Shown here in pieces: positions 1-64,000 of a stretch of DNA of 64,000 nucleotides. The position numbers were made by a program, and so were the translations under genes. The notes beneath the pieces are model-generated. The model had not been told where the DNA came from and made no database searches. It saw only the letters and a program-made list of their open reading frames with translations. The stretch covers positions 2,463,823 through 2,527,822 of the forward strand of contig NC_019771.1 of assembly GCF_000317695.1 (NCBI RefSeq). Reading direction: 5' to 3'. Positions within the stretch are counted from its first letter, which is position 1. Every line of letters starts with the position of its first letter. The DNA comes from Anabaena cylindrica PCC 7122. GTDB taxonomy: Bacteria > Cyanobacteriota > Cyanobacteriia > Cyanobacteriales > Nostocaceae.

Positions 1-107
1 CAAAACTAAATTGCAAGCTACCATTAAATTACAGGTAAATTACTTTAAGTTGCATTTGTTAGAATGTAACTAACTTTCACATACCACTACTAGATAAAGC
101 AGAGTAC

Positions 108-704
108 ATGGCGACTAAAGACTGGTTGAACAATCACGCTAAAGTCACTGCCTACCTAGACTTTAGCCTCTACGCTAGTTTAGAAAAGTGGATGCAAAAA
201 CACAAAATCAAGAAGGCATCTCAAGCTCTGACGATTATACTTGAACATTACCTTGAGGGGAACATTCCCATTGAAGTTATGCCTGAGAACCTCGAACAAG
301 AGGTGAAGCGGCTGAAGGTCAAAACTACCGAAATAGATAGCCTAGAGGCAACTGTCGCTGAACAACAAAGGGAGTTTAATGATGAAATTAACTCACTCAG
401 AACAGAAATTGATGAACTACGACAAGCTCTTATTAATGCAGGGTTATCATCTCTGAAAGAGAAGGTAGAAGATATTCCTAGAGGGCAAATTAAGTTTTCG
501 TATTCTGATGAGGATGTAAAACAGGGGCTTACCAAAACTGACCTGTGTGAGAGAATAGATATTAACGGCAGCACAATTAATCAATGGGCAACGATGCTCA
601 ATCTTGACTCTGATGAATATTTGTTTGAGTTGACGGGCTGGAAGAAACCGCCTAATACCCGTCGATACTTCCCGGTTAAGGATAATGAGTCTAACCCAAA
701 ATAA
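108..704 (+). CDS. hypothetical coiled-coil protein
   Basis: 198-aa ORF with heptad-like charged segments (EQEVKRLKVKTTEIDSLEATVAEQQREFNDEINSLRTEIDELRQ). No recognisable catalytic motif. A competing antisense ORF at 581-817 overlaps it. Confidence 0.35.
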   Translation: MATKDWLNNHAKVTAYLDFSLYASLEKWMQKHKIKKASQALTIILEHYLEGNIPIEVMPENLEQEVKRLKVKTTEIDSLEATVAEQQREFNDEINSLRTEIDELRQALINAGLSSLKEKVEDIPRGQIKFSYSDEDVKQGLTKTDLCERIDINGSTINQWATMLNLDSDEYLFELTGWKKPPNTRRYFPVKDNESNPK

Positions 705-965
705 TCAGCAATATAATCTACTACTTTGTTAAATTTTTCAATTGTTTCGAGAGCATCTTTGAATTTCTTAATTGCTTTTTGGAGATTAACACCAGGTTCT
801 TTTATATCCGTATTCAACTGATGCTTATTTGCCCCCGGTCTCCCTTAGAAAGTGGTAAATGAACGACTGGCAGTAGTTGAGTGATGATACAATCTGCGAT
901 CGCCTATTCTACGTCCTCATGGTAAGATTTCTTCGGGCAAAATTATTCACCCTTAAATTTACCAG

Positions 966-1406
966 ATGTCTATTCCTGAAATTACGCAGACTTTATTAGA
1001 AGCAAAGAAAGAGAAAGGTTTAAGCTTTGCTGATTTAGAAAAAATTCTGGGACTGGATGAAGTATACATTGCGGCTATATTCTACCGTCAAGCTAGTGCA
1101 TCACCCGAAGAAGCTAAGTTATTAGTAGAAGCATTGGATTTAGCCCCCATCTATATCCAAGAGTTGACCAAATATCCAGTTAAGGGATTGGGACCTGTTG
1201 TCCCAACAGACCCACTAATTTACCGCTTCTATGAAATTATGCAGGTCTATGGCTTCCCGATTAAGGAAGTAATTCAAGAAAAGTTTGGTGATGGGATTAT
1301 GAGTGCAATTGACTTTACCTTAGATGTGGAAAAAGAGGTAGACCCCAAAGGCGATCGCGTTAAAATTACCATGTCTGGTAAATTCCTACCGTACAAAAAG
1401 TGGTAG
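966..1406 (+). CDS. cynS: cyanate hydratase (cyanase)
   Basis: 146 aa. The N-terminus [49 protein letters not shown] and C-terminal region [33 protein letters not shown] are characteristic of CynS, and the length matches. Confidence 0.85.
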
Positions 1407-1639
1407 TCTTTGACTCATCAAATTAATTTTTGTTGGGAACAATACACCGAACCCGTAGGGCTAATTAGGGCTAAATATAGCGCGAATGCTCCTAATACAC
1501 AACTTTCACGTCGCACGCCCCTCATGACAACCGCGTTTACTAACCCCAAATAGCCTTTTGAAAGTTGTCTTGTGAAGACAAAGTATGCTCTGATAGGGTA
1601 ATCTCTGCATTGGGGTGAAAAAATTGTGCTGAGGTAATT

Positions 1640-1942
1640 ATGATTACAGGAAAATTAGAAGTAACAATCAAAATCAATGAACTACCAGAAGCCACGACCA
1701 TAGAAAACGGCTGGCAACAGTTCGAGGTTGATTGTGATGGTCGGATTATTAGCGTCACAGTCAAGCCGAAAGTTTGGAAAAAACTAACTGATGCCCAAGC
1801 TAACTATCCTCAATGGGTAGGAGCGATTGCTGGCAAGTTGGGAGAGGCCACCGATAACGGTTTTGTGCTGTTAGAGCCTAATATCCAGACTTTTGAGAAA
1901 AAGGCAAAAACACCAGCCGCAGATGCAGCTACTGCTAGTTGA
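1640..1942 (+). CDS. hypothetical protein
   Basis: 100-aa ORF with a clean frame and an Ala-rich C-terminus. No recognised motif. Confidence 0.4.
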   Translation: MITGKLEVTIKINELPEATTIENGWQQFEVDCDGRIISVTVKPKVWKKLTDAQANYPQWVGAIAGKLGEATDNGFVLLEPNIQTFEKKAKTPAADAATAS

Positions 1943-2667
1943 GCAAAAGTTCTACCACAGATGGATAATCACAGCTTACACAAGGGTTTCACCAGTCGGC
2001 TTGATGACCCCGTGAACCACTATCAACAGATGTAGCAACATTAAAAGTTAAAAATCAAACAAATGTTAGATTGCATCGGTGCAAAACTTCTGTATGATCT
2101 GGCTAATACGTAAATGAAGCGAGTAAGGGAGGTGTAGATATAGGTGAAGAGATAACAACTATAAAAACGGCAACAGGACAAAACGATACTAACTAGTACA
2201 CGCTTTGTCCCGTCATAGAATTGCCGATTTTAACTTTGCTCAATAGTATCCGAGCGGGGTTAATTTCAAAGAAACCAAAGAAGTGGTGTTAAGTTTGGCC
2301 GCTTGCCCCACCAATTGGCTTTCTTGAGATTGTTTCGTGTTGCTTTCTATTATATAGATTGCTGCGACATTTCAAGCCTTCCGACTGGAATATTTTGGAA
2401 AAAAATGAATCATACTCAGGACTTACCCACCAAGATGACTAATTGAAACAGGATATAAAGTGTGTAAAGTTGCGTGTAGTAAGAGTTTTAGCAATTTTAC
2501 CTCTCCCAAACCCAAATTTTTAGACAACCTGTGTAAGTCCCAAGATTCTTGATTCCTCATCCAAATAACCAGCATTAAGAAACGCAGCAAACCTCATAAA
2601 TATGTAAGAGCAGCACGAATAGCCCCCTCTGATACTCCTAAAAACCAAGTATCAAGAGGAATCTACC

Positions 2668-5600
2668 GTGCTAACAGAACAACAACTTTTCATCTCCACA
2701 GAAATAGATCCGGCTCATCGAGACGAATGGTTAGCGAGTGCCATTGACCCAGAAATCATTGACCTCAACTTGCGATCTCTCTGGGGAACCACACCCTACG
2801 AATATCTGCTCTACAGCATCAACATCTCTCGTCGCAACGACGGACGCTTACGGGATGGGGATTTAAGAAAATATCGCCACATCGAAAACGGAGGTTGGTG
2901 GTGTAACGGCGTTGACCCCTTAAACAACTACGAGCAAATGCTATGGGGGTGCTTAAAACCCAACCAGCCCCGACGTGACAAACAAAAAATTCACAAAATA
3001 ATTAAATACGAACATCCCTACAAAGAAGCAACTAGGGCATTCTTCCTGTACGTCCCATATAAAAATTGGGCAAAAATCTCAGACCGCTGCGGTATAGCCA
3101 TTACAGAAGAAGATAGACTTGACCCCCGTGGCTTCTGGTATTGGGTTTGGCGGCATAACGTCCCGTTAATAATCTGTGAAGGTGTTAAGAAAGCAGCTGC
3201 GTTATTAACTGCTGGTTATGCAGCGATCGCTATTCCTGGAGTCAACAACGGCTACCGCACCTCCAAAGATGAATATGGTAACACCATTGGTAAGCCCTAC
3301 CTCATCCCGGAAATTCAGCACTTTGCCACAAGAGGCAGACAAGTAAATATTTGTTTCGACAATGACAGTAATGCAGAAACTCGCAAACGGGTAAGAACCG
3401 CTATTAACCGCATGGGCAGCTTACTCATTGGTGCAGGCTGTGAAGTTAAGGTGATAGATTTACCCCCAGGAGCAGAAAAAGGAGTTGACGACTTCATCGC
3501 TGCCAAGGGTCAAGACGCATTTCACGCTTTATATAACACCTCCGAAGTGCTAGAGATGTGGCAGATACGGCTGTCTACTCTATTAACTTACCCTCCTGCA
3601 ATCTCTCTCAACCAAAGATTTCTGGGAGAAATTCTCATCCCCGCCAGTGAAAAACTCATCATCCTCAAAGCCCCCAAAGGCACAGGTAAAACCGAATCGC
3701 TCACCCTGGAAGTCGCCAAGGCACACGAAAGTGGGCAGAGGGTTTTGGTCATAACCCACCGCATTCAATTAGGTGAAGCCCTGTGCAATCGTTTTGGCGT
3801 TAACTACGTCACAGAAATTCACGATTCAGAAACAGGGGACTTACTTGGTTACGGAGTATGTATTGACTCCTTACATGGCAATAGCCAAGCCAAATTTAAT
3901 CCCAACGACTGGTCTAATGATATCGTGATCATCGACGAAGCCGACCAGGTATTCTGGCATTTATTAAACTCCGACACTGAAGTAGCTAAACGTCGTGTCT
4001 CTGTCCTTGACAATCTGAAAAAATTAGTTCAAAACGTCCTCAGCAGTCCCCAAGGAAAAATCTACCTCTCCTCTGCGGATATCAGTGATGTGGATGTCAA
4101 TTATATTCTCTCCTTAGCTGGAGGAATTCATATTAAGCCCTTTGTGATTGTCAATGACTACCAGCTTGAATCTGGCAACTGCTATAACTACCAAGGTAAA
4201 GACCCCAGAAATTTAATTGCGGCACTAGATATGGCTATTGCTCAAGGTGGGCATCATTTGTTGTGCTGTTCTGCCCAGAAAATGACATCCAAATGGGGGA
4301 CACAGGCTTTAGAAAAACGCTACCAGAGCAAATTCCCGCACTTACGCATTTTACGAATTGATGGTGAAACAGTGAAAGACCCCAATCACCCTGCTTATGG
4401 GTGTATTGCTCACCTCAACGAAATTCTCACGGAATATGATTTGGTTATCACTTCTCCTAGCCTAGAAACTGGGGTATCTATTGATATTAAGTCCCATTTT
4501 TCAGCAGTTTGGGGGATTTTCCAGGGTGTACAGCCGGTGAATTCGGTGCGGCAGATGCTGGCACGACTGCGAGAAACGGTTGACCGCCATATCTGGGTGA
4601 GAGAATGGGGTCTAGGAGTAATTGGTAATGGCTCTACCTCGATGGGCGTACTGTTAGCCAGTCAACACGCGATGACGCGGGCGAATATTGCTCTGTTATC
4701 GGCAGCAGATAATACTGATTACAGCTATATAGATGAAAATTTCCAGCCTGAATCTCTCCAAAGTTGGGCAAAGCGGGCTTGTGTGATTAATGCCCAAATG
4801 AAGTGTTACCGTAATGCTGTGCTACAGGGTTTGGCAGATGATGGCTATACAATTCTTGATGCTTCTGAGTCATTATCATTGGCAGCAGGTCATAAACAAG
4901 AGTTAGCGGCTGATGGCTATACAATTCTTGATGCTTCTGAGTTGAATTTGGTAGACAATGAGCAAGTGTTGAACTCGGTTGTAAATGAGCAGGTGTTGAA
5001 CTCGGTTGTGAATGAGCAGATAGTGAATGAAGTAAAAACTGCTGTTAATGAATTACAAACAATTGAGTGTGAAGAAGTGGCTTCATCTCAGACACTTACC
5101 AAAGCGGAATTCGATAAATTACAAGAGAAACGAGCTAAGACTAAGAGTGAACGTCAACAGGAACGTAAAGCTGAATTAGCGCAGCGTTATGGGGTGGATG
5201 TGACACCGGAACTAGTGAGGAAGGATGATGCTGGCTGGTATCCACAGTTGCGGCTGCATTATTATTTAAGCCTGGGGCGTGAGTTTTTGGTAGTCCGTGA
5301 TACTAAGAGGGCTAAAGCCCAGGCTGAGAAGGGTAATAATGCGGTTTGGAAGCCTGATTTTAATCGGGGACAGTTGCTTCCTGCGGTGATGTTATTGGAG
5401 GAATTGAATATTTCCCAGTTGTTTAATACTGATGTGGAGTTTCGCAGTTCTGATGTGGAGTTGCAGGAAATGCGATCGCTGGCTGTGGAACATAAGCAGG
5501 TGATTAAGAATTACCTGGGGGTTTCTATCTCTGAGAAAGATAGTGCGATCGCTATCTGCCAGAAGTTCCTGAAAAAGTTGGGGATGAAGCTGTCTTATAT

Positions 5601-5775
5601 TGGCAGGTTTGGAGCAAGAGGACACCGGGAACGGGTTTACAAGTTTGTCCCACCCCAAGATGAACGGGAAATTATTTTCTCAGGGTGGCTACAACGAGAT
5701 GAAGCCATGAGTGCGTCCACCACGGAAAATGTGGTGGATGTTAATTCTGTGTCCACCCCTAATAATAAGAGATAA
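2668..5775 (+). CDS. plasmid/ICE-type replication protein (TOPRIM/DUF3854-like primase domain + P-loop NTPase), CyRepA-like
   Basis: 1035 aa. Toprim-like block VPLIICEGVKKAAALLTAGYAAIAIPGV...NICFDNDSNAETRK...EKGVDDFIAAKG. Walker A LKAPKGTGKTESL and Walker B IVIIDEADQV. The C-terminus carries near-identical internal repeats (DGYTILDASE... twice; NEQVLNSVVNEQVLNSVVNEQIVNE). It is followed by iteron-like repeats. Confidence 0.65.
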   Translation: MLTEQQLFISTEIDPAHRDEWLASAIDPEIIDLNLRSLWGTTPYEYLLYSINISRRNDGRLRDGDLRKYRHIENGGWWCNGVDPLNNYEQMLWGCLKPNQPRRDKQKIHKIIKYEHPYKEATRAFFLYVPYKNWAKISDRCGIAITEEDRLDPRGFWYWVWRHNVPLIICEGVKKAAALLTAGYAAIAIPGVNNGYRTSKDEYGNTIGKPYLIPEIQHFATRGRQVNICFDNDSNAETRKRVRTAINRMGSLLIGAGCEVKVIDLPPGAEKGVDDFIAAKGQDAFHALYNTSEVLEMWQIRLSTLLTYPPAISLNQRFLGEILIPASEKLIILKAPKGTGKTESLTLEVAKAHESGQRVLVITHRIQLGEALCNRFGVNYVTEIHDSETGDLLGYGVCIDSLHGNSQAKFNPNDWSNDIVIIDEADQVFWHLLNSDTEVAKRRVSVLDNLKKLVQNVLSSPQGKIYLSSADISDVDVNYILSLAGGIHIKPFVIVNDYQLESGNCYNYQGKDPRNLIAALDMAIAQGGHHLLCCSAQKMTSKWGTQALEKRYQSKFPHLRILRIDGETVKDPNHPAYGCIAHLNEILTEYDLVITSPSLETGVSIDIKSHFSAVWGIFQGVQPVNSVRQMLARLRETVDRHIWVREWGLGVIGNGSTSMGVLLASQHAMTRANIALLSAADNTDYSYIDENFQPESLQSWAKRACVINAQMKCYRNAVLQGLADDGYTILDASESLSLAAGHKQELAADGYTILDASELNLVDNEQVLNSVVNEQVLNSVVNEQIVNEVKTAVNELQTIECEEVASSQTLTKAEFDKLQEKRAKTKSERQQERKAELAQRYGVDVTPELVRKDDAGWYPQLRLHYYLSLGREFLVVRDTKRAKAQAEKGNNAVWKPDFNRGQLLPAVMLLEELNISQLFNTDVEFRSSDVELQEMRSLAVEHKQVIKNYLGVSISEKDSAIAICQKFLKKLGMKLSYIGRFGARGHRERVYKFVPPQDEREIIFSGWLQRDEAMSASTTENVVDVNSVSTPNNKR

Positions 5776-5788
5776 ATACATGAGTTAT

Positions 5789-5870
5789 GGACACCAGGAC
5801 ACAATAACCTTGGACACAATAACCTTGGACACATGAAACCTGAACTCATTAACCCTGGACACCAGGACAC
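5789..5870. repeat. iteron-like direct repeats (6 x GGACAC with AATAACCTT spacers)
   Basis: ggacaccaggacacaataaccttggacacaataaccttggacaca...ccctggacaccaggacacaaac lies immediately 3' of the replication-protein gene. Confidence 0.5.
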
Positions 5871-6485
5871 AAACTAACTAACCAAACGTTTCCCAAATTT
5901 TAAATAGGTGAAGACTATCACCTCATTTTGTAGTTCAACTTTGTTTGACGCTCCACGTATTTCGCTATGTTCCACATGGAGTCTCCTTAGCAAAAATCAG
6001 GACTTACGCAAAATCTTTCTCAAACGCCCATTTTTCGTGACCTCTGCGCCTCGAGGGGGATGCCTGACGGCACGCGGGAGCAAACGTTATTTTTGTACCT
6101 TGATGTGAGTCTTAACAATAAACGTGTAATTTTATACTTCTAAAATTTGTAGTAGACAAATAAATACTACAAATGTATTATTAAAATAATCTTGATTACA
6201 AATACTACAAAAATTCAATGAGCAGCAGATTCTCTTCAACAATTAGTAGCGTGGTGCATTGCCGACCCTATCGGGGTTCAGGCAGAGCAGTTTCGTTGCG
6301 AGAAACAGCTAGAGTCTATGCACTGTTGGCGTTTGAGGGAATGTATCTGTTAATCGGCGATAAATCTATAAGCCTGGGGATTTTTGGCGCGTTAGCCTCT
6401 TGGCTGAATCCAGATCAACTAATTCAAAGCGGGGGGTGCAAATGTTTCATAGCACCGAAATAGGGCAAAAAGTATCAACAAACAG

Positions 6486-6524
6486 ACCCCCGCTTTTGTT
6501 CACCAGAGGCGGGGGTTATTTTTT
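6486..6524 (+). terminator. Rho-independent terminator
   Basis: A CCCCCGC...GCGGGGG stem followed by TTATTTTTT. Confidence 0.5.
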
Positions 6525-6540
6525 AGGAGTGAATTAACTA

Positions 6541-7077
6541 ATGGAAGCTCAACCACCTTTTCAGCAAACGCACATACTACAAAATTCAGTTGTGGTGTTC
6601 TCTAAAAACTACCTACCACTATCACGCATCAACATTAAGCGTGCAATCGTGCTGTTAGTTACAGGTCAAGCAGAATCATTGAACTTTGATACTACAAAGC
6701 AATGGGAAATTCGTTCTCCCAGTGTTGTACTACAAGTACCTGAACACATCCGCTTGACTGTTGGTAATCCTGAACGGCATTGGAAAATACCACCCGTAAA
6801 CCGTCGAGAGGTTTTGAAGCGAGACAACCACACCTGTCAATACTGTGGTAGTACAAAACGTTTAACCCTTGATCATGTAATACCTCGTTCCAAAGGTGGA
6901 CAGCATACATGGGACAACGTTGTAACGGCGTGTGACAAGTGCAATTCAATAAAAAGCGATCGCCTACTTTATGAAGCAGGAATGGTACTTAAAACCAAAC
7001 CCAAAGCCCCAATTCACCCAGCAGTTGCATTTGCCGAACAGTTTTGGAACGCACAACGCCTAACGGAGAAAGAGTAA
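6541..7077 (+). CDS. HNH endonuclease
   Basis: HNH motif DNHTCQYCGSTKRLTLDHVIPRSKGGQHTWDNVVTACDKCNSIKSDR. Confidence 0.8.
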   Translation: MEAQPPFQQTHILQNSVVVFSKNYLPLSRINIKRAIVLLVTGQAESLNFDTTKQWEIRSPSVVLQVPEHIRLTVGNPERHWKIPPVNRREVLKRDNHTCQYCGSTKRLTLDHVIPRSKGGQHTWDNVVTACDKCNSIKSDRLLYEAGMVLKTKPKAPIHPAVAFAEQFWNAQRLTEKE

Positions 7078-7283
7078 TTCATTCCCTTAAACCCATTCAG
7101 AGAGGGCAATACAGCGATTCAATCACACCGCCCTCTCATTTCTGAAAAAAAATTTGTAGTATGCCCTTGACAACTCTGTAGTATGTAATGTAGTATAAAT
7201 GTAGTAAAGCAAAAAGAGCCTCCACCAAAGGCAAAGTGCTAACACCTCTGAACCATGAAAACTAAATAATTGCCACCCAACGT

Positions 7284-7358
7284 GGGGGTGTAACTCAGTT
7301 GGTTAAGAGTGCCTGTCTGTCGAACAGGAAGCCGCGAGTTCGAGTCTCGTCATCCCCG
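7284..7358 (+). tRNA. tRNA-Asp(GUC)
   Basis: Acceptor GGGGGTG/CATCCCC. Anticodon stem-loop CCTGT-CTGTCGA-ACAGG. T-arm GCGAG-TTCGAGT-CTCGT. Confidence 0.7.
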
Positions 7359-7361
7359 TGT

Positions 7362-7435
7362 AGCCTTGTGGACGAATAGATAAGTCGCTTTGATTCTCAG
7401 TCAAAGAGAAGCGGGTGCAACTCCCGTCAAGGCTT
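7362..7435 (+). tRNA. tRNA-Glu(CUC)-like
   Basis: Acceptor AGCCTTG/CAAGGCT. Anticodon loop TTCTCAG. The T-loop is TGCAACT, which is non-canonical. Confidence 0.45.
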
Positions 7436-7443
7436 GCAAATGT

Positions 7444-7519
7444 GTCCGAGTAGCCAAGTGGTAAGGGCGTTGGTCTGCAAAACTAATCATCGTGGGTTCA
7501 AATCCCACCTCGGACTCCA
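7444..7519 (+). tRNA. tRNA-Cys(GCA), CCA encoded
   Basis: Acceptor GTCCGAG/CTCGGAC followed by T and CCA. Anticodon loop CTGCAAA. T-arm GTGGG-TTCAAAT-CCCAC. Confidence 0.65.
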
Positions 7520-7525
7520 AACATT

Positions 7526-7623
7526 GCAGCGTCACCTAACGGTAAGGTACTCGGCTCATAACCGGGAGTATGTGGGTATCTCCTTCGGAGACGCTACGCG
7601 AACAACTCCCACCGCTGCGACCA
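7526..7623 (+). tRNA. aberrant tRNA-like (anticodon CAU) with ~24-nt insertion in T-loop
   Basis: Acceptor GCAGCG.../...CGCTGC followed by G-A-CCA. Anticodon stem-loop CTCGG-CTCATAA-CCGGG. The T-stem GTGGG/CCCAC encloses TATCTCCTTCGGAGACGCTACGCGAACAACT. Confidence 0.35.
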
Positions 7624-7626
7624 AAT

Positions 7627-7697
7627 GCACAGATGGTGTAACGGAAGCATAAGGGTCTCCAAAACCTTTGGTCATGGTTCAAATCCTTGTCTGTGCG
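7627..7697 (+). tRNA. tRNA-Trp(CCA)
   Basis: Acceptor GCACAGA/TCTGTGC. Anticodon stem-loop AGGGT-CTCCAAA-ACCTT. T-arm CATGG-TTCAAAT-CCTTG. Confidence 0.6.
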
Positions 7698-7702
7698 TTG
7701 AT

Positions 7703-7779
7703 GGTGCAGAAGCGAAGTGGCCGAGCGGCACGTCTTTCAAGCGTGTAATTAGCGGGTTCAAGTCCCGTCTGCACTACCA
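7703..7779 (+). tRNA. tRNA-Glu(UUC)-like, CCA encoded
   Basis: Acceptor GGTGCAG/CTGCACT followed by A and CCA. Anticodon stem-loop CACGT-CTTTCAA-GCGTG. T-arm GCGGG-TTCAAGT-CCCGT. Confidence 0.5.
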
Positions 7780-7786
7780 AATTTAT

Positions 7787-7868
7787 GGGTCGGCTCGCCT
7801 ATTGGTGTAGGTAACGGTCTGTAAAACCGCCGCGTTCAGTGTTGCTGGTTCAATTCCAGCCCGACCCA
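7787..7868 (+). tRNA. tRNA-Tyr(GUA)-like (long variable arm)
   Basis: Acceptor GGGTCGG/CCGACCC. Anticodon loop CTGTAAA. T-arm GCTGG-TTCAATT-CCAGC. Confidence 0.5.
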
Positions 7869-7872
7869 CTAT

Positions 7873-7960
7873 GGAGAGATTGCCATTGGCAGGGCAAGCT
7901 GTTTGCTAAACAGTCGTGAAATTCAACATTTCACTGTGGGTTCGACTCCCTCTCTCTCCG
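7873..7960 (+). tRNA. tRNA-Ser(GCU) (class II)
   Basis: Acceptor GGAGAGA/TCTCTCC. Anticodon stem-loop GCTGT-TTGCTAA-ACAGT. Long variable arm CGTGAAATTCAACATTTCACTG. T-loop TTCGACT. Confidence 0.6.
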
Positions 7961-7966
7961 CCTTAT

Positions 7967-8040
7967 CCCCTGGTAGCTCAGTTGGTAGTAGCGCCTGTTT
8001 GAAGAACAGGAGGTCATCCGTTCAATCCGGATCTGGGGGA
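7967..8040 (+). tRNA. tRNA-Phe(GAA)
   Basis: D-arm TAGCTCAGTTGGTAGTAGC. Anticodon stem-loop CCTGT-TTGAAGA-ACAGG. T-arm ATCCG-TTCAATC-CGGAT. Confidence 0.6.
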
Positions 8041-8049
8041 CTGGCACAT

Positions 8050-8124
<75 letters not shown>

Positions 8125-8264
8125 TTTATTGGGAAGTAGGCAAAGTCACATTGCCCTGAACGATAGGCTTGCAGGTTCGACCCCTGCTTCGGCATCTAAT
8201 TGTCTTTAGGCATCGAACTGGCAAACATAGTTTTTTTTATGTCACCATAAAAGCTAAAAAAACT

Positions 8265-9041
8265 ATGAGATATCGAAGTGTTCTGTCAAATAAAACCAAA
8301 GTAGAGGAAGCTGTGAAGCGTTGTTCTTCAGTCAGAGAATGCCTACATTTTTTGGGGCTACGTTCGGCTGGTGGCAACTACAAACAGTTTTACTGCTGGT
8401 GTGAGAAGCACGGTATTATTCCACCTAAAGGAAAAAATATTAATGGACTGAATAACGCCTCTAAACAAGCTCAAATTCCGTTAGAAAAAATTTTAATTTT
8501 AGGCTCTTCTTACAACAGAAATAGTTTGAAATCTAGGTTAATTCAAGAATCATTATTAGAGGAAAGATGCTATGAATGTGGGATATTGTCTAAATGGAAT
8601 GAAAAACCTCTTTGTTTGCAATTAGACCATATTAATGGCATAGCTAATGATAATCGAATAGAAAATCTACGTCTTTTATGTCCTAACTGCCACAGTCAAA
8701 CGCTAACTTTTGCAGGTAAACGAAAACCTTACTCTCGGATTGTCTTTTATTCTTGTTCCAACTGTTATGCTTCAATAACTAAATCTTCTAAGCTAGGGCT
8801 TTGTAAAAGATGTGCATCTTTAAGGTCAAACTTAAAAAGAAGGAAAGTCGAACGTCCTTCTAAAGAAGAATTGCACGAGTTGCTGTGGTCGAAGCCAACA
8901 AGTTTAGTAGCTAAAGAATTAGGAGTAAGCGATAAGGCAATAGAAAAATGGTGTAAATCTTATGGCATTCCAAAACCACCAAGAGGATATTGGAATAAAC
9001 AAAATCAATTACAAGGTTTGATAGTAAATCAAACCTTGTAA
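8265..9041 (+). CDS. HNH endonuclease
   Basis: HNH motif CYECGILSKWNEKPLCLQLDHINGIANDNRIENLRLLCPNCHSQT. The ORF-track start at 8169 would read through a tRNA-like remnant. The start was moved to the first Met after it, MRYRSV. Confidence 0.75.
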   Translation: MRYRSVLSNKTKVEEAVKRCSSVRECLHFLGLRSAGGNYKQFYCWCEKHGIIPPKGKNINGLNNASKQAQIPLEKILILGSSYNRNSLKSRLIQESLLEERCYECGILSKWNEKPLCLQLDHINGIANDNRIENLRLLCPNCHSQTLTFAGKRKPYSRIVFYSCSNCYASITKSSKLGLCKRCASLRSNLKRRKVERPSKEELHELLWSKPTSLVAKELGVSDKAIEKWCKSYGIPKPPRGYWNKQNQLQGLIVNQTL

Positions 9042-9048
9042 CGCTGAT

Positions 9049-9122
9049 TGAGAAGTCGTCTAATAGGTATGGCACCGCTCTTTGAAAGCGGAAAAATGCA
9101 GGTTCAAGCCCTGCCTTCTCAG
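9049..9122 (+). tRNA. tRNA-Gln(UUG)
   Basis: Acceptor TGAGAAG/CTTCTCA with 7 of 7 pairs. Anticodon stem-loop CCGCT-CTTTGAA-AGCGG. T-arm GCAGG-TTCAAGC-CCTGC. It starts 8 nt after the HNH stop. Confidence 0.55.
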
Positions 9123-9167
9123 TTATGTTCTCTGAAGTTTGTAATAACTTAAAGAACAATTAATTTT

Positions 9168-9266
9168 GCTCCTGTAGCCCAACTGGAAGAGGCGGCTGTC
9201 TCAAAAACAGTCTGTGTACGGGTACTGCTCCGCAGAAGCAAGCTACAACTCCCGTCAGGAGTACCA
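9168..9266 (+). tRNA. aberrant tRNA-like (anticodon CAA) with insertion in T-loop, CCA encoded
   Basis: Acceptor GCTCCTG/CAGGAGT followed by A and CCA. Anticodon stem-loop GCTGT-CTCAAAA-ACAGT. The T-stem ACGGG/CCCGT encloses a ~30-nt loop ending CAACT. Confidence 0.35.
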
Positions 9267-9270
9267 AAAT

Positions 9271-9347
9271 CGGGATGTAATTCAGTGGTCTAGAAGCCTT
9301 GTTTTGGGGACAAGGAGTCGTAGGTTCAAATCCTACCATCCCGACCA
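9271..9347 (+). tRNA. tRNA-Pro(UGG), CCA encoded
   Basis: Acceptor CGGGATG/CATCCCG followed by A and CCA. Anticodon stem-loop CTTGT-TTTGGGG-ACAAG. T-arm GTAGG-TTCAAAT-CCTAC. Confidence 0.7.
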
Positions 9348-9350
9348 TTT

Positions 9351-9424
9351 GCCCTTGTGACGAAATTGGCAAACGTGCTGGTCTTAGAAACCAGATTTTG
9401 TGGGTTCAACTCCCACCAAGGGTA
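9351..9424 (+). tRNA. tRNA-like, anticodon UAG (Leu codon) in class I body
   Basis: Acceptor GCCCTTG/CAAGGGT. Anticodon stem-loop CTGGT-CTTAGAA-ACCAG. T-arm GTGGG-TTCAACT-CCCAC. The variable arm is short. Confidence 0.45.
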
Positions 9425-9444
9425 CTGGGTATTTACCCAACTAT

Positions 9445-9522
9445 GCTCTCGTGGCGAAATTGGTAAACGCTTCCGTTTGAGGGACGGAATTTTTGCTCTT
9501 TCAAATCCTGTCGGGAGTACCA
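9445..9522 (+). tRNA. aberrant tRNA-like (anticodon GAG) with degenerate T-arm, CCA encoded
   Basis: Acceptor GCTCTCG/CGGGAGT followed by A and CCA. Anticodon stem-loop TCCGT-TTGAGGG-ACGGA. No canonical T-stem could be drawn. Confidence 0.3.
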
Positions 9523-9527
9523 ACTTT

Positions 9528-9602
9528 GGGCGTTTGGCAGAACGGTTATGCGCCTGACTTTTAATCAGGTTAAAACAGGTTCAACTCCTGTAGCGCCCAC
9601 CA
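9528..9602 (+). tRNA. tRNA-Lys(UUU), CCA encoded
   Basis: Acceptor GGGCGTT/AGCGCCC followed by A and CCA. Anticodon stem-loop CCTGA-CTTTTAA-TCAGG. T-arm ACAGG-TTCAACT-CCTGT. Confidence 0.65.
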
Positions 9603-9603
9603 A

Positions 9604-9677
9604 GCCCCTGTGGCGCAATTGGCAGACGTAGCCCGCTTAAACCGGGTTTGTTGCAGGTTCGACTCCTGTCAGGGGTA
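9604..9677 (+). tRNA. tRNA-like, anticodon UAA (Leu codon) in class I body
   Basis: Acceptor GCCCCTG/CAGGGGT. Anticodon stem-loop CCCG-CTTAAAC-CGGG. T-arm GCAGG-TTCGACT-CCTGT. Confidence 0.45.
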
Positions 9678-9751
9678 TGCGGGGATAGAGCATTCTTTGG
9701 CTCGGCAGTTTCATAAGCTGCAAACGGTGAGTGCAACTCTCACCCCCGCGT
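9678..9751 (+). tRNA. tRNA-like, anticodon CAU (Met/Ile2)
   Basis: Acceptor TGCGGGG/CCCCGCG. Anticodon stem-loop GCAGT-TTCATAA-GCTGC. T-arm GTGAG-TGCAACT-CTCAC. It directly abuts the preceding tRNA. Confidence 0.4.
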
Positions 9752-9783
9752 CCATATACAGACTGTCCTCGCTGTCTGCTTTT

Positions 9784-9861
9784 GCTGGTGTAGCTCAATG
9801 TGGCAGAGCGATCGCCGATGTTTGCGATCGGTTGCAGGTTCAACTCCTGTCACCAGCCCCA
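9784..9861 (+). tRNA. tRNA-like with 8-nt anticodon loop, CCA encoded
   Basis: Acceptor GCTGGTG/CACCAGC with 7 of 7 pairs, followed by C and CCA. D-arm TAGCTCAATGTGGCAGAGC. T-arm GCAGG-TTCAACT-CCTGT. The anticodon region GATCGC-CGATGTTT-GCGATC is non-canonical. It ends 6 nt before the transposon end. Confidence 0.4.
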
Positions 9862-9867
9862 GATACG

Positions 9868-10036
9868 TGTAGCGACCTGCAATACTAATCGGTCAAACCT
9901 GCAATCAAGGGATTTTCAAACCAGGATTAAATGCAACTATAAATACACTTCAGCCAGAATTAATTGCAACTGAACCAGGATTAAATGCAACCAACCTGCA
10001 ATCATCCGTTTCAACCAGGATTATTTGCAACTGACC
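9868..10036. repeat. transposon left end (IR-L) with subterminal repeats at 9919-9938, 9951-9972, 9973-9992, 10013-10033 (plus an extra copy at 10113-10133)
   Basis: The reverse complement of 13490-13662 matches this stretch over ~165 bp. Confidence 0.75.
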
Positions 10037-10280
10037 GAAAGTCCTATTAAATCGTTGTTGAGCAGTTTACTCAAAAAACGCTCCAACTTATCAACAAAAG
10101 TATTTGAACTTCAGCCAGGATTAATTGCAACTGAGAGTAAAAGAAACGACCGTTTTTTTTACTCCCATTATTACCATCAAGCAGAACCAGAATCAAATTT
10201 AGTAAAGAAACTCGGTAATTAAATCAAAGGCAACATATACTGTGAGGTAACGAGTTTATTTACTTGTTGGGGTTCCAAGT

Positions 10281-10850
10281 ATGTTGATAGGCTATGCCCG
10301 AATTTCAACAGATGACCAAAATCTGAACCTGCAAATGGATGCTTTACAGCTTGCTGGTTGCGAGAAAATTTACTCCGACCGCACAAGCGGTGCAAAAGCA
10401 GAACGACCTGGACTTTCCTTAGCATTGGAAGTAGCACGGACTGGTGATGTTCTGGTGGTATGGCGGCTAGACCGCTTAGGAAGATCGCTCAAAGATTTGA
10501 TTGAAATGATGGAAACCTTAGATAAGCGAGGAATTGGGCTTTCTAGCTTGCAAGAATCCATCACCACCACGAATAACAGTGGTAGATTAATTTTCCATTT
10601 GTTTGGTGCATTGGCTGAATTTGAGCGTAACCTCATCCGTGAACGCACTACGGCTGGACTTGTAGCGGCACGAGGGCGTGGTCATAGAGGAGGTAGACCA
10701 AAAGCCCTAGATCCAACTAAACGTCAATTAGCAGTAAGACTTTATACCGAAAAACAATACACAATTATTGAAATATGTAATTTGATGGGAATTTCCAAAC
10801 CAACGCTCTACAACTATATTGCAGAGATAAAAACTGAACATGGTACATAA
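10281..10850 (+). CDS. tniR: serine recombinase (resolvase/invertase family)
   Basis: MLIGYARISTDDQNLNLQMDAL...GDVLVVWRLDRLGRSL, followed by a C-terminal HTH (ISKPTLYNYI). It has the typical length of ~190 aa. Confidence 0.85.
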   Translation: MLIGYARISTDDQNLNLQMDALQLAGCEKIYSDRTSGAKAERPGLSLALEVARTGDVLVVWRLDRLGRSLKDLIEMMETLDKRGIGLSSLQESITTTNNSGRLIFHLFGALAEFERNLIRERTTAGLVAARGRGHRGGRPKALDPTKRQLAVRLYTEKQYTIIEICNLMGISKPTLYNYIAEIKTEHGT

Positions 10851-12501
10851 GCAAATCTCTGTAGAGGCACTTATTAATTTACGCCACCGCCTCGACGGAT
10901 TGCCTAGCCGTTGTCAAGAGCGGCGAATTCTCATCGAAGAGACAGCAGCATTATATGGAGTGTCAACAGATACACTATATCGCGCCTTGCGTAACTCATC
11001 ACGCCCCAAATCCATAAATCGCTCAGATAGCGGGACCCCCAGAAAACTTTCACTCGCGGAAATGGAACGCTACTGCGAGGTCATCGCGGCCATGAAAATC
11101 CGCACTAGTAACAAGAAAGGGCGACATATCTCCACAGTCCGGGCAATTGAACTGTTGGAGGAGTTTGGGATGGAAACACCCGATGGTTTTGTCCAACCAG
11201 ATAAAGGTGCGTTAACTAGAAGCACTGTCAATTATTACTTAAAAACATGGGGGTATGATCAAGAACGCATGACCAGGCAACCGCCTGCGGTGCGTTTTCA
11301 AGCAGAGTACAGCAACGAATGTTGGCATTTCGACCTCAGCCCATCTGATTTAAAACACGTAAAACAGCCATCATGGGTAGAACCGGGTAGAGGTAATCCA
11401 TTACTGATGCTTTATAGTATTGTTGATGACCGTAGTGGTTTATGTTATCAAGAATACCACTGTGTTTATGGGGAGGATGTAGAAGCTGCATTACGTTTCT
11501 TATTTAATGCGATGACAGCGAAAACAACCGACGGCTTTGCCTTTCAGGGGATTCCAGAGATGATTTATACGGATAACGGACCCATTGCGAAAAGCCACGT
11601 ATTCCAAAATGTGATGGATTGCCTGAGAATCAATCTTGTTACCCATATGCCTGCGGGTAAAGATGGTCGTCGGGTAACAGCCCGCTCCAAAGGCAAAGTA
11701 GAAAGACCTTCTCGGACAGTCAAAGAAGCCCATGAGACTCTGTATCACTTTCATGAACCGGAAAGCGACATTGAAGCTAACTTATGGTTGCGCCAATATT
11801 TGTTGCATTACAACGACAAACCACACCGCATAGAGCCGCATTCCCGGCTGGAAGATTGGTTGCGAAATATACCTAAGTCTGGCTTGCGTTCGATGTGTAG
11901 TTGGGAGCGATTCTGTACCTTTGCCCGTGAACCACAGCGCAGAAAAGTGGGAACGGATGCTAGGGTATCGGTAGAGGGTGTGGCTTATGAGGTAGAACCG
12001 GACTTAGCAGGAGAAACTGTCGTGCCATGGTGGGGCTTGTTTGACAACGAACTGTACGTAGAAAAAGAAGACCGTCGCTACGGACCATTTTACCCAGTTG
12101 ACGGTCCTATCCCCTTACACCGCTACCGTAAATTTAAGAAAACTAAAACCGAAGAACGGGCAGATAAAATTGCCAATTTAGCTAAAAAGTTGGGTTTGCC
12201 ACGAACTGCCTTGGACAAAAACACGGATTTACAATTTCTGGTGGATAAGTATAAGGAATTGGAGCCAACTGTTACACCTTTTAACGACCCTGACCCATAC
12301 CAAGAATTTACTTATCCGACTGTATTGTTTGCTAAGAGGGCGATTTCTGAACAACTGGCCAGACCTTTGGCTAAATTGTCTCCCGAACAGTTGGCATTCA
12401 TTGATGCCCTGCTGGCTGAGACTCTGAATAAAAAAGCGATTATTGAACGAGTGCGGCAATATTTCCGCTCAAATCAAGGAGAGGAACAAAATGCTCACTG
12501 A
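10840..12501 (+). CDS. tniA: DDE transposase, TniA/TnsB (Mu-type) family
   Basis: 553 aa. The catalytic core has WHFDLS...(D)...YTDNGPIAKSH...(E) spacing typical of Mu/TnsB/TniA. Its start overlaps the resolvase stop and its stop overlaps the tniB start. Confidence 0.7.
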   Translation: MVHKQISVEALINLRHRLDGLPSRCQERRILIEETAALYGVSTDTLYRALRNSSRPKSINRSDSGTPRKLSLAEMERYCEVIAAMKIRTSNKKGRHISTVRAIELLEEFGMETPDGFVQPDKGALTRSTVNYYLKTWGYDQERMTRQPPAVRFQAEYSNECWHFDLSPSDLKHVKQPSWVEPGRGNPLLMLYSIVDDRSGLCYQEYHCVYGEDVEAALRFLFNAMTAKTTDGFAFQGIPEMIYTDNGPIAKSHVFQNVMDCLRINLVTHMPAGKDGRRVTARSKGKVERPSRTVKEAHETLYHFHEPESDIEANLWLRQYLLHYNDKPHRIEPHSRLEDWLRNIPKSGLRSMCSWERFCTFAREPQRRKVGTDARVSVEGVAYEVEPDLAGETVVPWWGLFDNELYVEKEDRRYGPFYPVDGPIPLHRYRKFKKTKTEERADKIANLAKKLGLPRTALDKNTDLQFLVDKYKELEPTVTPFNDPDPYQEFTYPTVLFAKRAISEQLARPLAKLSPEQLAFIDALLAETLNKKAIIERVRQYFRSNQGEEQNAH

Positions 12502-13461
12502 AGTCATGGAACACTTTCGATTGCTCAGAGAGTTCCGCAAGGCTGGCTACTACGAAACAGAACACCAAAAACAATTGTTTAAGGATATTAAAGTCGCAAT
12601 CCATTCAGGAAAGCTGGTTGCCATCACGGGAATTATCGGGTGTGGCAAGACGACGACTTTACGACGTTTGTTTGAGGTTTTGGAGAAAGAAGGCAAGATT
12701 TTAGTCTCGAAATCGCTTTCTGTTGATAAAAACCGAGCGACGCTACCAACACTGATTGCTGCCTTATTTTACGATTTAGCAACAGATAAGGAAATTAAAA
12801 TTCCTGCACTTGGGGAAAAACGAGAACGGGAACTGCGTGACTTGATTAGAAAAGGTAAAAAGCCTGTGGCGTTGTTTGTAGATGAGGCTCACGACTTACA
12901 TTACAGTACGCTCACAGGACTCAAACGTTTAATTGAGGTAGTTGAAGACGGTGGTGGTACGCTCTCAGTTGTGTTAGCTGGTCATCCTAAGCTGAAAAAT
13001 GATTTACGCCGTCCAACTATGGAAGAAATTGGCTATCGGGCAACTGTTTTTCTTTGGAGGGTATTGTTGGTAGTCAAAAAGAATATATTGAATGGTTGGT
13101 ATCTAAATGTACTACTGAAGATACTCAAATAAGTGAGATATTGGAGCCGGATGCTATTGAATTACTTGCCATGCGGTTGAGGACACCATTGCAAATTGAG
13201 CAACATTTGACACTAGCTTTCGAGGCTGCATACCTTTTTGGAGAGAAAACTGTTACCACAGCGATTATTGAGTCTATTTTATCTAAGCAAATTGACGATT
13301 TGGAACCCACCTTAACCCGGCATGGCTACGATGTAAGGGGCTTGGCGGAACAGTTCAATGCCAAACCGGCGGAAATTAAATTGCTGTTTCGCGGACAACT
13401 TGATCCAGCCCGCTCTCGTGAATTACACGAGCAAATGCTGGCGGCAGGACTGCCACTTTGA
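12443..13461 (+). pseudogene. tniB: TniB/TnsC-like AAA+ ATPase, frameshifted
   Basis: Walker A ITGIIGCGKTT and Walker B LFVDEAHDL. The reading frame breaks near 13050-13080 at gtttttctttgg and continues in the +1 frame (ORFs 12443-13132 and 13054-13461). Confidence 0.7.
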
Positions 13462-13489
13462 GCGGATTGAAACTGCGATAAAAATGTTA

Positions 13490-13662
13490 GTATTTATAGT
13501 TGCAATTAATCCTGGTTGAAACGGATGATTGCAGGTTGGTTGCATTTAATCCTGGTTCAGTTGCAATTAATTCTGGCTCAACCGTATTTATAGTTGCATT
13601 TAATCCTGGTTTGAAAATCCCTTGATTGCAGGTTTGACTGATTAGTATTGCAGGTCGCTACA
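13490..13662. repeat. transposon right end (IR-R)
   Basis: Reverse complement of 9868-10036. It ends ...GGTCGCTACA. Confidence 0.75.
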
Positions 13663-14821
13663 TATACTCATTAGATTCTGGGGACCATACACCATTGGCA
13701 TCAGCTTCATATCTCATCCATGATTTAGTTTCATCGTTGAAGGCGATCATGTGGCGATAATCTTCAGCGATTTCTTTGGCCATTTGATCCGGTGGTGGAT
13801 TCTTATGCTTCTCTGGTTCGTCGTTTTGAGGTGTTCCTGATTTAAAGGTTTTCTCCAGTCGGGCAATGGCATCAGAGTAAGCCCGGTCAAATGCTCCTGT
13901 TCCTGAATTTACTATTAAGTCATCAATTCCTTTACCTTGTTCAGTTCTCCAGAAAATATCCTCTACATAAGATGGGTTAGCAGCTTTCAATGCTAGGGTC
14001 AAACGTTTCTTACCCTTGGTGACTGATATTTTGGCTTTGTGCGAGTCGTCTCTGTCCATGGCCAGTAGCCAAATTGAGTTTTCTACTGCCAACCGTTCTA
14101 AGTCAGGGGTAAGGCTTGGCTCTAAGTTAATTCCATCTTCATCTTTGGATTTACCCGCACCGCACCGACAACCATAGAGTCCGATGGTAACGTAACCCTG
14201 AGAAAGTGCGGCTAGTGCCTTCTTGCCACCTTCTGTAATGATTCTAGGGATTTTAGCTTCTCTCACCCAGTCCCAAAAACTACCTTCCATCGGCACATTC
14301 ATACCGGATCTAGAAGCAACTTTCTTTCTAATTGGTTCGGGGACAGGTGGCGTGAATGCGCGATCGCCATTTCCCTTTGGGGCTAAATATCTGTAGGGGC
14401 GTTGACGGTCTTCATCCCAAAGGCTAACCATTACCTGCCACAAACTACCATCCTCATTTCTGAGGAATGCAGCATAGATAGGTTCTTTAACTTGGTATCC
14501 GAACCGGGTGAAGTACCATCCCAATTCGTCATGAATGGGAGCTTCAGCGTCCATGCCGTCTGTCCACTCAATGGATTCATGAAACTCAATATCAGCAAAT
14601 AGTTCTGGGTCTATGCCACTACCGTTAATAAATAAATCCTTGGCAAATGATTTAAATTCTTCAAAACTGGTAAATTTGTTCTGTAAATTGACAGTTTTGG
14701 AAGTGTCTATTTGGCTGTCAGTAAGGCTTTTCGCATCTTTTTCTGCTACAATAGTAGTAGATTTTATATTTTTTGTTGTGGGTGAAGTTGTCGCTTCCCC
14801 ATTTTTTTTGCGTGTAGTCAT
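13658..14821 (-). CDS. DUF3854/TOPRIM-like protein (paralog of the N-terminal domain of the 2668-5775 protein), C-terminus supplied by transposon end
   Basis: PRIITEGGKKALAALSQGYVTIGLYGCRCG...GKGIDDLIVNSG parallels PLIICEGVKKAAALLTAGYAAIAIPGV...EKGVDDFIAAKG. The last ~4 codons and the stop codon lie inside IR-R of the transposon. The protein is 387 aa against 1035 aa for the paralog. Confidence 0.55.
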   Translation of the reverse strand: MTTRKKNGEATTSPTTKNIKSTTIVAEKDAKSLTDSQIDTSKTVNLQNKFTSFEEFKSFAKDLFINGSGIDPELFADIEFHESIEWTDGMDAEAPIHDELGWYFTRFGYQVKEPIYAAFLRNEDGSLWQVMVSLWDEDRQRPYRYLAPKGNGDRAFTPPVPEPIRKKVASRSGMNVPMEGSFWDWVREAKIPRIITEGGKKALAALSQGYVTIGLYGCRCGAGKSKDEDGINLEPSLTPDLERLAVENSIWLLAMDRDDSHKAKISVTKGKKRLTLALKAANPSYVEDIFWRTEQGKGIDDLIVNSGTGAFDRAYSDAIARLEKTFKSGTPQNDEPEKHKNPPPDQMAKEIAEDYRHMIAFNDETKSWMRYEADANGVWSPESNEYM

Positions 14822-14918
14822 ATTATACCTTTACCTGAGTTGAGTGGTGTGTTTGGAGCTAACAAGGGATGCCAAAAAAGGTTTGAATTTTAGACATAGA
14901 TATCAAAGGTGGTGAGTG

Positions 14919-14962
14919 ATGGTGGATTGCATGGTGGATTGTATGGTGGATTGTATGGTAGA
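14919..14962. repeat. tandem 12-mer repeat (ATGGTGGATTGY x ~3.5)
   Basis: ggtggattgcatggtggattgtatggtggattgtatggtagatg. Confidence 0.5.
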
Positions 14963-15205
14963 TGAAACCCTTGCTGTGTAAGGTTATGGTGGATGATGGT
15001 GGGTTGAGCCTATCTTTTACAGTCGTAGGGAAAATATATTTTGGATATATCTTTTCCCAAATAAAAACCCACCGCCAAATTAATGACGATGGTTATATAT
15101 CCAAGGAAGCTTTCAAGGACTCAAGTAATTTAATTCGGTCGTGCAACTGGTTAACTCTAGCTTCAGAGTTAGTCAGTTCTTCCTTTGACTCTAGAATCAG
15201 TTGCT

Positions 15206-15400
15206 CTAGGATTCCCCCAGTGATTGCGGTGATAGCATCGCCACCGGAAGTTCCCCCCGTCCGATCATCTCTATTAGATGTGATCGGCTGACATTCGCTG
15301 TTGCTGCTAGAGAGTCTAACCCCGCCAACGCAGTCTCTGTCAGGACGATACCCACACTCTTTTTGAGTTCCCCGTTCTCTCTGTGCTTGGCTTTTTTCAT
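15206..15400 (-). CDS. ribbon-helix-helix (CopG/ParG-like) DNA-binding protein
   Basis: 64 aa. VGIVLTETALAGLDSLAATANVSRSHLIEMIGRGE fits a beta-strand followed by two helices, the RHH pattern. The overlapping ORF 15093-15413 in another frame is low-complexity (GGTSGGDAITAITGG) and was judged spurious. Confidence 0.5.
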   Translation of the reverse strand: MKKAKHRENGELKKSVGIVLTETALAGLDSLAATANVSRSHLIEMIGRGELPVAMLSPQSLGES

Positions 15401-15640
15401 TTATCACCTTCATTACTTTCCTCTATACGATACCAAATAGTTCTATACAATATCATATAGAGAATATTGACATATTGCAATATCCTCTATATGATAATAA
15501 TGTCACAAGTTACCAAAAGTAGCAATGTTGACGCGCTCCCTCCTGCCACCTTGCAGGACACACCAGTAACTACGGAGCAATCACAGCGATGGCACTGCCA
15601 CCCATCAAAACCAGCGAGAGGGATGGGGTTTTAAAACAAC

Positions 15641-15668
15641 TGACAATTGACAATTGACAATTGACAAA
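15641..15668. repeat. STRR-type heptamer tandem repeat (TGACAAT)n
   Basis: tgacaattgacaattgacaattgacaaa. Confidence 0.6.
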
Positions 15669-15839
15669 TTACTTAGGAGGGAAACGTATCGAAATAAACT
15701 TAAAGCCTGAAAACATTGCACCACACAGCTTTGACTATTTTTAGTCGTTTCACATTTCGCACTAAATTTAGTTCCGAAATGAGTGGTTTTGAAACATTTG
15801 AAATGGCGAAATGAACAATTTTTAGAGGCTACAAGTCTT

Positions 15840-16115
15840 TCTATCTATACCGTTTCAGCGTTTCAGAAAAGACCTTATTTCATTTCAGGAAATTTCATTT
15901 TTATGGAGGCAAGAATCCTGAACCGAGAAATAAACGCTGAACCGATTACACCACAATGCTTTGACCATGATTTAGTCCGGTTCAGGAGGTTAATACATCA
16001 AAAATAGACATTTTCTAGACAATTTAGAGAAAGCTGAACCGTATGAACCGAGAGTTTTTTACCCAAAACTATTATCAGTTCATTGGTTCAGCGGTTCAGA
16101 GGTAAGTTCAACCAG
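15840..16115. repeat. array of at least 8 dispersed GAACCG/CGGTTC motifs (iteron/centromere-like)
   Basis: accgtttcagcgtttcag; ctgaaccgagaaataaacgctgaaccgatt; gtccggttcagg; gctgaaccgtatgaaccgagag; ttggttcagcggttcagagg; gttcaaccagttcaaa. Confidence 0.4.
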
Positions 16116-16146
16116 TTCAAAAAAAACTACAGGATGGATTTGTATT

Positions 16147-16413
16147 ATGTTATCCACTGATATCTTAAGGGAAAACGTTGAGAATATTGTTTCAGCACCA
16201 TCCAAAAAACGAGAGCAAAGAGTTTCTGAGTTACTAAGGGCAATGGACACATTAAATGATTTGATTAGACATCAGGAACTTATAAGAATGGCGTTGGAAG
16301 AATGTAACACAGATAATCGCATAACTCTCTTGCTAGACCTTTATTTAATGATTTCAGATAGCTCTCTAGAGGATATTTCAGGAACACTGGAGCGATTACA
16401 AGCCAGTCTCTAG
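16147..16413 (+). CDS. hypothetical protein
   Basis: 88-aa ORF with no recognised motif. Confidence 0.35.
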   Translation: MLSTDILRENVENIVSAPSKKREQRVSELLRAMDTLNDLIRHQELIRMALEECNTDNRITLLLDLYLMISDSSLEDISGTLERLQASL

Positions 16414-16573
16414 AAATTAACCAGCAAGTTAACCATCTACAAAATGGAATAAGATAATGTAATTAAACAATCGGCTTGACCGATTAACAATAGTTTCAGT
16501 ATATCTGCATTATGTTTTTATAACGCAGATATATTTAACTGCGAGTAGTTCCACCATTTTTGAGGTAAGTTCA

Positions 16574-16843
16574 ATGACTAGAAAGAAACAATCTAAAGAC
16601 ACCCCAGTAATGAAATCTGGTAAGAAAGGATATTCCTTGATTGATAACAAAGAAATGCTTTCTTTGCACATGACAATAGATTACTTGGCACACCTTTTAT
16701 CTGAAGAGTGGAAGGGTGATAAAAAAAAGTTAATTTATAAAGCACGGGAGACATCTTGGGAATTTATTGACCAACAAGATGATAATAAGATTGAGGAACA
16801 AGCTAATGAAATAATTAACCACCTTGCCAATCCTGATGAGTAG
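16574..16843 (+). CDS. hypothetical small protein (paralog A)
   Basis: 89 aa, MTRKKQSKDTPVMKSGKKGYSLIDNKEMLSLHM... It is a tandem paralog of 16891-17160 with the identical upstream box gaggtaagttcaATGactagaaa. Confidence 0.5.
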   Translation: MTRKKQSKDTPVMKSGKKGYSLIDNKEMLSLHMTIDYLAHLLSEEWKGDKKKLIYKARETSWEFIDQQDDNKIEEQANEIINHLANPDE

Positions 16844-16890
16844 GAGATAGGCGATAACAAGTCAAAATATTTTATGAAGAGGTAAGTTCA

Positions 16891-17160
16891 ATGACTAGAA
16901 AACAATCAAAAGATACCCCAATAATGAGGTCAAACAAGAAGGGGTATTCGTTGGTCGAACATCGGAGATTTCTTTCTTTGAACGTGATTTCAGATATTTT
17001 GATATGGCGTTTATCTGAAGAGTTAAAATGTGACGAAAAAGAGGTTAAAGAATGGGCAATAAGGGAAGCCAAATCCATTGTCAAATCTTGGGATGACGAG
17101 GGTGTCGAAAAAGCAATCAACAAAATAATAGAGAATTCTGAAAATTTGAAGATAGGGTAA
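16891..17160 (+). CDS. hypothetical small protein (paralog B)
   Basis: 89 aa, MTRKQSKDTPIMRSNKKGYSLVEHRRFLSLNV... It has the same upstream box as paralog A. Confidence 0.5.
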   Translation: MTRKQSKDTPIMRSNKKGYSLVEHRRFLSLNVISDILIWRLSEELKCDEKEVKEWAIREAKSIVKSWDDEGVEKAINKIIENSENLKIG

Positions 17161-17241
17161 CACCAGATAAATAAAATTTGTCGAGTTACCAAAACTGACG
17201 GCTAAAAATTACTTCCTTTTTTCTCATAAAGAGCTTAACCT

Positions 17242-17568
17242 ATGTCAGAAAAACCGTACAGTTTCATTGAAGGTATTGATTGGGATTATGTGCCAAGCCA
17301 TTCACTAACTCAATCTGAAATATCTATTTACAGCAAGTGGTTAGGGCTTCCAATCAAGCAATTTACCCCAGTAACTCTTCACCTAAATCTACCGAAAAAC
17401 CATGAAGAGTACGGTGATACCCTATCCGATTTTCTTAAAGAAAAGTATCCCAGCGTATGGGAGCAACTTCTACTTCGTGCCGCAGGTGATTACGCTCTAC
17501 GTAGTTATTTGGCTGGCTACTTCAAAGAAGAGATTGACCTTTGGCTCAAAGATAAACTGACGAATTAG
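17242..17568 (+). CDS. hypothetical protein
   Basis: 108-aa ORF with no recognised motif. Confidence 0.45.
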   Translation: MSEKPYSFIEGIDWDYVPSHSLTQSEISIYSKWLGLPIKQFTPVTLHLNLPKNHEEYGDTLSDFLKEKYPSVWEQLLLRAAGDYALRSYLAGYFKEEIDLWLKDKLTN

Positions 17569-17595
17569 GTTGGCTGAAGGTACTTTTAACTGATT

Positions 17596-17755
17596 GTTGA
17601 GAATTGTCTGTCCAATTGGACAGACGCTCAAACCATCAAATTGTCCGAAAATTAGACAGACAGACAGAACGGACAGAATCAGACAGAACCCTTGCATATC
17701 AATGGACAGACAGCAGACAGACTTTAGACAGAATCGGACAGACTTAGACAGACAA
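17596..17755. repeat. GACAGA-rich low-complexity repeat region (~15 copies)
   Basis: gtctgtccaattggacagacg...agacagacagacagaacggacagaatcagacagaac...ggacagacagcagacagactttagacagaatcggacagacttagacagac. It is followed by a pair of HIP1 palindromes (GCGATCGCatttttttggggatGCGATCGC). Confidence 0.6.
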
Positions 17756-17815
17756 AAAGGCGATCGCATTTTTTTGGGGATGCGATCGCTCTGTGGGTAA
17801 AATTACCCTGTAGCT

Positions 17816-28368: not shown

Positions 28369-28944
28369 ATGTCAATAATGACCATTAAAGATGTAGAACA
28401 AGTTCAAACCGCTTTTAGTGAAGCAGGTTTAGATTACGATGTTGAATTAACAAACGGGAGAATTTCTATTGTGGGTCCTTCGGATATTGTATCTAGTGAA
28501 ATTAGTAGTCGTTTAATTGCTTTCCTCTTCGCTTGGGTAAACCCGCGTCGTTTAGGAAGAGTATTTGATTCTGCTGGTGGTTTTATTTTACCTGATAGCA
28601 ATCTCACCGCACCAGATGTTTCTTTTGTTCGGGCTGCACGTCTGCGTCAAAGTCCCCGTTATTTTGGGGAACTTGTACCAGATTTAGTAGTAGAAATTAA
28701 ATCTCAAAGTGATAGAATTAAACCTTTAGTTACTAAAATTCTCAACTTTATCACATTAGGTGCTGTGATTGGAATTTTAATTGATCCTGATGAGGAAACT
28801 GTTACAGTTTATCGTCATCAAGGTGAACCAACTATTTTAAATAATGGTGATATTTTAACTTTACCTGAACTTTTTCCCGGTTGGGAATTAGCTGTTTCTG
28901 AATTGTGGCCTCCTATTTTTACTGAAGAAGAAACTCAAGGTTAG
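28369..28944 (+). CDS. Uma2-family (DUF820) putative endonuclease
   Basis: VPDLVVEIKSQSDRIKPLVTKILNFITLGAVIGILIDPDEETVTVYRH. Confidence 0.65.
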   Translation: MSIMTIKDVEQVQTAFSEAGLDYDVELTNGRISIVGPSDIVSSEISSRLIAFLFAWVNPRRLGRVFDSAGGFILPDSNLTAPDVSFVRAARLRQSPRYFGELVPDLVVEIKSQSDRIKPLVTKILNFITLGAVIGILIDPDEETVTVYRHQGEPTILNNGDILTLPELFPGWELAVSELWPPIFTEEETQG

Positions 28945-29049
28945 TTTGTTTGATTGGATTAGTTTTTTTGTGGAGTTCTTTCATGAGAAATAGGGAATTT
29001 GTCCTGAAGATAACGGTGTGCGGAGGTTTCTCCGCACTAATCCTTAATT

Positions 29050-29565
29050 TTATTCGTGGATAGTAACTTTGATCATTTTAACTGGAGTTTTGGGGCGATC
29101 GCCTTGTCCCGTTGGAGTGGTTTCAATCGCTTTTAATACATCCATCCCTTCAGTAACTCGACCAAAAACAGGATGCTTGGATTGACCGGGTGTAAACCAA
29201 TCTAAATAGGAGTTGTGGCCAGTGTTGATGAAAAACTGGCAACTGCCACTATTAGGGGCTCCTGTATTAGCCATAGATAGAGTTCCTGGTTCGTTGGAAA
29301 TTTTCCCATCTTCAGGATGCTCATCTTGAATGCAACCATCAGGACCATTACCTGTTCCCGCACGAGGAGAGCTAGGATCTTTACTGTGAGGACAACCAAA
29401 CTGCACCATGAAGTTATTAATCACCCGGTGGAAATGCAGACCATCATAAAAGCCACTTTTAGCCAATTTGATGAAATTTCCAGCCGTTATGGGCATAACA
29501 TCGGTGAATAGCTCAAGAGTAATAGTACCAAGGGACGTTTCAAGGGTTGCGGTGGGATTTGTCAT
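29050..29565 (-). CDS. peptidyl-prolyl cis-trans isomerase, cyclophilin type
   Basis: [20 protein letters not shown]...[26 protein letters not shown]...[18 protein letters not shown]. Confidence 0.85.
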
Positions 29566-29720
29566 GAATATTAAATTACTAATCTGTGCAATGGGTTATT
29601 TTGTCGCTTCTAGTTTACCCAAAATCTTGAACATAATGTTAACTAAAATCCACAACTTTTCAAACTAATAATTTCTACTTGTGATAAAGAAACTCAAGAT
29701 TAGGTTATTTTCTCGGCATT

Positions 29721-30299
29721 TCAATCAGGGAAAGCTAAACCGGTACTCGGATCTCTAATATATAATCCCAGTGTCAAACTCCGCATCACTTCATCCCACA
29801 CAGGTATTAATTGCTCTGCTTGATCTGCCCAATAATCAAAAGTAATTAAACATTGAATATTAGAACCTAAACCAACACAAGTCCGAGAAAAAGCTTCCCT
29901 TGGTTCGGCTTGAGTATCAATAAATTTAATTTCACACCACATAATTCTAGCAGTTTGTCGCTTAACGGTAATCACTTCTCCTCTTTCAATCACATCACGG
30001 CTATCATCTTCCATGATTTTCTTCAAAGTTGATTTGAGGGGAAATAGAGTCCAGTCATTCGGTGGTAGGTGATTGTAGGATAATTCTAAACAACAATCAT
30101 CCTTGGGTGGTTTTTTATCCATGAACTTGAATGATTTTTCCTGTGGCTCAAACACCCAATTTTGAGGAACATTGAAGCGAACTGCTCCCCTCCCGGCTAC
30201 AAAAATCTTATAACCATCAGGCCCTTCCCAGTGATGATCCGGTTTTAAGTCTAGGGTTTCTTTAATCCATTGGAGATTGCTTTTCTTACGCTTGCCCAT
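29721..30299 (-). CDS. hypothetical protein
   Basis: 192-aa ORF with no recognised motif. Confidence 0.45.
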   Translation of the reverse strand: MGKRKKSNLQWIKETLDLKPDHHWEGPDGYKIFVAGRGAVRFNVPQNWVFEPQEKSFKFMDKKPPKDDCCLELSYNHLPPNDWTLFPLKSTLKKIMEDDSRDVIERGEVITVKRQTARIMWCEIKFIDTQAEPREAFSRTCVGLGSNIQCLITFDYWADQAEQLIPVWDEVMRSLTLGLYIRDPSTGLAFPD

Positions 30300-30344
30300 A
30301 ATTAAAATAAGCTCCTAAATTTTAGTTTACAGTTCCAACTATTG

Positions 30345-30509
30345 GTGATAAATTACAGAATTTGCAAAATTTGCTTTTATTCTTCAGTTTCAAATCTAAC
30401 ACCTTCATATAGTAGTTCAATCGGAAATTCAAATTCAATATTTGAAAAAGTGATGATGTCTCCAGTAGTTTAGGGATAGTAAAGCCACATTCTTTCTTCT
30501 CCTCGACAG
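30345..30509 (-). pseudogene. Uma2-family endonuclease 3' fragment
   Basis: ~85% nucleotide identity to the 3' end of the intact Uma2 gene at 51434-51600 (...ttcttcagtttcaaatc.aac.ccttcata...ccagtagt.ta.ggatagtaaagccacattc). It ends at the IS left inverted repeat. Confidence 0.5.
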
Positions 30510-31237
30510 TCAGGGTTAGCGCATCTCAAACCCTATTGACAAGGGGATTTATTTGATATGTGGGAGGATGTTCAAGTGAAACAACTCAAGGTAAGTTAAT
30601 ACATAACCCATCTAGTCAATGTATCTAAGCAATGTCAACAGGATTTAAGAAGAAGTGCAAAACCAGAACATCTGTTAAACCCAGTGTAGACAGTAAAGAG
30701 ATTACCAGTAACTTTCTCCAACACTTTACGGAAATAAAAGACCCTAGAGCAGAAAGGACTCGACTGCATCTACTCACCGATATTATCACTATTTCCTTGT
30801 TGGCAGTCATAGCAGGCGCAGAGGGTTGGGAAGATATTGAGGAATATGGACTAAGTAAAAAAGACTGGTTAGAGACATTTTTAAAACTACCAGAAGGAAT
30901 ACCCAGTCCAGATACATTCAGAAGAGTATTTGAGAGAATAAACCCCAAAGAATTTGAGCAATGTTTTCGGAATTGGGTGCAATCATTAGTGGAGAAATTA
31001 GGTGTAGAAGTAGTTGCTATAGATGGTAAAACTCATCGAGGCTCATATGACCGAGAATCGAAACTAAAAGCCTTACATACAGTCAGCGCATGGGAAGAGT
31101 GAAAATAGGTTGATTCTAGGACAAACAAAGGTCAGTTGTAAATCAAATGAAATCACGGCAATTCCAGCACTATTAGAGACTCTGGTCTCCTCTACTGTAA
31201 TTCCCCTGTCAATAGGGTTTGAGATGCGCTAACCCTG
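30510..31237. mobile_element. ISAs1-family insertion sequence remnant (internally deleted) with ~38-bp terminal inverted repeats
   Basis: IR-L CAGGGTTAGCGCATCTCAAACCCTATTGACAAGGGGA (30510-30550) matches the reverse complement of 31199-31237. The enclosed ORF is only the N-terminal 156 aa of an ISAs1/H-repeat transposase. No clear target-site duplication was found. Confidence 0.6.
30632..31102 (+). pseudogene. ISAs1-family transposase, N-terminal fragment
   Basis: IKDPRAERTRLHLLTDIITISLLAVIAGAEGWEDIEEYGLSKKDWLETFLKLPEGIPSPDTFRRVFERINPKEFEQCFRNWV is the family N-terminal signature. It is truncated at 156 aa. Confidence 0.65.
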
Positions 31238-32773
31238 CTGCGGATTCATGCGAATTAAATCCGTCAAAATACTATCCAAACTACCATTAACTTGAATCCG
31301 ATCAATCTTCTCAGCAATACGTTCTAAAACCTCCAATTCTTTCAAACGCAATGCAACAGGATTATCTTCCATTACTTTGGCAGTATTCAACATACTCCGA
31401 GTAGCAGCAGTTTCTTCTCTGCGTCTGACAACATTAGCTTGTGCAGCTTTTTCAGCTTCCACAACCTTACTCAAAATCGCCTTAATTTCCCCAGGTAAAA
31501 TAATATCTTTTACCCCTACAGAATCTACTTCAATTCCATAAGCTGCGGCTTTTTGGCGAATATATTCAGAGATACTTCTATCAATTGCTCCTTTATCTTC
31601 CAATAAAGTATCTAAAGTTCGTTCACCAACTGCACCACGCAAGGCAAATTGCAATTCTTTGTACAAAAATCCAGTAATATCTGATAACGCATTTTTGGCT
31701 TTTAATATGTCTTGAATGCGGAAACCAGCAGTCAAATTTAACCGCAGAGGTACTTTATCTTTAGAGAGGATTTCTTGACCAGAAATTTCCATGTTTTGCA
31801 ATCGTAGGTCAATGGTTTCCGTTTGCCAAGAACGTCCAAATGACCACCAAGCATTTAATCCTGGTTGTAATTGTGTTTGAAATTCCTGATTAATATATAA
31901 TAGTCCAATATGTTGAGGAGGAACTTGACAAATATGTAAATAGTTCCGACTCAGTGTTTTTACTTCTGCTGTTCCTTCGACCAATTCAGAAATTAATGCA
32001 GGTGGTAATTTGGCATTATTGCTAATATCAATAATTTCTACTTCCACACCTTGCCAAAATAATTTACGGCTTGTGGGTGGTAAAATAGAAATTACTTTCC
32101 CCCTATATCGGACAATTGCGACTTGTGAAGGCAATAATTCCACGATTTCACAGTAAGCAGCAACAAAATTTGGATGTTTTTCAATGAGGATATCTTCCAG
32201 GGGAAAATCTGGGTTAGGGACGATCCGGCTGATATTCCGCACTGCTACAGTCTTATCTATTGACCAAAAAGCATATTCTCCTGGTTCTAAAGGTCGGACA
32301 AAATTATTTTGAAGATATAGTAAACCAATCTCAGATTCAAAGATTTGGAATTTCTTCAGTCCATTTAGCGAAAATGAGCGTAATTGTTGGACAAAGTAAT
32401 TAGGTAATTCCCAATTTTCTTCTAAGTTAAAAAGATGAGATTCTACTTCTATGAAACCACGCCAAAAAGCTCGTAATTGATTAGGGGCAACACTTATCCA
32501 ATTCTGACCCAGACGAACTAAAGCAGCTTCGTTGAATGCGGTTCTCACAATCAAGAGATATTTTTGCAGTTCTGTACCATGATTTCGCAATAATAATTCT
32601 AGGTTTTCGATTTCTGCTTCTGGTTCGTTGAGGTCATGAGTTCTAATTTGCCAATGACGACCAAAATAAGTATATGTACCAGGCTGCAAAACTTTCTTAA
32701 AGTCGCTGCGGTGATATAAAATGCCAATTTCATTAGGTTTGATGTAAAATGTTTTCCACATAGTAATTTGCAT
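31229..32773 (-). CDS. SPFH/band-7 domain protein with four N-terminal ~100-aa repeats
   Basis: The C-terminus (GEIKAILSKVVEAEKAAQANVVRRREETAATRSML...ALRLKELEVLERIAEK) is typical of SPFH/stomatin-like proteins. The N-terminal repeats are GILYHRSDFKKVLQPGTYTYFG / GLLYLQNNFVRPLEPGEYAFWS / VAIVRYRGKVISILPPTSRKLFWQ / GLLYINQEFQTQLQPGLNAWWS. The stop codon lies in the IS inverted repeat. Confidence 0.55.
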   Translation of the reverse strand: MQITMWKTFYIKPNEIGILYHRSDFKKVLQPGTYTYFGRHWQIRTHDLNEPEAEIENLELLLRNHGTELQKYLLIVRTAFNEAALVRLGQNWISVAPNQLRAFWRGFIEVESHLFNLEENWELPNYFVQQLRSFSLNGLKKFQIFESEIGLLYLQNNFVRPLEPGEYAFWSIDKTVAVRNISRIVPNPDFPLEDILIEKHPNFVAAYCEIVELLPSQVAIVRYRGKVISILPPTSRKLFWQGVEVEIIDISNNAKLPPALISELVEGTAEVKTLSRNYLHICQVPPQHIGLLYINQEFQTQLQPGLNAWWSFGRSWQTETIDLRLQNMEISGQEILSKDKVPLRLNLTAGFRIQDILKAKNALSDITGFLYKELQFALRGAVGERTLDTLLEDKGAIDRSISEYIRQKAAAYGIEVDSVGVKDIILPGEIKAILSKVVEAEKAAQANVVRRREETAATRSMLNTAKVMEDNPVALRLKELEVLERIAEKIDRIQVNGSLDSILTDLIRMNPQQG

Positions 32774-33104
32774 ATTTGGGCGATAAATGATTTATTGTAT
32801 TTACTTGTAATTACATGCTACATAACATTTTTTACTCTGTCAATACAAGTGTTCACAGTTTATGTGTGGGCAAAAACTTCGCCAAAACTGGATTAAGAAG
32901 AATGTAACTTTTTCCTAGCTGCTCCGTAGCAACCCAGAGCAAGAAAACATCCTGCAAATATGCCGTTCGATTGTCCTTATGGAAACCGAAGGGACAAACT
33001 CAAGTTAGGGAGAAAAGCAGTTGCGCTTACTCATTAACTGTAGCCATTAAGCATCACCCTTGCGAGTAATAACCAACAGCAGAACACTTGCACCGCAGAG
33101 TTAA

Positions 33105-33190
33105 TGAAGATAACACGGATTTGAACCGTAGGATTTCTCCTTTACCACTTGCTACTTCCCAAAAGTAGTGTCCTTTAACCCGGACAGGGT
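33105..33190 (-). tRNA. tRNA-like sequence (T-arm TACGG-TTCAAAT-CCGTG present; acceptor could not be paired)
   Basis: The minus-strand GGTTCAAATCC T-loop and an anticodon-like hairpin CTACT-TTTGGGA-AGTAG are present. No 7-bp acceptor complement was found, so this may be a pseudogene or a mis-parse. Confidence 0.25.
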
Positions 33191-33192
33191 TG

Positions 33193-33266
33193 GTTGAAAG
33201 TACAGGATTTGAACCTGTTACAGATCGATTAAAAGTCGATTGCTCTACCAAATGAGCTAACTTCCG
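33193..33266 (-). tRNA. tRNA-Lys(UUU)-like
   Basis: Minus strand: D-arm TAGCTCATTTGGTAGAGCA. Anticodon stem-loop ATCGA-CTTTTAA-TCGAT. T-arm ACAGG-TTCAAAT-CCTGT. The acceptor pairs over 6 bp. Confidence 0.5.
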
Positions 33267-33268
33267 GG

Positions 33269-33341
33269 GGTTTGATACAGGATTTGAACCTGCGACGGGT
33301 TGATTATAAGTCAACTGCTCTACCAACTGAGCTAATCAAAC
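33269..33341 (-). tRNA. tRNA-Ile(UAU)-like
   Basis: Minus strand: acceptor GTTTGAT/ATCAAAC. D-arm TAGCTCAGTTGGTAGAGCA. Anticodon stem-loop GTTGA-CTTATAA-TCAAC. T-arm GCAGG-TTCAAAT-CCTGT. Confidence 0.55.
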
Positions 33342-33551
33342 GATAGAATAGGTTGGAGGACTCAGCGGTATACGCTCATACTAGAGTTTGGCGCACCAGT
33401 TAGGTATACAGAACCTAAACTATAGCTTTGTAACTTTACTGCTATCCCACTTCAAATGTAGCATATTGTAATTTGCTATGAATTTTTTTTTAATTCTTGC
33501 CAGAATCTGAGGGTTAAACTAAACTAAGTTTGTAGACTTAGCTAAAAACCT

Positions 33552-33797
33552 ATGGAAACTGTAAATATCCATCAAGCTAAAACGAATCTCTCACGTCTAT
33601 TATCCCGTGTAGAACATGGGGAAGAGATTATTATTTCTAACCGGGGTGTTCCCGTCGCTAAGTTAGTTCCGTTTAGTGTTTCGTCTCACCGCAGAGATAG
33701 TTTAGGACAAGATCGAGGAAAATTTGTAATTCCAGAAGACTTTAATGCACCTTTACCAGAGGACATTTTGGCAGCGTTTGAGGCTAATGAGGAGTGA
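33552..33797 (+). CDS. type II antitoxin (Phd/YefM-like)
   Basis: 81 aa, ...NIHQAKTNLSRLLSRVEHGEEIIISNRGVPVAKLVP. Its stop overlaps the start of the downstream PIN gene. Confidence 0.7.
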   Translation: METVNIHQAKTNLSRLLSRVEHGEEIIISNRGVPVAKLVPFSVSSHRRDSLGQDRGKFVIPEDFNAPLPEDILAAFEANEE

Positions 33798-34198
33798 AAC
33801 TTTTACTGGATACACAGTGTTTTTTATGGTGGTTTGCTGAACCTGAGCGTTTGCATGAAGAAGCGATCGCACATATTGCTGATGAAAGCAATGAACTATG
33901 GCTTTCTGTAGCTAGTGTGTGGGAAATGGGGATAAAAGTTGCAATTGGTAAGTTACCATTACCAGAACCACTGGATAGTTACATTTCTAGCCGCATGATG
34001 AAATTGGGGGCGAAATCTTTGGAAATTACAGCTTCTCATGCACTCAGAACGGTGGCTTTACCGTTGCATCATCGAGATCCTTTCGACAGAATGCTCATTG
34101 CACAAGCACAGATGGAAAGTATGACGCTTGTGACTGCGGATTCAATGCTTAAAGAGTATCAAGATACTGCTATTCTTTGGGCTGGGAATAAAGGTTAG
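33794..34198 (+). CDS. vapC: PIN-domain toxin VapC
   Basis: MKLLLDTQCFLWW...SVASVWEMGIK...ADSML has the PIN acidic residues. It is 4-nt overlapped with the antitoxin gene. Confidence 0.75.
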   Translation: MKLLLDTQCFLWWFAEPERLHEEAIAHIADESNELWLSVASVWEMGIKVAIGKLPLPEPLDSYISSRMMKLGAKSLEITASHALRTVALPLHHRDPFDRMLIAQAQMESMTLVTADSMLKEYQDTAILWAGNKG

Positions 34199-34261
34199 TT
34201 TGGGAAGTGCGGCTACAATGAATGCTTACCGAAGCGATCGCACTCAACTCTATAATATTCC

Positions 34262-35426
34262 TCATTCAGATAAAATAATTGTAGCTAATCGTTCCTCAAC
34301 TTCTTGAATATAATCTGTTAAACCTGTATCAACTCCTCTTTCTCGTAGATGTTTTAAATTTGTATCTTCCCAACACTGCTTTTCCCGTTCCATATCGTTT
34401 CCTGTTAGCTGTTCAACTACTACTTTTACATTTCTCATTCGTTCAGGTTCTTTCTCAGAAGTAGCACGTAATCTGTGCGACTCTATGCAAGGATGAAAAC
34501 TCAATTTATTTTTGATTTCTTCAAGAATTTGTTCCTCTTCTTGATTAGATGCAATAAACCCATTTAAAACCCATGCTTCACGTTTTGGATCAGCCGCACC
34601 AATGACAATTTCTAATTTAGGTATTCCATTAATATGTTTTAAACGTGCTTGCTCAATTCCTTCTTTACGTTCCGGTTGATTATCTAAATCACGGATAAAA
34701 ATAACAGCTTTAATATGTCGTCTTTTTTGTAAAAAACGTACCAAATTAAGAACTTTAATAGATGCTGCACCATCAGCTTCTAAAGATACACCCTTACTAT
34801 AATGACCTAAATATCTGGGTTCCTTATATTTTAGTTGTTTTTTTGCATCGACTCAGCTTTTCTTCTATGAATTGAAATTTATCTGGAGCTTCGTCACGAA
34901 GAGAATCTAAAGTAGGTGCTAATCCTGAACCGTCAAATTCAACTCTTGGCGTAATTTCTTCACTGTAAGCTGGTTTAGCGAGATTGGAAGCTATTAATTT
35001 TAAATAAATAGTGTTTTTTAAAGATTGAGGAATTTTGGATATATCTCTAAAACGTGGATCTTGATCCCAATCATATTGATGTCCATCTATACTTAATATT
35101 ATGATGGAATTGTGATTATAAATTTTCTCTTCTTCAATACTGTAGAAAAATTTCCACTTTCTCTTAATATTATCTTGCCAATAACCACTCGCAGTTATAG
35201 ACATCCTTTTTTCACCCATTGTTGTAATAAATTGATGTAGATTTTCATGTTTAAATATTTGTGTAGAGGATGAATAAGTAAGCATACTTAAACTATACAA
35301 AGCTTGTAAAACCGTTGTTTTACCAGCACTGTTTTTTCCTACAATTCCATGTAATCGGGAGTTATCGAAATTGAGTTCTGTAGATTTATGGCTTTTGAAA
35401 TTATGAAGTATTAGTTTTTCTAGCAT
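34262..35426 (-). pseudogene. AAA_21/OLD-family-like ATPase, split by a frameshift at a T7/A7 homopolymer (ORFs 34824-35426 and 34262-34852)
   Basis: The N-terminal ORF has the OLD/AAA_21-type start MLEKLILHNFKSHKSTELNFDNSRLHGIVGKNSAGKTTVLQAL. The downstream ORF stays open in frame up to 34852 without a start codon, overlaps by ~29 nt in another frame, and carries a Walker-B-like hhhhD block (HIKAVIFIRDLDNQ) plus ...PKREAWVLNG. The combined length of ~388 aa matches the family. Alternatively the downstream part is a separate DUF4276-like partner. Confidence 0.5.
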
Positions 35427-35438
35427 ATTTTTTATAAA

Positions 35439-35663
35439 TCACAATAATTCAGGAATATATTTATTTTCATAGTTTTCAATTAATGCACCAATTACTTCCA
35501 TAAGAGATGCGAGAGGATGAGTTTCATCTTCACCAACTCGATCAATAAGAGAATCAAGTATATTAACCAAGTATTCATATTCCTCTTCTGTGTGAGGAAC
35601 AAAAACATTTTTGGCAATAGATGACCAAGCGGTGATAGTTTGATTGATGTTTAAACTTTGCAT
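35439..35663 (-). CDS. HigA-like (COG5499) N-terminal domain protein, truncated (no HTH)
   Basis: TEEEYEYLVNILDSLIDRVGEDETHPLASLMEVIGALIENYENKYIPE matches the N-terminal module of HigA-type antitoxins. Confidence 0.4.
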   Translation of the reverse strand: MQSLNINQTITAWSSIAKNVFVPHTEEEYEYLVNILDSLIDRVGEDETHPLASLMEVIGALIENYENKYIPELL

Positions 35664-36082
35664 TATTCTTTTTTTGAATGTACCTCAAAAGCCAAATCTG
35701 CACGGTAAAAACACACATCAAACTCTAAAAAGAAGTTCATACGCCCTAATAATAAAGGTACATCATCAGATAAGCACCACGCAAAAACTAAGCGAACAGG
35801 CTCAAATGATCCAATCTGGGCAGATACCAGTAAACCTCTTGCCTCTACTGGTGCTAAATTGCCAGCTAATATCACAGAAGTAGTCTGTTCTTCCCAAATT
35901 GCACCTAGCTGAATACCTACAGTGTATGGGAGAACGTTAACACTTGCGCCAGTATCCAATAAACCGGAAACATCTACCGATGAGTTACGATAAGTAAGTG
36001 TTAATGGTAACTTTGGTAGAGCATCAGGAACACCAAAGGTATCATATCCCTCTGTAAAGGCAAATCTTTGAGTTTTAGCCAT
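35663..36082 (-). CDS. retropepsin-like aspartic protease
   Basis: LLDTGASVNVLP has the D-T/S-G-A active-site motif, in a 139-aa single-domain context. Confidence 0.7.
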   Translation of the reverse strand: MAKTQRFAFTEGYDTFGVPDALPKLPLTLTYRNSSVDVSGLLDTGASVNVLPYTVGIQLGAIWEEQTTSVILAGNLAPVEARGLLVSAQIGSFEPVRLVFAWCLSDDVPLLLGRMNFFLEFDVCFYRADLAFEVHSKKE

Positions 36083-36299
36083 TGTGCTTTTGATCGTCCG
36101 CTTCTAGTAGTTGAGCAAGTTGATGTGCGGCTGCATGGGAATTAAGCGGGGATAAAATAGAATAGGTTGCTCCCTGTTCTAATGATGGTTCTTCATCCCT
36201 AGATAATTCGGAGACTAGAAACTGCATTACTTTTAGTTTGTCTGCACGATTTAGATTTCGCAGGGTAGGAAATAGTTCTATGGCGTTCATAATTGTCAT
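36075..36299 (-). CDS. hypothetical small protein (upstream partner of retropepsin gene, 8-nt overlap)
   Basis: 74-aa ORF translationally coupled to the protease gene. Confidence 0.4.
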   Translation of the reverse strand: MTIMNAIELFPTLRNLNRADKLKVMQFLVSELSRDEEPSLEQGATYSILSPLNSHAAAHQLAQLLEADDQKHNG

Positions 36300-36413
36300 A
36301 GTAGAGGGAATTTCATATTTCTATTTTTCCACAAGTTTCATGATTGTGCGATCGCTCTTTGGGATTTGAAAAGGTGCGATCGCAATTTGCGATAATGCAC
36401 CCTAAATGACAGT

Positions 36414-37685
36414 TTACTCAGTAAGCAAACTTAGTCCAAATATCCAGGCAGGTGGGTTATTACTGGTATAGTCACCTCTAAAGATACCTGTGATGGGAGA
36501 TTCGACGGGTCCAAACACAACTTTCCATGTTTTGTTTAAACGAGGTGAGAATACTTTTATAATATGAAGATTACAGGACATAGGTATGTCCATATAGGCA
36601 TCATAGCCATTAAATTTTTCGGGATAGACACGGAGAAGATATGTTTCTTGAGTGACTTTTTGACCATCAATAGTTTCAAGTTCAATTTCCTCATACCAAT
36701 AGTCTCGTTCTTGAGGATGATGAGTTGCAGAATTGAAAAGCCTATTTTCCTCCATACGAATTTCTTCTACTACATCTTCATCTGCACCATATAAATCTAG
36801 TAAGCGCGAGAAGGATATAATATGAAATGAACATCCCTCTGTTTCTCGCCTAAATTCATCTACAAGTTCATATCTCGGATATAAAGCTTTTTTCTCGGAT
36901 CTATAAAACCAATCATGCTTCTCTTCGCCTGAAACAAAGATAACGTGGCTTTTATTCGATTTTCCAATTTCTAATATCGTCAGCCAGATTAGAAGATCAC
37001 CAATTCCTAAGTCTGGCTTACCTCCATCCTTATAACCCGGTGGATTTTTATGCAATATGAGGTTTTTCAAATCTTCTTTGACTTTATTTTGATCAATTTC
37101 TGGCTCTATAATTACACTTTTATTAAAAATTTCAGCGTAAATTAAACTAACTGGATCATTCCAAGTCCACCCACTAATATGATCTATTACAGAGCTAATA
37201 GCTTTCGTGTATTTTTTAATAAGTTCATTAATTTCTTTTTCAATCTCAAGAGTTTCTTTATATGCTTCTAATGACTCAAGAAGTGGGTACTTTCCTATAT
37301 CAAATTTATGTTGTGATGAATTCTTTCGAGTTAATTGTTGGTAAACTTCTGCTATCTTAGTAGGTCTATTCTTAACAAATTCTCTAGCAGCTTGCGCTGG
37401 TATTATTAGACGATTATTTTGTACTAACTCTCTGTATATCTTTTGAATCTGATTAAGGCTATTTGTGCCTGTCGTATATGGAACAAGTAAAGTATTTGTA
37501 TCGAGGACAATAATTGCATTATCTTTGATATCTTCAACTGGCTTGAGTACATTAGCGAATAATGAGGTTGCATCAGGAAAAATCCGATTAGCAATAAAAA
37601 TATCAACTTCACTTTGTTCTGATTTACCTTGATTTGGTGACATAATTTTAAACTCCAATTTACATAATTTTTTAGATGAACACAA
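36414..37685 (-). CDS. PIN-like domain protein with large C-terminal extension
   Basis: NAIIVLDTNTLLVPYTTGTNSL (N-terminal PIN acidic core) and ...KPDLGIGDLLIWLTILEIGKSNKSHVIFVSGEEKHDW. 423 aa. Confidence 0.5.
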   Translation of the reverse strand: MCSSKKLCKLEFKIMSPNQGKSEQSEVDIFIANRIFPDATSLFANVLKPVEDIKDNAIIVLDTNTLLVPYTTGTNSLNQIQKIYRELVQNNRLIIPAQAAREFVKNRPTKIAEVYQQLTRKNSSQHKFDIGKYPLLESLEAYKETLEIEKEINELIKKYTKAISSVIDHISGWTWNDPVSLIYAEIFNKSVIIEPEIDQNKVKEDLKNLILHKNPPGYKDGGKPDLGIGDLLIWLTILEIGKSNKSHVIFVSGEEKHDWFYRSEKKALYPRYELVDEFRRETEGCSFHIISFSRLLDLYGADEDVVEEIRMEENRLFNSATHHPQERDYWYEEIELETIDGQKVTQETYLLRVYPEKFNGYDAYMDIPMSCNLHIIKVFSPRLNKTWKVVFGPVESPITGIFRGDYTSNNPPAWIFGLSLLTE

Positions 37686-37877
37686 AGTACATAGTGATGT
37701 TATCTAGAATAGACTAATCTTTTACATAGGAAGCATTATTTAGAAACATGATTTTAGCTTTTTGCTCATCCATTTGTAGCAATAAGTGTCTTAAATCATG
37801 TAAGGCATTTTCTATGAAAGGAATAACAAAGCTATCATCATTAAATGGTTCAATTTCATCCTCAGCTTGAGAAATTG

Positions 37878-39311
37878 GGTTCTTCGGTAGTTGTTATGCC
37901 AAACTATTAGCTACACTCACTAAATAATATTAAAAAATGTATCAATAAATGACTAAAGGTATTGTAGGGGTTGACATACAAAGAGCATTTATTATTAACT
38001 ATAAATGCAATCCAAATTATTTTTAGATAAACTTAAAGTTATGACTGGCAAAAAAGGTATTAAAATTCTAACAGAAATTCTGGATTTAAGCGGTGTAAAA
38101 GTTGTATCACATCGCCTTCATACCGGAATTGGAATGATTTTACAAATTGAACAAGAAAATTCATTTGCTACCTGCCCATATTGTGGCACAACCAGCCATA
38201 AATTACATCAAAATCATAGACATATTATTAAAGACCTCCCTTTTGGAGAAAAAGAAATATTTTTAGAAATTAATCGCCGACAGTTTAAATGTGAACAATG
38301 TAAAAAACCATTTAGTGAAGATTTAGATTTTGTTAAAAAGAAAAGAACTTTTACAAATCGCCTTGCAAATAAGACAATACAAGAAGTTTTAGAAAACGAC
38401 ATTCATAGTGTAGCAGCAAAAGGTATAGTAACAAAAGACGAAATAGAAAGAATGTTAAAAGACGCATCATCAGAATTACCAGATTTAAAACCTATAAATC
38501 TAAAAAGACTGGGAATTGATGAAATAGCTTTGAAGAAAGGACATGGGAATTACTGTGCAGTATTAGTAGATTTAGATCAGAGCAAACTAATTGCGATTTT
38601 AAGCGGACGAACACAAGAAATAATCAGGAAAACCCTTATGGGATGGGGGACAGAGATTCTAGAAAATATAGAAGAAGTCAGTATAGATTTGTGGAGTGGC
38701 TATAAAACTTTAGTAACAGAATTAATGCCAAATGCTCAAGTAGTAGCTGATAGATTTCATGTAATGACACAGATTAACAAAGAATTAGATACACAAAGAA
38801 AAAGGGAAAAACGGAAAGTTGAAGATTTAATCAAGAAAGCAAATACAACAGAAAAATCTAAATATGAAGAAATATTAGCTGGATTGAAGAATAGTAAATA
38901 TCCCTTACTTAAAAATGAAGATAAGTTAACCCAAGAGCAATTAGAGAAACTGATTCAAGTTAAAAATGTCTCGCCTATTTTGAAGGAAATGCACGAATTT
39001 AAAGAAAAGATTAGGCAAATTTTTAATACTACACAAGATTGGTATACGGGAGTTTTCAAATTAGGTATGTGGTTATCGAGAGCTAAAAAATACTTCCCAA
39101 ATAGCAACAATACTATTATTCGTTGGTATCAGGAAATTATAGCCTACTTTGATAATAGGACAACCAGTGGTACTGTGGAAGGAATTAATAACAAGCTTAA
39201 ACTAATAAAACGTTCGGGATATGGATTTAAAAACTTTGAAAATTTCCGAATTAGATGCTTATTAAGTTGGCATTATGTTTAATAGTTTAGCATAAAAAGT
39301 ACCGAAGAGCC
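37878..39311 (+). mobile_element. ISL3-family insertion sequence (1434 bp) with 8-bp target-site duplication AGAAATTG
   Basis: IR-L GGTTCTTCGGTAGTTGTTATGCCAAACTATTA pairs with the reverse complement of IR-R GGCTCTTCGGTACTTTTTATGCTAAACTATTA. The direct repeats agaaattg lie at 37870-37877 and 39312-39319. Confidence 0.85.
38005..39282 (+). CDS. ISL3-family transposase
   Basis: 425 aa. Zinc finger CPYCG...CEQCKKPF. DDE region GIDEIALKKGHGNYCAVLVDLDQSKLIAIL...VSIDLWSGY...FHVM. Confidence 0.85.
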   Translation: MQSKLFLDKLKVMTGKKGIKILTEILDLSGVKVVSHRLHTGIGMILQIEQENSFATCPYCGTTSHKLHQNHRHIIKDLPFGEKEIFLEINRRQFKCEQCKKPFSEDLDFVKKKRTFTNRLANKTIQEVLENDIHSVAAKGIVTKDEIERMLKDASSELPDLKPINLKRLGIDEIALKKGHGNYCAVLVDLDQSKLIAILSGRTQEIIRKTLMGWGTEILENIEEVSIDLWSGYKTLVTELMPNAQVVADRFHVMTQINKELDTQRKREKRKVEDLIKKANTTEKSKYEEILAGLKNSKYPLLKNEDKLTQEQLEKLIQVKNVSPILKEMHEFKEKIRQIFNTTQDWYTGVFKLGMWLSRAKKYFPNSNNTIIRWYQEIIAYFDNRTTSGTVEGINNKLKLIKRSGYGFKNFENFRIRCLLSWHYV

Positions 39312-39911
39312 AGAAATTGTAACTTCCATTCTTTCATGTATTTCTTTGATATCGTTAATAACATCTATGTTATAGAGATTCCAAGAAAAAATCTTGTATT
39401 TATTGCTTTTATAGACATCATTACTCCATTTTGAAGCAATACTTTTATAGAATTTTGAGTTAAATTCTTTCTCAGTCATTGATTTCAGTATTCTATAAGT
39501 TTTAACAAAAGACACTAGAGAATCATAGTTGCTATAAAGTTCTCCCCAAATTGCCGATTTAATTTCATACTCCTTGTTTTTTTCTTTGAACAAATCAACT
39601 GATTCTTTAACAATTAAAGATATTAAAGTTGCCGGAGGCAGTAAATATACAAGATGATCTAAATCATGTAGGTAATTTATTCCAAGCGGTAAAGAAATAA
39701 GAGATAGACTTATAATTGATAACTTCAAATTCTCATTTTTTTCAGTATGAGCAATAATATCTTTAATATAGCCCTGCCTCCAATTAAGCCAAATAATAAG
39801 GAACATAAAACCAATCAACAAATTTTCCATAATATTTTCTTTCATAAAATGTGGGAGCATAAGTTGTGGAATGCAGATATCTGTCAACTTTAAACAAATG
39901 AAGTATATCAC
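39312..39911 (-). pseudogene. membrane protein gene disrupted by the ISL3 insertion (remaining 3' part at ~37722-37877)
   Basis: The ORF 39279-39911 takes its last ~11 codons from the IS. The in-frame continuation ISQAEDEIEPFNDDSFVIPFIENALHDLRHLLLQMDEQKAKIMFLNNASYVKD* lies on the other side of the IS. Confidence 0.5.
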
Positions 39912-39945
39912 CTTTTACACAAATGATATTATTGATTAACAAAAA

Positions 39946-41250
39946 TTAACTCCTTTTATAAACCACTTCCATTCTCAACTTCTCCATCTCAATCTTCAAC
40001 CGTTCATTCTCCATTTTCAACCCTGTATTTTCATCCTTAATCAACTCCACCTCATTCCGTTTACTCAAAGCCTGATTAATTGCCAACTTCCGCATATCTA
40101 AAGAGAACCAACGTTGATATGTTTTCGTATGAATCTGCACACTATGACCCAAATTATCCGCCGCAGCTTTAATAGGAATCCCCAAAATATGCGCTCGAAT
40201 TGCCCAACCATGACGTAAATCATAAGGTTTAAAATCTAAACCTATTTTTCTAAACCACCAACTCACTCTTTGAATTAAAGCCGTGATTTCTGCATGATTA
40301 TTTTTATCTTTTTTACTAATTGCTATTGCCAACATTTCTAAATACTTCGGATTTCTTAAATCAAATTCATCAATCCATTCTTTATATAAAGGCAAAGCTT
40401 CTCTTTCACCAGTTTTACAATCTTTATCAACTTTCCATGTTAAATCTATATTTTCATCACTTAACCACCAAGCAATATGAGGATTAATAAAAAGCTCACG
40501 GGGACGTAAACCAAAAACCGCTAACATTCCATAAATCCAGCGCCATAATTGCCAGCTATCTTTCACATCTTGATTAACTTGCTTACCTCTGTTATTTAGA
40601 TATTCATCAAACTTGTAGAATCCTGTAACTATTTCCTGATCTGTGGGAACATTCCGAGAATTACTCTCAGGCATTTTGGAATACTTAGATAAATCAATTT
40701 CAATTTTAAAGGTCTGACAAAAAGCAGAAATAGCTCTAGCGGCATTATATTTTGCCCATTCTTTATCTAGTTTTTCAAGTGAAGCAATCAAATTTTCCGC
40801 AGTTGCTAAATATTGAGGATTAGTGTAGCGTTTTGTTCGGGAAAAATAATAGAAAAAAGTATGCTCGCTTTTAGTAGTGCGTTGATGGGTTTTAAAATAT
40901 TCCTCTTCAAACTGTTCGAGTAATTCTCCTATAGTTGTTAAATCCTTTTTAATGGACTCATTTCCTAAATATTTATCAGTCCAGGTAAATGTTTTTCTAG
41001 CAATTAATTTTCCTAATTCATAAGCTTCCTCTTCTGCTGTTTTTAGTCCATCCAAGTTTGCGGGAATATTCAGAGTGATATTGTATTGTTTTCTTCCCGT
41101 TTTCCTTGTGTCCTGATCTCCCGGTTTAATTGGTAACGTTGCCCGTAATTGCAGAGATCCATTTGATTCTCGAATTGTTACTCTCGTCTTCGCAGACTTC
41201 AAACGCAGATTTACTTGTTCTAATTCCAGTAGAATTTTTTCTTTCATCAT
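39946..41250 (-). CDS. xisA: site-specific tyrosine recombinase XisA (nifD-element excisase)
   Basis: 434 aa. C-terminal catalytic region RPRELF...YDLRHGWAIRAHILGIPIKAAADNLGHSVQIHTKTYQRW has the R...HxxR...Y arrangement. Position and orientation match xisA of the Anabaena nifD element. Confidence 0.85.
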   Translation of the reverse strand: MMKEKILLELEQVNLRLKSAKTRVTIRESNGSLQLRATLPIKPGDQDTRKTGRKQYNITLNIPANLDGLKTAEEEAYELGKLIARKTFTWTDKYLGNESIKKDLTTIGELLEQFEEEYFKTHQRTTKSEHTFFYYFSRTKRYTNPQYLATAENLIASLEKLDKEWAKYNAARAISAFCQTFKIEIDLSKYSKMPESNSRNVPTDQEIVTGFYKFDEYLNNRGKQVNQDVKDSWQLWRWIYGMLAVFGLRPRELFINPHIAWWLSDENIDLTWKVDKDCKTGEREALPLYKEWIDEFDLRNPKYLEMLAIAISKKDKNNHAEITALIQRVSWWFRKIGLDFKPYDLRHGWAIRAHILGIPIKAAADNLGHSVQIHTKTYQRWFSLDMRKLAINQALSKRNEVELIKDENTGLKMENERLKIEMEKLRMEVVYKRS

Positions 41251-41480
41251 CCTTGGTGTTGCAGATTAAGAATATAGATTTATTGCACGCAGAGACGCAG
41301 AGTCACAGAGAGTAAGAGTTGAGAATTTTCTCGTTCCCAATCCAATCAGAGTTTGGGAACGAGAGGTTGGTATTAGCCTATATTTAGACTAAAAATAAAT
41401 GTGTTATCTGCATACATTGTTTATCGCTGACATTGCTCACTGCAAACATAGCGAAGTCAAAAGCTATTAAACCATTAGAA

Positions 41481-41491
41481 GAACTACTCCG
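41481..41491. repeat. XisA-type recombination site, right copy (GAACTACTCCG; 9/11 identical to left copy)
   Basis: The core TACTCCG is shared. The flanking codons continue NifD (GPYHGYDGF). Confidence 0.75.
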
Positions 41492-41631
41492 GTCCTTATC
41501 ACGGTTACGACGGATTCGCAATCTTTGCTCGTGACATGGATTTGGCGCTAAACAGCCCAACCTGGGGATTAATCGGCGCTCCCTGGAACAAGAAAGCTCA
41601 AGCTAAAGCTAAGGCTAAAGCTTCCGTCTAG
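41492..41631 (+). CDS. nifD: NifD 3' segment (C-terminal 46 codons)
   Basis: (S)[46 protein letters not shown] is the canonical NifD C-terminus. Confidence 0.85.
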
Positions 41632-41699
41632 AAACACCAGAGAGTAGGGGCAACCCTGCCCGTACAGGGATAGCCTGGGGTGAACACCCCAGGGGGGAG

Positions 41700-41768
41700 T
41701 TGGAAATTCAAAATTCAAAATTAAAAATTCAAAGTTTCGGATTTTGGATTTTGCATTCTGAATTTTGA
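41700..41768. repeat. heptamer-repeat hairpin ((AAATTCA)n / (GATTTTG)n inverted) downstream of nifD
   Basis: ggaaattcaaaattcaaaattaaaaattcaaagtttcggattttggattttgcattctgaattttgag. A similar structure sits after hesB (50108-50160). Confidence 0.55.
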
Positions 41769-41852
41769 GCCACATTCCCGACTTCCCCCAAAGGTGGAGA
41801 AACCCCGCCCCAAAAGCAAAAACAACACACAGCAAGCTTGGAGATACACAAA

Positions 41853-43388
41853 ATGCCTCAGAATCCAGAAAATATTAAGGATCACGTTGAGTTATTCCAC
41901 CAGCCAGAATACCAACAACTGTTTGAAAACAAGAGACAGTTTGAAAACGGTCACGACCCCGCAGAAGTAACACGAGTTGCAGAATGGACAAAAAGCTGGG
42001 AATATCGTGAAAAGAACTTTGAACGTACAGCTTTAACAGTTAACCCAGCGAAGGGTTGTCAACCTTTAGGAGCAATGTTTGCTGCTGTAGGTTTTGAAGG
42101 TACTCTTCCCTTCGTTCAAGGTTCTCAAGGTTGCGTAGCTTACTTCCGTACCCACTTAACCCGTCACTACAAAGAACCATTCTCCGGCGTTTCTTCTTCC
42201 ATGACAGAAGACGCTGCTGTGTTCGGTGGTCTGCAAAACATGATTGACGGCTTGGCTAACTCATACAGCCTTTACAAGCCCAAAATGATTGCTGTCTGCA
42301 CCACCTGTATGGCAGAAGTTATCGGTGATGACTTACAGTCATTCATTGGTAACGCGAAGGAAGCTGGTTCAGTTCCTCAAGATTTCCCAGTACCTTTTGC
42401 TCACACACCTAGTTTCGTTGGTTCCCACATCACTGGTTACGACAACATGATGAAGGGAATTCTTTCTACCTTGACCGAAGGTAAGAAGAAAGCCAAGAGC
42501 AATGGTAAAATCAACTTTATCCCAGGTTTTGACACCTACGTAGAAAACAACCGCGAAATCAAGCGGATGGCTAACTTGATGGGTATTGACTACACTGTTT
42601 TATCTGATAACAGTGACTATGTTGATTCACCCAACACTGGTGAATTCGATATGTACCCAGGTGGTACTAAGCTGGAAGATGCAGCAGATTCTATCAACGC
42701 CAAGGCTACTGTTGCTCTGCAGGCTTACTCTACCACTAAAACCCGTGAGTACATTGCTAAGGAATGGAAGCAAGACGTTTGTGTTTCTCGTCCTTGGGGT
42801 ATCAAGGGAACTGATGAGTTCTTGATGAAACTCAGCGAATTGACTGGCAAGGCTATTCCTGAAGAGTTGGAAATTGAACGTGGTCGTGCTGTTGACGCAA
42901 TGACCGATTCCCACTCTTGGTTGCATGGTAAGCGCTTCGCTATCTACGGTGATCCTGACTTAGTTTACAGCGTAGTTGGTTTCATGTTGGAAATGGGTGC
43001 TGAACCTGTACATATCTTGGTTCACAACACCAACGAAGTATTTGAGAAAGAACTGCAAGCATTGTTAGATTCTAGCGTCTTCGGTAAGGGTGCTAAAATC
43101 TGGGGTGGTAAGGACTTGTGGCACATGAGATCACTCTTGTTCACAGAACCCGTAGATTTGTTAATTGGTAATTCCTACGGTAAGTACCTGTGGCGTGATT
43201 GTAAGGTTCCCTTGGTAAGAATTGGTTATCCTATTATGGATCGTCACCACTACCACCGTTACGCTACTGTTGGTTATAAAGGTATTATCAACCTCCTCAA
43301 CTGGATTGTTAACACAATCTTTGAAGATATCGACCAACATACCAATATTCCTTCTAAGACAGATATTTCCTACGACTTGATTCGTTAG
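41853..43388 (+). CDS. nifK: nitrogenase MoFe protein beta chain NifK
   Basis: [39 protein letters not shown]...[32 protein letters not shown]. It is full length, about 511 aa from this Met. Confidence 0.95.
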
Positions 43389-43583
43389 AAATGTCCTTGG
43401 GGATGAGGTTTCCCCCACCCCTGCAAAGAATTGTAGTATTACTCACTTGTCAATTAAGGGTCAGGAAAAGACAAATAAATTCAAATATCAAAATTCAAAG
43501 TTATGAGTTTTGCAAATTGAATTAATTCCAACTTTTCCTTTTCCCTTTTCTTTTTTTCATTGCATTTACCTTCATTATGTATT

Positions 43584-43919
43584 ATGGAAACAACTCACTC
43601 TCACACTCATCCACATCCTCAGCCTAATTACCATCCACCTAATTCTAAAGATTCTGGTTCTTTTGATATTCTCAAGCCCTTGCGAAGATGGGTGGATGGA
43701 ATTGAAGTAAAAAATGTTCGTCTTGCTCATGTATTTTGTCAGGTAATTCCCTGCTGTTGTCCTTTTGAGCGAGATGTTAATTTATTTGGGTGGATTTTAC
43801 ATATTCCGCCATTGTGCAAACTCAATCCGTTATATGATGAGTTTGTTTATTTAAGATTTCGGGCTTTATCTTACCTTGCTGATGTTTGTGGGGAAGATGT
43901 CACAAGGTACATTTGCTAG
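43584..43919 (+). CDS. Mo-dependent nitrogenase C-terminal-domain family protein (nifK-nifE intergenic ORF)
   Basis: The position between nifK and nifE matches the conserved small ORF of heterocystous cyanobacteria. It has a His/Pro-rich N-terminus and a Cys cluster (CQVIPCCCPF). Confidence 0.4.
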   Translation: METTHSHTHPHPQPNYHPPNSKDSGSFDILKPLRRWVDGIEVKNVRLAHVFCQVIPCCCPFERDVNLFGWILHIPPLCKLNPLYDEFVYLRFRALSYLADVCGEDVTRYIC

Positions 43920-44333
43920 TACTGGTTACTTATTTCATCTAAGAGAAACTTCACGCAGAGGCGCAGAGGTGCAAAGAGAAATATGGAGTTTTTGTACTTA
44001 CAGCAATTTTCATGAAAATGCGCCACATCTTAATGAATATTTCGCACCAAGGCAGAAATAAATTAATTTAGAGTGTAGTTTAAATACATGAAATGCTGTA
44101 AGTTCAGCAATGCCAATAATGATATAGGAAATTGTACTTCATGATTTCTTGTGAATTTAAGTTTATATGTTTATTGGCAATATTCAATGCCAGAAAAATT
44201 CAGCGACAGCTAAATAGATATCTTTTCTGAAACTTTATCTGTGTAAATATTGTGTGAAGAGGAATTTTGCGGGAAGTCTATTCAGGTTTGCTCACATTTC
44301 AATTAACAACTTCCATCCAACGCGAGACGAGAG

Positions 44334-45722
44334 ATGAAAATTACCCAAGGCAAAATTAACGAGTTACTTAGTGAGTCAGGATGCGAACATAATCAAAAGA
44401 AACAAGGAGAAAAGAAAAACAAGTCTTGTACACAACAAGCTCAACCAGGTGCGGCTCAAGGGGGTTGTGCTTTTGATGGGGCGATGATTGCTTTAGTACC
44501 TATTACTGATGCTGCTCATTTGGTTCACGGGCCGATCGCTTGTGCTGGTAATTCTTGGGGTAGTCGTGGTAGTCTCTCTTCTGGCCCTATGCTTTATAAG
44601 ACTGGTTTTACCACTGATATTGGTGAAAATGATGTCATTTTTGGTGGTGAGAAAAAGCTCTATAAAGCAATTTTGGAATTAAAGGAACGCTATACACCAG
44701 CAGCGATATTTGTTTATGCTACTTGCGTAACTGCTCTGATTGGTGATGATGTTGATGCAGTTTGTAAGGTTGCGGCTGAGAAGATTGGTATTCCTGTAAT
44801 TCCTGTTATTGCTCCGGGTTTTATTGGTAGTAAAAATCTGGGTAATCGCTTTGGTGGTGAAGCTTTACTAGAATATGTAGTGGGAACTGCTGAACCAGAA
44901 TATACCACGCCTTATGATATTAATTTAATTGGTGAGTACAATATTGCTGGAGAAATGTGGGGCGTTTTGCCTTTATTTGAAAAGCTAGGTATTCGCGTTT
45001 TATCGAAAATTACTGGTGATGCTCGTTATGAAGAGATTCGTTATGCTCACCGGGCTAAATTAAATGTAATGATTTGCTCACGGGCGCTGTTAAATATGGC
45101 ACGAAAAATGGAGGAACGTTATAACATTCCTTTCATTGAAGAGTCTTTTTATGGTATTGATGATATTAACCGTTGTCTGCGAACTGTTGCTAAAAAATTA
45201 GGTGATGCTGATTTAATGGCACGGACTGAAAAGTTAATTGCTGATGAAACTGCGGCTTTAGATATTGCACTTGCTCCCTATAGAGAACGCCTGAAAGGTA
45301 AGCGGGTGGTTTTATATACTGGCGGTGTGAAAAGTTGGTCAATTATTTCGGCAGCTAATGATTTAGGAATTGAAGTTGTTGCAACTAGTACTCGCAAAAG
45401 TACAGAGGAAGATAAGGCCAAAATTAAGAAGTTGTTGGGCAATGATGGCATTATGTTGGAGAAGGGGAATGCCCAAGAATTATTGAAGTTGGTGCGAGAT
45501 ACTAACGCAGATATGCTTATTGCTGGGGGACGGAATCAATATACGGCTTTGAAGGCGCGGATTCCTTTTCTGGATATTAACCAAGAACGTCACCATCCTT
45601 ATGCGGGTTATGTGGGGATGGTGGAAATGGCGCGGGAGTTGTATGAGGCTTTATACAGTCCTGTCTGGGAACAAATACGTAAGCCGGCTCCTTGGGATGA
45701 AGAGGAAGTGCTTTCAAAGTAG
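44334..45722 (+). CDS. nifE: nitrogenase FeMo-cofactor biosynthesis protein NifE
   Basis: [37 protein letters not shown]...[12 protein letters not shown]. 462 aa. Confidence 0.9.
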
Positions 45723-45828
45723 GAGGGGAAGGGCGAAGCATTCGGACAGAAAATCAATGGTTTCAACGATAGGTTATCGCCCGAATGCTTCGCCCCTACA
45801 AAGTTTAAAATTTATGAAAGATTAATTT

Positions 45829-47160
45829 ATGGCAATTGTTAATACTCCAAACAAGTCTCTTACGGTTAATCCGCTGAAACAAAGTCAGGCTTTGGGTGCA
45901 TCTTTGGCTTTTTTGGGGTTGAAGGGTGCTATGCCTTTGTTTCACGGTTCTCAAGGTTGTACTGCTTTTGCTAAGGTGGTTTTGGTGCGGCATTTTCGGG
46001 AGGCAATTCCTCTTGCTACTACAGCTATGACGGAAGTCACTACTATTTTGGGTGGTGAGGAAAATGTTGAGCAAGCTATTTTGACTTTGGTGGAAAAGGC
46101 GAAACCGGAAATTATCGGTTTGTGTACAACTGGGTTAACGGAAACTAGGGGGGATGATATTGAGGGTTTTTTGAAGGAAATCCGCAAACGTCATCCTGAA
46201 CTTGACTATTTAGCGATCGCATTTGCCCCGACTCCTGATTTTAAAGGTGCGTTACAAGATGGTTTTGCAGCAGCTGTAGAAAGCATTGTTAGAGAGATTC
46301 CCAAAACCGGCGGAATTAAACCGGAACAAATCACCATTTTGGCTGGTTCTGCTTTCACTCCCGGAGATGTGCAGGAAGTTCGGGAAATTGTCACCGCTTT
46401 TGGATTTGAAGCAATTTTTGTACCCGATTTGGGTGCTTCTCTAGATGGACATCTGGAGGATGAATATAGTGCGGTGACGGTTAGCGGGACAACTCTTAAA
46501 CAATTGCGTTCCTTGGGTAGTTCGGCTTTCACTTTGGCTTTGGGTGAAAGTATGCGGGGTGCTGCCAAGATTCTGCAAGAGCGTTTTGGCACAGATTACG
46601 AAGTATTTAAGGATTTGACAGGTTTAGAACCTGTGGATGAGTTCCTGCAAGCGTTAGCGGTTTTGAGCGGTAATCCCGTACCCGAAAAATATCGCCGTCA
46701 ACGTCGTCAGTTGCAAGATGCAATGTTGGATACTCACTTTTACTTCGGTGCAAAACGGGTATCTTTAGCGCTAGAACCAGATTTACTTTGGTCTATGGTG
46801 CATTTTTTGCAGTCAATGGGGGCATCTATTCATGCTGCTGTGACAACCACGCGATCGCATTTATTAGAACATCTTCCCGTCAAAAGCGTTACTATCGGCG
46901 ACTTAGAAGATTTAGAAGAATTGGCTGTAGGTTCGGATTTGCTGATTGGTAACTCCAACGTGAATGCAATCGCCAAACGTCTCAAAATCCCCTTCTACCG
47001 TCTCGGAATTCCCATCTACGACCGATTAGGAAATGGCTTATTTACCAAAGTAGGCTATCGCGGCACAATGGAAGTTTTATTTGGGATGGGAAACCTCTTT
47101 TTAGAACACGAAGAGACATTAATGATAAATCATTGGTCATCAGTAATTAATAGGGAATAG
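45829..47160 (+). CDS. nifN: nitrogenase FeMo-cofactor biosynthesis protein NifN
   Basis: NPLKQSQALGASLAFLGLKGAMPLFHGSQGCTAFAKV... 443 aa, following nifE. Confidence 0.9.
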   Translation: MAIVNTPNKSLTVNPLKQSQALGASLAFLGLKGAMPLFHGSQGCTAFAKVVLVRHFREAIPLATTAMTEVTTILGGEENVEQAILTLVEKAKPEIIGLCTTGLTETRGDDIEGFLKEIRKRHPELDYLAIAFAPTPDFKGALQDGFAAAVESIVREIPKTGGIKPEQITILAGSAFTPGDVQEVREIVTAFGFEAIFVPDLGASLDGHLEDEYSAVTVSGTTLKQLRSLGSSAFTLALGESMRGAAKILQERFGTDYEVFKDLTGLEPVDEFLQALAVLSGNPVPEKYRRQRRQLQDAMLDTHFYFGAKRVSLALEPDLLWSMVHFLQSMGASIHAAVTTTRSHLLEHLPVKSVTIGDLEDLEELAVGSDLLIGNSNVNAIAKRLKIPFYRLGIPIYDRLGNGLFTKVGYRGTMEVLFGMGNLFLEHEETLMINHWSSVINRE

Positions 47161-47188
47161 GTGACAGGGAACAGGTGACAGGTGACAG
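47161..47188. repeat. STRR heptamer repeat (GGTGACA)n
   Basis: gtgacagggaacaggtgacaggtgacag. Confidence 0.55.
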
Positions 47189-47268
47189 AAATAAATTAAT
47201 CAACTCTTACCTATTCCCTATTCCCCATTCCTCATTCCCCATTCCCTCTTTTTACCGACAAAGGACAA

Positions 47269-47688
47269 ATGAACGTGAAAATTGCCTTCACCACAACAGA
47301 CAGAATTCATGTTAATGCTCACTTCGGTTGGGCTAAAGAAATAGATGTTTATGAAATTTCAGACAATGGATATGAATTCCTCGAAACTCTGAAATTTGAA
47401 GGCGACCTCAAAGAAGACGGTAACGAAGATAAAATCACACCTAAACTTGAGGCATTAAATGATTGTACAATCGTTTATGTAGTCGCCATAGGTGGTAGCG
47501 CCGCCGCTCGTTTAATCAAAAAAGGTGTAACACCAGTTAAGGCTAAATCAGAAGAAGAAAAAATCGAAGAAATTCTGAACAAATTAGTCACAACACTCAA
47601 AGGCAACCCCCCACCTTGGTTGCGTAAAGCCTTGAACAAAACCAATACAAACTTTGCAGAAGAAGTAGAAAACGAAGCAGCCGTATGA
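47269..47688 (+). CDS. nifX: NifX
   Basis: MNVKIAFTTTDRIHVNAHFGWAKEIDVYEISDNGYEF...CTIVYVVAIGGSAAARLIKKGVTPV has the NifX/NifB-C-terminal fold motifs. Confidence 0.85.
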   Translation: MNVKIAFTTTDRIHVNAHFGWAKEIDVYEISDNGYEFLETLKFEGDLKEDGNEDKITPKLEALNDCTIVYVVAIGGSAAARLIKKGVTPVKAKSEEEKIEEILNKLVTTLKGNPPPWLRKALNKTNTNFAEEVENEAAV

Positions 47689-48161
47689 GTGAAAATAACA
47701 GTGTCAACGGAACCGCTACAAGCACACCAATAACTTCACCATTTCTCAAAGCATTAGTTCAACAAATCCGGGCACAAGATACTTATGGAACTTACCGGAA
47801 TTGGGCTGACGAATTAATCTTAAAACCTTTTGTTGTCACCAAACAAAAGAAACGAGAAATTTCCATCGAAGGTGAAGTTGACCTAGCAACAATATCACGA
47901 ATTAACGCCTTCTTCAGGGCTGTAGCCTCCAGCATCGAGAAAGAAACCGGATTAATTTCTCATGTTGTAGTTGATTTAGGTCATGAAGGATTCGGTTGGG
48001 CATTAGTCTTTTCAGGTCGTTTATTGTTAACTGTAAAAACCTTACGTGATGCCCATCGCTACGGCTTTGATTCCCTAGAAAAACTGGAAGAAGAAGGAGC
48101 ATCATTCGTCAACAAAGGCATTGATTTAGCCAAACGTTTCCCCGAAGTAGGAAATATTTAA
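47685..48161 (+). CDS. NifX-associated nitrogen fixation protein (DUF269)
   Basis: It is translationally coupled to nifX and has the conserved position of the nifX-downstream orf in cyanobacterial nif clusters. Confidence 0.65.
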   Translation: MSENNSVNGTATSTPITSPFLKALVQQIRAQDTYGTYRNWADELILKPFVVTKQKKREISIEGEVDLATISRINAFFRAVASSIEKETGLISHVVVDLGHEGFGWALVFSGRLLLTVKTLRDAHRYGFDSLEKLEEEGASFVNKGIDLAKRFPEVGNI

Positions 48162-48176
48162 CAAATTGGTAAGAAT

Positions 48177-48212
<36 letters not shown>

Positions 48213-48331
48213 AGAAAGAAGAATATTTTTCTCTTCTGTTAAGAGTTCCCTGCTATATCAAACATTCTATATCCTGAATTCTTACGAATTATCCTACCTT
48301 CTTCCTTCTTGTCTTCGCGTCCTTCGCGCCT

Positions 48332-48559
48332 TTGCGGTTCAATAAAATCCAATTCCCAATGACCATCGAGGAACTCACAACAAAGATTAGAAAGCTAAAT
48401 AGCAAAGCAGGTCAAATGAAAATGGATCTGCACGATTTAGCAGAAGGACTACCAGCAGATTACAAAACACTGATGGATGTTGCCGCCGAAACCTATGAAA
48501 TCTACCGACAATTAGATGAACTCAAGCAGCAACTCAAACAACTGGAGAGTGCAAAATGA
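48332..48559 (+). CDS. small nif-cluster-associated protein (DUF683-like)
   Basis: 75 aa, immediately upstream of and overlapping nifW. Confidence 0.45.
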   Translation: MRFNKIQFPMTIEELTTKIRKLNSKAGQMKMDLHDLAEGLPADYKTLMDVAAETYEIYRQLDELKQQLKQLESAK

Positions 48560-48873
48560 CTGGAACTATTCAAGAATTCAATAAACTCGCAGATGCAGAA
48601 GAATATTTTATCTTCTTTCAACTGCCCTACGACCAACAATTTGTAAACATAAATCGTCTCCATATATTGAAAAAATTCTCTCAATATATGCAAGAGATTG
48701 ATAATACTTCTCCTAACTTGAGTGATACAGAAAAATTAACTCAATATTCCTTAGCTTTGCAAAAAGCTTATGAAGTTTTTATTGAATCAACACCCCATGA
48801 ACAAAAGCTGTTCAAAGTGTTTAACGATAAGCCAAAGAATGTAGTCACGCTGACAGAAATCACTTCTGATTAG
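48556..48873 (+). CDS. nifW: nitrogenase-stabilising/protective protein NifW
   Basis: AEEYFIFFQLPYDQQFVNINRLHILKKFSQYM matches the NifW N-terminal signature. 105 aa. Confidence 0.75.
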   Translation: MTGTIQEFNKLADAEEYFIFFQLPYDQQFVNINRLHILKKFSQYMQEIDNTSPNLSDTEKLTQYSLALQKAYEVFIESTPHEQKLFKVFNDKPKNVVTLTEITSD

Positions 48874-48883
48874 GAGGTATAAA

Positions 48884-49666
48884 TTGATCAACCTAACGCC
48901 TACCGAATTAGAACGCTATAGTCGCCAAATGATGCTTCCGAACTTTGGCGAAGCGGCTCAAAAGCGCCTCAAATCAGCGACTGTTCTGGTGTCGGGTGTG
49001 GGGGGATTAGGCGGTACGGCGGCGCTTTACTTAGCAGTAGCAGGCGTTGGGCGGCTAATCTTAGTCCGGGGTGGTGATTTGCGGCTGGATGATATGAATC
49101 GTCAGATTTTAATGACTGACGACTGGGTGGGTAAACCTAGAGTATTCAAAGCCCAAGAAACACTAAAAGCCATCAATCCTGATGTGGAAGTAGACGTAGT
49201 TCACGATTACATCACCGCAGAAAATGTGGACTCATTGGTGCAATCGGCGGATATGGCTTTGGATTGCGCTCACAATTTCACCGAACGCAACTTGTTAAAT
49301 GAAGCCTGTGTGCGATCGCGTAAGCCAATGGTAGAGGCAGCTATGGACGGGATGGAGGCTTACCTCACCACGATTATTCCTGGTGTCACCCCTTGTTTAT
49401 CCTGTCTGTTTCCAGAAAAGCCTGATTGGGATCGGCGCGGTTTTTCCGTTCTAGGGGCTGTGTCTGGGACTTTGGCTTGTTTAACAGCCTTAGAAGCCGT
49501 AAAGCTAATTACTGGTTTTAGTCAACCGCTATTGTCAGAACTGCTGACGATTGACTTAAACAGAATGGAATTTGCTAAACGTCGTTCTCACCGCGATCGC
49601 AATTGTCCCGTCTGCGGCAATACTGCACCTTGGAGATACTCCCAATCTCAACCGTTAACGGTGTAA
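48884..49666 (+). CDS. hesA: HesA (MoeB/ThiF-family E1-like protein)
   Basis: ERYSRQMMLPNFGEAAQKRLKSATVLVSGVGGLGGTAALYLAVAGVGRLILV and the CxxC...CxxC C-terminus. Confidence 0.85.
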   Translation: MINLTPTELERYSRQMMLPNFGEAAQKRLKSATVLVSGVGGLGGTAALYLAVAGVGRLILVRGGDLRLDDMNRQILMTDDWVGKPRVFKAQETLKAINPDVEVDVVHDYITAENVDSLVQSADMALDCAHNFTERNLLNEACVRSRKPMVEAAMDGMEAYLTTIIPGVTPCLSCLFPEKPDWDRRGFSVLGAVSGTLACLTALEAVKLITGFSQPLLSELLTIDLNRMEFAKRRSHRDRNCPVCGNTAPWRYSQSQPLTV

Positions 49667-49738
49667 AATTCCGTTCCGCCAAAAAAGCAATTTCCCACAT
49701 CTCAAAATCAGAATAATCGCTACAGAACAGGAAATAAA

Positions 49739-50113
49739 ATGGCTGTTACTTTAACAGAAAAAGCAGAATTTCGTCTGTGGGCATTTTTAAGAGGTTCCGC
49801 AACCGACGAATCTAATAAAGCCACAAAAGGTGTCCGCATCTCTGTCAAAGATGGTGGTTGTAGTGGCTATGAATATGGAATCGACATTACAAGTCAGCCT
49901 CAACCAGATGATATCGTAACCCAACAAGGAAATGTGTTGCTTTACGTGGACGCTAAAAGTGCGCCCTTATTAGAAGGTGTAGTAATTGATTTTGTTGAGG
50001 GAGTAATGGACAGCGGTTTCAAGTTCACCAATCCCAATGCAACTGATACCTGCGGTTGTGGAAAGTCTTTTAAAGCAGGTGATTGTTCACCTGAAGGTGT
50101 ACCTTGCAGCTAA
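49739..50113 (+). CDS. hesB: HesB (IscA-type Fe-S cluster assembly protein)
   Basis: C-terminal FKFTNPNATDTCGCGKSF and the central single Cys (DGGCSGYEYG) are the A-type carrier hallmarks. Confidence 0.85.
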   Translation: MAVTLTEKAEFRLWAFLRGSATDESNKATKGVRISVKDGGCSGYEYGIDITSQPQPDDIVTQQGNVLLYVDAKSAPLLEGVVIDFVEGVMDSGFKFTNPNATDTCGCGKSFKAGDCSPEGVPCS

Positions 50114-50223
50114 GAAATTCAAAGTTCAAAAATTCGATTCTTTATTTTGAATTTTGAATTGCACCAGAGAGTCTGAAGCACTTCAGAAAAGCTAACCTTA
50201 TTAATGTTTGAGGAGAACGCAAA

Positions 50224-50520
50224 ATGGCTTATCAAGTAAGATTGTTGAACAAAAAAGACAACCTTGACACCACAATTGAATGTGACGAAGAAACTACAAT
50301 TCTAGATGCAGCAGAAGAAGCCGGTATTGAATTGCCCTTCTCTTGTCATTCCGGTTCTTGCTCTAGCTGTGTAGGTAAGGTTGTAGAAGGTGAAATCAAC
50401 CAAGATGATCAAATCTTCTTAGATGATGATCAAATGGCCAAAGGCTTCGCTCTATTGTGCGTTACATACCCTCGCTCTAACTGCACAATTAAAACCCATC
50501 AAGAGCCTTATCTAGTCTAA
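50224..50520 (+). CDS. fdxH: heterocyst [2Fe-2S] ferredoxin FdxH
   Basis: [57 protein letters not shown]...[18 protein letters not shown]. Confidence 0.85.
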
Positions 50521-50606
50521 AATTTTAATGTCTTAGCTTGTACAAAGATGAAGGATGTTAATCATCCTTCATTCTTTTAATTTTAACCTTTCATTTTTAT
50601 TCCGCA

Positions 50607-50858
50607 ATGTTTACTCCTTTTAGTTTTACAGGTTGCTCTTTAGAATTGCTCAAGCCAGGAGAAAAAGGAATTATAATTTCCTGTAAAACTCAGGATGAAA
50701 GCATTCGTAAAAAACTCATTTCTATGGGAATAACAACCGGAAATAGTATAATTTTAGAACAGCAATTTCCCTCTTTAATCGTTAAATTTAATAATATTTC
50801 TATGACGATAGATCGGCAAACAGCCCGCGCTATTTATGTCCGTGTGGTTGATGGTTGA
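50607..50858 (+). CDS. feoA: FeoA-family protein
   Basis: LKPGEKGIIIS...LISMGITTGNSIIL...ARAIYV follows the FeoA SH3-like pattern. 83 aa. Confidence 0.65.
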   Translation: MFTPFSFTGCSLELLKPGEKGIIISCKTQDESIRKKLISMGITTGNSIILEQQFPSLIVKFNNISMTIDRQTARAIYVRVVDG

Positions 50859-51402
50859 TAAAATAAATCATCAAATATTTTTCTGAATAATAAAAGTCTG
50901 TTAAAATTCTTAAGTTATTCAAATCAATATTTTGCAATATATAGGAATATTGGCTAAATTGCTGATAATTGATTTCATCTCTTATATAAGCTGCAAAAAC
51001 TTTAAATAGGGCATCGGCTTTGCGAAGTTGGTCGAACCTAGACAGAGCATTAAATAGTTCCTGTCCCATATTTTGCCTATATTTTGGATCTGTATATTTA
51101 TCTTCTAGAGATTTTCTGAATTCGTCATCAACTTCCTTAAAACCCGATATAAAATATAGTATTTTTTTCAGAAATAGGTAATCACGTACTGCAATACCAG
51201 ACTTTACTAGAGAATAAATTGATTTAATAATTGGAATGTTACTCAAGGTTTCATCTTGAAGATTTTCTAGTAGCTTATCATCTAAGAACACTTCAGCTAT
51301 ATCAAAACCAGTATCTCTCATACCAGCTTCAGATATTGTTTTTATAATGGATTGTTCTGGGCTTAAGTTTTCCTCATCCATATTATTCTTTTTATTGCTC
51401 AT
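50830..51402 (-). CDS. hypothetical protein
   Basis: 190-aa ORF with no recognised motif. Confidence 0.45.
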   Translation of the reverse strand: MSNKKNNMDEENLSPEQSIIKTISEAGMRDTGFDIAEVFLDDKLLENLQDETLSNIPIIKSIYSLVKSGIAVRDYLFLKKILYFISGFKEVDDEFRKSLEDKYTDPKYRQNMGQELFNALSRFDQLRKADALFKVFAAYIRDEINYQQFSQYSYILQNIDLNNLRILTDFYYSEKYLMIYFINHQPHGHK

Positions 51403-51433
51403 TTATAGATATCCTAATTTGTGAAATGTGTTT

Positions 51434-52018
51434 TTATTCTTCAGTTTCAAATCCAACGCCTTCATAAAGCATTTCAATCGGAAATTCAAATTCAATACTT
51501 GATAAAGTGATGATATCTCCAGTAGTGTAAGGATAGTAAAGCCACATTCTTCCTTCTCCTCGACAGTAACGTTCAACGGAGATTTTTTCCGAATCAATTA
51601 ATATGTATTCTTGTAAACTGGGAATTGTTAAATAATATCTGAATTTCTCTCCTCTATCTTTACTACTTGTCCCAGGAGAAAGAACTTCAACAATCAATTT
51701 GGGATTTTGAATGAATTTAAGGGCATTGAGGTCTTGAGGGTCGCAACTAACGATAAGATCAGGATAAAAGTATGGGCTTTGAGGACTAACCTGCACTTTC
51801 ACATCTGAGACATTGACTCGACAAGCTCTAGAACGGAGATGAGAATATAGAGGTCTGTAAAGATTTAGAGCAATATCATTGTGGGGAATTGTACCACCTG
51901 TCATAGCGAAAACTTCGCCATTGATGTATTCATAACGAATATCTTGGTTAAGTTCCCAAGTGAGATATTCCTCAATGGTCATTTTTGGCGGTTGTTGGGG
52001 AATAGCTATCATATCCAA
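51434..52018 (-). CDS. Uma2-family (DUF820) putative endonuclease
   Basis: YFYPDLIVSCDPQD...PKLIVEVLSPGTSSKDRGEKFRYYLTIPSLQEYILID. Confidence 0.7.
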   Translation of the reverse strand: MDMIAIPQQPPKMTIEEYLTWELNQDIRYEYINGEVFAMTGGTIPHNDIALNLYRPLYSHLRSRACRVNVSDVKVQVSPQSPYFYPDLIVSCDPQDLNALKFIQNPKLIVEVLSPGTSSKDRGEKFRYYLTIPSLQEYILIDSEKISVERYCRGEGRMWLYYPYTTGDIITLSSIEFEFPIEMLYEGVGFETEE

Positions 52019-52214
52019 ATTTTTGCAAGTTTGTTTTGATTATAGCAACAAGGATAAAATCAAGTTATCTACATCTTGATGAAAATTTCGCGCCATGCGA
52101 TCATGTAGCTTACTAAAGGTATCGCTCTCCAAAAACTATATACAGGAAAAGCAATACCTGCGGTGAACTACGCGATCGCATTACCCGTCCTAGACTTTAA
52201 AAATTGCTGAATTT

Positions 52215-52424
52215 TTAGTCAACAGCAATAAGTACATCTGATGATTTAATCACAGCATAAGCCTCTTTACCTTCAACTAAACCTAGCTTTTCTGCTGATG
52301 ATTTAGTGATGACAGATACTACTTCTACACCAGGTGCTAATTCTAAAGTTACCTCTGTATTAATTGAACCAGGGGTAACTTTTTTCACAGTTGCTTTAAA
52401 GGTATTTCTGGCGCTGATTTCCAT
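52215..52424 (-). CDS. Mop (TOBE) molybdate-binding domain protein
   Basis: MEISARNTFKATVKKVTPGSINTEVTLELAPGVEVVSVITKSSAEKLGLVEGKEAYAVIKSSDVLIA is the classic 69-aa Mop unit. Confidence 0.75.
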   Translation of the reverse strand: MEISARNTFKATVKKVTPGSINTEVTLELAPGVEVVSVITKSSAEKLGLVEGKEAYAVIKSSDVLIAVD

Positions 52425-52838
52425 TATTTTTATTTTCCTTTTAGTTATTTATACTGAATAAACTAACAAATTTTATATATTAATGGTAAATTTTTAGATT
52501 TTTTTAACAAGTTTATATAAGAGATAATTAACCCAACAGAATTACTGAAATATTGAAAATATCTAAGTAGGTGGACATGAGATAACAAAAATGTGTGAAC
52601 AAAAGTAAATAGGGCGGAAAATGGTTTCTGCTCTGCCTTGTCTCAATGACTATTTTTAACACAAATCTACTTAGTTGGCTGGCAATTATGAAGGATGTGA
52701 TGCCTTGGGAGATCGCGCAGCGTCTCGTAGAAAGTGCAGCTATTGTAAGATTTTTGACAAATCCAGGTTATTATCTTCTTGTAATTATTTTACGGTTCTA
52801 TTATGATATGATGCGGATTAATCTATACAAAGCTTTCT

Positions 52839-54971
52839 ATGCAACTTCAAAAATCAGAAGCAAATACTAATTTATTTTCATATCGTCCAGATATAGATGC
52901 TCTTAGAGGTCTTGCTGTTATTGCAGTACTAATCTATCACTTAAATAACGATTGGTTACCTGGAGGTTTTGTCGGTGTAGATATATTTTTTGCAATATCT
53001 GGTTATGTAGTGTCTGCTTCTATTTTACGAAGAGAATCTAAGGGATTAATAAGAGATACTTTTGAATTTTATAAAAGGCGAATTAAAAGACTTTTTCCTG
53101 CTTTAGTAGCTTGTATCCTCATCACTTCATTATTTATTTCTTTGTTAGTTTGGCCGATAGAGACAGGAAAATTTTATCTGACAGGTCTTCATGCATTAGT
53201 GGGTTTATCCAATATTTATTTAATGGATATTACGAAAGGATACTTCGATATTGATTCTAGCTTAAACCCTTTTACTCACACTTGGTCTTTAGGAGTTGAA
53301 GAACAATTCTACTTGATTTTCCCATTTTTATTATTTGCAATTTACGGCAAAGAAAAACAAATTACAAATAAAAAAAGAACAATTATATTATTCTTATCTT
53401 TTGCATTATTCATAATAATTGCCGGATTAATTACTGCCTATAAACCAGAATGGAATTACTATTCTTTAGGAAGCCGAATTTGGGAGATGGAAATCGGTTC
53501 TATTCTATTTATTTTGCAGTCAAATAATCACTTAAAAATTATTACACATAATAAAAAAACAAATATAATTATACAATTATTTTCTATCTTTCTTATTATA
53601 GTTACTTTCTTTGTTACTCCAAATAATAGTTTATTCCCTTTTCCTTTGGCTATTCCTGTTATTGTCGGAACATTGTTATTTATAACTTGTGGCAGTTCTA
53701 TGTATGCCAACATAAATAAAGCTATTGGCAAATCATATCTTACTTACGTTGGCAAGACTTCTTATTCTTTATACTTGTGGCATTGGCCAATTTTTGTTTT
53801 ATTTAATTGGACAGTTGGTTTGAATTCAATCTTAACATATTTTGCGGCGACTTCTCTGACAATATTATTCTCACTAATTTCTTACTATTGCCTAGAACAA
53901 CCAATCCGAAAATCTAAAATCAACCAATCTAAAGTTATTTTTGGTTCCGTTTTAATTGCGATAGTTTCAGTAATAATCACTGTAGGTTCTCTTCAAGAAG
54001 TGTTTCATGATAATTTTTATCTAAAAAGAGAGTCATACATAAAGACAACATCGCTCGAAAGATATCTTGTTGCTGATAAAGTGAATAAAAATTTAAATTT
54101 AAAAGCAATTTTTAGTAATTGTTTAGCAAATGAAAATCATCCAAATATTGATTTTGAACATTGTCGTCGAAGAGGCATAAAATCCATTTCATCATCACCA
54201 CAAATTTTTTTAATAGGTGATAGTCATGCCCACTCTCTATTACCTATGTTAGAAGTAAATAATACATTAATTAATCATGATCTTTTCTTCTTTGGCAATC
54301 AATTTTGCCCAATAAACATAAACATGACTCGTAGTATATCTTCAAATCTTTGTCGTCTAAATACTGATAAGATACTTAAATATATTGAACAGAAGGCTAA
54401 TAATAATAGTCTACTGATTATTCATTCTAGATACAGTCCGTTTTTTGCCAATTTTGTTATCGGCAATACTTTATCAGAAAATTATAAAAATGGCATCTTT
54501 CAACTTTTTTTAACCCAAGGGCATAAATTATTGTCTATCAAAGAAGCCGCTTTACAGTTAGAAAAAGACTTTATTCAATTAAGTAACCGATTGAAGTCCA
54601 AAAATATATCTATACTTTTACTTGCACCAATACCAGAACATCAATTGCATCCCGCTCAATGTCAATTTTCAAATCCAGAATGTTTAACCGACAAACAAAC
54701 AGTTCTAGAGTATAGAAAAAATACGATAAATGCCATGAATAATGCCGCCAAAGTATCTTCAAATTTGTTTGTTTGGGATACCATTGAGCAATTATGTCCA
54801 ATTGAAAAATGTTCTCATTACTTAGATAGCCAATTAATTTTTAGTGATGACAATCACCTTTCTGCCTATGGCAGTCAATTATTAAGTCCCTATTTTGAGG
54901 ATTTTTTGCGTAAACATCGGCTTCTAAGTCAAAATTTGTTAGATAAAAATATAGATAAACTACGTAAATAG
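52839..54971 (+). CDS. acyltransferase family 3 (OafA/YrhL-type) membrane protein with C-terminal SGNH-like domain
   Basis: The N-terminus RPDIDALRGLAVIAVLIYHL...GFVGVDIFFAISGYV is followed by multiple TM segments. The C-terminus has LIGDSHAHSL. Confidence 0.75.
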   Translation: MQLQKSEANTNLFSYRPDIDALRGLAVIAVLIYHLNNDWLPGGFVGVDIFFAISGYVVSASILRRESKGLIRDTFEFYKRRIKRLFPALVACILITSLFISLLVWPIETGKFYLTGLHALVGLSNIYLMDITKGYFDIDSSLNPFTHTWSLGVEEQFYLIFPFLLFAIYGKEKQITNKKRTIILFLSFALFIIIAGLITAYKPEWNYYSLGSRIWEMEIGSILFILQSNNHLKIITHNKKTNIIIQLFSIFLIIVTFFVTPNNSLFPFPLAIPVIVGTLLFITCGSSMYANINKAIGKSYLTYVGKTSYSLYLWHWPIFVLFNWTVGLNSILTYFAATSLTILFSLISYYCLEQPIRKSKINQSKVIFGSVLIAIVSVIITVGSLQEVFHDNFYLKRESYIKTTSLERYLVADKVNKNLNLKAIFSNCLANENHPNIDFEHCRRRGIKSISSSPQIFLIGDSHAHSLLPMLEVNNTLINHDLFFFGNQFCPININMTRSISSNLCRLNTDKILKYIEQKANNNSLLIIHSRYSPFFANFVIGNTLSENYKNGIFQLFLTQGHKLLSIKEAALQLEKDFIQLSNRLKSKNISILLLAPIPEHQLHPAQCQFSNPECLTDKQTVLEYRKNTINAMNNAAKVSSNLFVWDTIEQLCPIEKCSHYLDSQLIFSDDNHLSAYGSQLLSPYFEDFLRKHRLLSQNLLDKNIDKLRK

Positions 54972-55082
54972 TCATTCTCAATAAATTATTTTTGACAAAT
55001 TATTTTATGCTGATTTATAAATTGTTCGTCAGCTACTAATAGTTTGTGAAAATTGAAATAGTGTTTTTAAATATGGTGAGTA

Positions 55083-55589
55083 ATGCTCATCATTACGTTT
55101 TTAGTTGTGTTCATAGTCATAATTATGAGTCAAAAAAATCAGCCCAAATTAAGTACACAAACTAGCTATTGGCTAATAGCAAATAGCTACAATGCTGAAG
55201 ATTTAAATCAGCGTGGTGAAAATGGTGATACAGCTTTAATGAAAGCTACTAGAGAGGGAGTCTACCCAGTTGTCAAAGAACTGATAGATGCGGGTGCAGA
55301 TATCAACGCTAGAAACAATGATCGCAATAATGCTTTATGGTTCGCTTGTTTTGGCAATCACTACGATTTAATGAATTTGTTGCTGTCAGTCAACATTGAT
55401 ATTAACAATCAAAATGATAATGGCGCAACTGTCCTGATGTATGGTGCATCGGCTGGAAAGACAGAAGTAGTGAGGTTGCTATTACAACATAATCCTAACA
55501 TGAATTTACAAAATTTGGACGACTATAAAGCAATTGACTTTGCCAGCAATGTAGAAGTTTTAAGGTTACTGAAAAATGCCACACAGTAA
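55083..55589 (+). CDS. ankyrin-repeat protein
   Basis: GDTALMKATREGVYPVVKELIDAGADINARNNDRNNALWFAC...GATVLMYGASAGKTEVVRLLLQHNPNMNL. Confidence 0.8.
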   Translation: MLIITFLVVFIVIIMSQKNQPKLSTQTSYWLIANSYNAEDLNQRGENGDTALMKATREGVYPVVKELIDAGADINARNNDRNNALWFACFGNHYDLMNLLLSVNIDINNQNDNGATVLMYGASAGKTEVVRLLLQHNPNMNLQNLDDYKAIDFASNVEVLRLLKNATQ

Positions 55590-56862
55590 GCTTTCTAAAG
55601 AAGCCTGTCACGAGTCTACCAAGCATTCTTACTTATCAGTGCAGATGAATCCCAATTATGTGGATGCATCAACTCAACCTCGCACCTTTAAAGTTTATCC
55701 AAAATTTTATCGGCGAGTGAGATTAAATCTCGATAATCCAATTCATGCTTTTATCAGGTTAACAAGCGCCATTACTTTTGAAAAGATTTATAAGGATGGC
55801 CCTTATAAACTCCGGGTAAATCCCTCAGCAGGCGCGTTATACCCGACGGAGGTTTATGTTCAAATACGTGGTGTTGAGGGATTTATAGATGCTATCTATC
55901 ATCTGGAAATTGAGAATCATTGTCTAACACTGATCTATGAATTAATTGATGATGGGTTGGAGAGTTATGTTATACCAAATAACCGTATCAATGGATTCAT
56001 TTTTTTAGTTAGTTGTGTTTATTATAGGTCTAGCTGGAAATATCAAGACAGGAGCATGAGGTATTGCTTTTTGGATAGCGGACACCATTTAGGTGCGATC
56101 GCATCTTCAGCATATCTTCACGAAAAAAACATCCAATTAATCTTTGACTTTGATAAACTCTCTCTCAATGCTGATTTAGGATTTGAGAATAAGGAGTTTA
56201 TTACTAGTTGTGTGATATCGGGAGAAACGCAAGAAAAGTCAGTCAGACGCTTAAGACTACCAGTTCCTTTTGTTTGTGGTACTGATTATTTTCAAGCTAA
56301 TGAATTCATTGAAGATGCCTATCAAGCAACATCATGGCAACTTAGTCACCAGCAACATCTAGAACATCCTCAATTTAATTTTCACCGAGAAAGGTTTTTT
56401 GAGAACGTTTTGAACAGGCGTTCTATTCGACGTTTTCAAAAGCAGTCTATTTCCCAACAAACCTATTGGCAAATTTTGCAAGATGTTCAACAACCAATAC
56501 CAAGTGAGAATTTTGAGGAAATAGAAATTTACTCGGTGGTGCATCGTGTCGAGGGAATGACACCCGGTTTATATAACGGTAGGAATCTCATAAATTCGGG
56601 TGATTTTAGCGAAAAAACAGGTTACTTGTGCATTAATCAGGCGCTGGCTAAAGACTGCGCTGTAACTTTGTTTTTTGTGTCCGATTATCTCAGCTATCAA
56701 ACTGCGATGCAATTAGCTGGTTTTATCGGACAAAGAGTGTATCTATTTAGCAATTATTGGGGCATAGATTGTAGCGGGATTGGTGCTTTTTATGATGACG
56801 AAGCCCAAGAGTTTCTAGGAACCAATAAGGATGTGCTTTATGTAATGGCAATTGGTAAATAA
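55576..56862 (+). CDS. SagB/ThcOx-type (nitroreductase-superfamily) dehydrogenase
   Basis: The C-terminal half has RRSIRRF...(nitroreductase-like). The N-terminal half has a family-typical YxxS...NPSAGALYP block. Confidence 0.55.
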   Translation: MPHSKLSKEACHESTKHSYLSVQMNPNYVDASTQPRTFKVYPKFYRRVRLNLDNPIHAFIRLTSAITFEKIYKDGPYKLRVNPSAGALYPTEVYVQIRGVEGFIDAIYHLEIENHCLTLIYELIDDGLESYVIPNNRINGFIFLVSCVYYRSSWKYQDRSMRYCFLDSGHHLGAIASSAYLHEKNIQLIFDFDKLSLNADLGFENKEFITSCVISGETQEKSVRRLRLPVPFVCGTDYFQANEFIEDAYQATSWQLSHQQHLEHPQFNFHRERFFENVLNRRSIRRFQKQSISQQTYWQILQDVQQPIPSENFEEIEIYSVVHRVEGMTPGLYNGRNLINSGDFSEKTGYLCINQALAKDCAVTLFFVSDYLSYQTAMQLAGFIGQRVYLFSNYWGIDCSGIGAFYDDEAQEFLGTNKDVLYVMAIGK

Positions 56863-57256
56863 AATAGGAAAATCAAGAGAAATGGCTAGAAGACAATTTG
56901 ATTCTCATGCTGATGATAAGCACCCTATGCAGCCAACATCAGCTGATATTATTTTGCGGCAACAATTAGAGTATTCTATTAGTAGGTACTTTTATGATGG
57001 GTGCGATCGCACTATTCAAGGTCTATTATCCGATTGTCGTTGGTATGTGACAACCCATGCTAGTGCTTTAACATTGGTAATCGAATGCACTGATCAAGTT
57101 ACTAACTGGCGAGTCTTGCAAAAAATCGTGCCAATGGGAAGTTTACTCTACAGCATTGTCAGCAGTGCTAAAATTCGCGTATGTCCCCCACAAACTAATG
57201 GCATACCATTTGAAATGAGGGTAGATGAACTATCAGTTTATCGTGATTGGGCATAA
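56852..57256 (+). CDS. hypothetical protein
   Basis: 134-aa ORF overlapping the upstream stop. Confidence 0.4.
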   Translation: MVNKIGKSREMARRQFDSHADDKHPMQPTSADIILRQQLEYSISRYFYDGCDRTIQGLLSDCRWYVTTHASALTLVIECTDQVTNWRVLQKIVPMGSLLYSIVSSAKIRVCPPQTNGIPFEMRVDELSVYRDWA

Positions 57257-57283
57257 GCTAAATTCGGGATTTTGGACTATTAA

Positions 57284-57757
57284 TTAAGCCATAACATTCT
57301 GGCTGAAAATTGTGATTAGTTCTGCAAAAACTAAATCGGCTGAATGTTGGACAACTGGACTTAATTCTAAGCCTAAATCAAGGTTAGCTGCTTCAATTAA
57401 ATAAACTGTCACCTGTTGAGGAAAATCATCTGCAAAGATTTTTCTCCCGGCTGCTAAAGCATGATCCCAACGAAAATCATGGAGGTTGTAACTAGGTTCT
57501 GGCAGTGCTTCTAGTTCTTTGCCTGGGACTTTAAATATAGCACCTGGTTCGGAACCTGTGCAACTGGCATCCAAAATAATTAATTTTTCACTTCCTCTCG
57601 CTTGAAACATCACTTCCATTCCCGCAGTACCACAATCAAAAACGCGGATGTTGGGGTGAGGGTTTTGGGCGAGATATTGCTGTAAACGTTGGGCGATGAT
57701 TACGCCTACAGCATCGTCATTACGATTGAGATTTCCACATCCAATGATTGTTAGCAT
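57284..57757 (-). CDS. hydrogenase maturation endopeptidase (HyaD/HupW/HoxW family)
   Basis: MLTIIGCGNLNRNDDAVGVIIAQRL...VFDCGTAGMEVMF...LIILDA. Probably hupW, given the nif context. Confidence 0.8.
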   Translation of the reverse strand: MLTIIGCGNLNRNDDAVGVIIAQRLQQYLAQNPHPNIRVFDCGTAGMEVMFQARGSEKLIILDASCTGSEPGAIFKVPGKELEALPEPSYNLHDFRWDHALAAGRKIFADDFPQQVTVYLIEAANLDLGLELSPVVQHSADLVFAELITIFSQNVMA

Positions 57758-57948
57758 GGGATATTTATAATAACATGATTTTTATTATATCGGCGGGGAA
57801 AAATTAATATTTACGGAAATTTTGACTATATCTTTGATTATTAACTTTATAGTGGCTATAGCAGCCGTAAGTCATGCACTAAAATCTTTATTCTCTCTGC
57901 GTTTGGCGTGATTAGTCCTACACAATATTTCTCACCCATCAGACAGAA

Positions 57949-58323
57949 TTGTATATGCTAGTATTTCGTGATACAGACTCTAAAGGTAGAGGTATATTTG
58001 CTCAGAAGAGTTTTGCTAAAGGAGAGGTAATTGAAAAAGCAGCAGTGATTGTTATCCCTAAGCAACAAGTTAAATTAATTGTCAAAACGGTTTTATTAAA
58101 TTATTATTTTGGTTGGCATGGGGAAAGTGGCGCTATAGCTTTGGGCTTTGCTTCACTTTTTAATCATTCTTATCATCCCAATGCGCTTTATGTTAAGAAT
58201 TTTTCTAAAAATGTAATTGAAATTATTGCTCATAAAGATATTCGAGCAGGTGAGGAAATTACTGTTAATTATAATGGGCAAGTTGATGATTTATCGCCTG
58301 TTTGGTTTGATGTGGTGGAATGA
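57949..58323 (+). CDS. SET-domain protein
   Basis: GRGIFAQKSFAKGEVI...SLFNHSYHPNA...AHKDIRAGEEITVNY. Confidence 0.7.
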   Translation: MYMLVFRDTDSKGRGIFAQKSFAKGEVIEKAAVIVIPKQQVKLIVKTVLLNYYFGWHGESGAIALGFASLFNHSYHPNALYVKNFSKNVIEIIAHKDIRAGEEITVNYNGQVDDLSPVWFDVVE

Positions 58324-58369
58324 GTCTCACGCAGAGGCACAGAGTCGCAGAGAGTAAAACAGGAGTGAG

Positions 58370-58801
58370 TTATTGTTCAAGTTTTATCTGTGCTAAAAAA
58401 TTATTTGGTGATACAATATGGATATTTTGATAGGAGTTCAGGACTAACAAATCCTCATCTCCTGTAATAATCAAATTAGCACTGCCATCAATAGCAAGTG
58501 AGATAAATTTATCATCTTTTGCATCTCGACAGACTTGTACAGGATTTAAAACATCAACCATCTCAGCGATACTTTTTAAATACAAAATCAATTTTTGTCT
58601 ATTTTCCAAACTGACATAATTATCAAACTTTTTCCTGGAAAGAACCCTTTCTAATTCTGTTAGTGTTTCAGAGGAGACAAGAATATGATGGTGATCAAAA
58701 GCGTAACGAACGGCTTGAGAAGTAATAGATTTGGGAGTTAGTAAACGACTCACAAAACAATTAGTATCAATGACGATTCTTTGCTTAATCATCACTGTCA
58801 A
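58370..58801 (-). CDS. PIN-domain toxin (VapC-like)
   Basis: IVIDTNCFVSRLL...LIITGDEDLL. It overlaps the upstream antitoxin gene. Confidence 0.7.
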   Translation of the reverse strand: MTVMIKQRIVIDTNCFVSRLLTPKSITSQAVRYAFDHHHILVSSETLTELERVLSRKKFDNYVSLENRQKLILYLKSIAEMVDVLNPVQVCRDAKDDKFISLAIDGSANLIITGDEDLLVLNSYQNIHIVSPNNFLAQIKLEQ

Positions 58802-59036
58802 GAATTTCTTTGAGTTTTTCTTCTGTCATGCCTTTAGCTTCAGCATTTTTACCAACTTGATCACAAAATTGCTGAAACTCCTCTTTTAACAATGTAGTCA
58901 ATCTTTGATACTCTAAGACTGACAGAACTACAACTGAATCTTTATCCTGGCGTTGAATGGTTATTGGTTCTTTTTGGGCTTTATCTAAAAATTCTGTAAA
59001 ATTTTGTTTTGCTTCCGATGCAGATAGGTAAATCAT
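58785..59036 (-). CDS. Phd/YefM-family antitoxin
   Basis: MIYLSASEAKQNFTEFLDKAQKEPITIQRQDKDSVVVLSVLEYQRL. Confidence 0.7.
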   Translation of the reverse strand: MIYLSASEAKQNFTEFLDKAQKEPITIQRQDKDSVVVLSVLEYQRLTTLLKEEFQQFCDQVGKNAEAKGMTEEKLKEILDSDD

Positions 59037-59080
59037 AATATACCTCTTTTCTCTTTATCCTAACTCAATTTGGTTGATAT

Positions 59081-59362
59081 CTACCACTGAATATCTCCAC
59101 GCGCCAAGCATTTTTCATAATCTCCTAAATTAGATAAATAGTCAGAAAAATCCGATTCAGCTATATCTAGAGATTCGCTAAACTGAAGCCATAATTCCTC
59201 ACAAGCCTTGATATCTTCCTCTGTCAACTCTGGAAAATCATTTAATATTCCCTTATTACTGCTATGTTTGATAAATAGAAAGTCTATAAAATCACTGACT
59301 TCCTGAAATAAAGAAGGTGGCATTTGCTGAATTTGAGCAATGGTTTTCTCTTGTAGATTCAT
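59081..59362 (-). CDS. hypothetical acidic protein
   Basis: 93-aa ORF. Confidence 0.35.
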   Translation of the reverse strand: MNLQEKTIAQIQQMPPSLFQEVSDFIDFLFIKHSSNKGILNDFPELTEEDIKACEELWLQFSESLDIAESDFSDYLSNLGDYEKCLARGDIQW

Positions 59363-59454
59363 ACTAATATTTAAGCTGGGTTGCTTGAGTCTTTAGTTCT
59401 TATTTTAACCCGTCTGTAGGTTGAATTGAGCGTTTCCCTATTTTCCATTCCCTA

Positions 59455-59600
59455 AGATTGCATTCCCTGGGGTACGCTGCTTTAGATAGTGTCGAGGTAC
59501 AGAAGATGTTTAAGCTGCGGGTAGGGTTGCTGTTTGGTGGAGGTTCTGGAGAACATGAAGTTTCAATAATGTCTGCGGGTGCGATCGCTAAAGTTTGAAG
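59455..59600. repeat. partial duplicate (~150 bp, ~85% identity) of the ddl promoter/5' coding region at 61255-61405
   Basis: gattgcattccctggggtacgctgctttagatagtgtcgaggtacagaagATGtttaagctgcgggtagggttgctgtttggtgga... matches gattgcattccctgtggtacgctatctgctttagatagtgtcgaggtacagaagATGtctaagctgcgggtgggattgctgtttggtgga... Confidence 0.7.
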
Positions 59601-59794
59601 TGCGGAGAAAAATAGTATCTTAGAGGTATCCTAGAACTGGCTTATAAGTTCTCTTTTAATAATGATTTATTAGTAACTTTGACTACTTTCATTATTTTTT
59701 CAAGTGTTCTAAATAAACGGCAAAATATATTATGATTTTGTTACATTCTTGTTAAGAAAGGTTACAGGAATCTTAACAAAAGGAAATATTTCTT

Positions 59795-61156
59795 ATGGTA
59801 GCACTTGAGAAAAAGCCATTACATCAAGTTGTCATTGTTGGTGGTGGCTTTGGTGGACTGTATACAGCAAAGACTCTTGCTAACGCAAATGTAGATGTTA
59901 CTCTCATTGATAAACGGAATTTTCACCTATTTCAGCCGCTTTTATATCAAGTTGCGACAGGTACGTTATCACCTGCTGATATTTCTGCACCATTGCGATC
60001 TGTATTCAGCAAAAGCAAGAATACAAAAGTATTGCTAGGAGAAGTAAGTGTTATTGATCCAAAAGCGCAACAAGTTATTTTGGGTGATCAAATAGTACCT
60101 TATGATACATTAATTGTTGCCACAGGTGCTAACCATTCCTATTTCGGTAAAGATAGCTGGAAAGAAACTGCTCCTGGCTTGAAAACTGTGGAAGATGCCA
60201 TAGAAATGCGTCGGCGGATATTTTCGGCATTTGAAGCGGCAGAACAAGAAACTGATCCTGTAAAACGTCGTGCTTTTTTGACTTTTGTGATTGTGGGGGG
60301 TGGTCCTACCGGTGTAGAATTGGCAGGTGCGATCGCAGAGTTGGCATACAAAACTCTCAAAGAAGATTTCCGCAACATCAACACCTCAGAAGCGAAAATT
60401 TTGCTCTTGCAAGGGGGCGATCGCATTCTCCCACACATTGCGCCAGAATTATCCAAAGTAGCAGCAGAATCTCTGCAAAAATTGGGAGTGGTTATTCACA
60501 CTCTCACTAGGGTGACAAATATTGAAAATGACATAGTTACTTTCAAGCAAAACGATGAATTGACAGATATTGCCTCAAAAACTATATTGTGGGCAGCAGG
60601 TGTTCAAGGTTCGGCATTGGGCAAAGTCCTCGCAGAACGAACAGATGTAGAATGCGATTTCTCTGGCAGAGTAATTGTCGAACCAGATTTGACTATCAAG
60701 GGTTATAAAAATATTTTCGTAATTGGAGATTTAGCCAATTTCTCCCATCAAAATGGTAAACCCTTACCTGGTGTTGCCCCCGTAGCTAAACAACAAGGAG
60801 AATATGTCGGTGGACTGATTCAACTACGGCTTCATGGTCATACTTTGCCACAATTTCATTACACCGATGTAGGTAGTTTGGCAATGATTGGGCAAAATTT
60901 AGCTGTTGTAGATTTAGGTTTCATCAAACTCACCGGTTTCCTAGCTTGGGTATTTTGGCTAATAATTCACATCTACTTCTTAATTGAGTTTGACACTAAA
61001 TTGGTAGTAGTATTTCAGTGGGCATGGAATTATATTACTCGTAATCGACGCTCTAGATTGATTACAGGCAAAGAGGCTTTTCTAGCAGCAACACCTCCTG
61101 TTAACAATAGCAGTCATTCCCCCACTAAAGAACAGAAGCAGCCCGTTAAGCTGTAA
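59795..61156 (+). CDS. type II NADH dehydrogenase (NDH-2)
   Basis: QVVIVGGGFGGLYTA... (first FAD/NAD fold) and FVIVGGGPTGVELAG (second Rossmann) with a C-terminal hydrophobic segment. 453 aa. Confidence 0.8.
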   Translation: MVALEKKPLHQVVIVGGGFGGLYTAKTLANANVDVTLIDKRNFHLFQPLLYQVATGTLSPADISAPLRSVFSKSKNTKVLLGEVSVIDPKAQQVILGDQIVPYDTLIVATGANHSYFGKDSWKETAPGLKTVEDAIEMRRRIFSAFEAAEQETDPVKRRAFLTFVIVGGGPTGVELAGAIAELAYKTLKEDFRNINTSEAKILLLQGGDRILPHIAPELSKVAAESLQKLGVVIHTLTRVTNIENDIVTFKQNDELTDIASKTILWAAGVQGSALGKVLAERTDVECDFSGRVIVEPDLTIKGYKNIFVIGDLANFSHQNGKPLPGVAPVAKQQGEYVGGLIQLRLHGHTLPQFHYTDVGSLAMIGQNLAVVDLGFIKLTGFLAWVFWLIIHIYFLIEFDTKLVVVFQWAWNYITRNRRSRLITGKEAFLAATPPVNNSSHSPTKEQKQPVKL

Positions 61157-61183
61157 GATTTTTGGCCAGTTGTACTCCTGAAG

Positions 61184-61223
61184 CCTAACTCCTAACTCCT
61201 AACTCCAAACTCCTAACTCCTAC
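61184..61223. repeat. STRR heptamer tandem repeat (CTAACTC/CTCCTAA)n
   Basis: cctaactcctaactcctaactccaaactcctaactcctac. Confidence 0.6.
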
Positions 61224-61307
61224 TGTATATTTCTTGAAAATCTAATCGGTTAAGATTGCATTCCCTGTGGTACGCTATCTGCTTTAGATAGTGTCGAGGT
61301 ACAGAAG

Positions 61308-62372
61308 ATGTCTAAGCTGCGGGTGGGATTGCTGTTTGGTGGACGTTCTGGAGAACATGAAGTTTCAATAATTTCTGCACGAGCGATCGCTAATGCTTTA
61401 AATGCAGAGGAAAATAGTCACAAGTACGAAATAGTGCCTTTCTACATCCAAAAGGATGGTTTTTGGCAAGCTGGGGAAGTTGCACAGCAAGTTTTATCAT
61501 CTGGTGTGGCTAGAGAAAATCTAGCCGTAACCCCTAATTTATGGGAGTTTCCACCACAAACAGCAGAAATTGATTTGTGGTTTCCTATTCTCCACGGCCC
61601 CAATGGTGAAGATGGTACGATTCAAGGTTTACTCACTTTAATGCAAGTCCCTTATGTGGGTTCTGGGGTGTTAGGTTCGGCTACGGGAATGGATAAAATC
61701 GGTATGAAAACCGCTTTTGCTCAAGCTGGACTACCCCAGGTAAAATATAAAGCGATAACTAGGGCGCAAGTTTGGTCAAATCCTTGTATTTTTCCGAAAT
61801 TATGTGATGAAATTGAACTAACTTTAGGCTATCCCTGTTTCGTTAAACCGGCTAATTTGGGTTCGTCGGTAGGAATTGCGAAAGTGCGATCGCGCCAAGA
61901 GTTAGAATTAGCTTTAGATAATGCCGCAACCTATGATAGACGCATTATTGTCGAAGCCGGAGTTGTCGCTAGAGAAGTAGAATGTGCCGTTTTAGGTAAC
62001 GATAATCCCAAAGCATCTGTTATTGGTGAGATTACGTTTGATAGTGATTTTTACGATTACGAAACTAAATATACCCAAGGTAAAGCCGATTTATTTATTC
62101 CCGCACATCTAACAGATTCAGTAGTTCAGCAAATTCAAGAAATGGCATTAAAAGCCTTTTTAACTGTTGACGCTGCTGGTTTAGCACGGGTAGACTTTTT
62201 CTATATCGAAGCTACCGGAGAAATTTTAATTAACGAAATTAATACTTTACCAGGGTTCACAGCCACAAGTATGTATCCTCAACTTTGGGCAAATACTGGT
62301 ATTTCTTTTCCCAAATTAGTAGACGAATTAATTCAATTAGCTATTGAAAGACATTTAAAGAGTGCTGAGTAA
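61308..62372 (+). CDS. ddl: D-alanine--D-alanine ligase
   Basis: [21 protein letters not shown]...[16 protein letters not shown]...[17 protein letters not shown]...[12 protein letters not shown]. Confidence 0.9.
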
Positions 62373-62712
62373 AAAAGCAATAATCGCACTCCTGCAAGAT
62401 ATTTGGCAAAAATTAGTATGATATTCAATTTTCTTAGGACTTATGCAAGATATGGCTGAAAACCTTATTATTACGTAGCGGTAATTCATGTAGCTTGCTT
62501 GCCCGTTGCGGTATTATCGCTACTTTTGTTCTGTTTTGCGTAAGTCCTATTTCTGTCAAGTTTGGGTAAAAACTATTTTTGCCAATACAAAACTGAATTA
62601 CGAACTAAAATAATGGCAACGGACAACTAAAGAGTATTAAGTGCTGAGTAAATCTGACTTCTGCCATAATACTTGTGTCTTCTAGTACAATAATCTACTA
62701 GAGCATACAAGC

Positions 62713-63078
62713 GTGATCTTAATTATGGACAATAGTGACGGTGTAAAGCAAAAGCCAAACCAATCAACAGAAACTAGTCTAGAAGCATCAAAAAATACAC
62801 CCTCAGCTAAAAACCTGTTGGTAAAGCATTCTTGGCTTTTGTTTGTAGGGTTGTTCGGGATTTCTGTAGGAGTCTCAATTTTTGGTTATTATCAACTAAG
62901 TTATATTGGGGATGTGCCAAAAAAGGAAGCAGAAAACCCCTTAAAATTAGTCAGTGCGGAACTAATCACAAGATTCGCTGATACTAGTAATGCTACACCT
63001 TCATGGTTAATAATAGCGATCGCTCTGACTTGTGCTACTGGTTGCTGGGTAATCTTCCGCTTACTTAAACTTCCATAA
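62713..63078 (+). CDS. hypothetical membrane protein
   Basis: 121 aa with two hydrophobic segments. Confidence 0.4.
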   Translation: MILIMDNSDGVKQKPNQSTETSLEASKNTPSAKNLLVKHSWLLFVGLFGISVGVSIFGYYQLSYIGDVPKKEAENPLKLVSAELITRFADTSNATPSWLIIAIALTCATGCWVIFRLLKLP

Positions 63079-63712
63079 CGGGTTTGCAGAAAAGTATAGG
63101 GTGTAAGGTTTTGAGAATAATCAGAATACTTAAACAACATCCCCTCAAATTGATAACCGATAAAAGTGCCAACTTGGCAACCAATCTGTAAAGAACCCAG
63201 TTAAATTAATAAAAGATAAACGACTTAAAGGGTGTTGTTATCAGGGGCAACTACTATTAATAAATCAGTCTTATAAAGGCTTTTTAAAAAAGTCTTTCTT
63301 AGGGAGAAAAAGCAATCTACTTACAATTTTCTGGGCTATGAGTTCAGCAAAAAAATAATAATCAAGTTTAACATTTGCTGCAAAGGAATATTCACAGCAT
63401 ACAGGCGCTGTCGTTGACGTACAATTTAGCCCCCCTAAATAACGGGCAGCGTCTATACATATTCCTGAACGCTCCAGCAGCAAATGCAGAGTGGGAGATT
63501 AAAGGCGATTGGTATGCCTTCTCCCACTCTTCTTTTATGGATAATTGGGATCACCTGAGTTCGGAGTTATCCCTCTTCTGTCAGAGTAGGGATAAAAGGA
63601 TATTTTAAAAGTATCAGAATTAATTGAAATCCCTCAAAGTCCCTTTTAAAAATGGGGATTTAGGGGGATATACAAGTATTAGATCCCACACAAAAAAGTT
63701 TTCAAACATCCT

Positions 63713-64000
63713 CTAACAAAAATCTGTATCATGCAAAAATTTAATAATCTCTGAATTCACTACCTGAGAAGCACCAGTTGAGGCATCATGATAGCAGTTA
63801 TGCAGAATTTTAAAGCGCGAATTAGGGATATGTTGATGTAATTTCTCTCCATGACTAAGAGGAAACCAACTATCTTGATCACCCCATAAAATTAGTGTAG
63901 GACATTCAATATTGCTAAGATTACTTTGAATCTGACTGAGCATATTTGGCTTTTTAGCTTGGAAATTTTCAATTTCTCGTACTGCTATTTGCAATTCTTC
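63713..64000 (-). CDS. alpha/beta-hydrolase, C-terminal part (gene continues beyond window end)
   Basis: CPTLILWGDQDSWFP...HNCYHDAS is the typical C-terminal His region of the alpha/beta fold. The start lies beyond 64000. Confidence 0.5.
   Translation of the reverse strand, partial: EELQIAVREIENFQAKKPNMLSQIQSNLSNIECPTLILWGDQDSWFPLSHGEKLHQHIPNSRFKILHNCYHDASTGASQVVNSEIIKFLHDTDFC

Follow-up and report, generated by a model that had tools for sequence, protein, structure and literature searches.

Anabaena cylindrica PCC 7122 probably carries a CyRepA1 replication module on an integrated plasmid, next to the separate head of an HNH/tRNA-array module

The only characterised CyRepA1 replicon is pSYSA of Synechocystis, in which the origin precedes the CyRepA1 gene (PMC9978351). 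An HNH gene of the all8564 type is conserved upstream of long tRNA arrays and is induced by translation inhibitors (PMC8421152), and a TrcR consensus with footprints has been published for the trn operon and all8564 promoters (PMC10272220). For Anabaena cylindrica, a preprint describes a 'primase P4 element' of 59,225 bp with 15 tRNA genes, par genes and a photosystem gene (bioRxiv 10.1101/629832). Here we analyse a 64,000-nucleotide stretch of the PCC 7122 chromosome, called the window below, in which these systems meet. We consider it fairly probable that the window holds a CyRepA1 rep module on a plasmid of ~55 kb, integrated via a transposon, and that the neighbouring stretch 6147-6530 belongs to a separate HNH/tRNA module. 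Throughout, what we say on replication activity, on the position of the origin and on binding by Rep is inferred.

The replication module (1593-5880) consists of a 100-aa ORF, a 725-nt leader, rep and a short box array. The rep gene (2668-5775, plus strand) starts with GTG and encodes 1035 aa. Judged by profile matches, its product clearly belongs to the CyRepA1 family of plasmid replication proteins: it matches NCBIfam CyRepA1 NF042913 at 2e-133, with 446 bits against a cutoff of 200, and RefSeq names the exact sequence as CyRepA1 family. This bears out the first-pass annotation, which had seen a CyRepA-type initiator with a Toprim-like domain and a Walker A/B NTPase and had proposed profile searches for DUF3854, primase and helicase families. 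In the Pfam search DUF3854 (PF12965) is found at aa 156-284 with 7e-50, and the P-loop/SF2 helicase matches (AAA_30, ResIII, DEAD) are weak. Across 30 Rep homologues the Walker A motif G338-T342 (GTGKT), the DEAD box D423-D426 and the acidic Toprim residues E171, D231 and D233 are invariant. The AlphaFold model of Rep has a mean pLDDT of 61.7; the C-terminal residues 903-1010 reach 75-89 and form a confidently modelled domain of helices and a beta-hairpin with winged-helix-like appearance. Rep has three parts: a Toprim-like (DUF3854) domain, then an SF2 DEAD-type helicase core, and at the C-terminus a winged-helix-like domain. Among PDB folds the model matches the HSV-1 UL9 origin-binding protein best (E=3e-16, ~900 columns), at low TM-scores (0.32-0.40) and with a query model of moderate confidence. 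The predicted fold appears to resemble that of a helicase that binds origins by recognising short sequence boxes. In analogy to Slr7037 of pSYSA, Rep would initiate plasmid replication.

Homology with four related rep loci begins at 1490-1630 and takes in the 100-aa ORF (1640-1942, plus strand), which marks the 5' edge of the conserved module. This ORF has no Pfam or NCBIfam match and no similarity to Ssr7036; its similarity to the ORF upstream of ssr7036 is marginal (E=0.004). Between it and rep lies the conserved non-coding leader (1943-2667, plus strand), described before as an ORF-free stretch of 725 bp. An ORF scan agrees, finding no ORF of at least 60 aa and a 55-aa TTG ORF on the minus strand as the sole ORF. 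The leader aligns at seven loci, two of which are complete Dolichospermum plasmids (about 75% identity). Long blocks of the alignment are invariant, and its indels are not multiples of three. Since the pSYSA origin is also located upstream of rep (PMC9978351), we place the putative origin in this conserved leader, which by this analogy is the most likely site of origin, promoter and 5' UTR. Within the leader an inverted pair, GGACAAA ... TTTGTCC (2176-2213), has arms that are invariant in all seven aligned leaders and a spacer that varies; the motif alone is not enriched in the window, and we treat the pair as a lead only. Its core resembles the GGACAC(A)A boxes found downstream of rep.

These boxes, six GGACAC repeats that had been noted right after rep, are present on the plus strand. 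The array (5788-5872) carries TGGACACCAGGACACAA at both ends and 15-nt units between; the six copies start at 5789, 5797, 5812, 5827, 5857 and 5865 and span 5789-5870. In none of 200 Markov-1 simulations of the window did any hexamer reach more than 4 copies within 82 nt, so the array with its 6 copies is non-random. An additional inverted copy is located at 5749-5754, within the final rep codons. In the window and the four relatives the array lies within ~15 nt of the rep stop codon, with 5 copies directly 3' of it in L016 and in L018, 3 in L017, where three copies are mutated, and 2-3 in L019, whose homology to the window stops at 5795, where the array starts. It is missing from pUHCC0315a and pUHCC0315b, two complete plasmids with the same leader, as well as from more distant CyRepA1 loci and from pSYSA. 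In pUHCC0315b the rep stop is followed by an array of other short repeats. The first-pass annotation had called the repeats iterons. The repeats themselves are real, but they lack the classical form: the core is 6-7 nt, the spacing is 8 or 15 nt, and neither a DnaA box nor a marked AT-rich block was found beside them. Most likely the array is an accessory set of Rep-binding boxes of this sub-lineage, that is, a set of candidate sites. Iteron function is plausible. The array could also be dispensable or non-functional, because it is absent in plasmids that share the leader and mutated in L017. A weak terminator-like hairpin at 5906-5923 (plus strand), found by consensus scan only, could end the rep transcript.

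That the whole module sits on an integrated plasmid of ~55 kb, as had been suspected of the large element, is strongly supported by sequence comparison with sister strains. The exact Rep protein is present on separate records of 54,068 bp and 55,395 bp in sister assemblies, 8.9-13.7 kb around rep are 99.97-100% identical to these records, and the target gene is uninterrupted in a sister chromosome (empty site). The junction is exactly at the end of a transposon of 3,795 bp (9868-13662, plus strand), which encodes a resolvase, a 553-aa DDE transposase and an AAA ATPase and has inverted ends of 165 bp (TGTAGCG...CGCTACA). The transposon end cuts a chromosomal DUF3854 and P4-type primase gene within the 5' nifD excision element, leaving its N-terminal 387 codons at 13658-14821 (minus strand). 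This fragment has a Pfam DUF3854 match, and as far as the junction it agrees at 100% identity with the intact 1056-aa gene of the sister chromosomes; the P4-type primase scores just under the cutoff of NCBIfam primase_Cterm (101.6 vs 108.7 bits). Plasmid, transposon and about 5 bp add up to 59,195 (55,395 + 3,795 + about 5), compared to 59,225 bp for the reported element. Because the reported size fits the plasmid plus a second transposon copy, the arrangement suggests a transposition cointegrate, and the sizes, taken by themselves, indicate a second copy at the left junction outside the window. The precise restoration of the primase gene upon excision of the 59-kb element in heterocysts, reported in the preprint (bioRxiv 10.1101/629832), counts against simple cointegrate resolution, which would not yield such restoration. 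The 3' nifD element measures 15,188 bp here and 15,190 bp in the same report.

Three other readings of the module have to be weighed against an origin in the leader. Origin iterons directly downstream of rep are the layout of ColE2 or pAMbeta1-type plasmids, and the GGACAC array could correspondingly be the vegetative origin, bound by Rep, with the leader as merely promoter and 5' UTR. We regard this as possible and rather doubtful. The non-random array always stays near the rep stop in the window and its four relatives, L019 keeps a reduced version of it although all homology further downstream is gone, another short-repeat array takes this place in pUHCC0315b, and the window has a similar GACAGA array close to its second DUF3854 primase gene. 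On the other hand, pUHCC0315a, the relatives of 64-69% identity and pSYSA do without it, copies decay in L017, no AT-rich unwinding block or DnaA box adjoins it, and a pSYSA fragment with almost nothing downstream of rep still replicates (PMC9978351). It is somewhat less probable still that the array has no function, being a tandem repeat that slippage produced in the 3' UTR of rep, or is bound by a partition or transcription factor instead of Rep. Copy numbers that range from 2 to 6 among close relatives, mutated internal copies, a 15-nt unit that is a simple tandem duplication and a box spacing without helical phasing would fit this; retention of the terminal TGGACACCAGGACAC pair in four of five loci, persistence of the TGGACAC core in L019 despite diverged flanks, and the lack of a second GGACAC cluster close to the free plasmid's par genes do not. 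An inert relic, a trapped plasmid that never replicates by itself, is improbable. The plasmid here forms part of the chromosome and pSYSA integrates stably when Rep function is lost (PMC9978351), yet the rep region shows no decay relative to the free 54-55-kb copies and the heterocyst excision reported in the preprint speaks against an inert state.

Downstream of the replication module, the stretch 6147-6530 has a different affiliation. Conservation over 13 loci has a sharp onset at 6147. At least 16 other plasmids carry long tRNA arrays headed by an HNH gene, and the stretch shares 73-81% identity with what lies upstream of that gene; among the loci inspected, its left neighbours are unrelated and no rep gene adjoins. 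It begins with a putative promoter (6147-6217, plus strand; TAGACA-17-TATTAT) with TrcR-type operator motifs, TGTAGTAG and, twice, ATACTACA. A small ORF follows (6218-6463, plus strand), with 81 aa here and 70-73 aa elsewhere. Either a leader-type ORF or the gene of a small protein, it is intact in all 13 homologous loci, Kovacikia included, and its indels are all multiples of three (27, 6, 3, 3, 3). An intrinsic terminator is found by scan and folding at 6485-6524 (plus strand), with a G+C-rich hairpin of 14 bp and a T-run, 16 nt ahead of the start codon of HNH; 12 of 13 loci keep it, and 90.7% of cells are paired. From its comparative context, 6147-6530 is the predicted regulated start of the HNH/tRNA-array operon and lies outside the rep module. 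A consensus scan finds no promoter-like site between terminator and HNH, and HNH transcription would have to read through a terminator that follows a small leader-type ORF. Within the 3' end of this ORF, AAAGCGGGGG (6426-6435, plus strand) is a candidate antiterminator strand, which pairs with the 5' arm of the terminator once the 3' arm is omitted in all six homologues folded. Small ORF and terminator, neither of which is mentioned in the available parts of PMC8421152 and PMC10272220, possibly form an attenuator that senses ribosomes or translation.

The strong terminator near 6524 was correctly recognised in the first-pass annotation. Its description of 6225-6524 as ORF-poor and GC-rich has to be given up, as the conserved ATG ORF fills the stretch and the G+C content is an unremarkable 43-51%, and so does the layout of an origin with an antisense or control RNA. 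It is very improbable that the replication module has here a non-coding control RNA ending in this terminator. In favour of such an RNA, a promoter-like site at 6153-6181 and the strong terminator at 6485-6517 bracket about 330 nt, and the copy number of pSYSA is RNA-controlled (PMC9978351). The reading is contradicted by the comparative context, which ties the stretch to HNH genes and tRNA arrays; the stretch is absent after rep in L019, lies downstream of rep on the same strand without overlap, has no Rfam match, keeps its ORF open with 3n indels only, and bears operator motifs of TrcR, a translation-stress regulator. A closer competitor, to which we give not quite an even chance, takes 6218-6463 as an ordinary small (membrane?) protein with its own terminator, HNH being expressed by passive read-through and not by attenuation. 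The ORF is conserved, its peptide has the motifs ALFAFEG and WLNPDQLIQSGRCKC and a hydrophobic stretch, several records annotate it as a hypothetical protein, and the antiterminator pairing shows no covariation and has an internal mismatch in 11 of 13 sequences. Against an ordinary protein, dN/dS is about 0.55 for the small ORF versus 0.08 for the adjacent HNH gene, synonymous divergence is lower in the small ORF than in HNH in 33 of 45 pairs, the AAAGCGGGGG segment complementary to the terminator arm is nucleotide-invariant including wobble positions, and the HNH orthologue is induced by ribosome-targeting antibiotics (PMC8421152).

The HNH gene itself (6541-7077, plus strand) is the orthologue of all8564 of pCC7120delta, with Pfam HNH and HNH_5 matches. 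The trn-operon promoter (7155-7208, plus strand), where tandem TGTAGTAT repeats overlap the -10 box TAGTAT, fits the published description (PMC10272220); TGTAGTAT occurs 9 times in the window, with 1.95 expected. The long array of 16 tRNA genes extends over 7283-9861 (plus strand) and embeds an HNH-like ORF at 8169-9041.

Compared to pSYSA, Rep has the same domain order as Slr7037, with 37% identity over the full length (PMC9978351; PMC10079941), and a small ORF and a non-coding spacer precede rep in both. In contrast to pSYSA, the upstream ORF is unrelated to Ssr7036, the leader has 725 nt versus a spacer of 163 nt, Rep contains an additional insert with repeats (aa 722-781), rep is followed by a GGACAC array, the replicon is chromosomally integrated, and no antisense RNA is demonstrable. 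Similar to HSV-1 UL9 (PDB 9hgi, 9hgj), which recognises short boxes around an origin, the SF2 helicase core of Rep is followed by a C-terminal domain. UL9 differs in lacking a Toprim domain, and at 13-14% sequence identity, with low TM-scores from a model of moderate confidence, nothing points to common descent outside the SF2 core. Phage P4 alpha is likewise one multifunctional initiator (primase, helicase and C-terminal origin binding), and its targets are at least six short repeats, octamer iterons, at two separate cis sites, ori and crr; unlike in CyRepA1 Rep, its helicase belongs to SF3, and its primase fold differs. In the window the P4-type protein is that of the interrupted gene at 13658-14821, not of the CyRepA1 gene. 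The HNH/trn locus of pCC7120delta in Anabaena PCC 7120 is 83% identical in DNA to window 6130-7466 and shares with it the gene order of the TrcR-repressed operon and the TGTAGTAT repeats at the trn -10 box (PMC8421152; PMC10272220); it differs in that the module here adjoins a CyRepA1 gene and its small ORF has an in-frame insertion of 27 nt. Nested layout, sizes and gene content agree with the 'primase P4 element' and nifD elements described for Anabaena cylindrica, where the 59-kb insert is treated as an excision element with a phage integrase (bioRxiv 10.1101/629832; PMC4874684). Here we equate this 59-kb insert with the free CyRepA1 plasmid of the sister strains, bounded by a transposon end.

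The exact protein sequence of Rep (1035 aa, encoded on the + strand at 2668–5775 from a GTG start) is found on three records: the 6,395,836-bp chromosome of A. cylindrica PCC 7122, the 54,068-bp AP018171.1 and the 55,395-bp CP186040.1, which is labelled as a plasmid of Anabaena sp. PCC 7938. Positions 1–13662 of the window are 99.97–100% identical to both small replicons, and the nif cluster of the chromosome makes up the right part of the window. Plasmid and chromosome join at 13662/13663, precisely where a 3,795-bp transposon (9868–13662) ends. The transposon has TGTAGCG...CGCTACA ends and 165-bp inverted repeats and encodes a resolvase, a 553-aa DDE transposase and an AAA ATPase. In the free plasmid, this transposon is flanked by ATACG and ACTAG and thus lacks a target-site duplication. 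Past the join follow the N-terminal 387 codons of a DUF3854 and P4-type primase gene. Uninterrupted versions of this gene (1056 aa), which match the window at 100% as far as the junction, are present in the sister chromosome CP186034.1 and another assembly.

A 59,225-bp element is reported to interrupt the primase P4 gene of A. cylindrica (bioRxiv 10.1101/629832). Adding plasmid and transposon gives 55,395 + 3,795 + about 5 = 59,195 bp. This agrees with the size expected of a transposition cointegrate, and the simplest view of the 59-kb element is plasmid plus second transposon copy; we infer this second copy from the sizes because the left junction lies outside the window. The shared plasmid DNA, the exact junction at the transposon end and the size fit therefore support well the proposal of the first-pass annotation that the element is an integrated plasmid, as does the intact primase gene of the sister chromosome. 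The primase gene was found precisely restored in 67% of heterocyst genomes, which was attributed to a phage integrase (bioRxiv 10.1101/629832). A resolved cointegrate would retain one copy of the transposon, and precise excision of 59 kb is hard to reconcile with it. Separately, an ISL3-family insertion sequence at 37872–39321 is 99% identical to a copy in the free plasmid, located about 430 bp upstream of the equivalent of the window start and in opposite orientation; the pair is a possible substrate for further rearrangement.

Rep matches the CyRepA1 model NF042913 of NCBIfam with 446.4 bits (E=2e-133; curated cutoff 200 bits) over model positions 2–593 of 595. The full Toprim-like domain DUF3854 (PF12965) is found at residues 156–284 (7e-50), N-terminal to a DEXD-type helicase core for which the P-loop and SF2 helicase matches in Pfam stay below threshold. 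Across 30 aligned homologues there is no variation in the Toprim residues E171, D231 and D233, the Walker A motif GTGKT (338–342) or the DEAD box (423–426). The earlier assignment as a Toprim plus Walker NTPase initiator of the CyRepA type is thus borne out. Slr7037 of the Synechocystis plasmid pSYSA, the experimentally characterised member of CyRepA1 (PMC9978351), aligns with Rep end to end at 37% identity over 1029 positions (613 bits). The exact Rep sequence is already in RefSeq under the name of the CyRepA1 family. As a replication protein Rep is ordinary: it was annotated already, and its plasmid replication family was described in 2023.

Modelled with AlphaFold, Rep reaches a mean pLDDT of 61.7, with C-terminal residues 903–1010 at 75–89, and its C-terminus is predicted as a helical domain ending in a beta-hairpin. 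A sequence search of the PDB with Rep gave no matches. By structure, the top solved match to the model is the HSV-1 origin-binding protein UL9 bound to OriS (E=3e-16, about 900 columns), with a TM-score of only 0.32–0.40. UL9, an SF2 helicase, recognises short boxes. We also note length variation in this gene: in relatives, rep contains in-frame insertions of about 170–465 nt at the end of DUF3854 (around residues 268–270; window 3469–3478), giving Rep proteins of 1050–1590 aa, and the Rep of the window contains internal tandem repeats (4824–5027) with two copies of DGYTILDASE and three of NEQVLNSVV.

The limits of the rep module can be read from four close relatives with Rep identities of 78–94%: Anabaena cylindrica UHCC 0172, Anabaena sp. 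WFMT, the A. azotica SJ-1 plasmid and Dolichospermum UHCC 0259. Homology with the window sets in at 1490–1630, just 5' of a 100-aa ORF (1640–1942), and continues through leader and rep; in the Dolichospermum locus it stops at 5795, at the first GGACAC. The 100-aa ORF is unrelated to Ssr7036 and has no family in Pfam or NCBIfam. Just 5' of the module, a cyanate lyase gene (cynS, 966–1406) is found as plasmid cargo. The 725 nt between the 100-aa ORF and rep (1943–2667) contain no ORF of at least 60 aa, in line with the ORF-free leader of the first-pass annotation. At about 75% identity, this leader also matches the sequence 5' of DUF3854 genes in two complete plasmids of Dolichospermum UHCC 0315A. 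In a seven-way alignment, long blocks stay invariant and the indels between them do not come in multiples of three, the pattern of functional non-coding DNA. Within it, the inverted pair GGACAAA...TTTGTCC (2176–2213) is invariant and encloses a variable spacer.

In pSYSA, the fragment sufficient for replication consists of ssr7036, a spacer and slr7037 with next to nothing downstream, and priming was proposed in the spacer upstream of rep (PMC9978351). Because the replicating fragment of pSYSA ends near rep and its priming was placed upstream, the origin of the present replicon is, by analogy, most likely located in the leader. There is no DnaA box of the form TTWTNCACA between 1334 and 32751.

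Six copies of GGACAC follow rep directly on the + strand, within 82 nt (5789–5870), as the first-pass annotation had described. They are arranged with TGGACACCAGGACACAA at either end and 15-nt units in between. The clustering is non-random: no hexamer exceeds four copies per 82 nt in 200 Markov-1 simulations of the window, and none of the 200 reaches six. In the four close relatives GGACAC recurs directly 3' of the rep stop with 5, 5, 3 and 2–3 recognisable copies; the terminal double box is the best-preserved part, and in A. azotica the internal copies are mutated. We could not find the array after rep in relatives at 64–69% identity, in pSYSA, in Nostoc UHCC 0870 or in pUHCC0315a and pUHCC0315b. 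Two of the 64–69% relatives (loci L020 and L022) have other short repeats upstream of rep, and pUHCC0315b carries a different array right after the rep stop (ATGGA/TTGGA, period 11–12).

The array shares with iterons the presence of at least three direct repeats beside rep. Its core of 6–7 nt and its spacing of 8, 15, 15, 30 and 8 nt differ from iteron units of about 17–22 bp with helical phasing. GC content at the array is 38% vs 34–49% in neighbouring stretches, with no clear AT-rich block beside it; the AT-richest spot (6120–6239, 22.5% GC) belongs to the tRNA module as its TrcR-type promoter. Measured against classical iteron origins, the array falls short in length, phasing, an AT-rich neighbour and DnaA boxes, and it is probably an accessory site and not the origin itself. 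A centromere role gained no support, since there is no GGACAC cluster near the par genes of the free plasmid. The modelled C-terminal domain of Rep and the match to UL9, a recogniser of short boxes, lead us to rate candidate Rep-binding boxes as the likeliest role the array may have. The spacer between array and tRNA module (5871–6146) is near-identical in three relatives, even where Rep identity is only 78%. We considered 5776–6147 as a common small repeat element, an idea that was not borne out, with essentially no relatives in the plasmid collection outside the close clade. Elsewhere in the window, a dense intergenic array of (G/A)GACAGA (17600–17760) holds at least 13 copies, and one more in inverted orientation at 17606–17614. 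This array is within the 5' nifD element, some 2.8 kb away from where the interrupted DUF3854/P4-type primase gene starts. Because of its resemblance to the GGACAC(A) boxes after the CyRepA1 gene, it may be the origin of a second element, the 5' nifD element.

Downstream of the spacer, a different module begins. From about 6147 on, the window is 73–85% identical to the heads of long tRNA arrays on at least 16 plasmids of Nostoc, Calothrix, Tolypothrix and Kovacikia, including pCC7120delta of Anabaena PCC 7120. In the inspected loci it is flanked on the left by unrelated genes (DUF2459, ssl1498-like, rpsU, transposase, sulfotransferase, DinB), with rep not among them; after the rep of the Dolichospermum locus L019, this stretch is missing. 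Conservation sets in sharply at the promoter-like site TAGACA-17-TATTAT, which carries the motifs TGTAGTAG/ATACTACA. The TrcR-type repeat TGTAGTAT occurs 9 times in the window vs 1.95 expected, clustered at this promoter region and at 7155–7196. It is found at 7155, 7177 and 7189, overlapping the -10 element TAGTAT (7191–7196) in front of the array of 16 tRNAs (7283–9861), and inverted copies lie at 6164 and 6202. The HNH endonuclease gene (6541–7077) is directly upstream of the tRNA run, and the module is 81–85% identical to published loci. These findings match published work, in which all8564 (HNH) is described as conserved upstream of L-arrays and as induced together with the trn operon by ribosome-targeting antibiotics (PMC8421152), and the repressor TrcR as binding both the all8564 and trn promoters at a TGTAGTAT-like site (PMC10272220). 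Two further features of the array are a last tRNA gene (9784–9861) called with the four-base anticodon atgt as "tRNA-???" and a second HNH-like ORF of 290 aa embedded at 8169–9041.

The stretch 6225–6524 had been taken as ORF-poor and GC-rich, ending in a strong intrinsic terminator, in the layout of an origin with an antisense or control RNA. The terminator (6485–6524) is indeed strong. The stretch as a whole is not notably GC-rich, at 43–51% GC, and is filled by an 81-codon ATG ORF (6218–6463). The segment 6188–6524 lies on the same strand as rep, 410 nt 3' of its stop and without overlap, unlike control RNAs of the ColE1 RNA I or pSYSA asRNA1 type, which overlap a primer RNA or the rep mRNA in antisense. 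Rfam returned only tRNAs and one chance miRNA match, at the gathering threshold over the whole window and at E up to 1 over 1500–7300. The linkage to HNH and tRNA genes, the ORF that is open in 13/13 homologous loci and the missing overlap with rep argue against a replication control RNA at 6147–6530. Comparison of the loci indicates that this "control RNA" is the misassigned regulated head of the neighbouring tRNA-array operon.

In the small ORF all indels are multiples of three (27, 6, 3, 3, 3), and homologues are annotated as a hypothetical protein of 71–73 aa in several records. Its dN/dS is about 0.55 vs 0.08 for the adjacent HNH gene, and synonymous divergence is lower than in HNH in 33 of the 45 pairs. 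An ordinary protein would fit this substitution pattern less well than a leader-type ORF or an overlapping RNA signal. The terminator, invariant in 12/13 loci, stops 16 nt short of the HNH start codon (ATG at 6541); the gap holds no promoter-like site, and transcription of HNH must therefore read through. The order is that of an attenuator: leader ORF, terminator, HNH ATG. Moreover, 6426–6435 (AAAGCGGGGG), in the last codons of the small ORF, is complementary to the 5' arm of the terminator and nucleotide-invariant including wobble positions, and it pairs with this arm in 6/6 homologues when folded with the 3' arm omitted. For the predicted antiterminator we detect no covariation; since both strands hardly vary, this comparison is uninformative, and 11/13 loci contain an internal mismatch. 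The small ORF, the terminator that is read through and the complementary segment together make a ribosome-sensing attenuator in front of HNH a reasonable but unproven hypothesis.

Combining both parts, we offer, as less likely than not, the reading that the 59-kb element excised in heterocysts would be a complete, replication-competent CyRepA1 plasmid and that small ORF and terminator would form a ribosome-sensing attenuator. A plasmid with a stress-inducible tRNA array would then have been captured by a transposon inside the nifD element. If true, one replicon would alternate between chromosomal and plasmid states during development, and the HNH/tRNA-array operon would have a direct cis-acting sensor of translation stress on top of the TrcR repressor. 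What this analysis adds is the comparative definition of the module, the relationship of plasmid and chromosome, and the attenuator hypothesis. CyRepA1 replicons underlie new cyanobacterial shuttle vectors and their origins are poorly mapped; the seven aligned leaders with invariant blocks and the lineage-specific box array are testable candidates for origin and Rep binding. The capture of a plasmid with a translation-stress tRNA operon inside a developmentally excised nif element, as seen at this locus, bears on the growth and spread of nif elements, and leader ORF and terminator suggest an unexamined layer of control of the tRNA-array operon.

To the right of the junction, the window contains the middle nifD fragment (25842–26333), a 15,188-bp element, the 3' end of nifD and nifK. 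Within the 5' nifD element, an 847-aa protein with collagen triple-helix repeats (22119–24662, - strand) lies among unannotated genes, beside a RusA-like gene; the number of its repeats varies between sister strains, and the gene and its neighbour suggest a prophage-like origin. For this protein and for nifK there are no exact-protein matches, probably through start-codon choice or allelic difference. The 15,188-bp element is bordered by GGATTACTCCG at 26293 and GAACTACTCCG at 41481, direct repeats containing TACTCCG, and the sequence joined at these borders translates as a restored nifD reading frame. It encodes a 434-aa XisA-family recombinase (39946–41250, - strand; Pfam XisAC_N and XisAC_2nd) and is a complete XisA-type 3' nifD excision element. 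Its further content (26293–41491) includes two tRNA genes (33191–33341, - strand) and genes for PIN-domain, Uma2, RusA and SPFH proteins. For A. cylindrica, a 74,986-bp 5' nifD element with the primase P4 gene and a separate 3' nifD element of 15,190 bp were reported (bioRxiv 10.1101/629832; PMC4874684). The window reproduces this published layout, with a 3' element of 15,188 bp compared to the reported 15,190 bp.

Follow-up and report, generated by a model that had tools for sequence, protein, structure and literature searches.

The segment at positions 9868-13662 of the 64-kb window, the whole stretch of DNA that was analysed, is a discrete transposon of 3,795 bp. With a probability of roughly 0.8, we regard it as one decayed copy of a Tn552-like, three-gene replicative transposon that sits at the junction of a plasmid and the element interrupting nifD. 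Complete units of 84-88% identity are present in Tolypothrix, Calothrix and other cyanobacteria, and five assemblies contain the unit at 99.9% identity. This bears out an earlier note on this DNA, which described a compact, discrete element carrying genes for resolvase, transposase and ATPase. The window element is a damaged copy of a common, little-studied three-gene element of cyanobacterial plasmids.

Element ends and candidate res site

The terminal inverted repeats, the left one at 9868-10032 on the plus strand and the right one at 13498-13662 on the minus strand, are 165 nt each and 97% complementary, so that the near-identical inverted ends of ~165 bp described in the earlier note are real, as are the TGT...ACA tips. 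The left repeat carries the tip TGTAGCGACCTGCAAT, which is conserved in about 55 cyanobacterial ends. In the whole window the 23-nt tip has two sites, both at the element ends, where 0 are expected by chance. The multi-repeat ends in the style of Mu and Tn7 were recovered by a motif count of the 17-mer CCAGGATTAAWTGCAAC, of which nine copies were seen against 0.05 expected by chance. Five are direct copies on the plus strand at the left end (9921, 9954, 9975, 10015 and 10115, spanning 9921-10131), and four are borne by the right repeat (13499, 13539, 13560 and 13593). The motif ACCTGCAAT occurs three times at each element end. By analogy, the 17-mers are presumed to be transposase-binding sites.

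Adjacent to the left end, at 10137-10270 on the plus strand, are a candidate res site and the putative resolvase promoter. This region contains a conserved palindrome AAACGACCGTTT at about 10137-10162 and an inverted pair AAACTCGGT...ACGAGTTT at about 10205-10260. These blocks are conserved among six diverged copies and are kept in a 519-bp derivative of the element that has the ends only. Between the ends there are only three genes, both here and in all complete relatives examined.

Genes and decay of the window copy

The first gene (10281-10850, plus strand) encodes an intact serine resolvase of 189 aa (PF00239, 1.2e-44; HTH_7), and the identical protein is found in eight other contigs. The second (10840-12501, plus strand) encodes a DDE transposase of 553 aa with an HTH, an rve-type core and a C-terminal extension, in which D165, D245 and E288 are the probable catalytic residues. 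Residues 25-330 match the NCBIfam IS481 profile NF033577 with E = 3.9e-21 and 75.8 bits; the match covers profile positions 9-273 of 284, and its score is below the family cut-off of 224 bits. An rve match was obtained for 24 of the 28 members of the transposase family, the Pfam model Mu-transpos_C_2 gave a sub-threshold match only, and a comparison of the transposase profile with the PDB returned nothing but weak matches to retroviral integrases.

The third gene (12491-13461, plus strand; AAA_22, 1e-12) is a pseudogene of an AAA+ ATPase that would be 323 aa long if intact. Its only matches among the Pfam families listed are the generic AAA_22 and AAA_16. The reading frame is split into two pieces, 12443/12491-13132 and 13054-13461, by a 1-nt deletion that turned a T6 run into T5. 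DNA alignment to the intact 972-bp genes places the deletion at 13047-13051 of the window and not at ~13065, as had been proposed. The run is T6 in the master copy, and the frameshift itself stands against every relative.

Four differences separate the window element from the master copy, and its left 1.84 kb is identical to it. The flanks show no differences from independent assemblies over 19.3 kb. The private changes in the transposase are F291S, L396P and K508R, the first two of which hit residues that are otherwise invariant. Judged by its sequence, the window copy is decayed in its transposase (F291S and L396P) and in its frameshifted ATPase gene, with the ends, the resolvase and the candidate res site intact. 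It could move only if another copy helps.

Target sites and flanks

The element family inserts at NNTANN and makes 6-bp duplications. In complete relatives, where the ends are again found as a unit, the duplications are clean wherever both flanks are readable (ACTAAG, AGTACC, GCTAGT, AATATC, TCTATC and TATAGC). TA occupies positions 3-4 in 56 of the 56 flanks examined, and position 2 is most often C (22 of 56). The imperfect 5-bp target-site duplication (4 of 5) that was read from the window earlier has to be abandoned, as the duplication of the family is 6 bp with a central TA.

In the window, the left flanking hexamer is GATACG (9862-9867) and the right one is TATACT (13663-13668). Both fit NNTANN; the left one is a target-site half, and the right one is no copy of it. 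The junction of GATACG with TGT is identical in AP018171.1 and CP186040.1, and an independent read assembly agrees with the right flank and stops at the element boundary. A simple insertion whose original 6-bp duplication was later altered by mutation at its outer positions would explain why the hexamers agree at four of six positions. Such agreement, however, arises because the central TA is invariant in the target: two of the four matches are this TA, and the other two, out of four positions, are at chance level (p about 0.26). Furthermore, the sister plasmid has the same left junction followed by entirely different right-hand DNA, an empty site would run a protein-coding gene straight into the 3' end of a tRNA, and in related arrays more tRNAs come after this tRNA (9784-9861). 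An empty site of the form tRNA-NATACN-DUF3854 gene in a relative, which would speak for a mutated duplication, is lacking, and this origin is very unlikely. Since all flanks conform to NNTANN and the relatives have clean 6-bp duplications, GATACG and TATACT represent distinct target sites rather than one duplication that has eroded.

The left flank is plasmid DNA with a Rep gene and a tRNA array. Positions 281-9867 are 100% identical to AP018171.1, a 54-kb plasmid of another genome, including the GATACG-TGT junction; to the right of the element this plasmid continues with ACTAGA..., DNA that is not present in the window. On the other side, a truncated DUF3854 (CyRepA/primase-like) gene of 387 aa (13658-14821, minus strand; PF12965, 6e-30) draws its final Met codon and its TAG stop from element bases 13658-13662, in agreement with the earlier observation that the gene is cut short and borrows its stop codon from the element. 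The relative that matches it best, a VapE-domain protein of 925 aa, aligns through its own residues 55-324; the gene lacks about 540 residues at the C-terminus, which form the VapE/helicase part, and this part is absent from the window. The truncated gene is followed by an XisA-like gene, the last ~35-50 codons of nifD, and then nifK, nifE and nifN. The right flank is thus a primase-like gene inside the chromosomal element that interrupts nifD.

Since the flanks are different target sites, the left one in a plasmid and the right one in the nifD element, the copy appears to mark a fusion of a plasmid with a chromosomal element. The idea that the flanks might betray a chimeric rearrangement and not a discrete element is correct insofar as they are the junction of two backbones; the element itself is intact as a unit.

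Proposed mechanism and origin of the junction

The genes are arranged in the order serine resolvase, IS481-related DDE transposase with a C-terminal extension, and MuB-like AAA+ ATPase. By analogy with better known systems, the transposase would bind the terminal TGTAGCGACCTGCAAT and the repeated 17-mers to form a paired-end complex, and the ATPase would load onto target DNA and activate strand transfer, as MuB and TnsC do. Transposition is expected to be replicative, as there is no TnsA-type 5'-end nuclease, and it would fuse donor and target. The resolvase would then resolve the fusion at the res site between the left end and the resolvase gene.

A structure of the predicted kind is found in AP018167.1 of a sister genome, where two direct copies surround 32 kb within one 6-bp duplication. 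When the outer flanks are joined minus one TCTAAG, an ORF of at least 5,241 aa is restored. This arrangement reads as the signature of a cointegrate, and the earlier suggestion that the element forms cointegrates is probably right.

The junction in the window most likely arose either from a cointegrate that was left unresolved or by recombination of two copies. The 64-kb window contains no second copy of the element, and the cointegrate partner is thus a prediction only. A second copy bordered by the C-terminal part of the primase gene and TATACT at its left end, and by ACTAGAATGGGG at its right end, would be compatible with both origins. A cointegrate that stayed unresolved is hard to square with a resolvase that looks intact.

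RecA-dependent homologous recombination between two prior simple insertions, one in the plasmid and one in the nifD element, could have made a real junction with no transposition cointegrate at all, and we consider this a serious though not the favoured possibility. It predicts the same sequence outcome as a cointegrate, copies that are 99.9% identical over 3.8 kb offer ample homology, and the survival of the fusion next to an intact resolvase is accounted for if the partner copy was later lost. The flanks of the sister plasmid (GATACG/ACTAGA) are also mismatched, which suggests repeated exchange of flanks. Sequence alone, however, cannot separate recombination from a cointegrate, and the single duplication around the two copies in AP018167.1 is what transposition predicts and is not expected from two independent insertions.

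It is rather improbable, but worth weighing, that the junction is an assembly chimera, in which a plasmid copy and a simple insertion into the nifD element's primase-like gene were joined inside the 3.8-kb repeat. Related genomes have several copies of the element, which interrupts short-read assemblies: many contigs are 3.3-4.5 kb long, and contigs L139 and L140 end at the element boundary. Moreover, the four private changes are all confined to the right 55% of the copy, the left 1.84 kb being that of the master; no independent contig covers both junctions; and the assembly collection has no record of the variant transposase. Yet the 64-kb window runs through the repeat without a break, and the absence of errors in the flanks (0 differences in 19.3 kb from independent assemblies) suggests a polished long-read assembly, which would span 3.8 kb. 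Genuine two-copy fusion structures are also present in the sister genome. We retain a decayed replicative transposon at a plasmid/nifD-element junction as the best explanation.

The neighbouring tRNA and the relation to Tn7-like elements

The last tRNA of the plasmid-type array (9784-9861, plus strand; Rfam tRNA, 52 bits) lies outside the element and ends 6 nt before the transposon tip, as noted earlier. Its anticodon loop is aberrant, and ARAGORN assigns it a 4-base anticodon. Its homologues in related arrays have the anticodon TGT (Thr), and more tRNAs come after them. The tRNA-proximal homing that had been read into this position did not survive comparison with other copies. Outward of 55 other ends, within the sequence available per locus (a few kb at most), there was no tRNA bar one at 4.4 kb, and CAST-like homing was rejected on these grounds. 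The tRNA neighbour is incidental, a coincidence.

ORFs for TniQ, TnsA or cas12k were found neither in nor near the element, and Rfam detected no CRISPR or tracrRNA in the window, its matches being tRNAs only; on these absences our results and the earlier note agree. The lack of TniQ and TnsA is unremarkable, because it is normal for the ISAzs36-type group and for Tn552. TniQ and Cas12k were inside none of the element copies examined.

The note had labelled the proteins TniA/TnsB and TniB/TnsC. On the corresponding model, a minimal Tn5053/Tn7-family transposon would have lost its target selector, and its position at a tRNA would reflect CAST- or TniQ-like homing. The TGT/ACA tips, the multiple subterminal repeats and the layout of transposase, AAA+ ATPase and resolvase fit this model. 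In addition, ShCAST TnsC was returned by Foldseek, although it ranked 20th, behind ORC, Cdc6 and RFC, in a search with a low-confidence ATPase model (the AlphaFold models were poor, with pLDDT of 57 and 63). We found no significant profile similarity of either protein to TnsB or TnsC. In hhalign comparisons, the transposase family profile matched a Tn7-like TnsB of the cyanobacterium Nostoc with a probability of 2.8% over 56 columns around the DDE motif only, and nothing was found for MuA. The ATPase matched Tn7-like TnsC with a probability of 72%, limited to the Walker A region, and TniB and IstB models were absent among the 25 Pfam families listed. The match of the ATPase profile to the AAA+ core of phage MuB had a probability of 90% (E = 1.5e-6, 156 columns). 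Taken with the 6-bp duplication, where 5 bp would be expected, and with the findings on tRNAs, TniQ, Cas12k and guide RNAs given above, a Tn5053/Tn7 affiliation is very unlikely.

Distribution and naming

The same gene trio is present in ISAzs36 of Azospirillum and in Klebsiella and Salmonella plasmids, with transposase identities of 55-63%. Overall, it occurs in 908 plasmid records, and the protein clusters exceed 3,000 for each protein. ISfinder and PGAP place the ISAzs36-type elements in the IS481 family, and the names that PGAP gives to orthologues are 'IS481 family' and 'ISAzs36 family'. On the IS481 profile, ISAzs36 itself reaches 71.9 bits; p480 of Tn552, used as a control, likewise matches this profile, again below the cut-off. 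On sequence grounds, we assign the element to the group that annotations call 'IS481-like ISAzs36', with an organisation like that of Tn552. In the literature we found no experimental work on any member of the ISAzs36-type group; four papers use the name, solely as an annotation.

Tentatively, the ISAzs36-type elements might constitute a very widespread family of heteromeric replicative transposons that has gone unrecognised, a sister group of Tn552 with IS481-like ancestry. Its members would pair a MuB-like AAA+ regulator with a resolvase that can be exchanged, either serine or tyrosine, and would insert strictly at NNTANN. One copy may here have fused a plasmid with Rep and a tRNA array into the developmentally excised nifD element; the plasmid DNA would in that case reside in the chromosome of vegetative cells and be excised in heterocysts.

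Comparison with known systems

Tn5053/Tn402 and the Tn7-like elements, including type V-K CASTs, combine a DDE transposase with an AAA+ regulator, have TGT/ACA multi-site ends and, if TnsA is absent, form cointegrates that are resolved by a resolvase (PMC11406308). The window element shares this logic of transposase, regulator and ends but has neither TniQ or another target selector nor a guide RNA, and the duplication in its family is 6 bp, not 5 bp. Among the loci compared, neither attachment-site nor tRNA homing is seen. The replicative transposition via multi-site ends that is expected here is also a feature of phage Mu; the Mu duplication is 5 bp, and the window element is not a phage.

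The IS481 family is characterised by a 6-bp duplication of an NCTAGN-like target and by TGT termini (PMC6794481). Canonical members such as IS481 and ISRe46 resemble the window element in the 6-bp duplication centred on (C)TA(G), the terminal TGT and a DDE core that matches the IS481 profile (PMC6794481, PMC11406308), although the score of the window element is far below the family cut-off. By target (central TA in 56/56) and TGT tip the window element is IS481-like, but it lacks the format of these ISs, which measure ~1-1.3 kb, encode one transposase of ~330 aa and have short inverted repeats. At 3.8 kb, the window element has in addition an AAA+ ATPase, a resolvase, multi-site ends of 165 bp and, on its transposase, a C-terminal extension of 220 aa.

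The ISAzs36-type elements of pAB510f from Azospirillum sp. B510, Salmonella virulence plasmids and Klebsiella IncF plasmids have three overlapping genes in the same order as in the window (resolvase ~185 aa, transposase ~550 aa, ATPase ~323 aa). The subterminal motif ...ATTAAYTGCAA... is common to the Salmonella copy and the window element. Compared with these proteobacterial elements, the window element represents a cyanobacterial sub-lineage with its own tip and its own 17-mer.

Tn552 of Staphylococcus aureus (binL-p480-p271) has the same gene order of resolvase, transposase and ATPase and, like the window element, has TGT/ACA tips, inverted ends of more than 100 bp and a 6-7-bp duplication and is devoid of TniQ and TnsA. 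In pMW2, its genes are at 7180-7773 (binL), 5765-7304 (p480) and 4957-5772 (p271), and its ends at 4872 and 11417 have inverted repeats of ~111 nt and a 7-bp duplication, TAATTGT. The relation of the transposase to p480 is remote: hhalign gave a probability of 90% (E = 1.6e-6) for an alignment of 156 columns, which runs from the second Asp, reaches into the beta-barrel and includes DxG...GK(V/I)ER and the downstream domain, whereas the N-terminal half matches weakly. The ATPase is not detectably p271-like (probability 3.5%, E = 0.012, 182 co-linear columns), its match to MuB (90%) being much stronger. Tn552 carries bla as cargo, whereas the window element has no cargo genes. Tn552 prefers plasmid res sites; the target of the window element's family, in contrast, has a strict central TA.

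Structure of the element and decay of the window copy

The transposon at window positions 9868–13662 belongs, as a new and defective member, to the ISAzs36-type elements, a Tn552-like and IS481-related group that has been catalogued but not studied. Its inverted arms (9868–10032 and 13498–13662) are 165 nt each and 97% complementary, and its tips read TGT...ACA. The 23-nt tip occurs at only two sites in the window, both in the arms, where none is expected, and the 17-mer CCAGGATTAAWTGCAAC is present in five copies on the left and four on the right against an expectation of 0.05 for the window; the fifth left copy (10115) lies outside the inverted repeat. Between the arms there are three overlapping genes, which encode a serine resolvase (10281–10850; PF00239, 1e-44), a 553-aa DDE protein (10840–12501) and, third, an AAA_22 ATPase whose frame is broken in two. 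An earlier note had described such an element from its inverted ends, TGT/ACA tips, subterminal repeats and three genes; we confirm what it observed, and part of its interpretation was right. The stretch from the left end to the resolvase gene contains conserved non-coding blocks, a palindrome (~10137–10162) and an inverted pair (~10205–10260), which we treat as a candidate res site. Both blocks are retained in a 519-bp derivative that has lost everything but its ends.

The window resolvase protein is identical to that encoded on eight other contigs, whose 3,796-bp elements share 99.9% identity with the window copy. Only four differences separate the two versions. Three are second-codon-position transitions in the transposase gene, resulting in F291S, L396P and K508R (at 11711, 12026 and 12362), and the fourth is a T6-to-T5 deletion in the ATPase gene. 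Alignment with intact 972-bp orthologous genes places this lesion in the T run at 13047–13051, which is T5 in the window and T6 in the relatives, and shows that the suspected frameshift is real. Of the 28 aligned family members, all but the window copy have F at residue 291 and L at residue 396, and F291 is three residues past the inferred catalytic E288. The window's exact transposase found no match in the assembly collection, in which the look-up of the resolvase did match. A sequencing error, including an artefact of the methylation type, is unlikely because no sequence motif is common to the three private substitutions and 19.3 kb of the flanking DNA show zero differences from independent assemblies. 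As the ends, the resolvase and the candidate res are intact, the window copy is probably non-autonomous and yet mobilisable by another copy.

Target site and distribution

A scan of species-representative genomes with a 16-nt tip returned many chance matches in unrelated bacteria and about 55 genuine ends in cyanobacteria. The whole 3.8-kb unit is found at 84–88% identity on plasmids of Tolypothrix sp. PCC 7712/Microchaete diplosiphon and Calothrix sp. PCC 6303, as well as in further cyanobacterial assemblies. The ends thus recur elsewhere as a unit, and all copies with both ends available are flanked by perfect 6-bp direct repeats with one exception (L097, ATTACC/ATTAGC, matching at 5 of 6 positions). 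The clean duplications are ACTAAG, AGTACC, GCTAGT and AATATC, to which a Cuspidothrix copy adds TCTATC and a Nostoc variant TATAGC. Counting outward from the tip, T and A occupy flank positions 3 and 4 in 56 of 56 flanks. From these two observations it follows that the target is NNTANN and that the duplication is 6 bp long; the 5-bp duplication, clean at four positions, that had been read from the window flanks has to be abandoned.

Several relatives differ from the window copy in their make-up. The 519-bp non-autonomous derivative, in Nostoc sp. CCCryo 231-06 (L062, 824–1342), consists of both ends and the candidate res region and is flanked by GCTAGT. The copy in Cuspidothrix issatschenkoi CHARLIE-1 contig_20 (L116, 4324–8000, and L069, 1–1652; duplication TCTATC) is 96.5% identical to that of the window, and its ATPase gene is interrupted by a ~1.5-kb insertion (L116, about 5024–6545). 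A 4,223-bp variant on plasmid pNsp_b of Nostoc sp. ATCC 53789 (L003, 2594–6816) is bounded by inverted ends of 177 bp and duplicates TATAGC; in it, a tyrosine recombinase gene on the opposite strand replaces the serine resolvase gene. It sits within the tnsC-like gene of a Tn7-like element, and similar copies occur on four more plasmids. The subterminal repeat of the variant, GGCTCACATTAATTGCAAA, is very similar to the repeats in a copy on a Salmonella plasmid (L129, 6110–6225).

The left tip of the window copy follows the 3' end of a tRNA gene (9784–9861) by 6 nt, and the earlier note had likened this to the tRNA-proximal homing of CAST systems. Among the 55 other ends, examined over a few kb at most per locus, only one has a tRNA on its outward side, at a distance of 4.4 kb. 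The tRNA adjacency is therefore incidental, and neither a CAST-like nor a TniQ-less homing system is present at this locus, which removes a false lead. A 14-nt likeness of the right end (13626–13639) to tRNA T-arms is most simply a chance overlap with the element's own ACCTGCAA motif, as no other examined end has a tRNA in its vicinity.

The neighbouring tRNA array (7283–9861) is of the plasmid type and comprises 16 tRNAs predicted by ARAGORN and one more by Rfam (9445–9519); it carries two HNH endonuclease genes (6541–7077 and 8169–9041). Its last tRNA has an oversized anticodon loop and is called with a four-base anticodon, 'atgt', its relatives being tRNA-Thr(TGT). The CCA that follows it is not encoded by the homologues in three related arrays.

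A probable junction between plasmid and nifD-element DNA

The two flanks of the window copy, GATACG and TATACT, have the obligatory TA in common and agree at two of the four free positions, which would happen by chance in about one case in four. They are two different target sites and no duplication. Window 281–9867 is 100% identical to the 54-kb plasmid AP018171.1, the junction GATACG|TGT included. In AP018171.1 and CP186040.1, the other side of the element begins with ACTAGAATGGGG... and continues into Mob and PIN genes, and this DNA is absent from the window. As the related arrays continue with more tRNAs after the homologue of the last window tRNA, the array is cut at the element. On the right, a DUF3854 gene retains ~385 of its ~925 residues, and its VapE/helicase part is not in the window. 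The resulting 387-aa minus-strand ORF takes its final Met codon and TAG stop from element bases 13658–13662, so the earlier note was correct that the right end terminates this gene. Over 9.7 kb, the right flank agrees exactly with an independent read assembly, which ends at the element boundary.

The tRNA array is preceded by a full-length DUF3854 plus P-loop Rep gene of the CyRepA type (1,035 aa; 2668–5775). Across the DUF3854 domain, its identity with the truncated paralogue is no more than 31%, and the two genes therefore come from different replicons. Three to four tandem 12-nt units (14919–14963; ATGGTGGATTGY) precede the start of the truncated gene by about 100 nt and may be iterons or an origin of the element that carried this gene.

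Further to the right, the window DNA is chromosomal and includes nifK (41838–43388), nifE, nifN and ddl. Just upstream of nifK, positions 41479–41631 encode only the C-terminal ~35–50 residues of NifD (profile positions 432–466 of 466, E = 8e-15). Before this stub, in the position of xisA, there is a 434-aa ORF (39946–41250, minus strand) with a weak Phage_integrase match, which suggests an XisA-like tyrosine recombinase. Because of the stub and this ORF, we assign the DNA left of ~41.48 kb to a classical nifD-interrupting element (PMC4874684); sizes between about 1 kb and nearly 1 Mb are on record for these. Everything to the left, the transposon and the plasmid-like DNA included, appears to lie inside this element, which would then be at least 41 kb long, with the transposon ~28 kb into it and the plasmid DNA on the far side. 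The putative nifD element also contains minus-strand genes for tRNA-Lys(TTT) and tRNA-Ile(TAT) and an ISL3-family transposase gene (33191–33341 and 38005–39282).

The simplest reading is that a plasmid with the Rep gene and the tRNA array was joined to the nifD element at the window transposon. The junction could be an unresolved cointegrate, in which case a second copy should exist outside the window, flanked at one end by the missing C-terminal part of the primase plus TATACT and at the opposite end by ACTAGA. Homologous recombination between two copies is an equally possible origin. We consider an assembly mis-join inside the 3.8-kb repeat rather improbable, although all four private changes are located in the right 55% of the window copy and no contig of independent origin covers the two junctions together. 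If the plasmid and the nifD element are indeed joined here, the window copy shows how plasmid DNA can become linked to a chromosomal nifD-interrupting element through an ISAzs36-type transposon, which bears on the growth of developmentally excised elements.

Mode of transposition

The three-gene synteny is conserved in the family and the coding regions overlap. By analogy with Mu, Tn7 and Tn552, the transposase would bind the tip and the 17-mers and pair the ends, while the MuB-like ATPase would ready the target DNA and activate strand transfer. Lacking a 5'-end nuclease, the reaction would yield a cointegrate, which the resolvase would separate at the candidate res.

A structure of the cointegrate type is found in a sister genome (AP018167.1, GCA_002367955.1), where two direct, 99.9% identical copies (L133, 9588–13383, and L135, 1–3795) surround 32.4 kb of DNA. 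Both outer flanks are TCTAAG and one inner flank is TCTAAA. When the outer flanks are joined with a single TCTAAG kept between them, a continuous ORF of 5,241 aa or more is regained, which encodes a giant cadherin/PKD-domain protein. Replicative transposition without resolution of the cointegrate leaves such a structure, and so would the movement of a two-copy composite. In line with the earlier note, the window element is a genuine, compact transposon that probably forms cointegrates. A second duplication of this type was seen in Fortiea sp. LEGE XX443 (L011), in which an internally deleted copy (1037–3594) and an isolated left end of 265 nt (tip at 6992) have the same orientation, with GCTATT at both outer flanks and CCTATT at the inner one.

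Relationship to other transposons

By tblastn, the same transposase turns up in 908 plasmid records at 55–63% identity; 392 of them are from Salmonella, 151 from Klebsiella and 87 from Yersinia. In all three records examined, its gene lies between a resolvase gene and a gene for a ~323-aa AAA ATPase. The Azospirillum copy is annotated as 'IS481-like element ISAzs36 family transposase'. Each of the proteins has more than 3,000 clusters in a large protein collection, and of the best 120 ATPase relatives ~100 are 323–324 aa long, the remainder being fragments or fusions. Salmonella virulence plasmids have the same gene trio; on that of Salmonella Choleraesuis (L129, 2936–6290; one of the 392 Salmonella records), the annotation reads no more than 'IS481 family transposase / ExeA family protein'. 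There, its left end is truncated beside a carbonic anhydrase gene and an IS630 is located at its right end. For the proteobacterial copies, inverted-repeat search and local alignment defined no ends or duplications. The crs/rsd resolution locus of the Salmonella plasmid, which has 17-bp repeats, was considered as a possible left end of the element and dropped, as the sequence examined did not show this.

No experimental work on the group was found in the literature searched. The value of the window copy rests on the abundance and scant characterisation of its family, on the strict TA target and on the junction of plasmid and nifD-element DNA. The invariant central TA, the cointegrate-type structures and the exchange of a serine for a tyrosine recombinase provide new handles on the group.

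Taken alone, the transposase has no significant Pfam match; among 28 family members, rve is detected in 24 and Mu-transpos_C_2, weakly, in 23. The NCBIfam IS481 profile matches residues 25–330 with 3.9e-21, a score well under the model cut-off. The IS481 family itself is recognized by a 6-bp NCTAGN duplication and TGT termini (PMC6794481; PMC11406308). AlphaFold2 models from the 28- and 25-sequence alignments were of low confidence (pLDDT 57 and 63), and a fold search with the low-confidence ATPase model returned only the generic initiator/clamp-loader AAA+ fold. Sequence and profile searches of the PDB gave weak retroviral integrase matches for the transposase and P-loop matches for the ATPase.

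The element is no derivative of Tn5053/Tn7, and profile comparisons lend no support to the labels TniA/TnsB and TniB/TnsC of the earlier note. Profile comparison of the transposase with a cyanobacterial Tn7-like TnsB gives a probability of 2.8%, and that with MuA no match. The ATPase matches a TnsC-like protein in the Walker A motif only, and TniB and IstB models are absent among the 25 Pfam families listed for it. TniQ and TnsA are missing, as had been noted; this is neither a loss nor an oddity, but the normal state of the Tn552-like type.

The transposase profile matches Tn552 p480 with a probability of 90%; the 156 aligned columns begin at the second catalytic Asp, include the Glu and reach into the next domain. 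The ATPase profile matches the AAA+ core of MuB with the same probability, but with Tn552 p271 it reaches only 3.5%. As controls, Tn552 p480 matches the IS481 profile in two fragments (45 and 50 bits), a Tn7-like TnsB does so over the catalytic core only, and MuA not at all. On the basis of the profile matches, gene order, tips and duplication, the element is best described as an ISAzs36-type, Tn552-like transposon with an IS481-related transposase. Tn552 as found in pMW2 has the same gene order and TGT/ACA tips, together with inverted ends of ~111 nt and a 7-bp duplication.

Follow-up and report, generated by a model that had tools for sequence, protein, structure and literature searches.

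A composite RNA unit with tRNA modules upstream of a slipin gene in the 3′ nifD element of Anabaena cylindrica

We analysed a 64,000-nt stretch of Anabaena cylindrica PCC 7122 (assembly GCF_000317695.1, contig NC_019771.1, positions 2,463,823 to 2,527,822; hereafter the window) in which the nifD gene is interrupted. The middle segment of nifD, which lies between two interrupting elements (25842–26301, plus strand), stops at 26301 (...HSWDYS, with GGATTACTCCG at 26291–26301), and the gene picks up again at 41492 in a 3′ terminal segment that runs from GPYHGYDGF to the stop codon (41492–41631, plus strand). Direct repeats of TACTCCG at 26295–26301 and 41485–41491, spaced by exactly 15,190 bp, lie at this break and delimit the 3′ nifD element (26302–41491; 15,190 bp). 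At its nifK-proximal end, the element carries a gene for a xisA-type tyrosine recombinase (39946–41250, minus strand) with XisAC_N and XisAC_2nd domains. The closest XisA relative is 95% identical, and nifK lies alongside in 79 of the 80 xisA-related loci. A 3′ nifD element of the same length has been published for A. cylindrica and its excision reported, with about 71% of heterocyst nifD copies being edited. The insertion point between HSWDYS and GPYHGYDGF near codon 452 of nifD, at about position 1355, the core GGATTACTCCG at the left junction and the nifK-proximal xisA are shared with the 11-kb nifD element of Anabaena sp. PCC 7120. By contrast, the window's element spans 15.2 kb, has an exact repeat of only 7 bp and carries different cargo, including a cassette known in only 9 of the 80 related elements. 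The first-pass annotation had reported two tRNA genes and one aberrant piece inside the nifD element that is excised in heterocysts. The nifD break, the repeats, xisA and the element length bear out this location, as all three tRNA or tRNA-like pieces sit within the 15,190-bp element.

Both tRNA genes were called by ARAGORN on the minus strand, tRNA-Lys(ttt) at 33191–33266 and tRNA-Ile(tat) at 33267–33341. Against Rfam RF00005, tRNA-Ile(UAU) scored 69.0 bits and tRNA-Lys(UUU) 63.9 bits, both exceeding the gathering score of 29. Module 1, tRNA-Ile(UAU) (33269–33341, minus strand), has a 7-bp acceptor stem (GUUUGAU/AUCAAAC) closed by a 1–72 pair, C as the discriminator base with CC after it, and an anticodon loop of 7 nt in which position 33 is U and position 37 a purine. 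Module 2, tRNA-Lys(UUU) (33191–33266, minus strand), has a canonical anticodon loop, A73 and an encoded CCA, yet its 1–72 pair is mismatched (C1–A72). The two modules are 85% identical over 60 nt. Judged by score and loop (64–69 bits, U33, A37), both tRNAs are fully canonical and could be normally charged, functional isoacceptors. BLAST searches of plasmid and phage collections with the tRNA region returned generic tRNA matches only and no cyanobacterial relative, and an exact-pattern scan of viral contigs gave no match.

The third piece (approximately 33106–33186, minus strand) received no ARAGORN call and no Rfam match at E ≤ 10. Read directly, it has hairpins that resemble the D stem-loop (UGUCC-GGGUUAAA-GGACA) and the anticodon stem-loop (CUACU-UUUGGGA-AGUAG), along with a long variable arm and an arm like the T arm (UACGG-UUCAAAU-CCGUG), whereas an acceptor stem is absent. 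'Aberrant' was thus a fair label for a sequence with tRNA-like arms that neither program recognises. Its stems covary among related loci, GUCC/GGAC with GCCC/GGGC, and CUACU/AGUAG with CUACC/GGUAG and CCUUG/CAAGG. The element copies neither tRNA, and its conservation, including the covariation, extends across orders.

What the first-pass annotation had missed is that the tRNAs are part of a larger conserved cassette of RNA elements and a slipin gene. This unit of about 650 nt consists of a 130-nt structured leader, the two tRNAs, the acceptor-less tRNA-like element and a 280-nt structured RNA, and is followed by a gene for a 510-aa SPFH/slipin protein. A consensus scan (9/12) placed a promoter-like site for the unit, TTAAAA-17-TACAAT, at 33465–33493 on the minus strand, where it may act as the promoter. 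Directly after this site comes ATGCTACATTTG, the block at which cross-species conservation sets in abruptly. The leader (33345–33473, minus strand) has a closing helix of the AUAGC/ACUAU type and hairpins that include UAGGU-UCUGUAU-ACCUA. It matched its nhmmer profile with an E value of 3e-38, and RNAalifold on 16 sequences gave 22 pairs, with compensatory changes at 5; one leader hairpin shows 5–6 compensatory changes at two pairs. The 280-nt RNA ('RNA270'; 32824–33103, minus strand) is closed by a conserved long-range helix of 14 bp, ACUCUGCGGUGCAAG...CUUGUAUUGACAGAGU. Its nhmmer E value was 2e-81, and RNAalifold gave 74 pairs, 17 with compensatory changes; 93.5% of cells were paired compared with approximately 40% in slid controls, and 0 of 500 shuffles scored as high. 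Searching three divergent copies of the 280-nt RNA, the leader and the third element at permissive thresholds, we found no family in Rfam 15. The literature on retrons with SPFH proteins and on slipins with tRNAs yielded no description of the RNA unit.

The slipin gene (31229–32773, minus strand; Pfam Band_7, E 3.8e-29; conserved start MWKTF at 32761) encodes three N-terminal repeats followed by one full SPFH domain. Its homologues across cyanobacteria are 78–94% identical, and it is the orthologue of alr0740 (78% identity). PADLOC, NCBIfam and PHROGs added nothing informative beyond SPFH. A conserved 192-aa ORF had no match in Pfam, NCBIfam, PADLOC or PHROGs and is unrelated to alr0739. Divergent from the unit and adjoining its promoter lies a Phd/YefM antitoxin and PIN (VapC-type) toxin pair (33552–34198, plus strand). 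This pair also adjoins the unit in three related loci (L002, L014 and L016) but is absent beside the Nostoc loci, and is therefore no obligate partner. The neighbourhood also contains a PIN_8 protein and what is left of an AriA/OLD-like ATPase, and transposase genes (30632–31102 and 38005–39282) lie near the tRNAs.

The unit recurs downstream of xisA in 9 of 80 nifD-element loci, with slipin next wherever the locus reaches far enough. A junction-pattern search added 12 metagenome loci with identical order, and the leader and 280-nt RNA profiles used with nhmmer matched at every sampled slipin locus. The cassette is also found outside mobile elements, as chromosomal slipin loci with the unit occur in Anabaena PCC 7120, Calothrix 7507, Chlorogloeopsis 9212, Fortiea and Chroococcidiopsis 7203. 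On both sides, the tRNA flanks are conserved together with the tRNAs as a single unit, and a cyanobacterial slipin gene invariably comes next downstream. The data show how the unit is built, that it is conserved and that it is tied to slipin, and the window copy is best explained as a paralogous cassette carried as cargo of the 3′ nifD element in an A. cylindrica-type genome.

Aligning 19 distinct homologues of module 1 revealed a conserved scaffold with a varying anticodon. The tRNA arms are near-invariant, and variation clusters at positions 34–35, in the variable loop and at positions 1, 72 and 73. Nostocales anticodon loops follow the pattern CU-NN-U-AA, while deep-branching copies have non-canonical loops (G33, C37). 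At equivalent cassette positions we found the anticodons CAU, UAU, UUU, GUU, UGU, GUA, GUC and UUG, and the discriminator base varies independently of the anticodon. Positions 34–35 are about as variable as other unconstrained sites (D-loop, variable loop, position 73). As the slipin gene has a dN/dS of 0.05–0.09 with a dS of 0.6–2.6, the invariance of the RNA arms reflects selection and not recent common ancestry. Purifying selection is strong on the acceptor, D and T arms, and anticodon positions 34–35 and the discriminator drift freely. Because anticodons change freely between species, the tRNAs are unlikely to be needed for ordinary decoding. In this respect the first-pass proposal of redundant tRNAs is supported: they are very probably dispensable for normal decoding, given that equivalent positions elsewhere carry CAU, UUU, GUU, UGU, GUA and others.

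The orthologues in Anabaena PCC 7120 suggest a link between the cassette and translational stress. In that strain, the TrcR regulon comprises alr0739–alr0740, the tRNA L-array (trn operon), rtcB and all8564. Deletion of trcR raises alr0739 72-fold and alr0740 42-fold, TrcR binds the alr0739 promoter, and chloramphenicol induces alr0739 and alr0740 along with trn, rtcB and all8564; long non-coding RNAs were outside the analysis of the published trcR-deletion transcriptome. The alr0740 locus carries the leader, a tRNA module and the 280-nt RNA directly upstream, as in the window; there the unit spans about 860.56–861.15 kb of BA000019.2. Further likenesses to the regulon are candidate TGTAGTAT-type sites over the −10 box and tRNAs that are probably supernumerary and not needed for standard growth. 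By contrast, the composite RNA, a candidate for control by TrcR, goes unmentioned in the regulon papers.

For a TrcR operator we looked for TGTAGTAT or ATACTACA overlapping a −10 box or transcription start site. The slipin gene has a promoter-like site of its own (32815–32843, minus strand; TTGACA-17-TAGCAT), through which TrcR may regulate it in A. cylindrica. TGTAGCAT, a 7/8 match to the TrcR site TGTAGTAT, overlaps its −10 box TAGCAT, and ATGCTACA lies at the start of the unit, where the sequence resembles the trcR operator ATACTACACTTG; one-mismatch matches to TGTAGTAT are common, with 51 found in the window compared with 53 expected. Exact copies of TGTAGTAT stand at the equivalent place in three related loci (L083, L091 and L097) and twice in that of Anabaena 7120 (L095), and among related loci such sites are found ahead of slipin or of alr0739. 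At the promoter of the unit itself, the resemblance to the operator is good in Anabaena copies only (ATGCTACA), most other loci having GTGCTAAA.

An L-array is defined as a long series of different tRNA genes, as many as 43, driven by a promoter with repeats, and the window contains a true one at 7283–9861 with three exact TGTAGTAT repeats. We rejected the tRNA pair as an L-array, since it comprises only two tRNAs that are 85% alike, and also as a copied array fragment, since it has no specific homology to the Lys–Leu part of the window's L-array. In contrast to an L-array, the pair represents two tRNAs of one paralogous family inside other structured RNA.

Several other explanations of the tRNAs have to be weighed. 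The first-pass annotation suggested that they help to translate the AT-rich cargo of the element, as ordinary mobile-element tRNAs supplying AUA and AAA decoding. Both tRNAs are indeed canonical and high-scoring, and both codons are somewhat commoner in ORFs of the 3′ element than in host ORFs of the window (per 1,000 codons, AUA 19.8 versus 13.0 and AAA 59.6 versus 38.2). However, a helper role does not follow: in homologous cassettes on other nifD elements the pair reads CAU/CAU or UUU/UUU or has degenerate loops, non-mobile chromosomal cassettes have yet other anticodons, the discriminator is unrelated to the anticodon, module 2 has the 1–72 mismatch and the adjoining slipin gene contains only 4 AUA codons. 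Codon supply is therefore a very unlikely role. The tRNAs resemble those of phages and mobile elements in being extra genes on an excisable, prophage-like element, consensus-like and with generic phage-tRNA matches, but differ from them in forming a fixed multi-part RNA cassette that also occupies non-mobile chromosomal sites and in which anticodon identity is not conserved. A dependence of heterocysts on the excised circle for these tRNAs was also proposed; nothing in the window suggests that they are sole isoacceptors, and ARAGORN called another tRNA-Lys(UUU) there at 9528–9602. A nested element integrated at the tRNA cluster was suggested as well; the third piece would then be a partial tRNA duplicate left by integration. 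tRNA genes are common integration sites, and the transposase genes noted above lie close by. Yet no att-like copy of either tRNA 3′ end was found in the window, even with 3 mismatches in 18 or 25 nt, the sole repeat being the tandem pair itself; the third element copies neither tRNA and is conserved across orders, and both flanks are conserved with the tRNAs. The data already contradict this reading, which we consider almost certainly wrong.

It is also conceivable that the anticodon-variable scaffolds serve as decoys or sensors for tRNA-cleaving toxins (VapC/PIN proteins or anticodon nucleases), their anticodons tracking the nucleases by diversifying selection. The anticodons CAU, UUU, GUU and GUA are classic targets of VapC, PrrC/PARIS, colicin E5 and retron-Eco7, and all four occur in the cassettes. 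The neighbouring Phd–VapC pair, PIN_8 protein and AriA/OLD-like ATPase remnants would fit, as would the Anabaena L-array study, which proposed that operonic tRNAs sponge toxin RNases and reported VapC induction and tRNA cleavage under translational stress. However, the variability at positions 34–35 is explained by relaxed constraint as well as by positive selection, VapC adjoins only the Anabaena/Dolichospermum copies and the deep-branching copies have G33 and C37, so that we regard nuclease-tracking decoys as improbable to a similar degree as codon supply. Somewhat less unlikely, although still doubtful, is an origin of the unit as a relic of a retron-like system without its reverse transcriptase (RT), in which a type XIII-like RT would use the composite RNA, and notably the 280-nt RNA, as its template or ncRNA, with slipin as effector. 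In copies on nifD elements, recombination between an RNA unit on either side of the RT would then have removed the RT, leaving these copies inert or served by an RT in trans. An RT of 347–350 aa adjoins the unit in 8 loci (L097, which is Chroococcidiopsis 7203, and L083, L086, L087, L082, L088, L091 and L092), with E values of 1e-142 to 1e-148 against PADLOC RT_XIII and with NAxxH, YADD and VTG motifs, and in several more genomes an RT and slipin are located on the same contig. At L087, 6 nt separate the end of one copy of the 280-nt RNA from the start codon of the RT, an arrangement like that of msr-msd in retrons, and downstream of the RT lies a second unit. We take the closing helix and the size of about 270 nt to be compatible with Mx162-type ncRNAs. 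Against this, tblastn with the Chroococcidiopsis RT found none in the window or in the 80 nifD-element loci; in many genomes that have no adjacent RT, Anabaena 7120 among them, both RNA and slipin are conserved and purifying selection acts on them; and the Rfam msr model gave no match, nor was a branching-G context recognisable. The partners of type XIII retrons (Mx162/Mx65 clade; Mestre et al. 2020) are SWIM/winged-helix and HEAT/ARM proteins, whereas the neighbour here is an SPFH protein. The likeness to type XIII retrons thus comprises the RT that scores best against the type XIII profile and adjoins the unit in a subset of genomes, the long terminal helix of the 280-nt RNA and, in one locus, its position directly before the RT. 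The differences are that known retron ncRNAs have no tRNA modules, that the window has no RT and that the RNA is widespread where any RT is missing. Against the reading favoured below, the RT beside the unit in some loci suggests that the main function of the RNA is another one.

The reading that we favour, and hold to be somewhat probable, is that tRNA-Ile(UAU), tRNA-Lys(UUU) and the third element are consecutive tRNA-derived modules, dispensable for decoding, of a stress-linked composite RNA upstream of slipin. The unit would be transcribed from its own promoter as one precursor, from which RNase P and RNase Z would release the two complete tRNA modules, while the third, presumably not excisable, would remain joined to the 280-nt RNA. 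Like the 7120 orthologues alr0739–alr0740, the L-array tRNA operon and rtcB, the cassette would belong to a TrcR-type translational-stress response. The released tRNAs would be supernumerary, and may serve as spare substrates or decoys when tRNAs or translation are damaged, or be mere processing punctuation. If they are not required isoacceptors, their loss with the element in heterocysts should leave decoding unaffected.

A more far-reaching possibility, which we put forward tentatively and rate below an even chance, is a cyanobacterial RNA system that has yet to be described. It would consist of a precursor induced by stress, in which two excisable tRNA scaffolds with anticodons free, or driven, to change are combined with an acceptor-less tRNA-like domain fused to the new 280-nt RNA, and of slipin. 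Joined by the type XIII-like RT in some genomes, it would constitute a new retron class with a tRNA-embedded ncRNA and an SPFH effector, of which the nifD-element copy would be mobile and RT-less. In such a system, the third element and the 280-nt RNA would be a functional analogue of Y RNA or of tmRNA-type tRNA mimics. YrlA, from the rsr-rtcBA RNA-repair operons, is a stress-linked ncRNA with a tRNA-like module that is co-regulated with RtcB, as may apply to the third element and the 280-nt RNA. By contrast, the match to RF02553 is weak (18.6–20.0 bits against a gathering score of 69) and falls on the true tRNAs, and no Ro/Rsr gene was found near the unit. The resemblance to YrlA is one of functional analogy only.

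What looked like odd tRNAs on a mobile element can now be seen as parts of a specific RNA cassette that is conserved widely and occurs in the model strain Anabaena PCC 7120 as well, where it adjoins genes known to respond to translational stress. Both tRNA-bearing loci on excised nifD elements look accessory, so that excision need not affect decoding in heterocysts. If the proposed interpretation is true, an overlooked structured RNA and tRNA-like molecules would take part in the TrcR stress response. The repeated association of a retron-type RT with an RNA and an SPFH protein would represent a pairing outside current retron classifications. tRNA scaffolds that are under selection while their anticodons drift would be unusual, and would bear on the origin of isoacceptors, decoys and processing signals.

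ARAGORN called 18 tRNA genes in the window, 16 of which form a single plus-strand array (7283–9861). Within the 3′ element that interrupts nifD, it called tRNA-Ile(UAU) at 33267–33341 (module 1) and tRNA-Lys(UUU) at 33191–33266 (module 2), both on the minus strand, scoring 69.0 and 63.9 bits with the Rfam tRNA model (gathering score, 29 bits). The modules are 85% identical over 60 nt, which points to tandem duplication as their probable origin. A third element at 33106–33186 received no tRNA call from ARAGORN or from Rfam run to E ≤ 10; its minus-strand sequence contains a D-like hairpin (UGUCC GGGUUAAA GGACA), an anticodon-like hairpin (CUACU UUUGGGA AGUAG), a long variable arm and a T-like arm (UACGG UUCAAAU CCGUG), and lacks an acceptor stem. 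On the strength of the two calls and these tRNA-like parts, the coordinates in the first-pass annotation and its description of one tRNA as aberrant therefore stand.

[quoted passage not shown] The frame picks up again at 41492 (GPYHGYDGF...), and the TACTCCG repeats at 26295–26301 and 41485–41491 are spaced by exactly 15,190 bp. An xisA-type integrase is encoded at 39946–41250; nifK lies at 41838–43388 on the plus strand, with nifE and nifN downstream on that strand, and the nifD–nifK spacer holds short tandem AAATTCAAAATTCAAAATTAAAAATTCAAAG-type repeats (41690–41760). A second break in nifD at 25841/25842 (...PW/LEYNFFGP) bounds a 5′ element that runs off the left edge of the window and includes the 16-tRNA array. 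A preprint on A. cylindrica ATCC 29414 / PCC 7122 described a 5′ nifD element of 74,986 bp and a 3′ element of 15,190 bp, the latter lost from approximately 71% of heterocyst nifD copies, with 172 genes removed, 15 of them tRNA genes. The 3′ element in the window has the same length as its published counterpart, and the left-hand element fits the 74,986-bp one. The 5′ element carries genes for DUF3854 primase/helicase-like proteins (2668–5775 and 13658–14821), a resolvase (10281–10850), a collagen-repeat protein (22119–24662) and cyanate lyase (966–1406). Many genes among the 3′ cargo (26770–39911) are defence or toxin–antitoxin-like; the cargo includes two Uma2 nucleases (PADLOC PDC-S03), a Phd–VapC pair, a frameshifted AAA_15/AriA-like ATPase (34824–36299) with a PDC-M52B-like ORF (35663–36082; E 2e-60), a PIN_8 protein (36414–37685), a RusA-like ORF, a cyclophilin, and ISL3 and DDE transposase genes.

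Among 80 loci encoding XisA relatives, in 79 of which nifK adjoins xisA, nine have a single tRNA or a tandem pair 4–10 kb into the element, homologous to the pair in the window (76–98% identity over 160–246 nt). The 514-aa SPFH/Band_7 ORF of the window, here called slipin (31229–32773, minus strand), has a homologue 3′ of the tRNAs on the same strand in all tRNA-bearing nifD-element loci that are long enough. The anticodons called by ARAGORN were UAU/UUU in Anabaena sp. WFMT, UUU/UUU in A. azotica and CAU/CAU in Nostoc and Desmonostoc; in Dolichospermum and Cylindrospermum, loops were distorted or a UUA ‘suppressor’ was called. Scanning with an exact pattern for the two-tRNA junction gave no match in viral contigs and 12 metagenome contigs with the gene order of the window; metagenome contigs added the pairs GUA/UAU, CAU/GUU, UAU/GUU, UAU/CAU and UAU/UAU.

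In alignments, conservation sets in abruptly about 130 nt 5′ of the first tRNA (the leader), spans both tRNAs, the third element and about 280 nt more, and stops about 50 nt short of the start codon of the SPFH gene; the whole forms a composite non-coding unit. The 280-nt RNA (32824–33103) folds as a rod closed by a long-range helix of 14 bp. Across 13 distinct sequences, 17 of its 74 predicted pairs show compensatory changes versus 5–9 in slid controls, and 93.5% versus about 40% of cells are paired, values matched by none of 500 shuffles. In the leader, a closing helix accompanies a hairpin with 5–6 compensatory changes at two pairs, and the hairpins of the third element covary (GUCC/GGAC with GCCC/GGGC; CUACU/AGUAG with CUACC/GGUAG and CCUUG/CAAGG). 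Copies of the leader, third element and 280-nt RNA from the window, Chroococcidiopsis and Anabaena 7120 matched no Rfam 15 family. A conserved UCUCC:GGAGA helix in the 280-nt RNA (alignment columns 93–97 with 252–256) looks like anti-Shine–Dalgarno/Shine–Dalgarno pairing; beside it are two long conserved segments, CUAACUUGAGUAUGU, mostly inside helix 6 of the predicted structure, and AUCUUAAUCCAGUUUUGGAG, mostly unpaired.

The SPFH protein, a slipin family member, has homologues in the thousands; the 120 best are 78–94% identical and belong to Nostocales, Chroococcidiopsis, Oscillatoria, Gloeothece and others. Strong purifying selection acts on the gene (dN/dS 0.05–0.09 at dS 0.6–2.6, one comparison being of two nifD-element copies). 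The slipin N terminus has three repeats of the motif E.G(I/L)LY...L.PG...W, with a full SPFH domain only after the third; inspection by eye revealed no obvious membrane segment. When slipin genomic contexts were sampled and searched with nhmmer profiles built from the leader and the 280-nt RNA, the unit was present at every sampled locus, and it is common to slipin loci of cyanobacteria in general. Its tRNAs are Lys-UUU/Thr-UGU in Calothrix PCC 7507, Asp-GUC/Met-CAU in Chlorogloeopsis PCC 9212, Gln-UUG/Asn-GUU in Fortiea contorta and Tyr-GUA/Ile-UAU in Chroococcidiopsis thermalis PCC 7203. On the Anabaena sp. PCC 7120 chromosome, a degenerate tRNA 1 and tRNA-Asn(GUU) precede the RNA, followed by alr0739 and the slipin gene alr0740. 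That unit lies within 4718–5957 of comparison locus L095 (BA000019.2, about 860.56–861.80 kb); its tRNA 1 has lost the interior and retained the acceptor strands, and its module 2 scores 64.5 bits.

Across 19 and 23 distinct copies of the two modules, the acceptor, D and T arms are nearly invariant, and variation is focused on anticodon positions 34–35, the variable loop, part of the D loop and positions 1, 72 and 73. Nostocales loops read CU-NN-U-AA; deeper-branching copies have non-canonical loops (G33, C37) and Rfam scores down to about 44 bits. The discriminator base varies independently of the anticodon, and copies with a ‘Tyr’ anticodon are without the long variable arm required in bacterial tRNA-Tyr. 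These patterns therefore argue that the scaffold is selected and decoding identity is not. The modules directly adjoin or share one base; in most copies, module 2 encodes CCA and carries a mismatched 1–72 pair. In two Cylindrospermum strains, a 24-nt insert, ATGCCTACGGCACGCT(A/C)CGCGAAC, sits in a T loop (module 2 of NIES-4074, L019 about 15860–15885; module 1 of FACHB-282, L022 about 14990–15015) and resembles the tiny mobile repeats found in Nostocales.

One possibility raised in the first-pass annotation was that the tRNAs help to decode the element's AT-rich cargo. AUA and AAA are indeed moderately enriched in the element ORFs, yet anticodons differ across equivalent cassettes and non-mobile loci. 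UAU-anticodon tRNA-Ile is, as had been pointed out, rare in bacteria, and AUA in cyanobacteria is normally decoded by a lysidine-modified CAU tRNA; the UAU of the window is best taken to be the CAU state of the Nostoc copies changed at one base. Dependence of heterocysts on these genes found no support; another tRNA-Lys(UUU) is present at 9528–9602. Nor did a nested integration at the tRNAs hold up: no att-like repeat was found in the window, and both flanks are conserved along with the tRNAs.

Seven metagenome loci and Chroococcidiopsis 7203 have a reverse transcriptase (RT) of 347–350 aa next to the unit. The protein bears the motifs NAxxH, YADD and VTG and is a match to PADLOC's RT_XIII retron profile at E 1e-142 to 1e-148; homologues are widespread among cyanobacteria, on the same contig as slipin in several genomes. 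Neither the window nor any of the 80 nifD loci contains an RT. Along metagenome contig L087 (1959–6090) come, in this order, a 192-aa ORF, unit A, the RT, unit B and slipin. Unit A has two CAU tRNAs and a 280-nt RNA with an extra hairpin, which ends 6 nt before the RT start; unit B has one tRNA and no extra hairpin in its 280-nt RNA. The nifD-element cassettes look like unit A fused directly to slipin, which, set against the L087 order, suggests that RT and unit B may have been lost through recombination between the two repeated units. Whereas published type XIII retron partners are SWIM and HEAT proteins, the partner here is SPFH; among the papers listed in literature searches, none paired ‘retron’ with an SPFH term, and no description of the RNA unit was found.

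In Anabaena 7120, deletion of the repressor gene trcR has been reported to raise alr0739 72-fold and alr0740 42-fold, TrcR binds the alr0739 promoter, and chloramphenicol induces both genes along with the 26-gene trn L-array, rtcB and the HNH gene all8564. The TrcR site, which overlaps the −10 box, is similar to TGTAGTAT; the sequence of the trcR operator is ATACTACACTTG. Two exact TGTAGTAT copies lie between the 280-nt RNA and alr0739, directly upstream of the latter, and exact copies occupy the equivalent place in L083, L091 and L097 (Chroococcidiopsis). In the window, TGTAGCAT lies across the −10 box of a promoter-like site (TTGACA-17-TAGCAT, 32843–32815) and ATGCTACATTTG follows another (TTAAAA-17-TACAAT, 33493–33465). 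One-mismatch matches are frequent by chance (51 found versus 53 expected), so the argument rests on site position, not count. The RNA unit itself may be under TrcR-type regulation. Three exact TGTAGTAT repeats (starts 7155, 7177 and 7189, within 7155–7196) also precede the 16-tRNA array, itself an L-array and homologous to those of Nostoc and Tolypothrix plasmids. HNH endonuclease ORFs lie at 6541–7077 and, within the array, at 8169–9041; an extra pseudo-tRNA at 9445–9519 was found by Rfam alone (31 bits). The last gene (9784–9861) has an 8-nt anticodon loop with a 4-base ‘atgt’ (ARAGORN) and still reaches 52 bits in Rfam; this tRNA may be frameshift-suppressor-like or decaying. As the array is inside the 5′ nifD element, an entire stress-inducible tRNA operon is also on heterocyst-excised DNA.

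The finding is genuine and the identity of the object is on firm ground; its working mode we infer. The unit could act as processing punctuation, might supply spare or decoy tRNAs within a stress response of the TrcR type or, in some genomes, may be a retron-like template. The meaning of the finding moves beyond ‘tRNAs on an excised element’.
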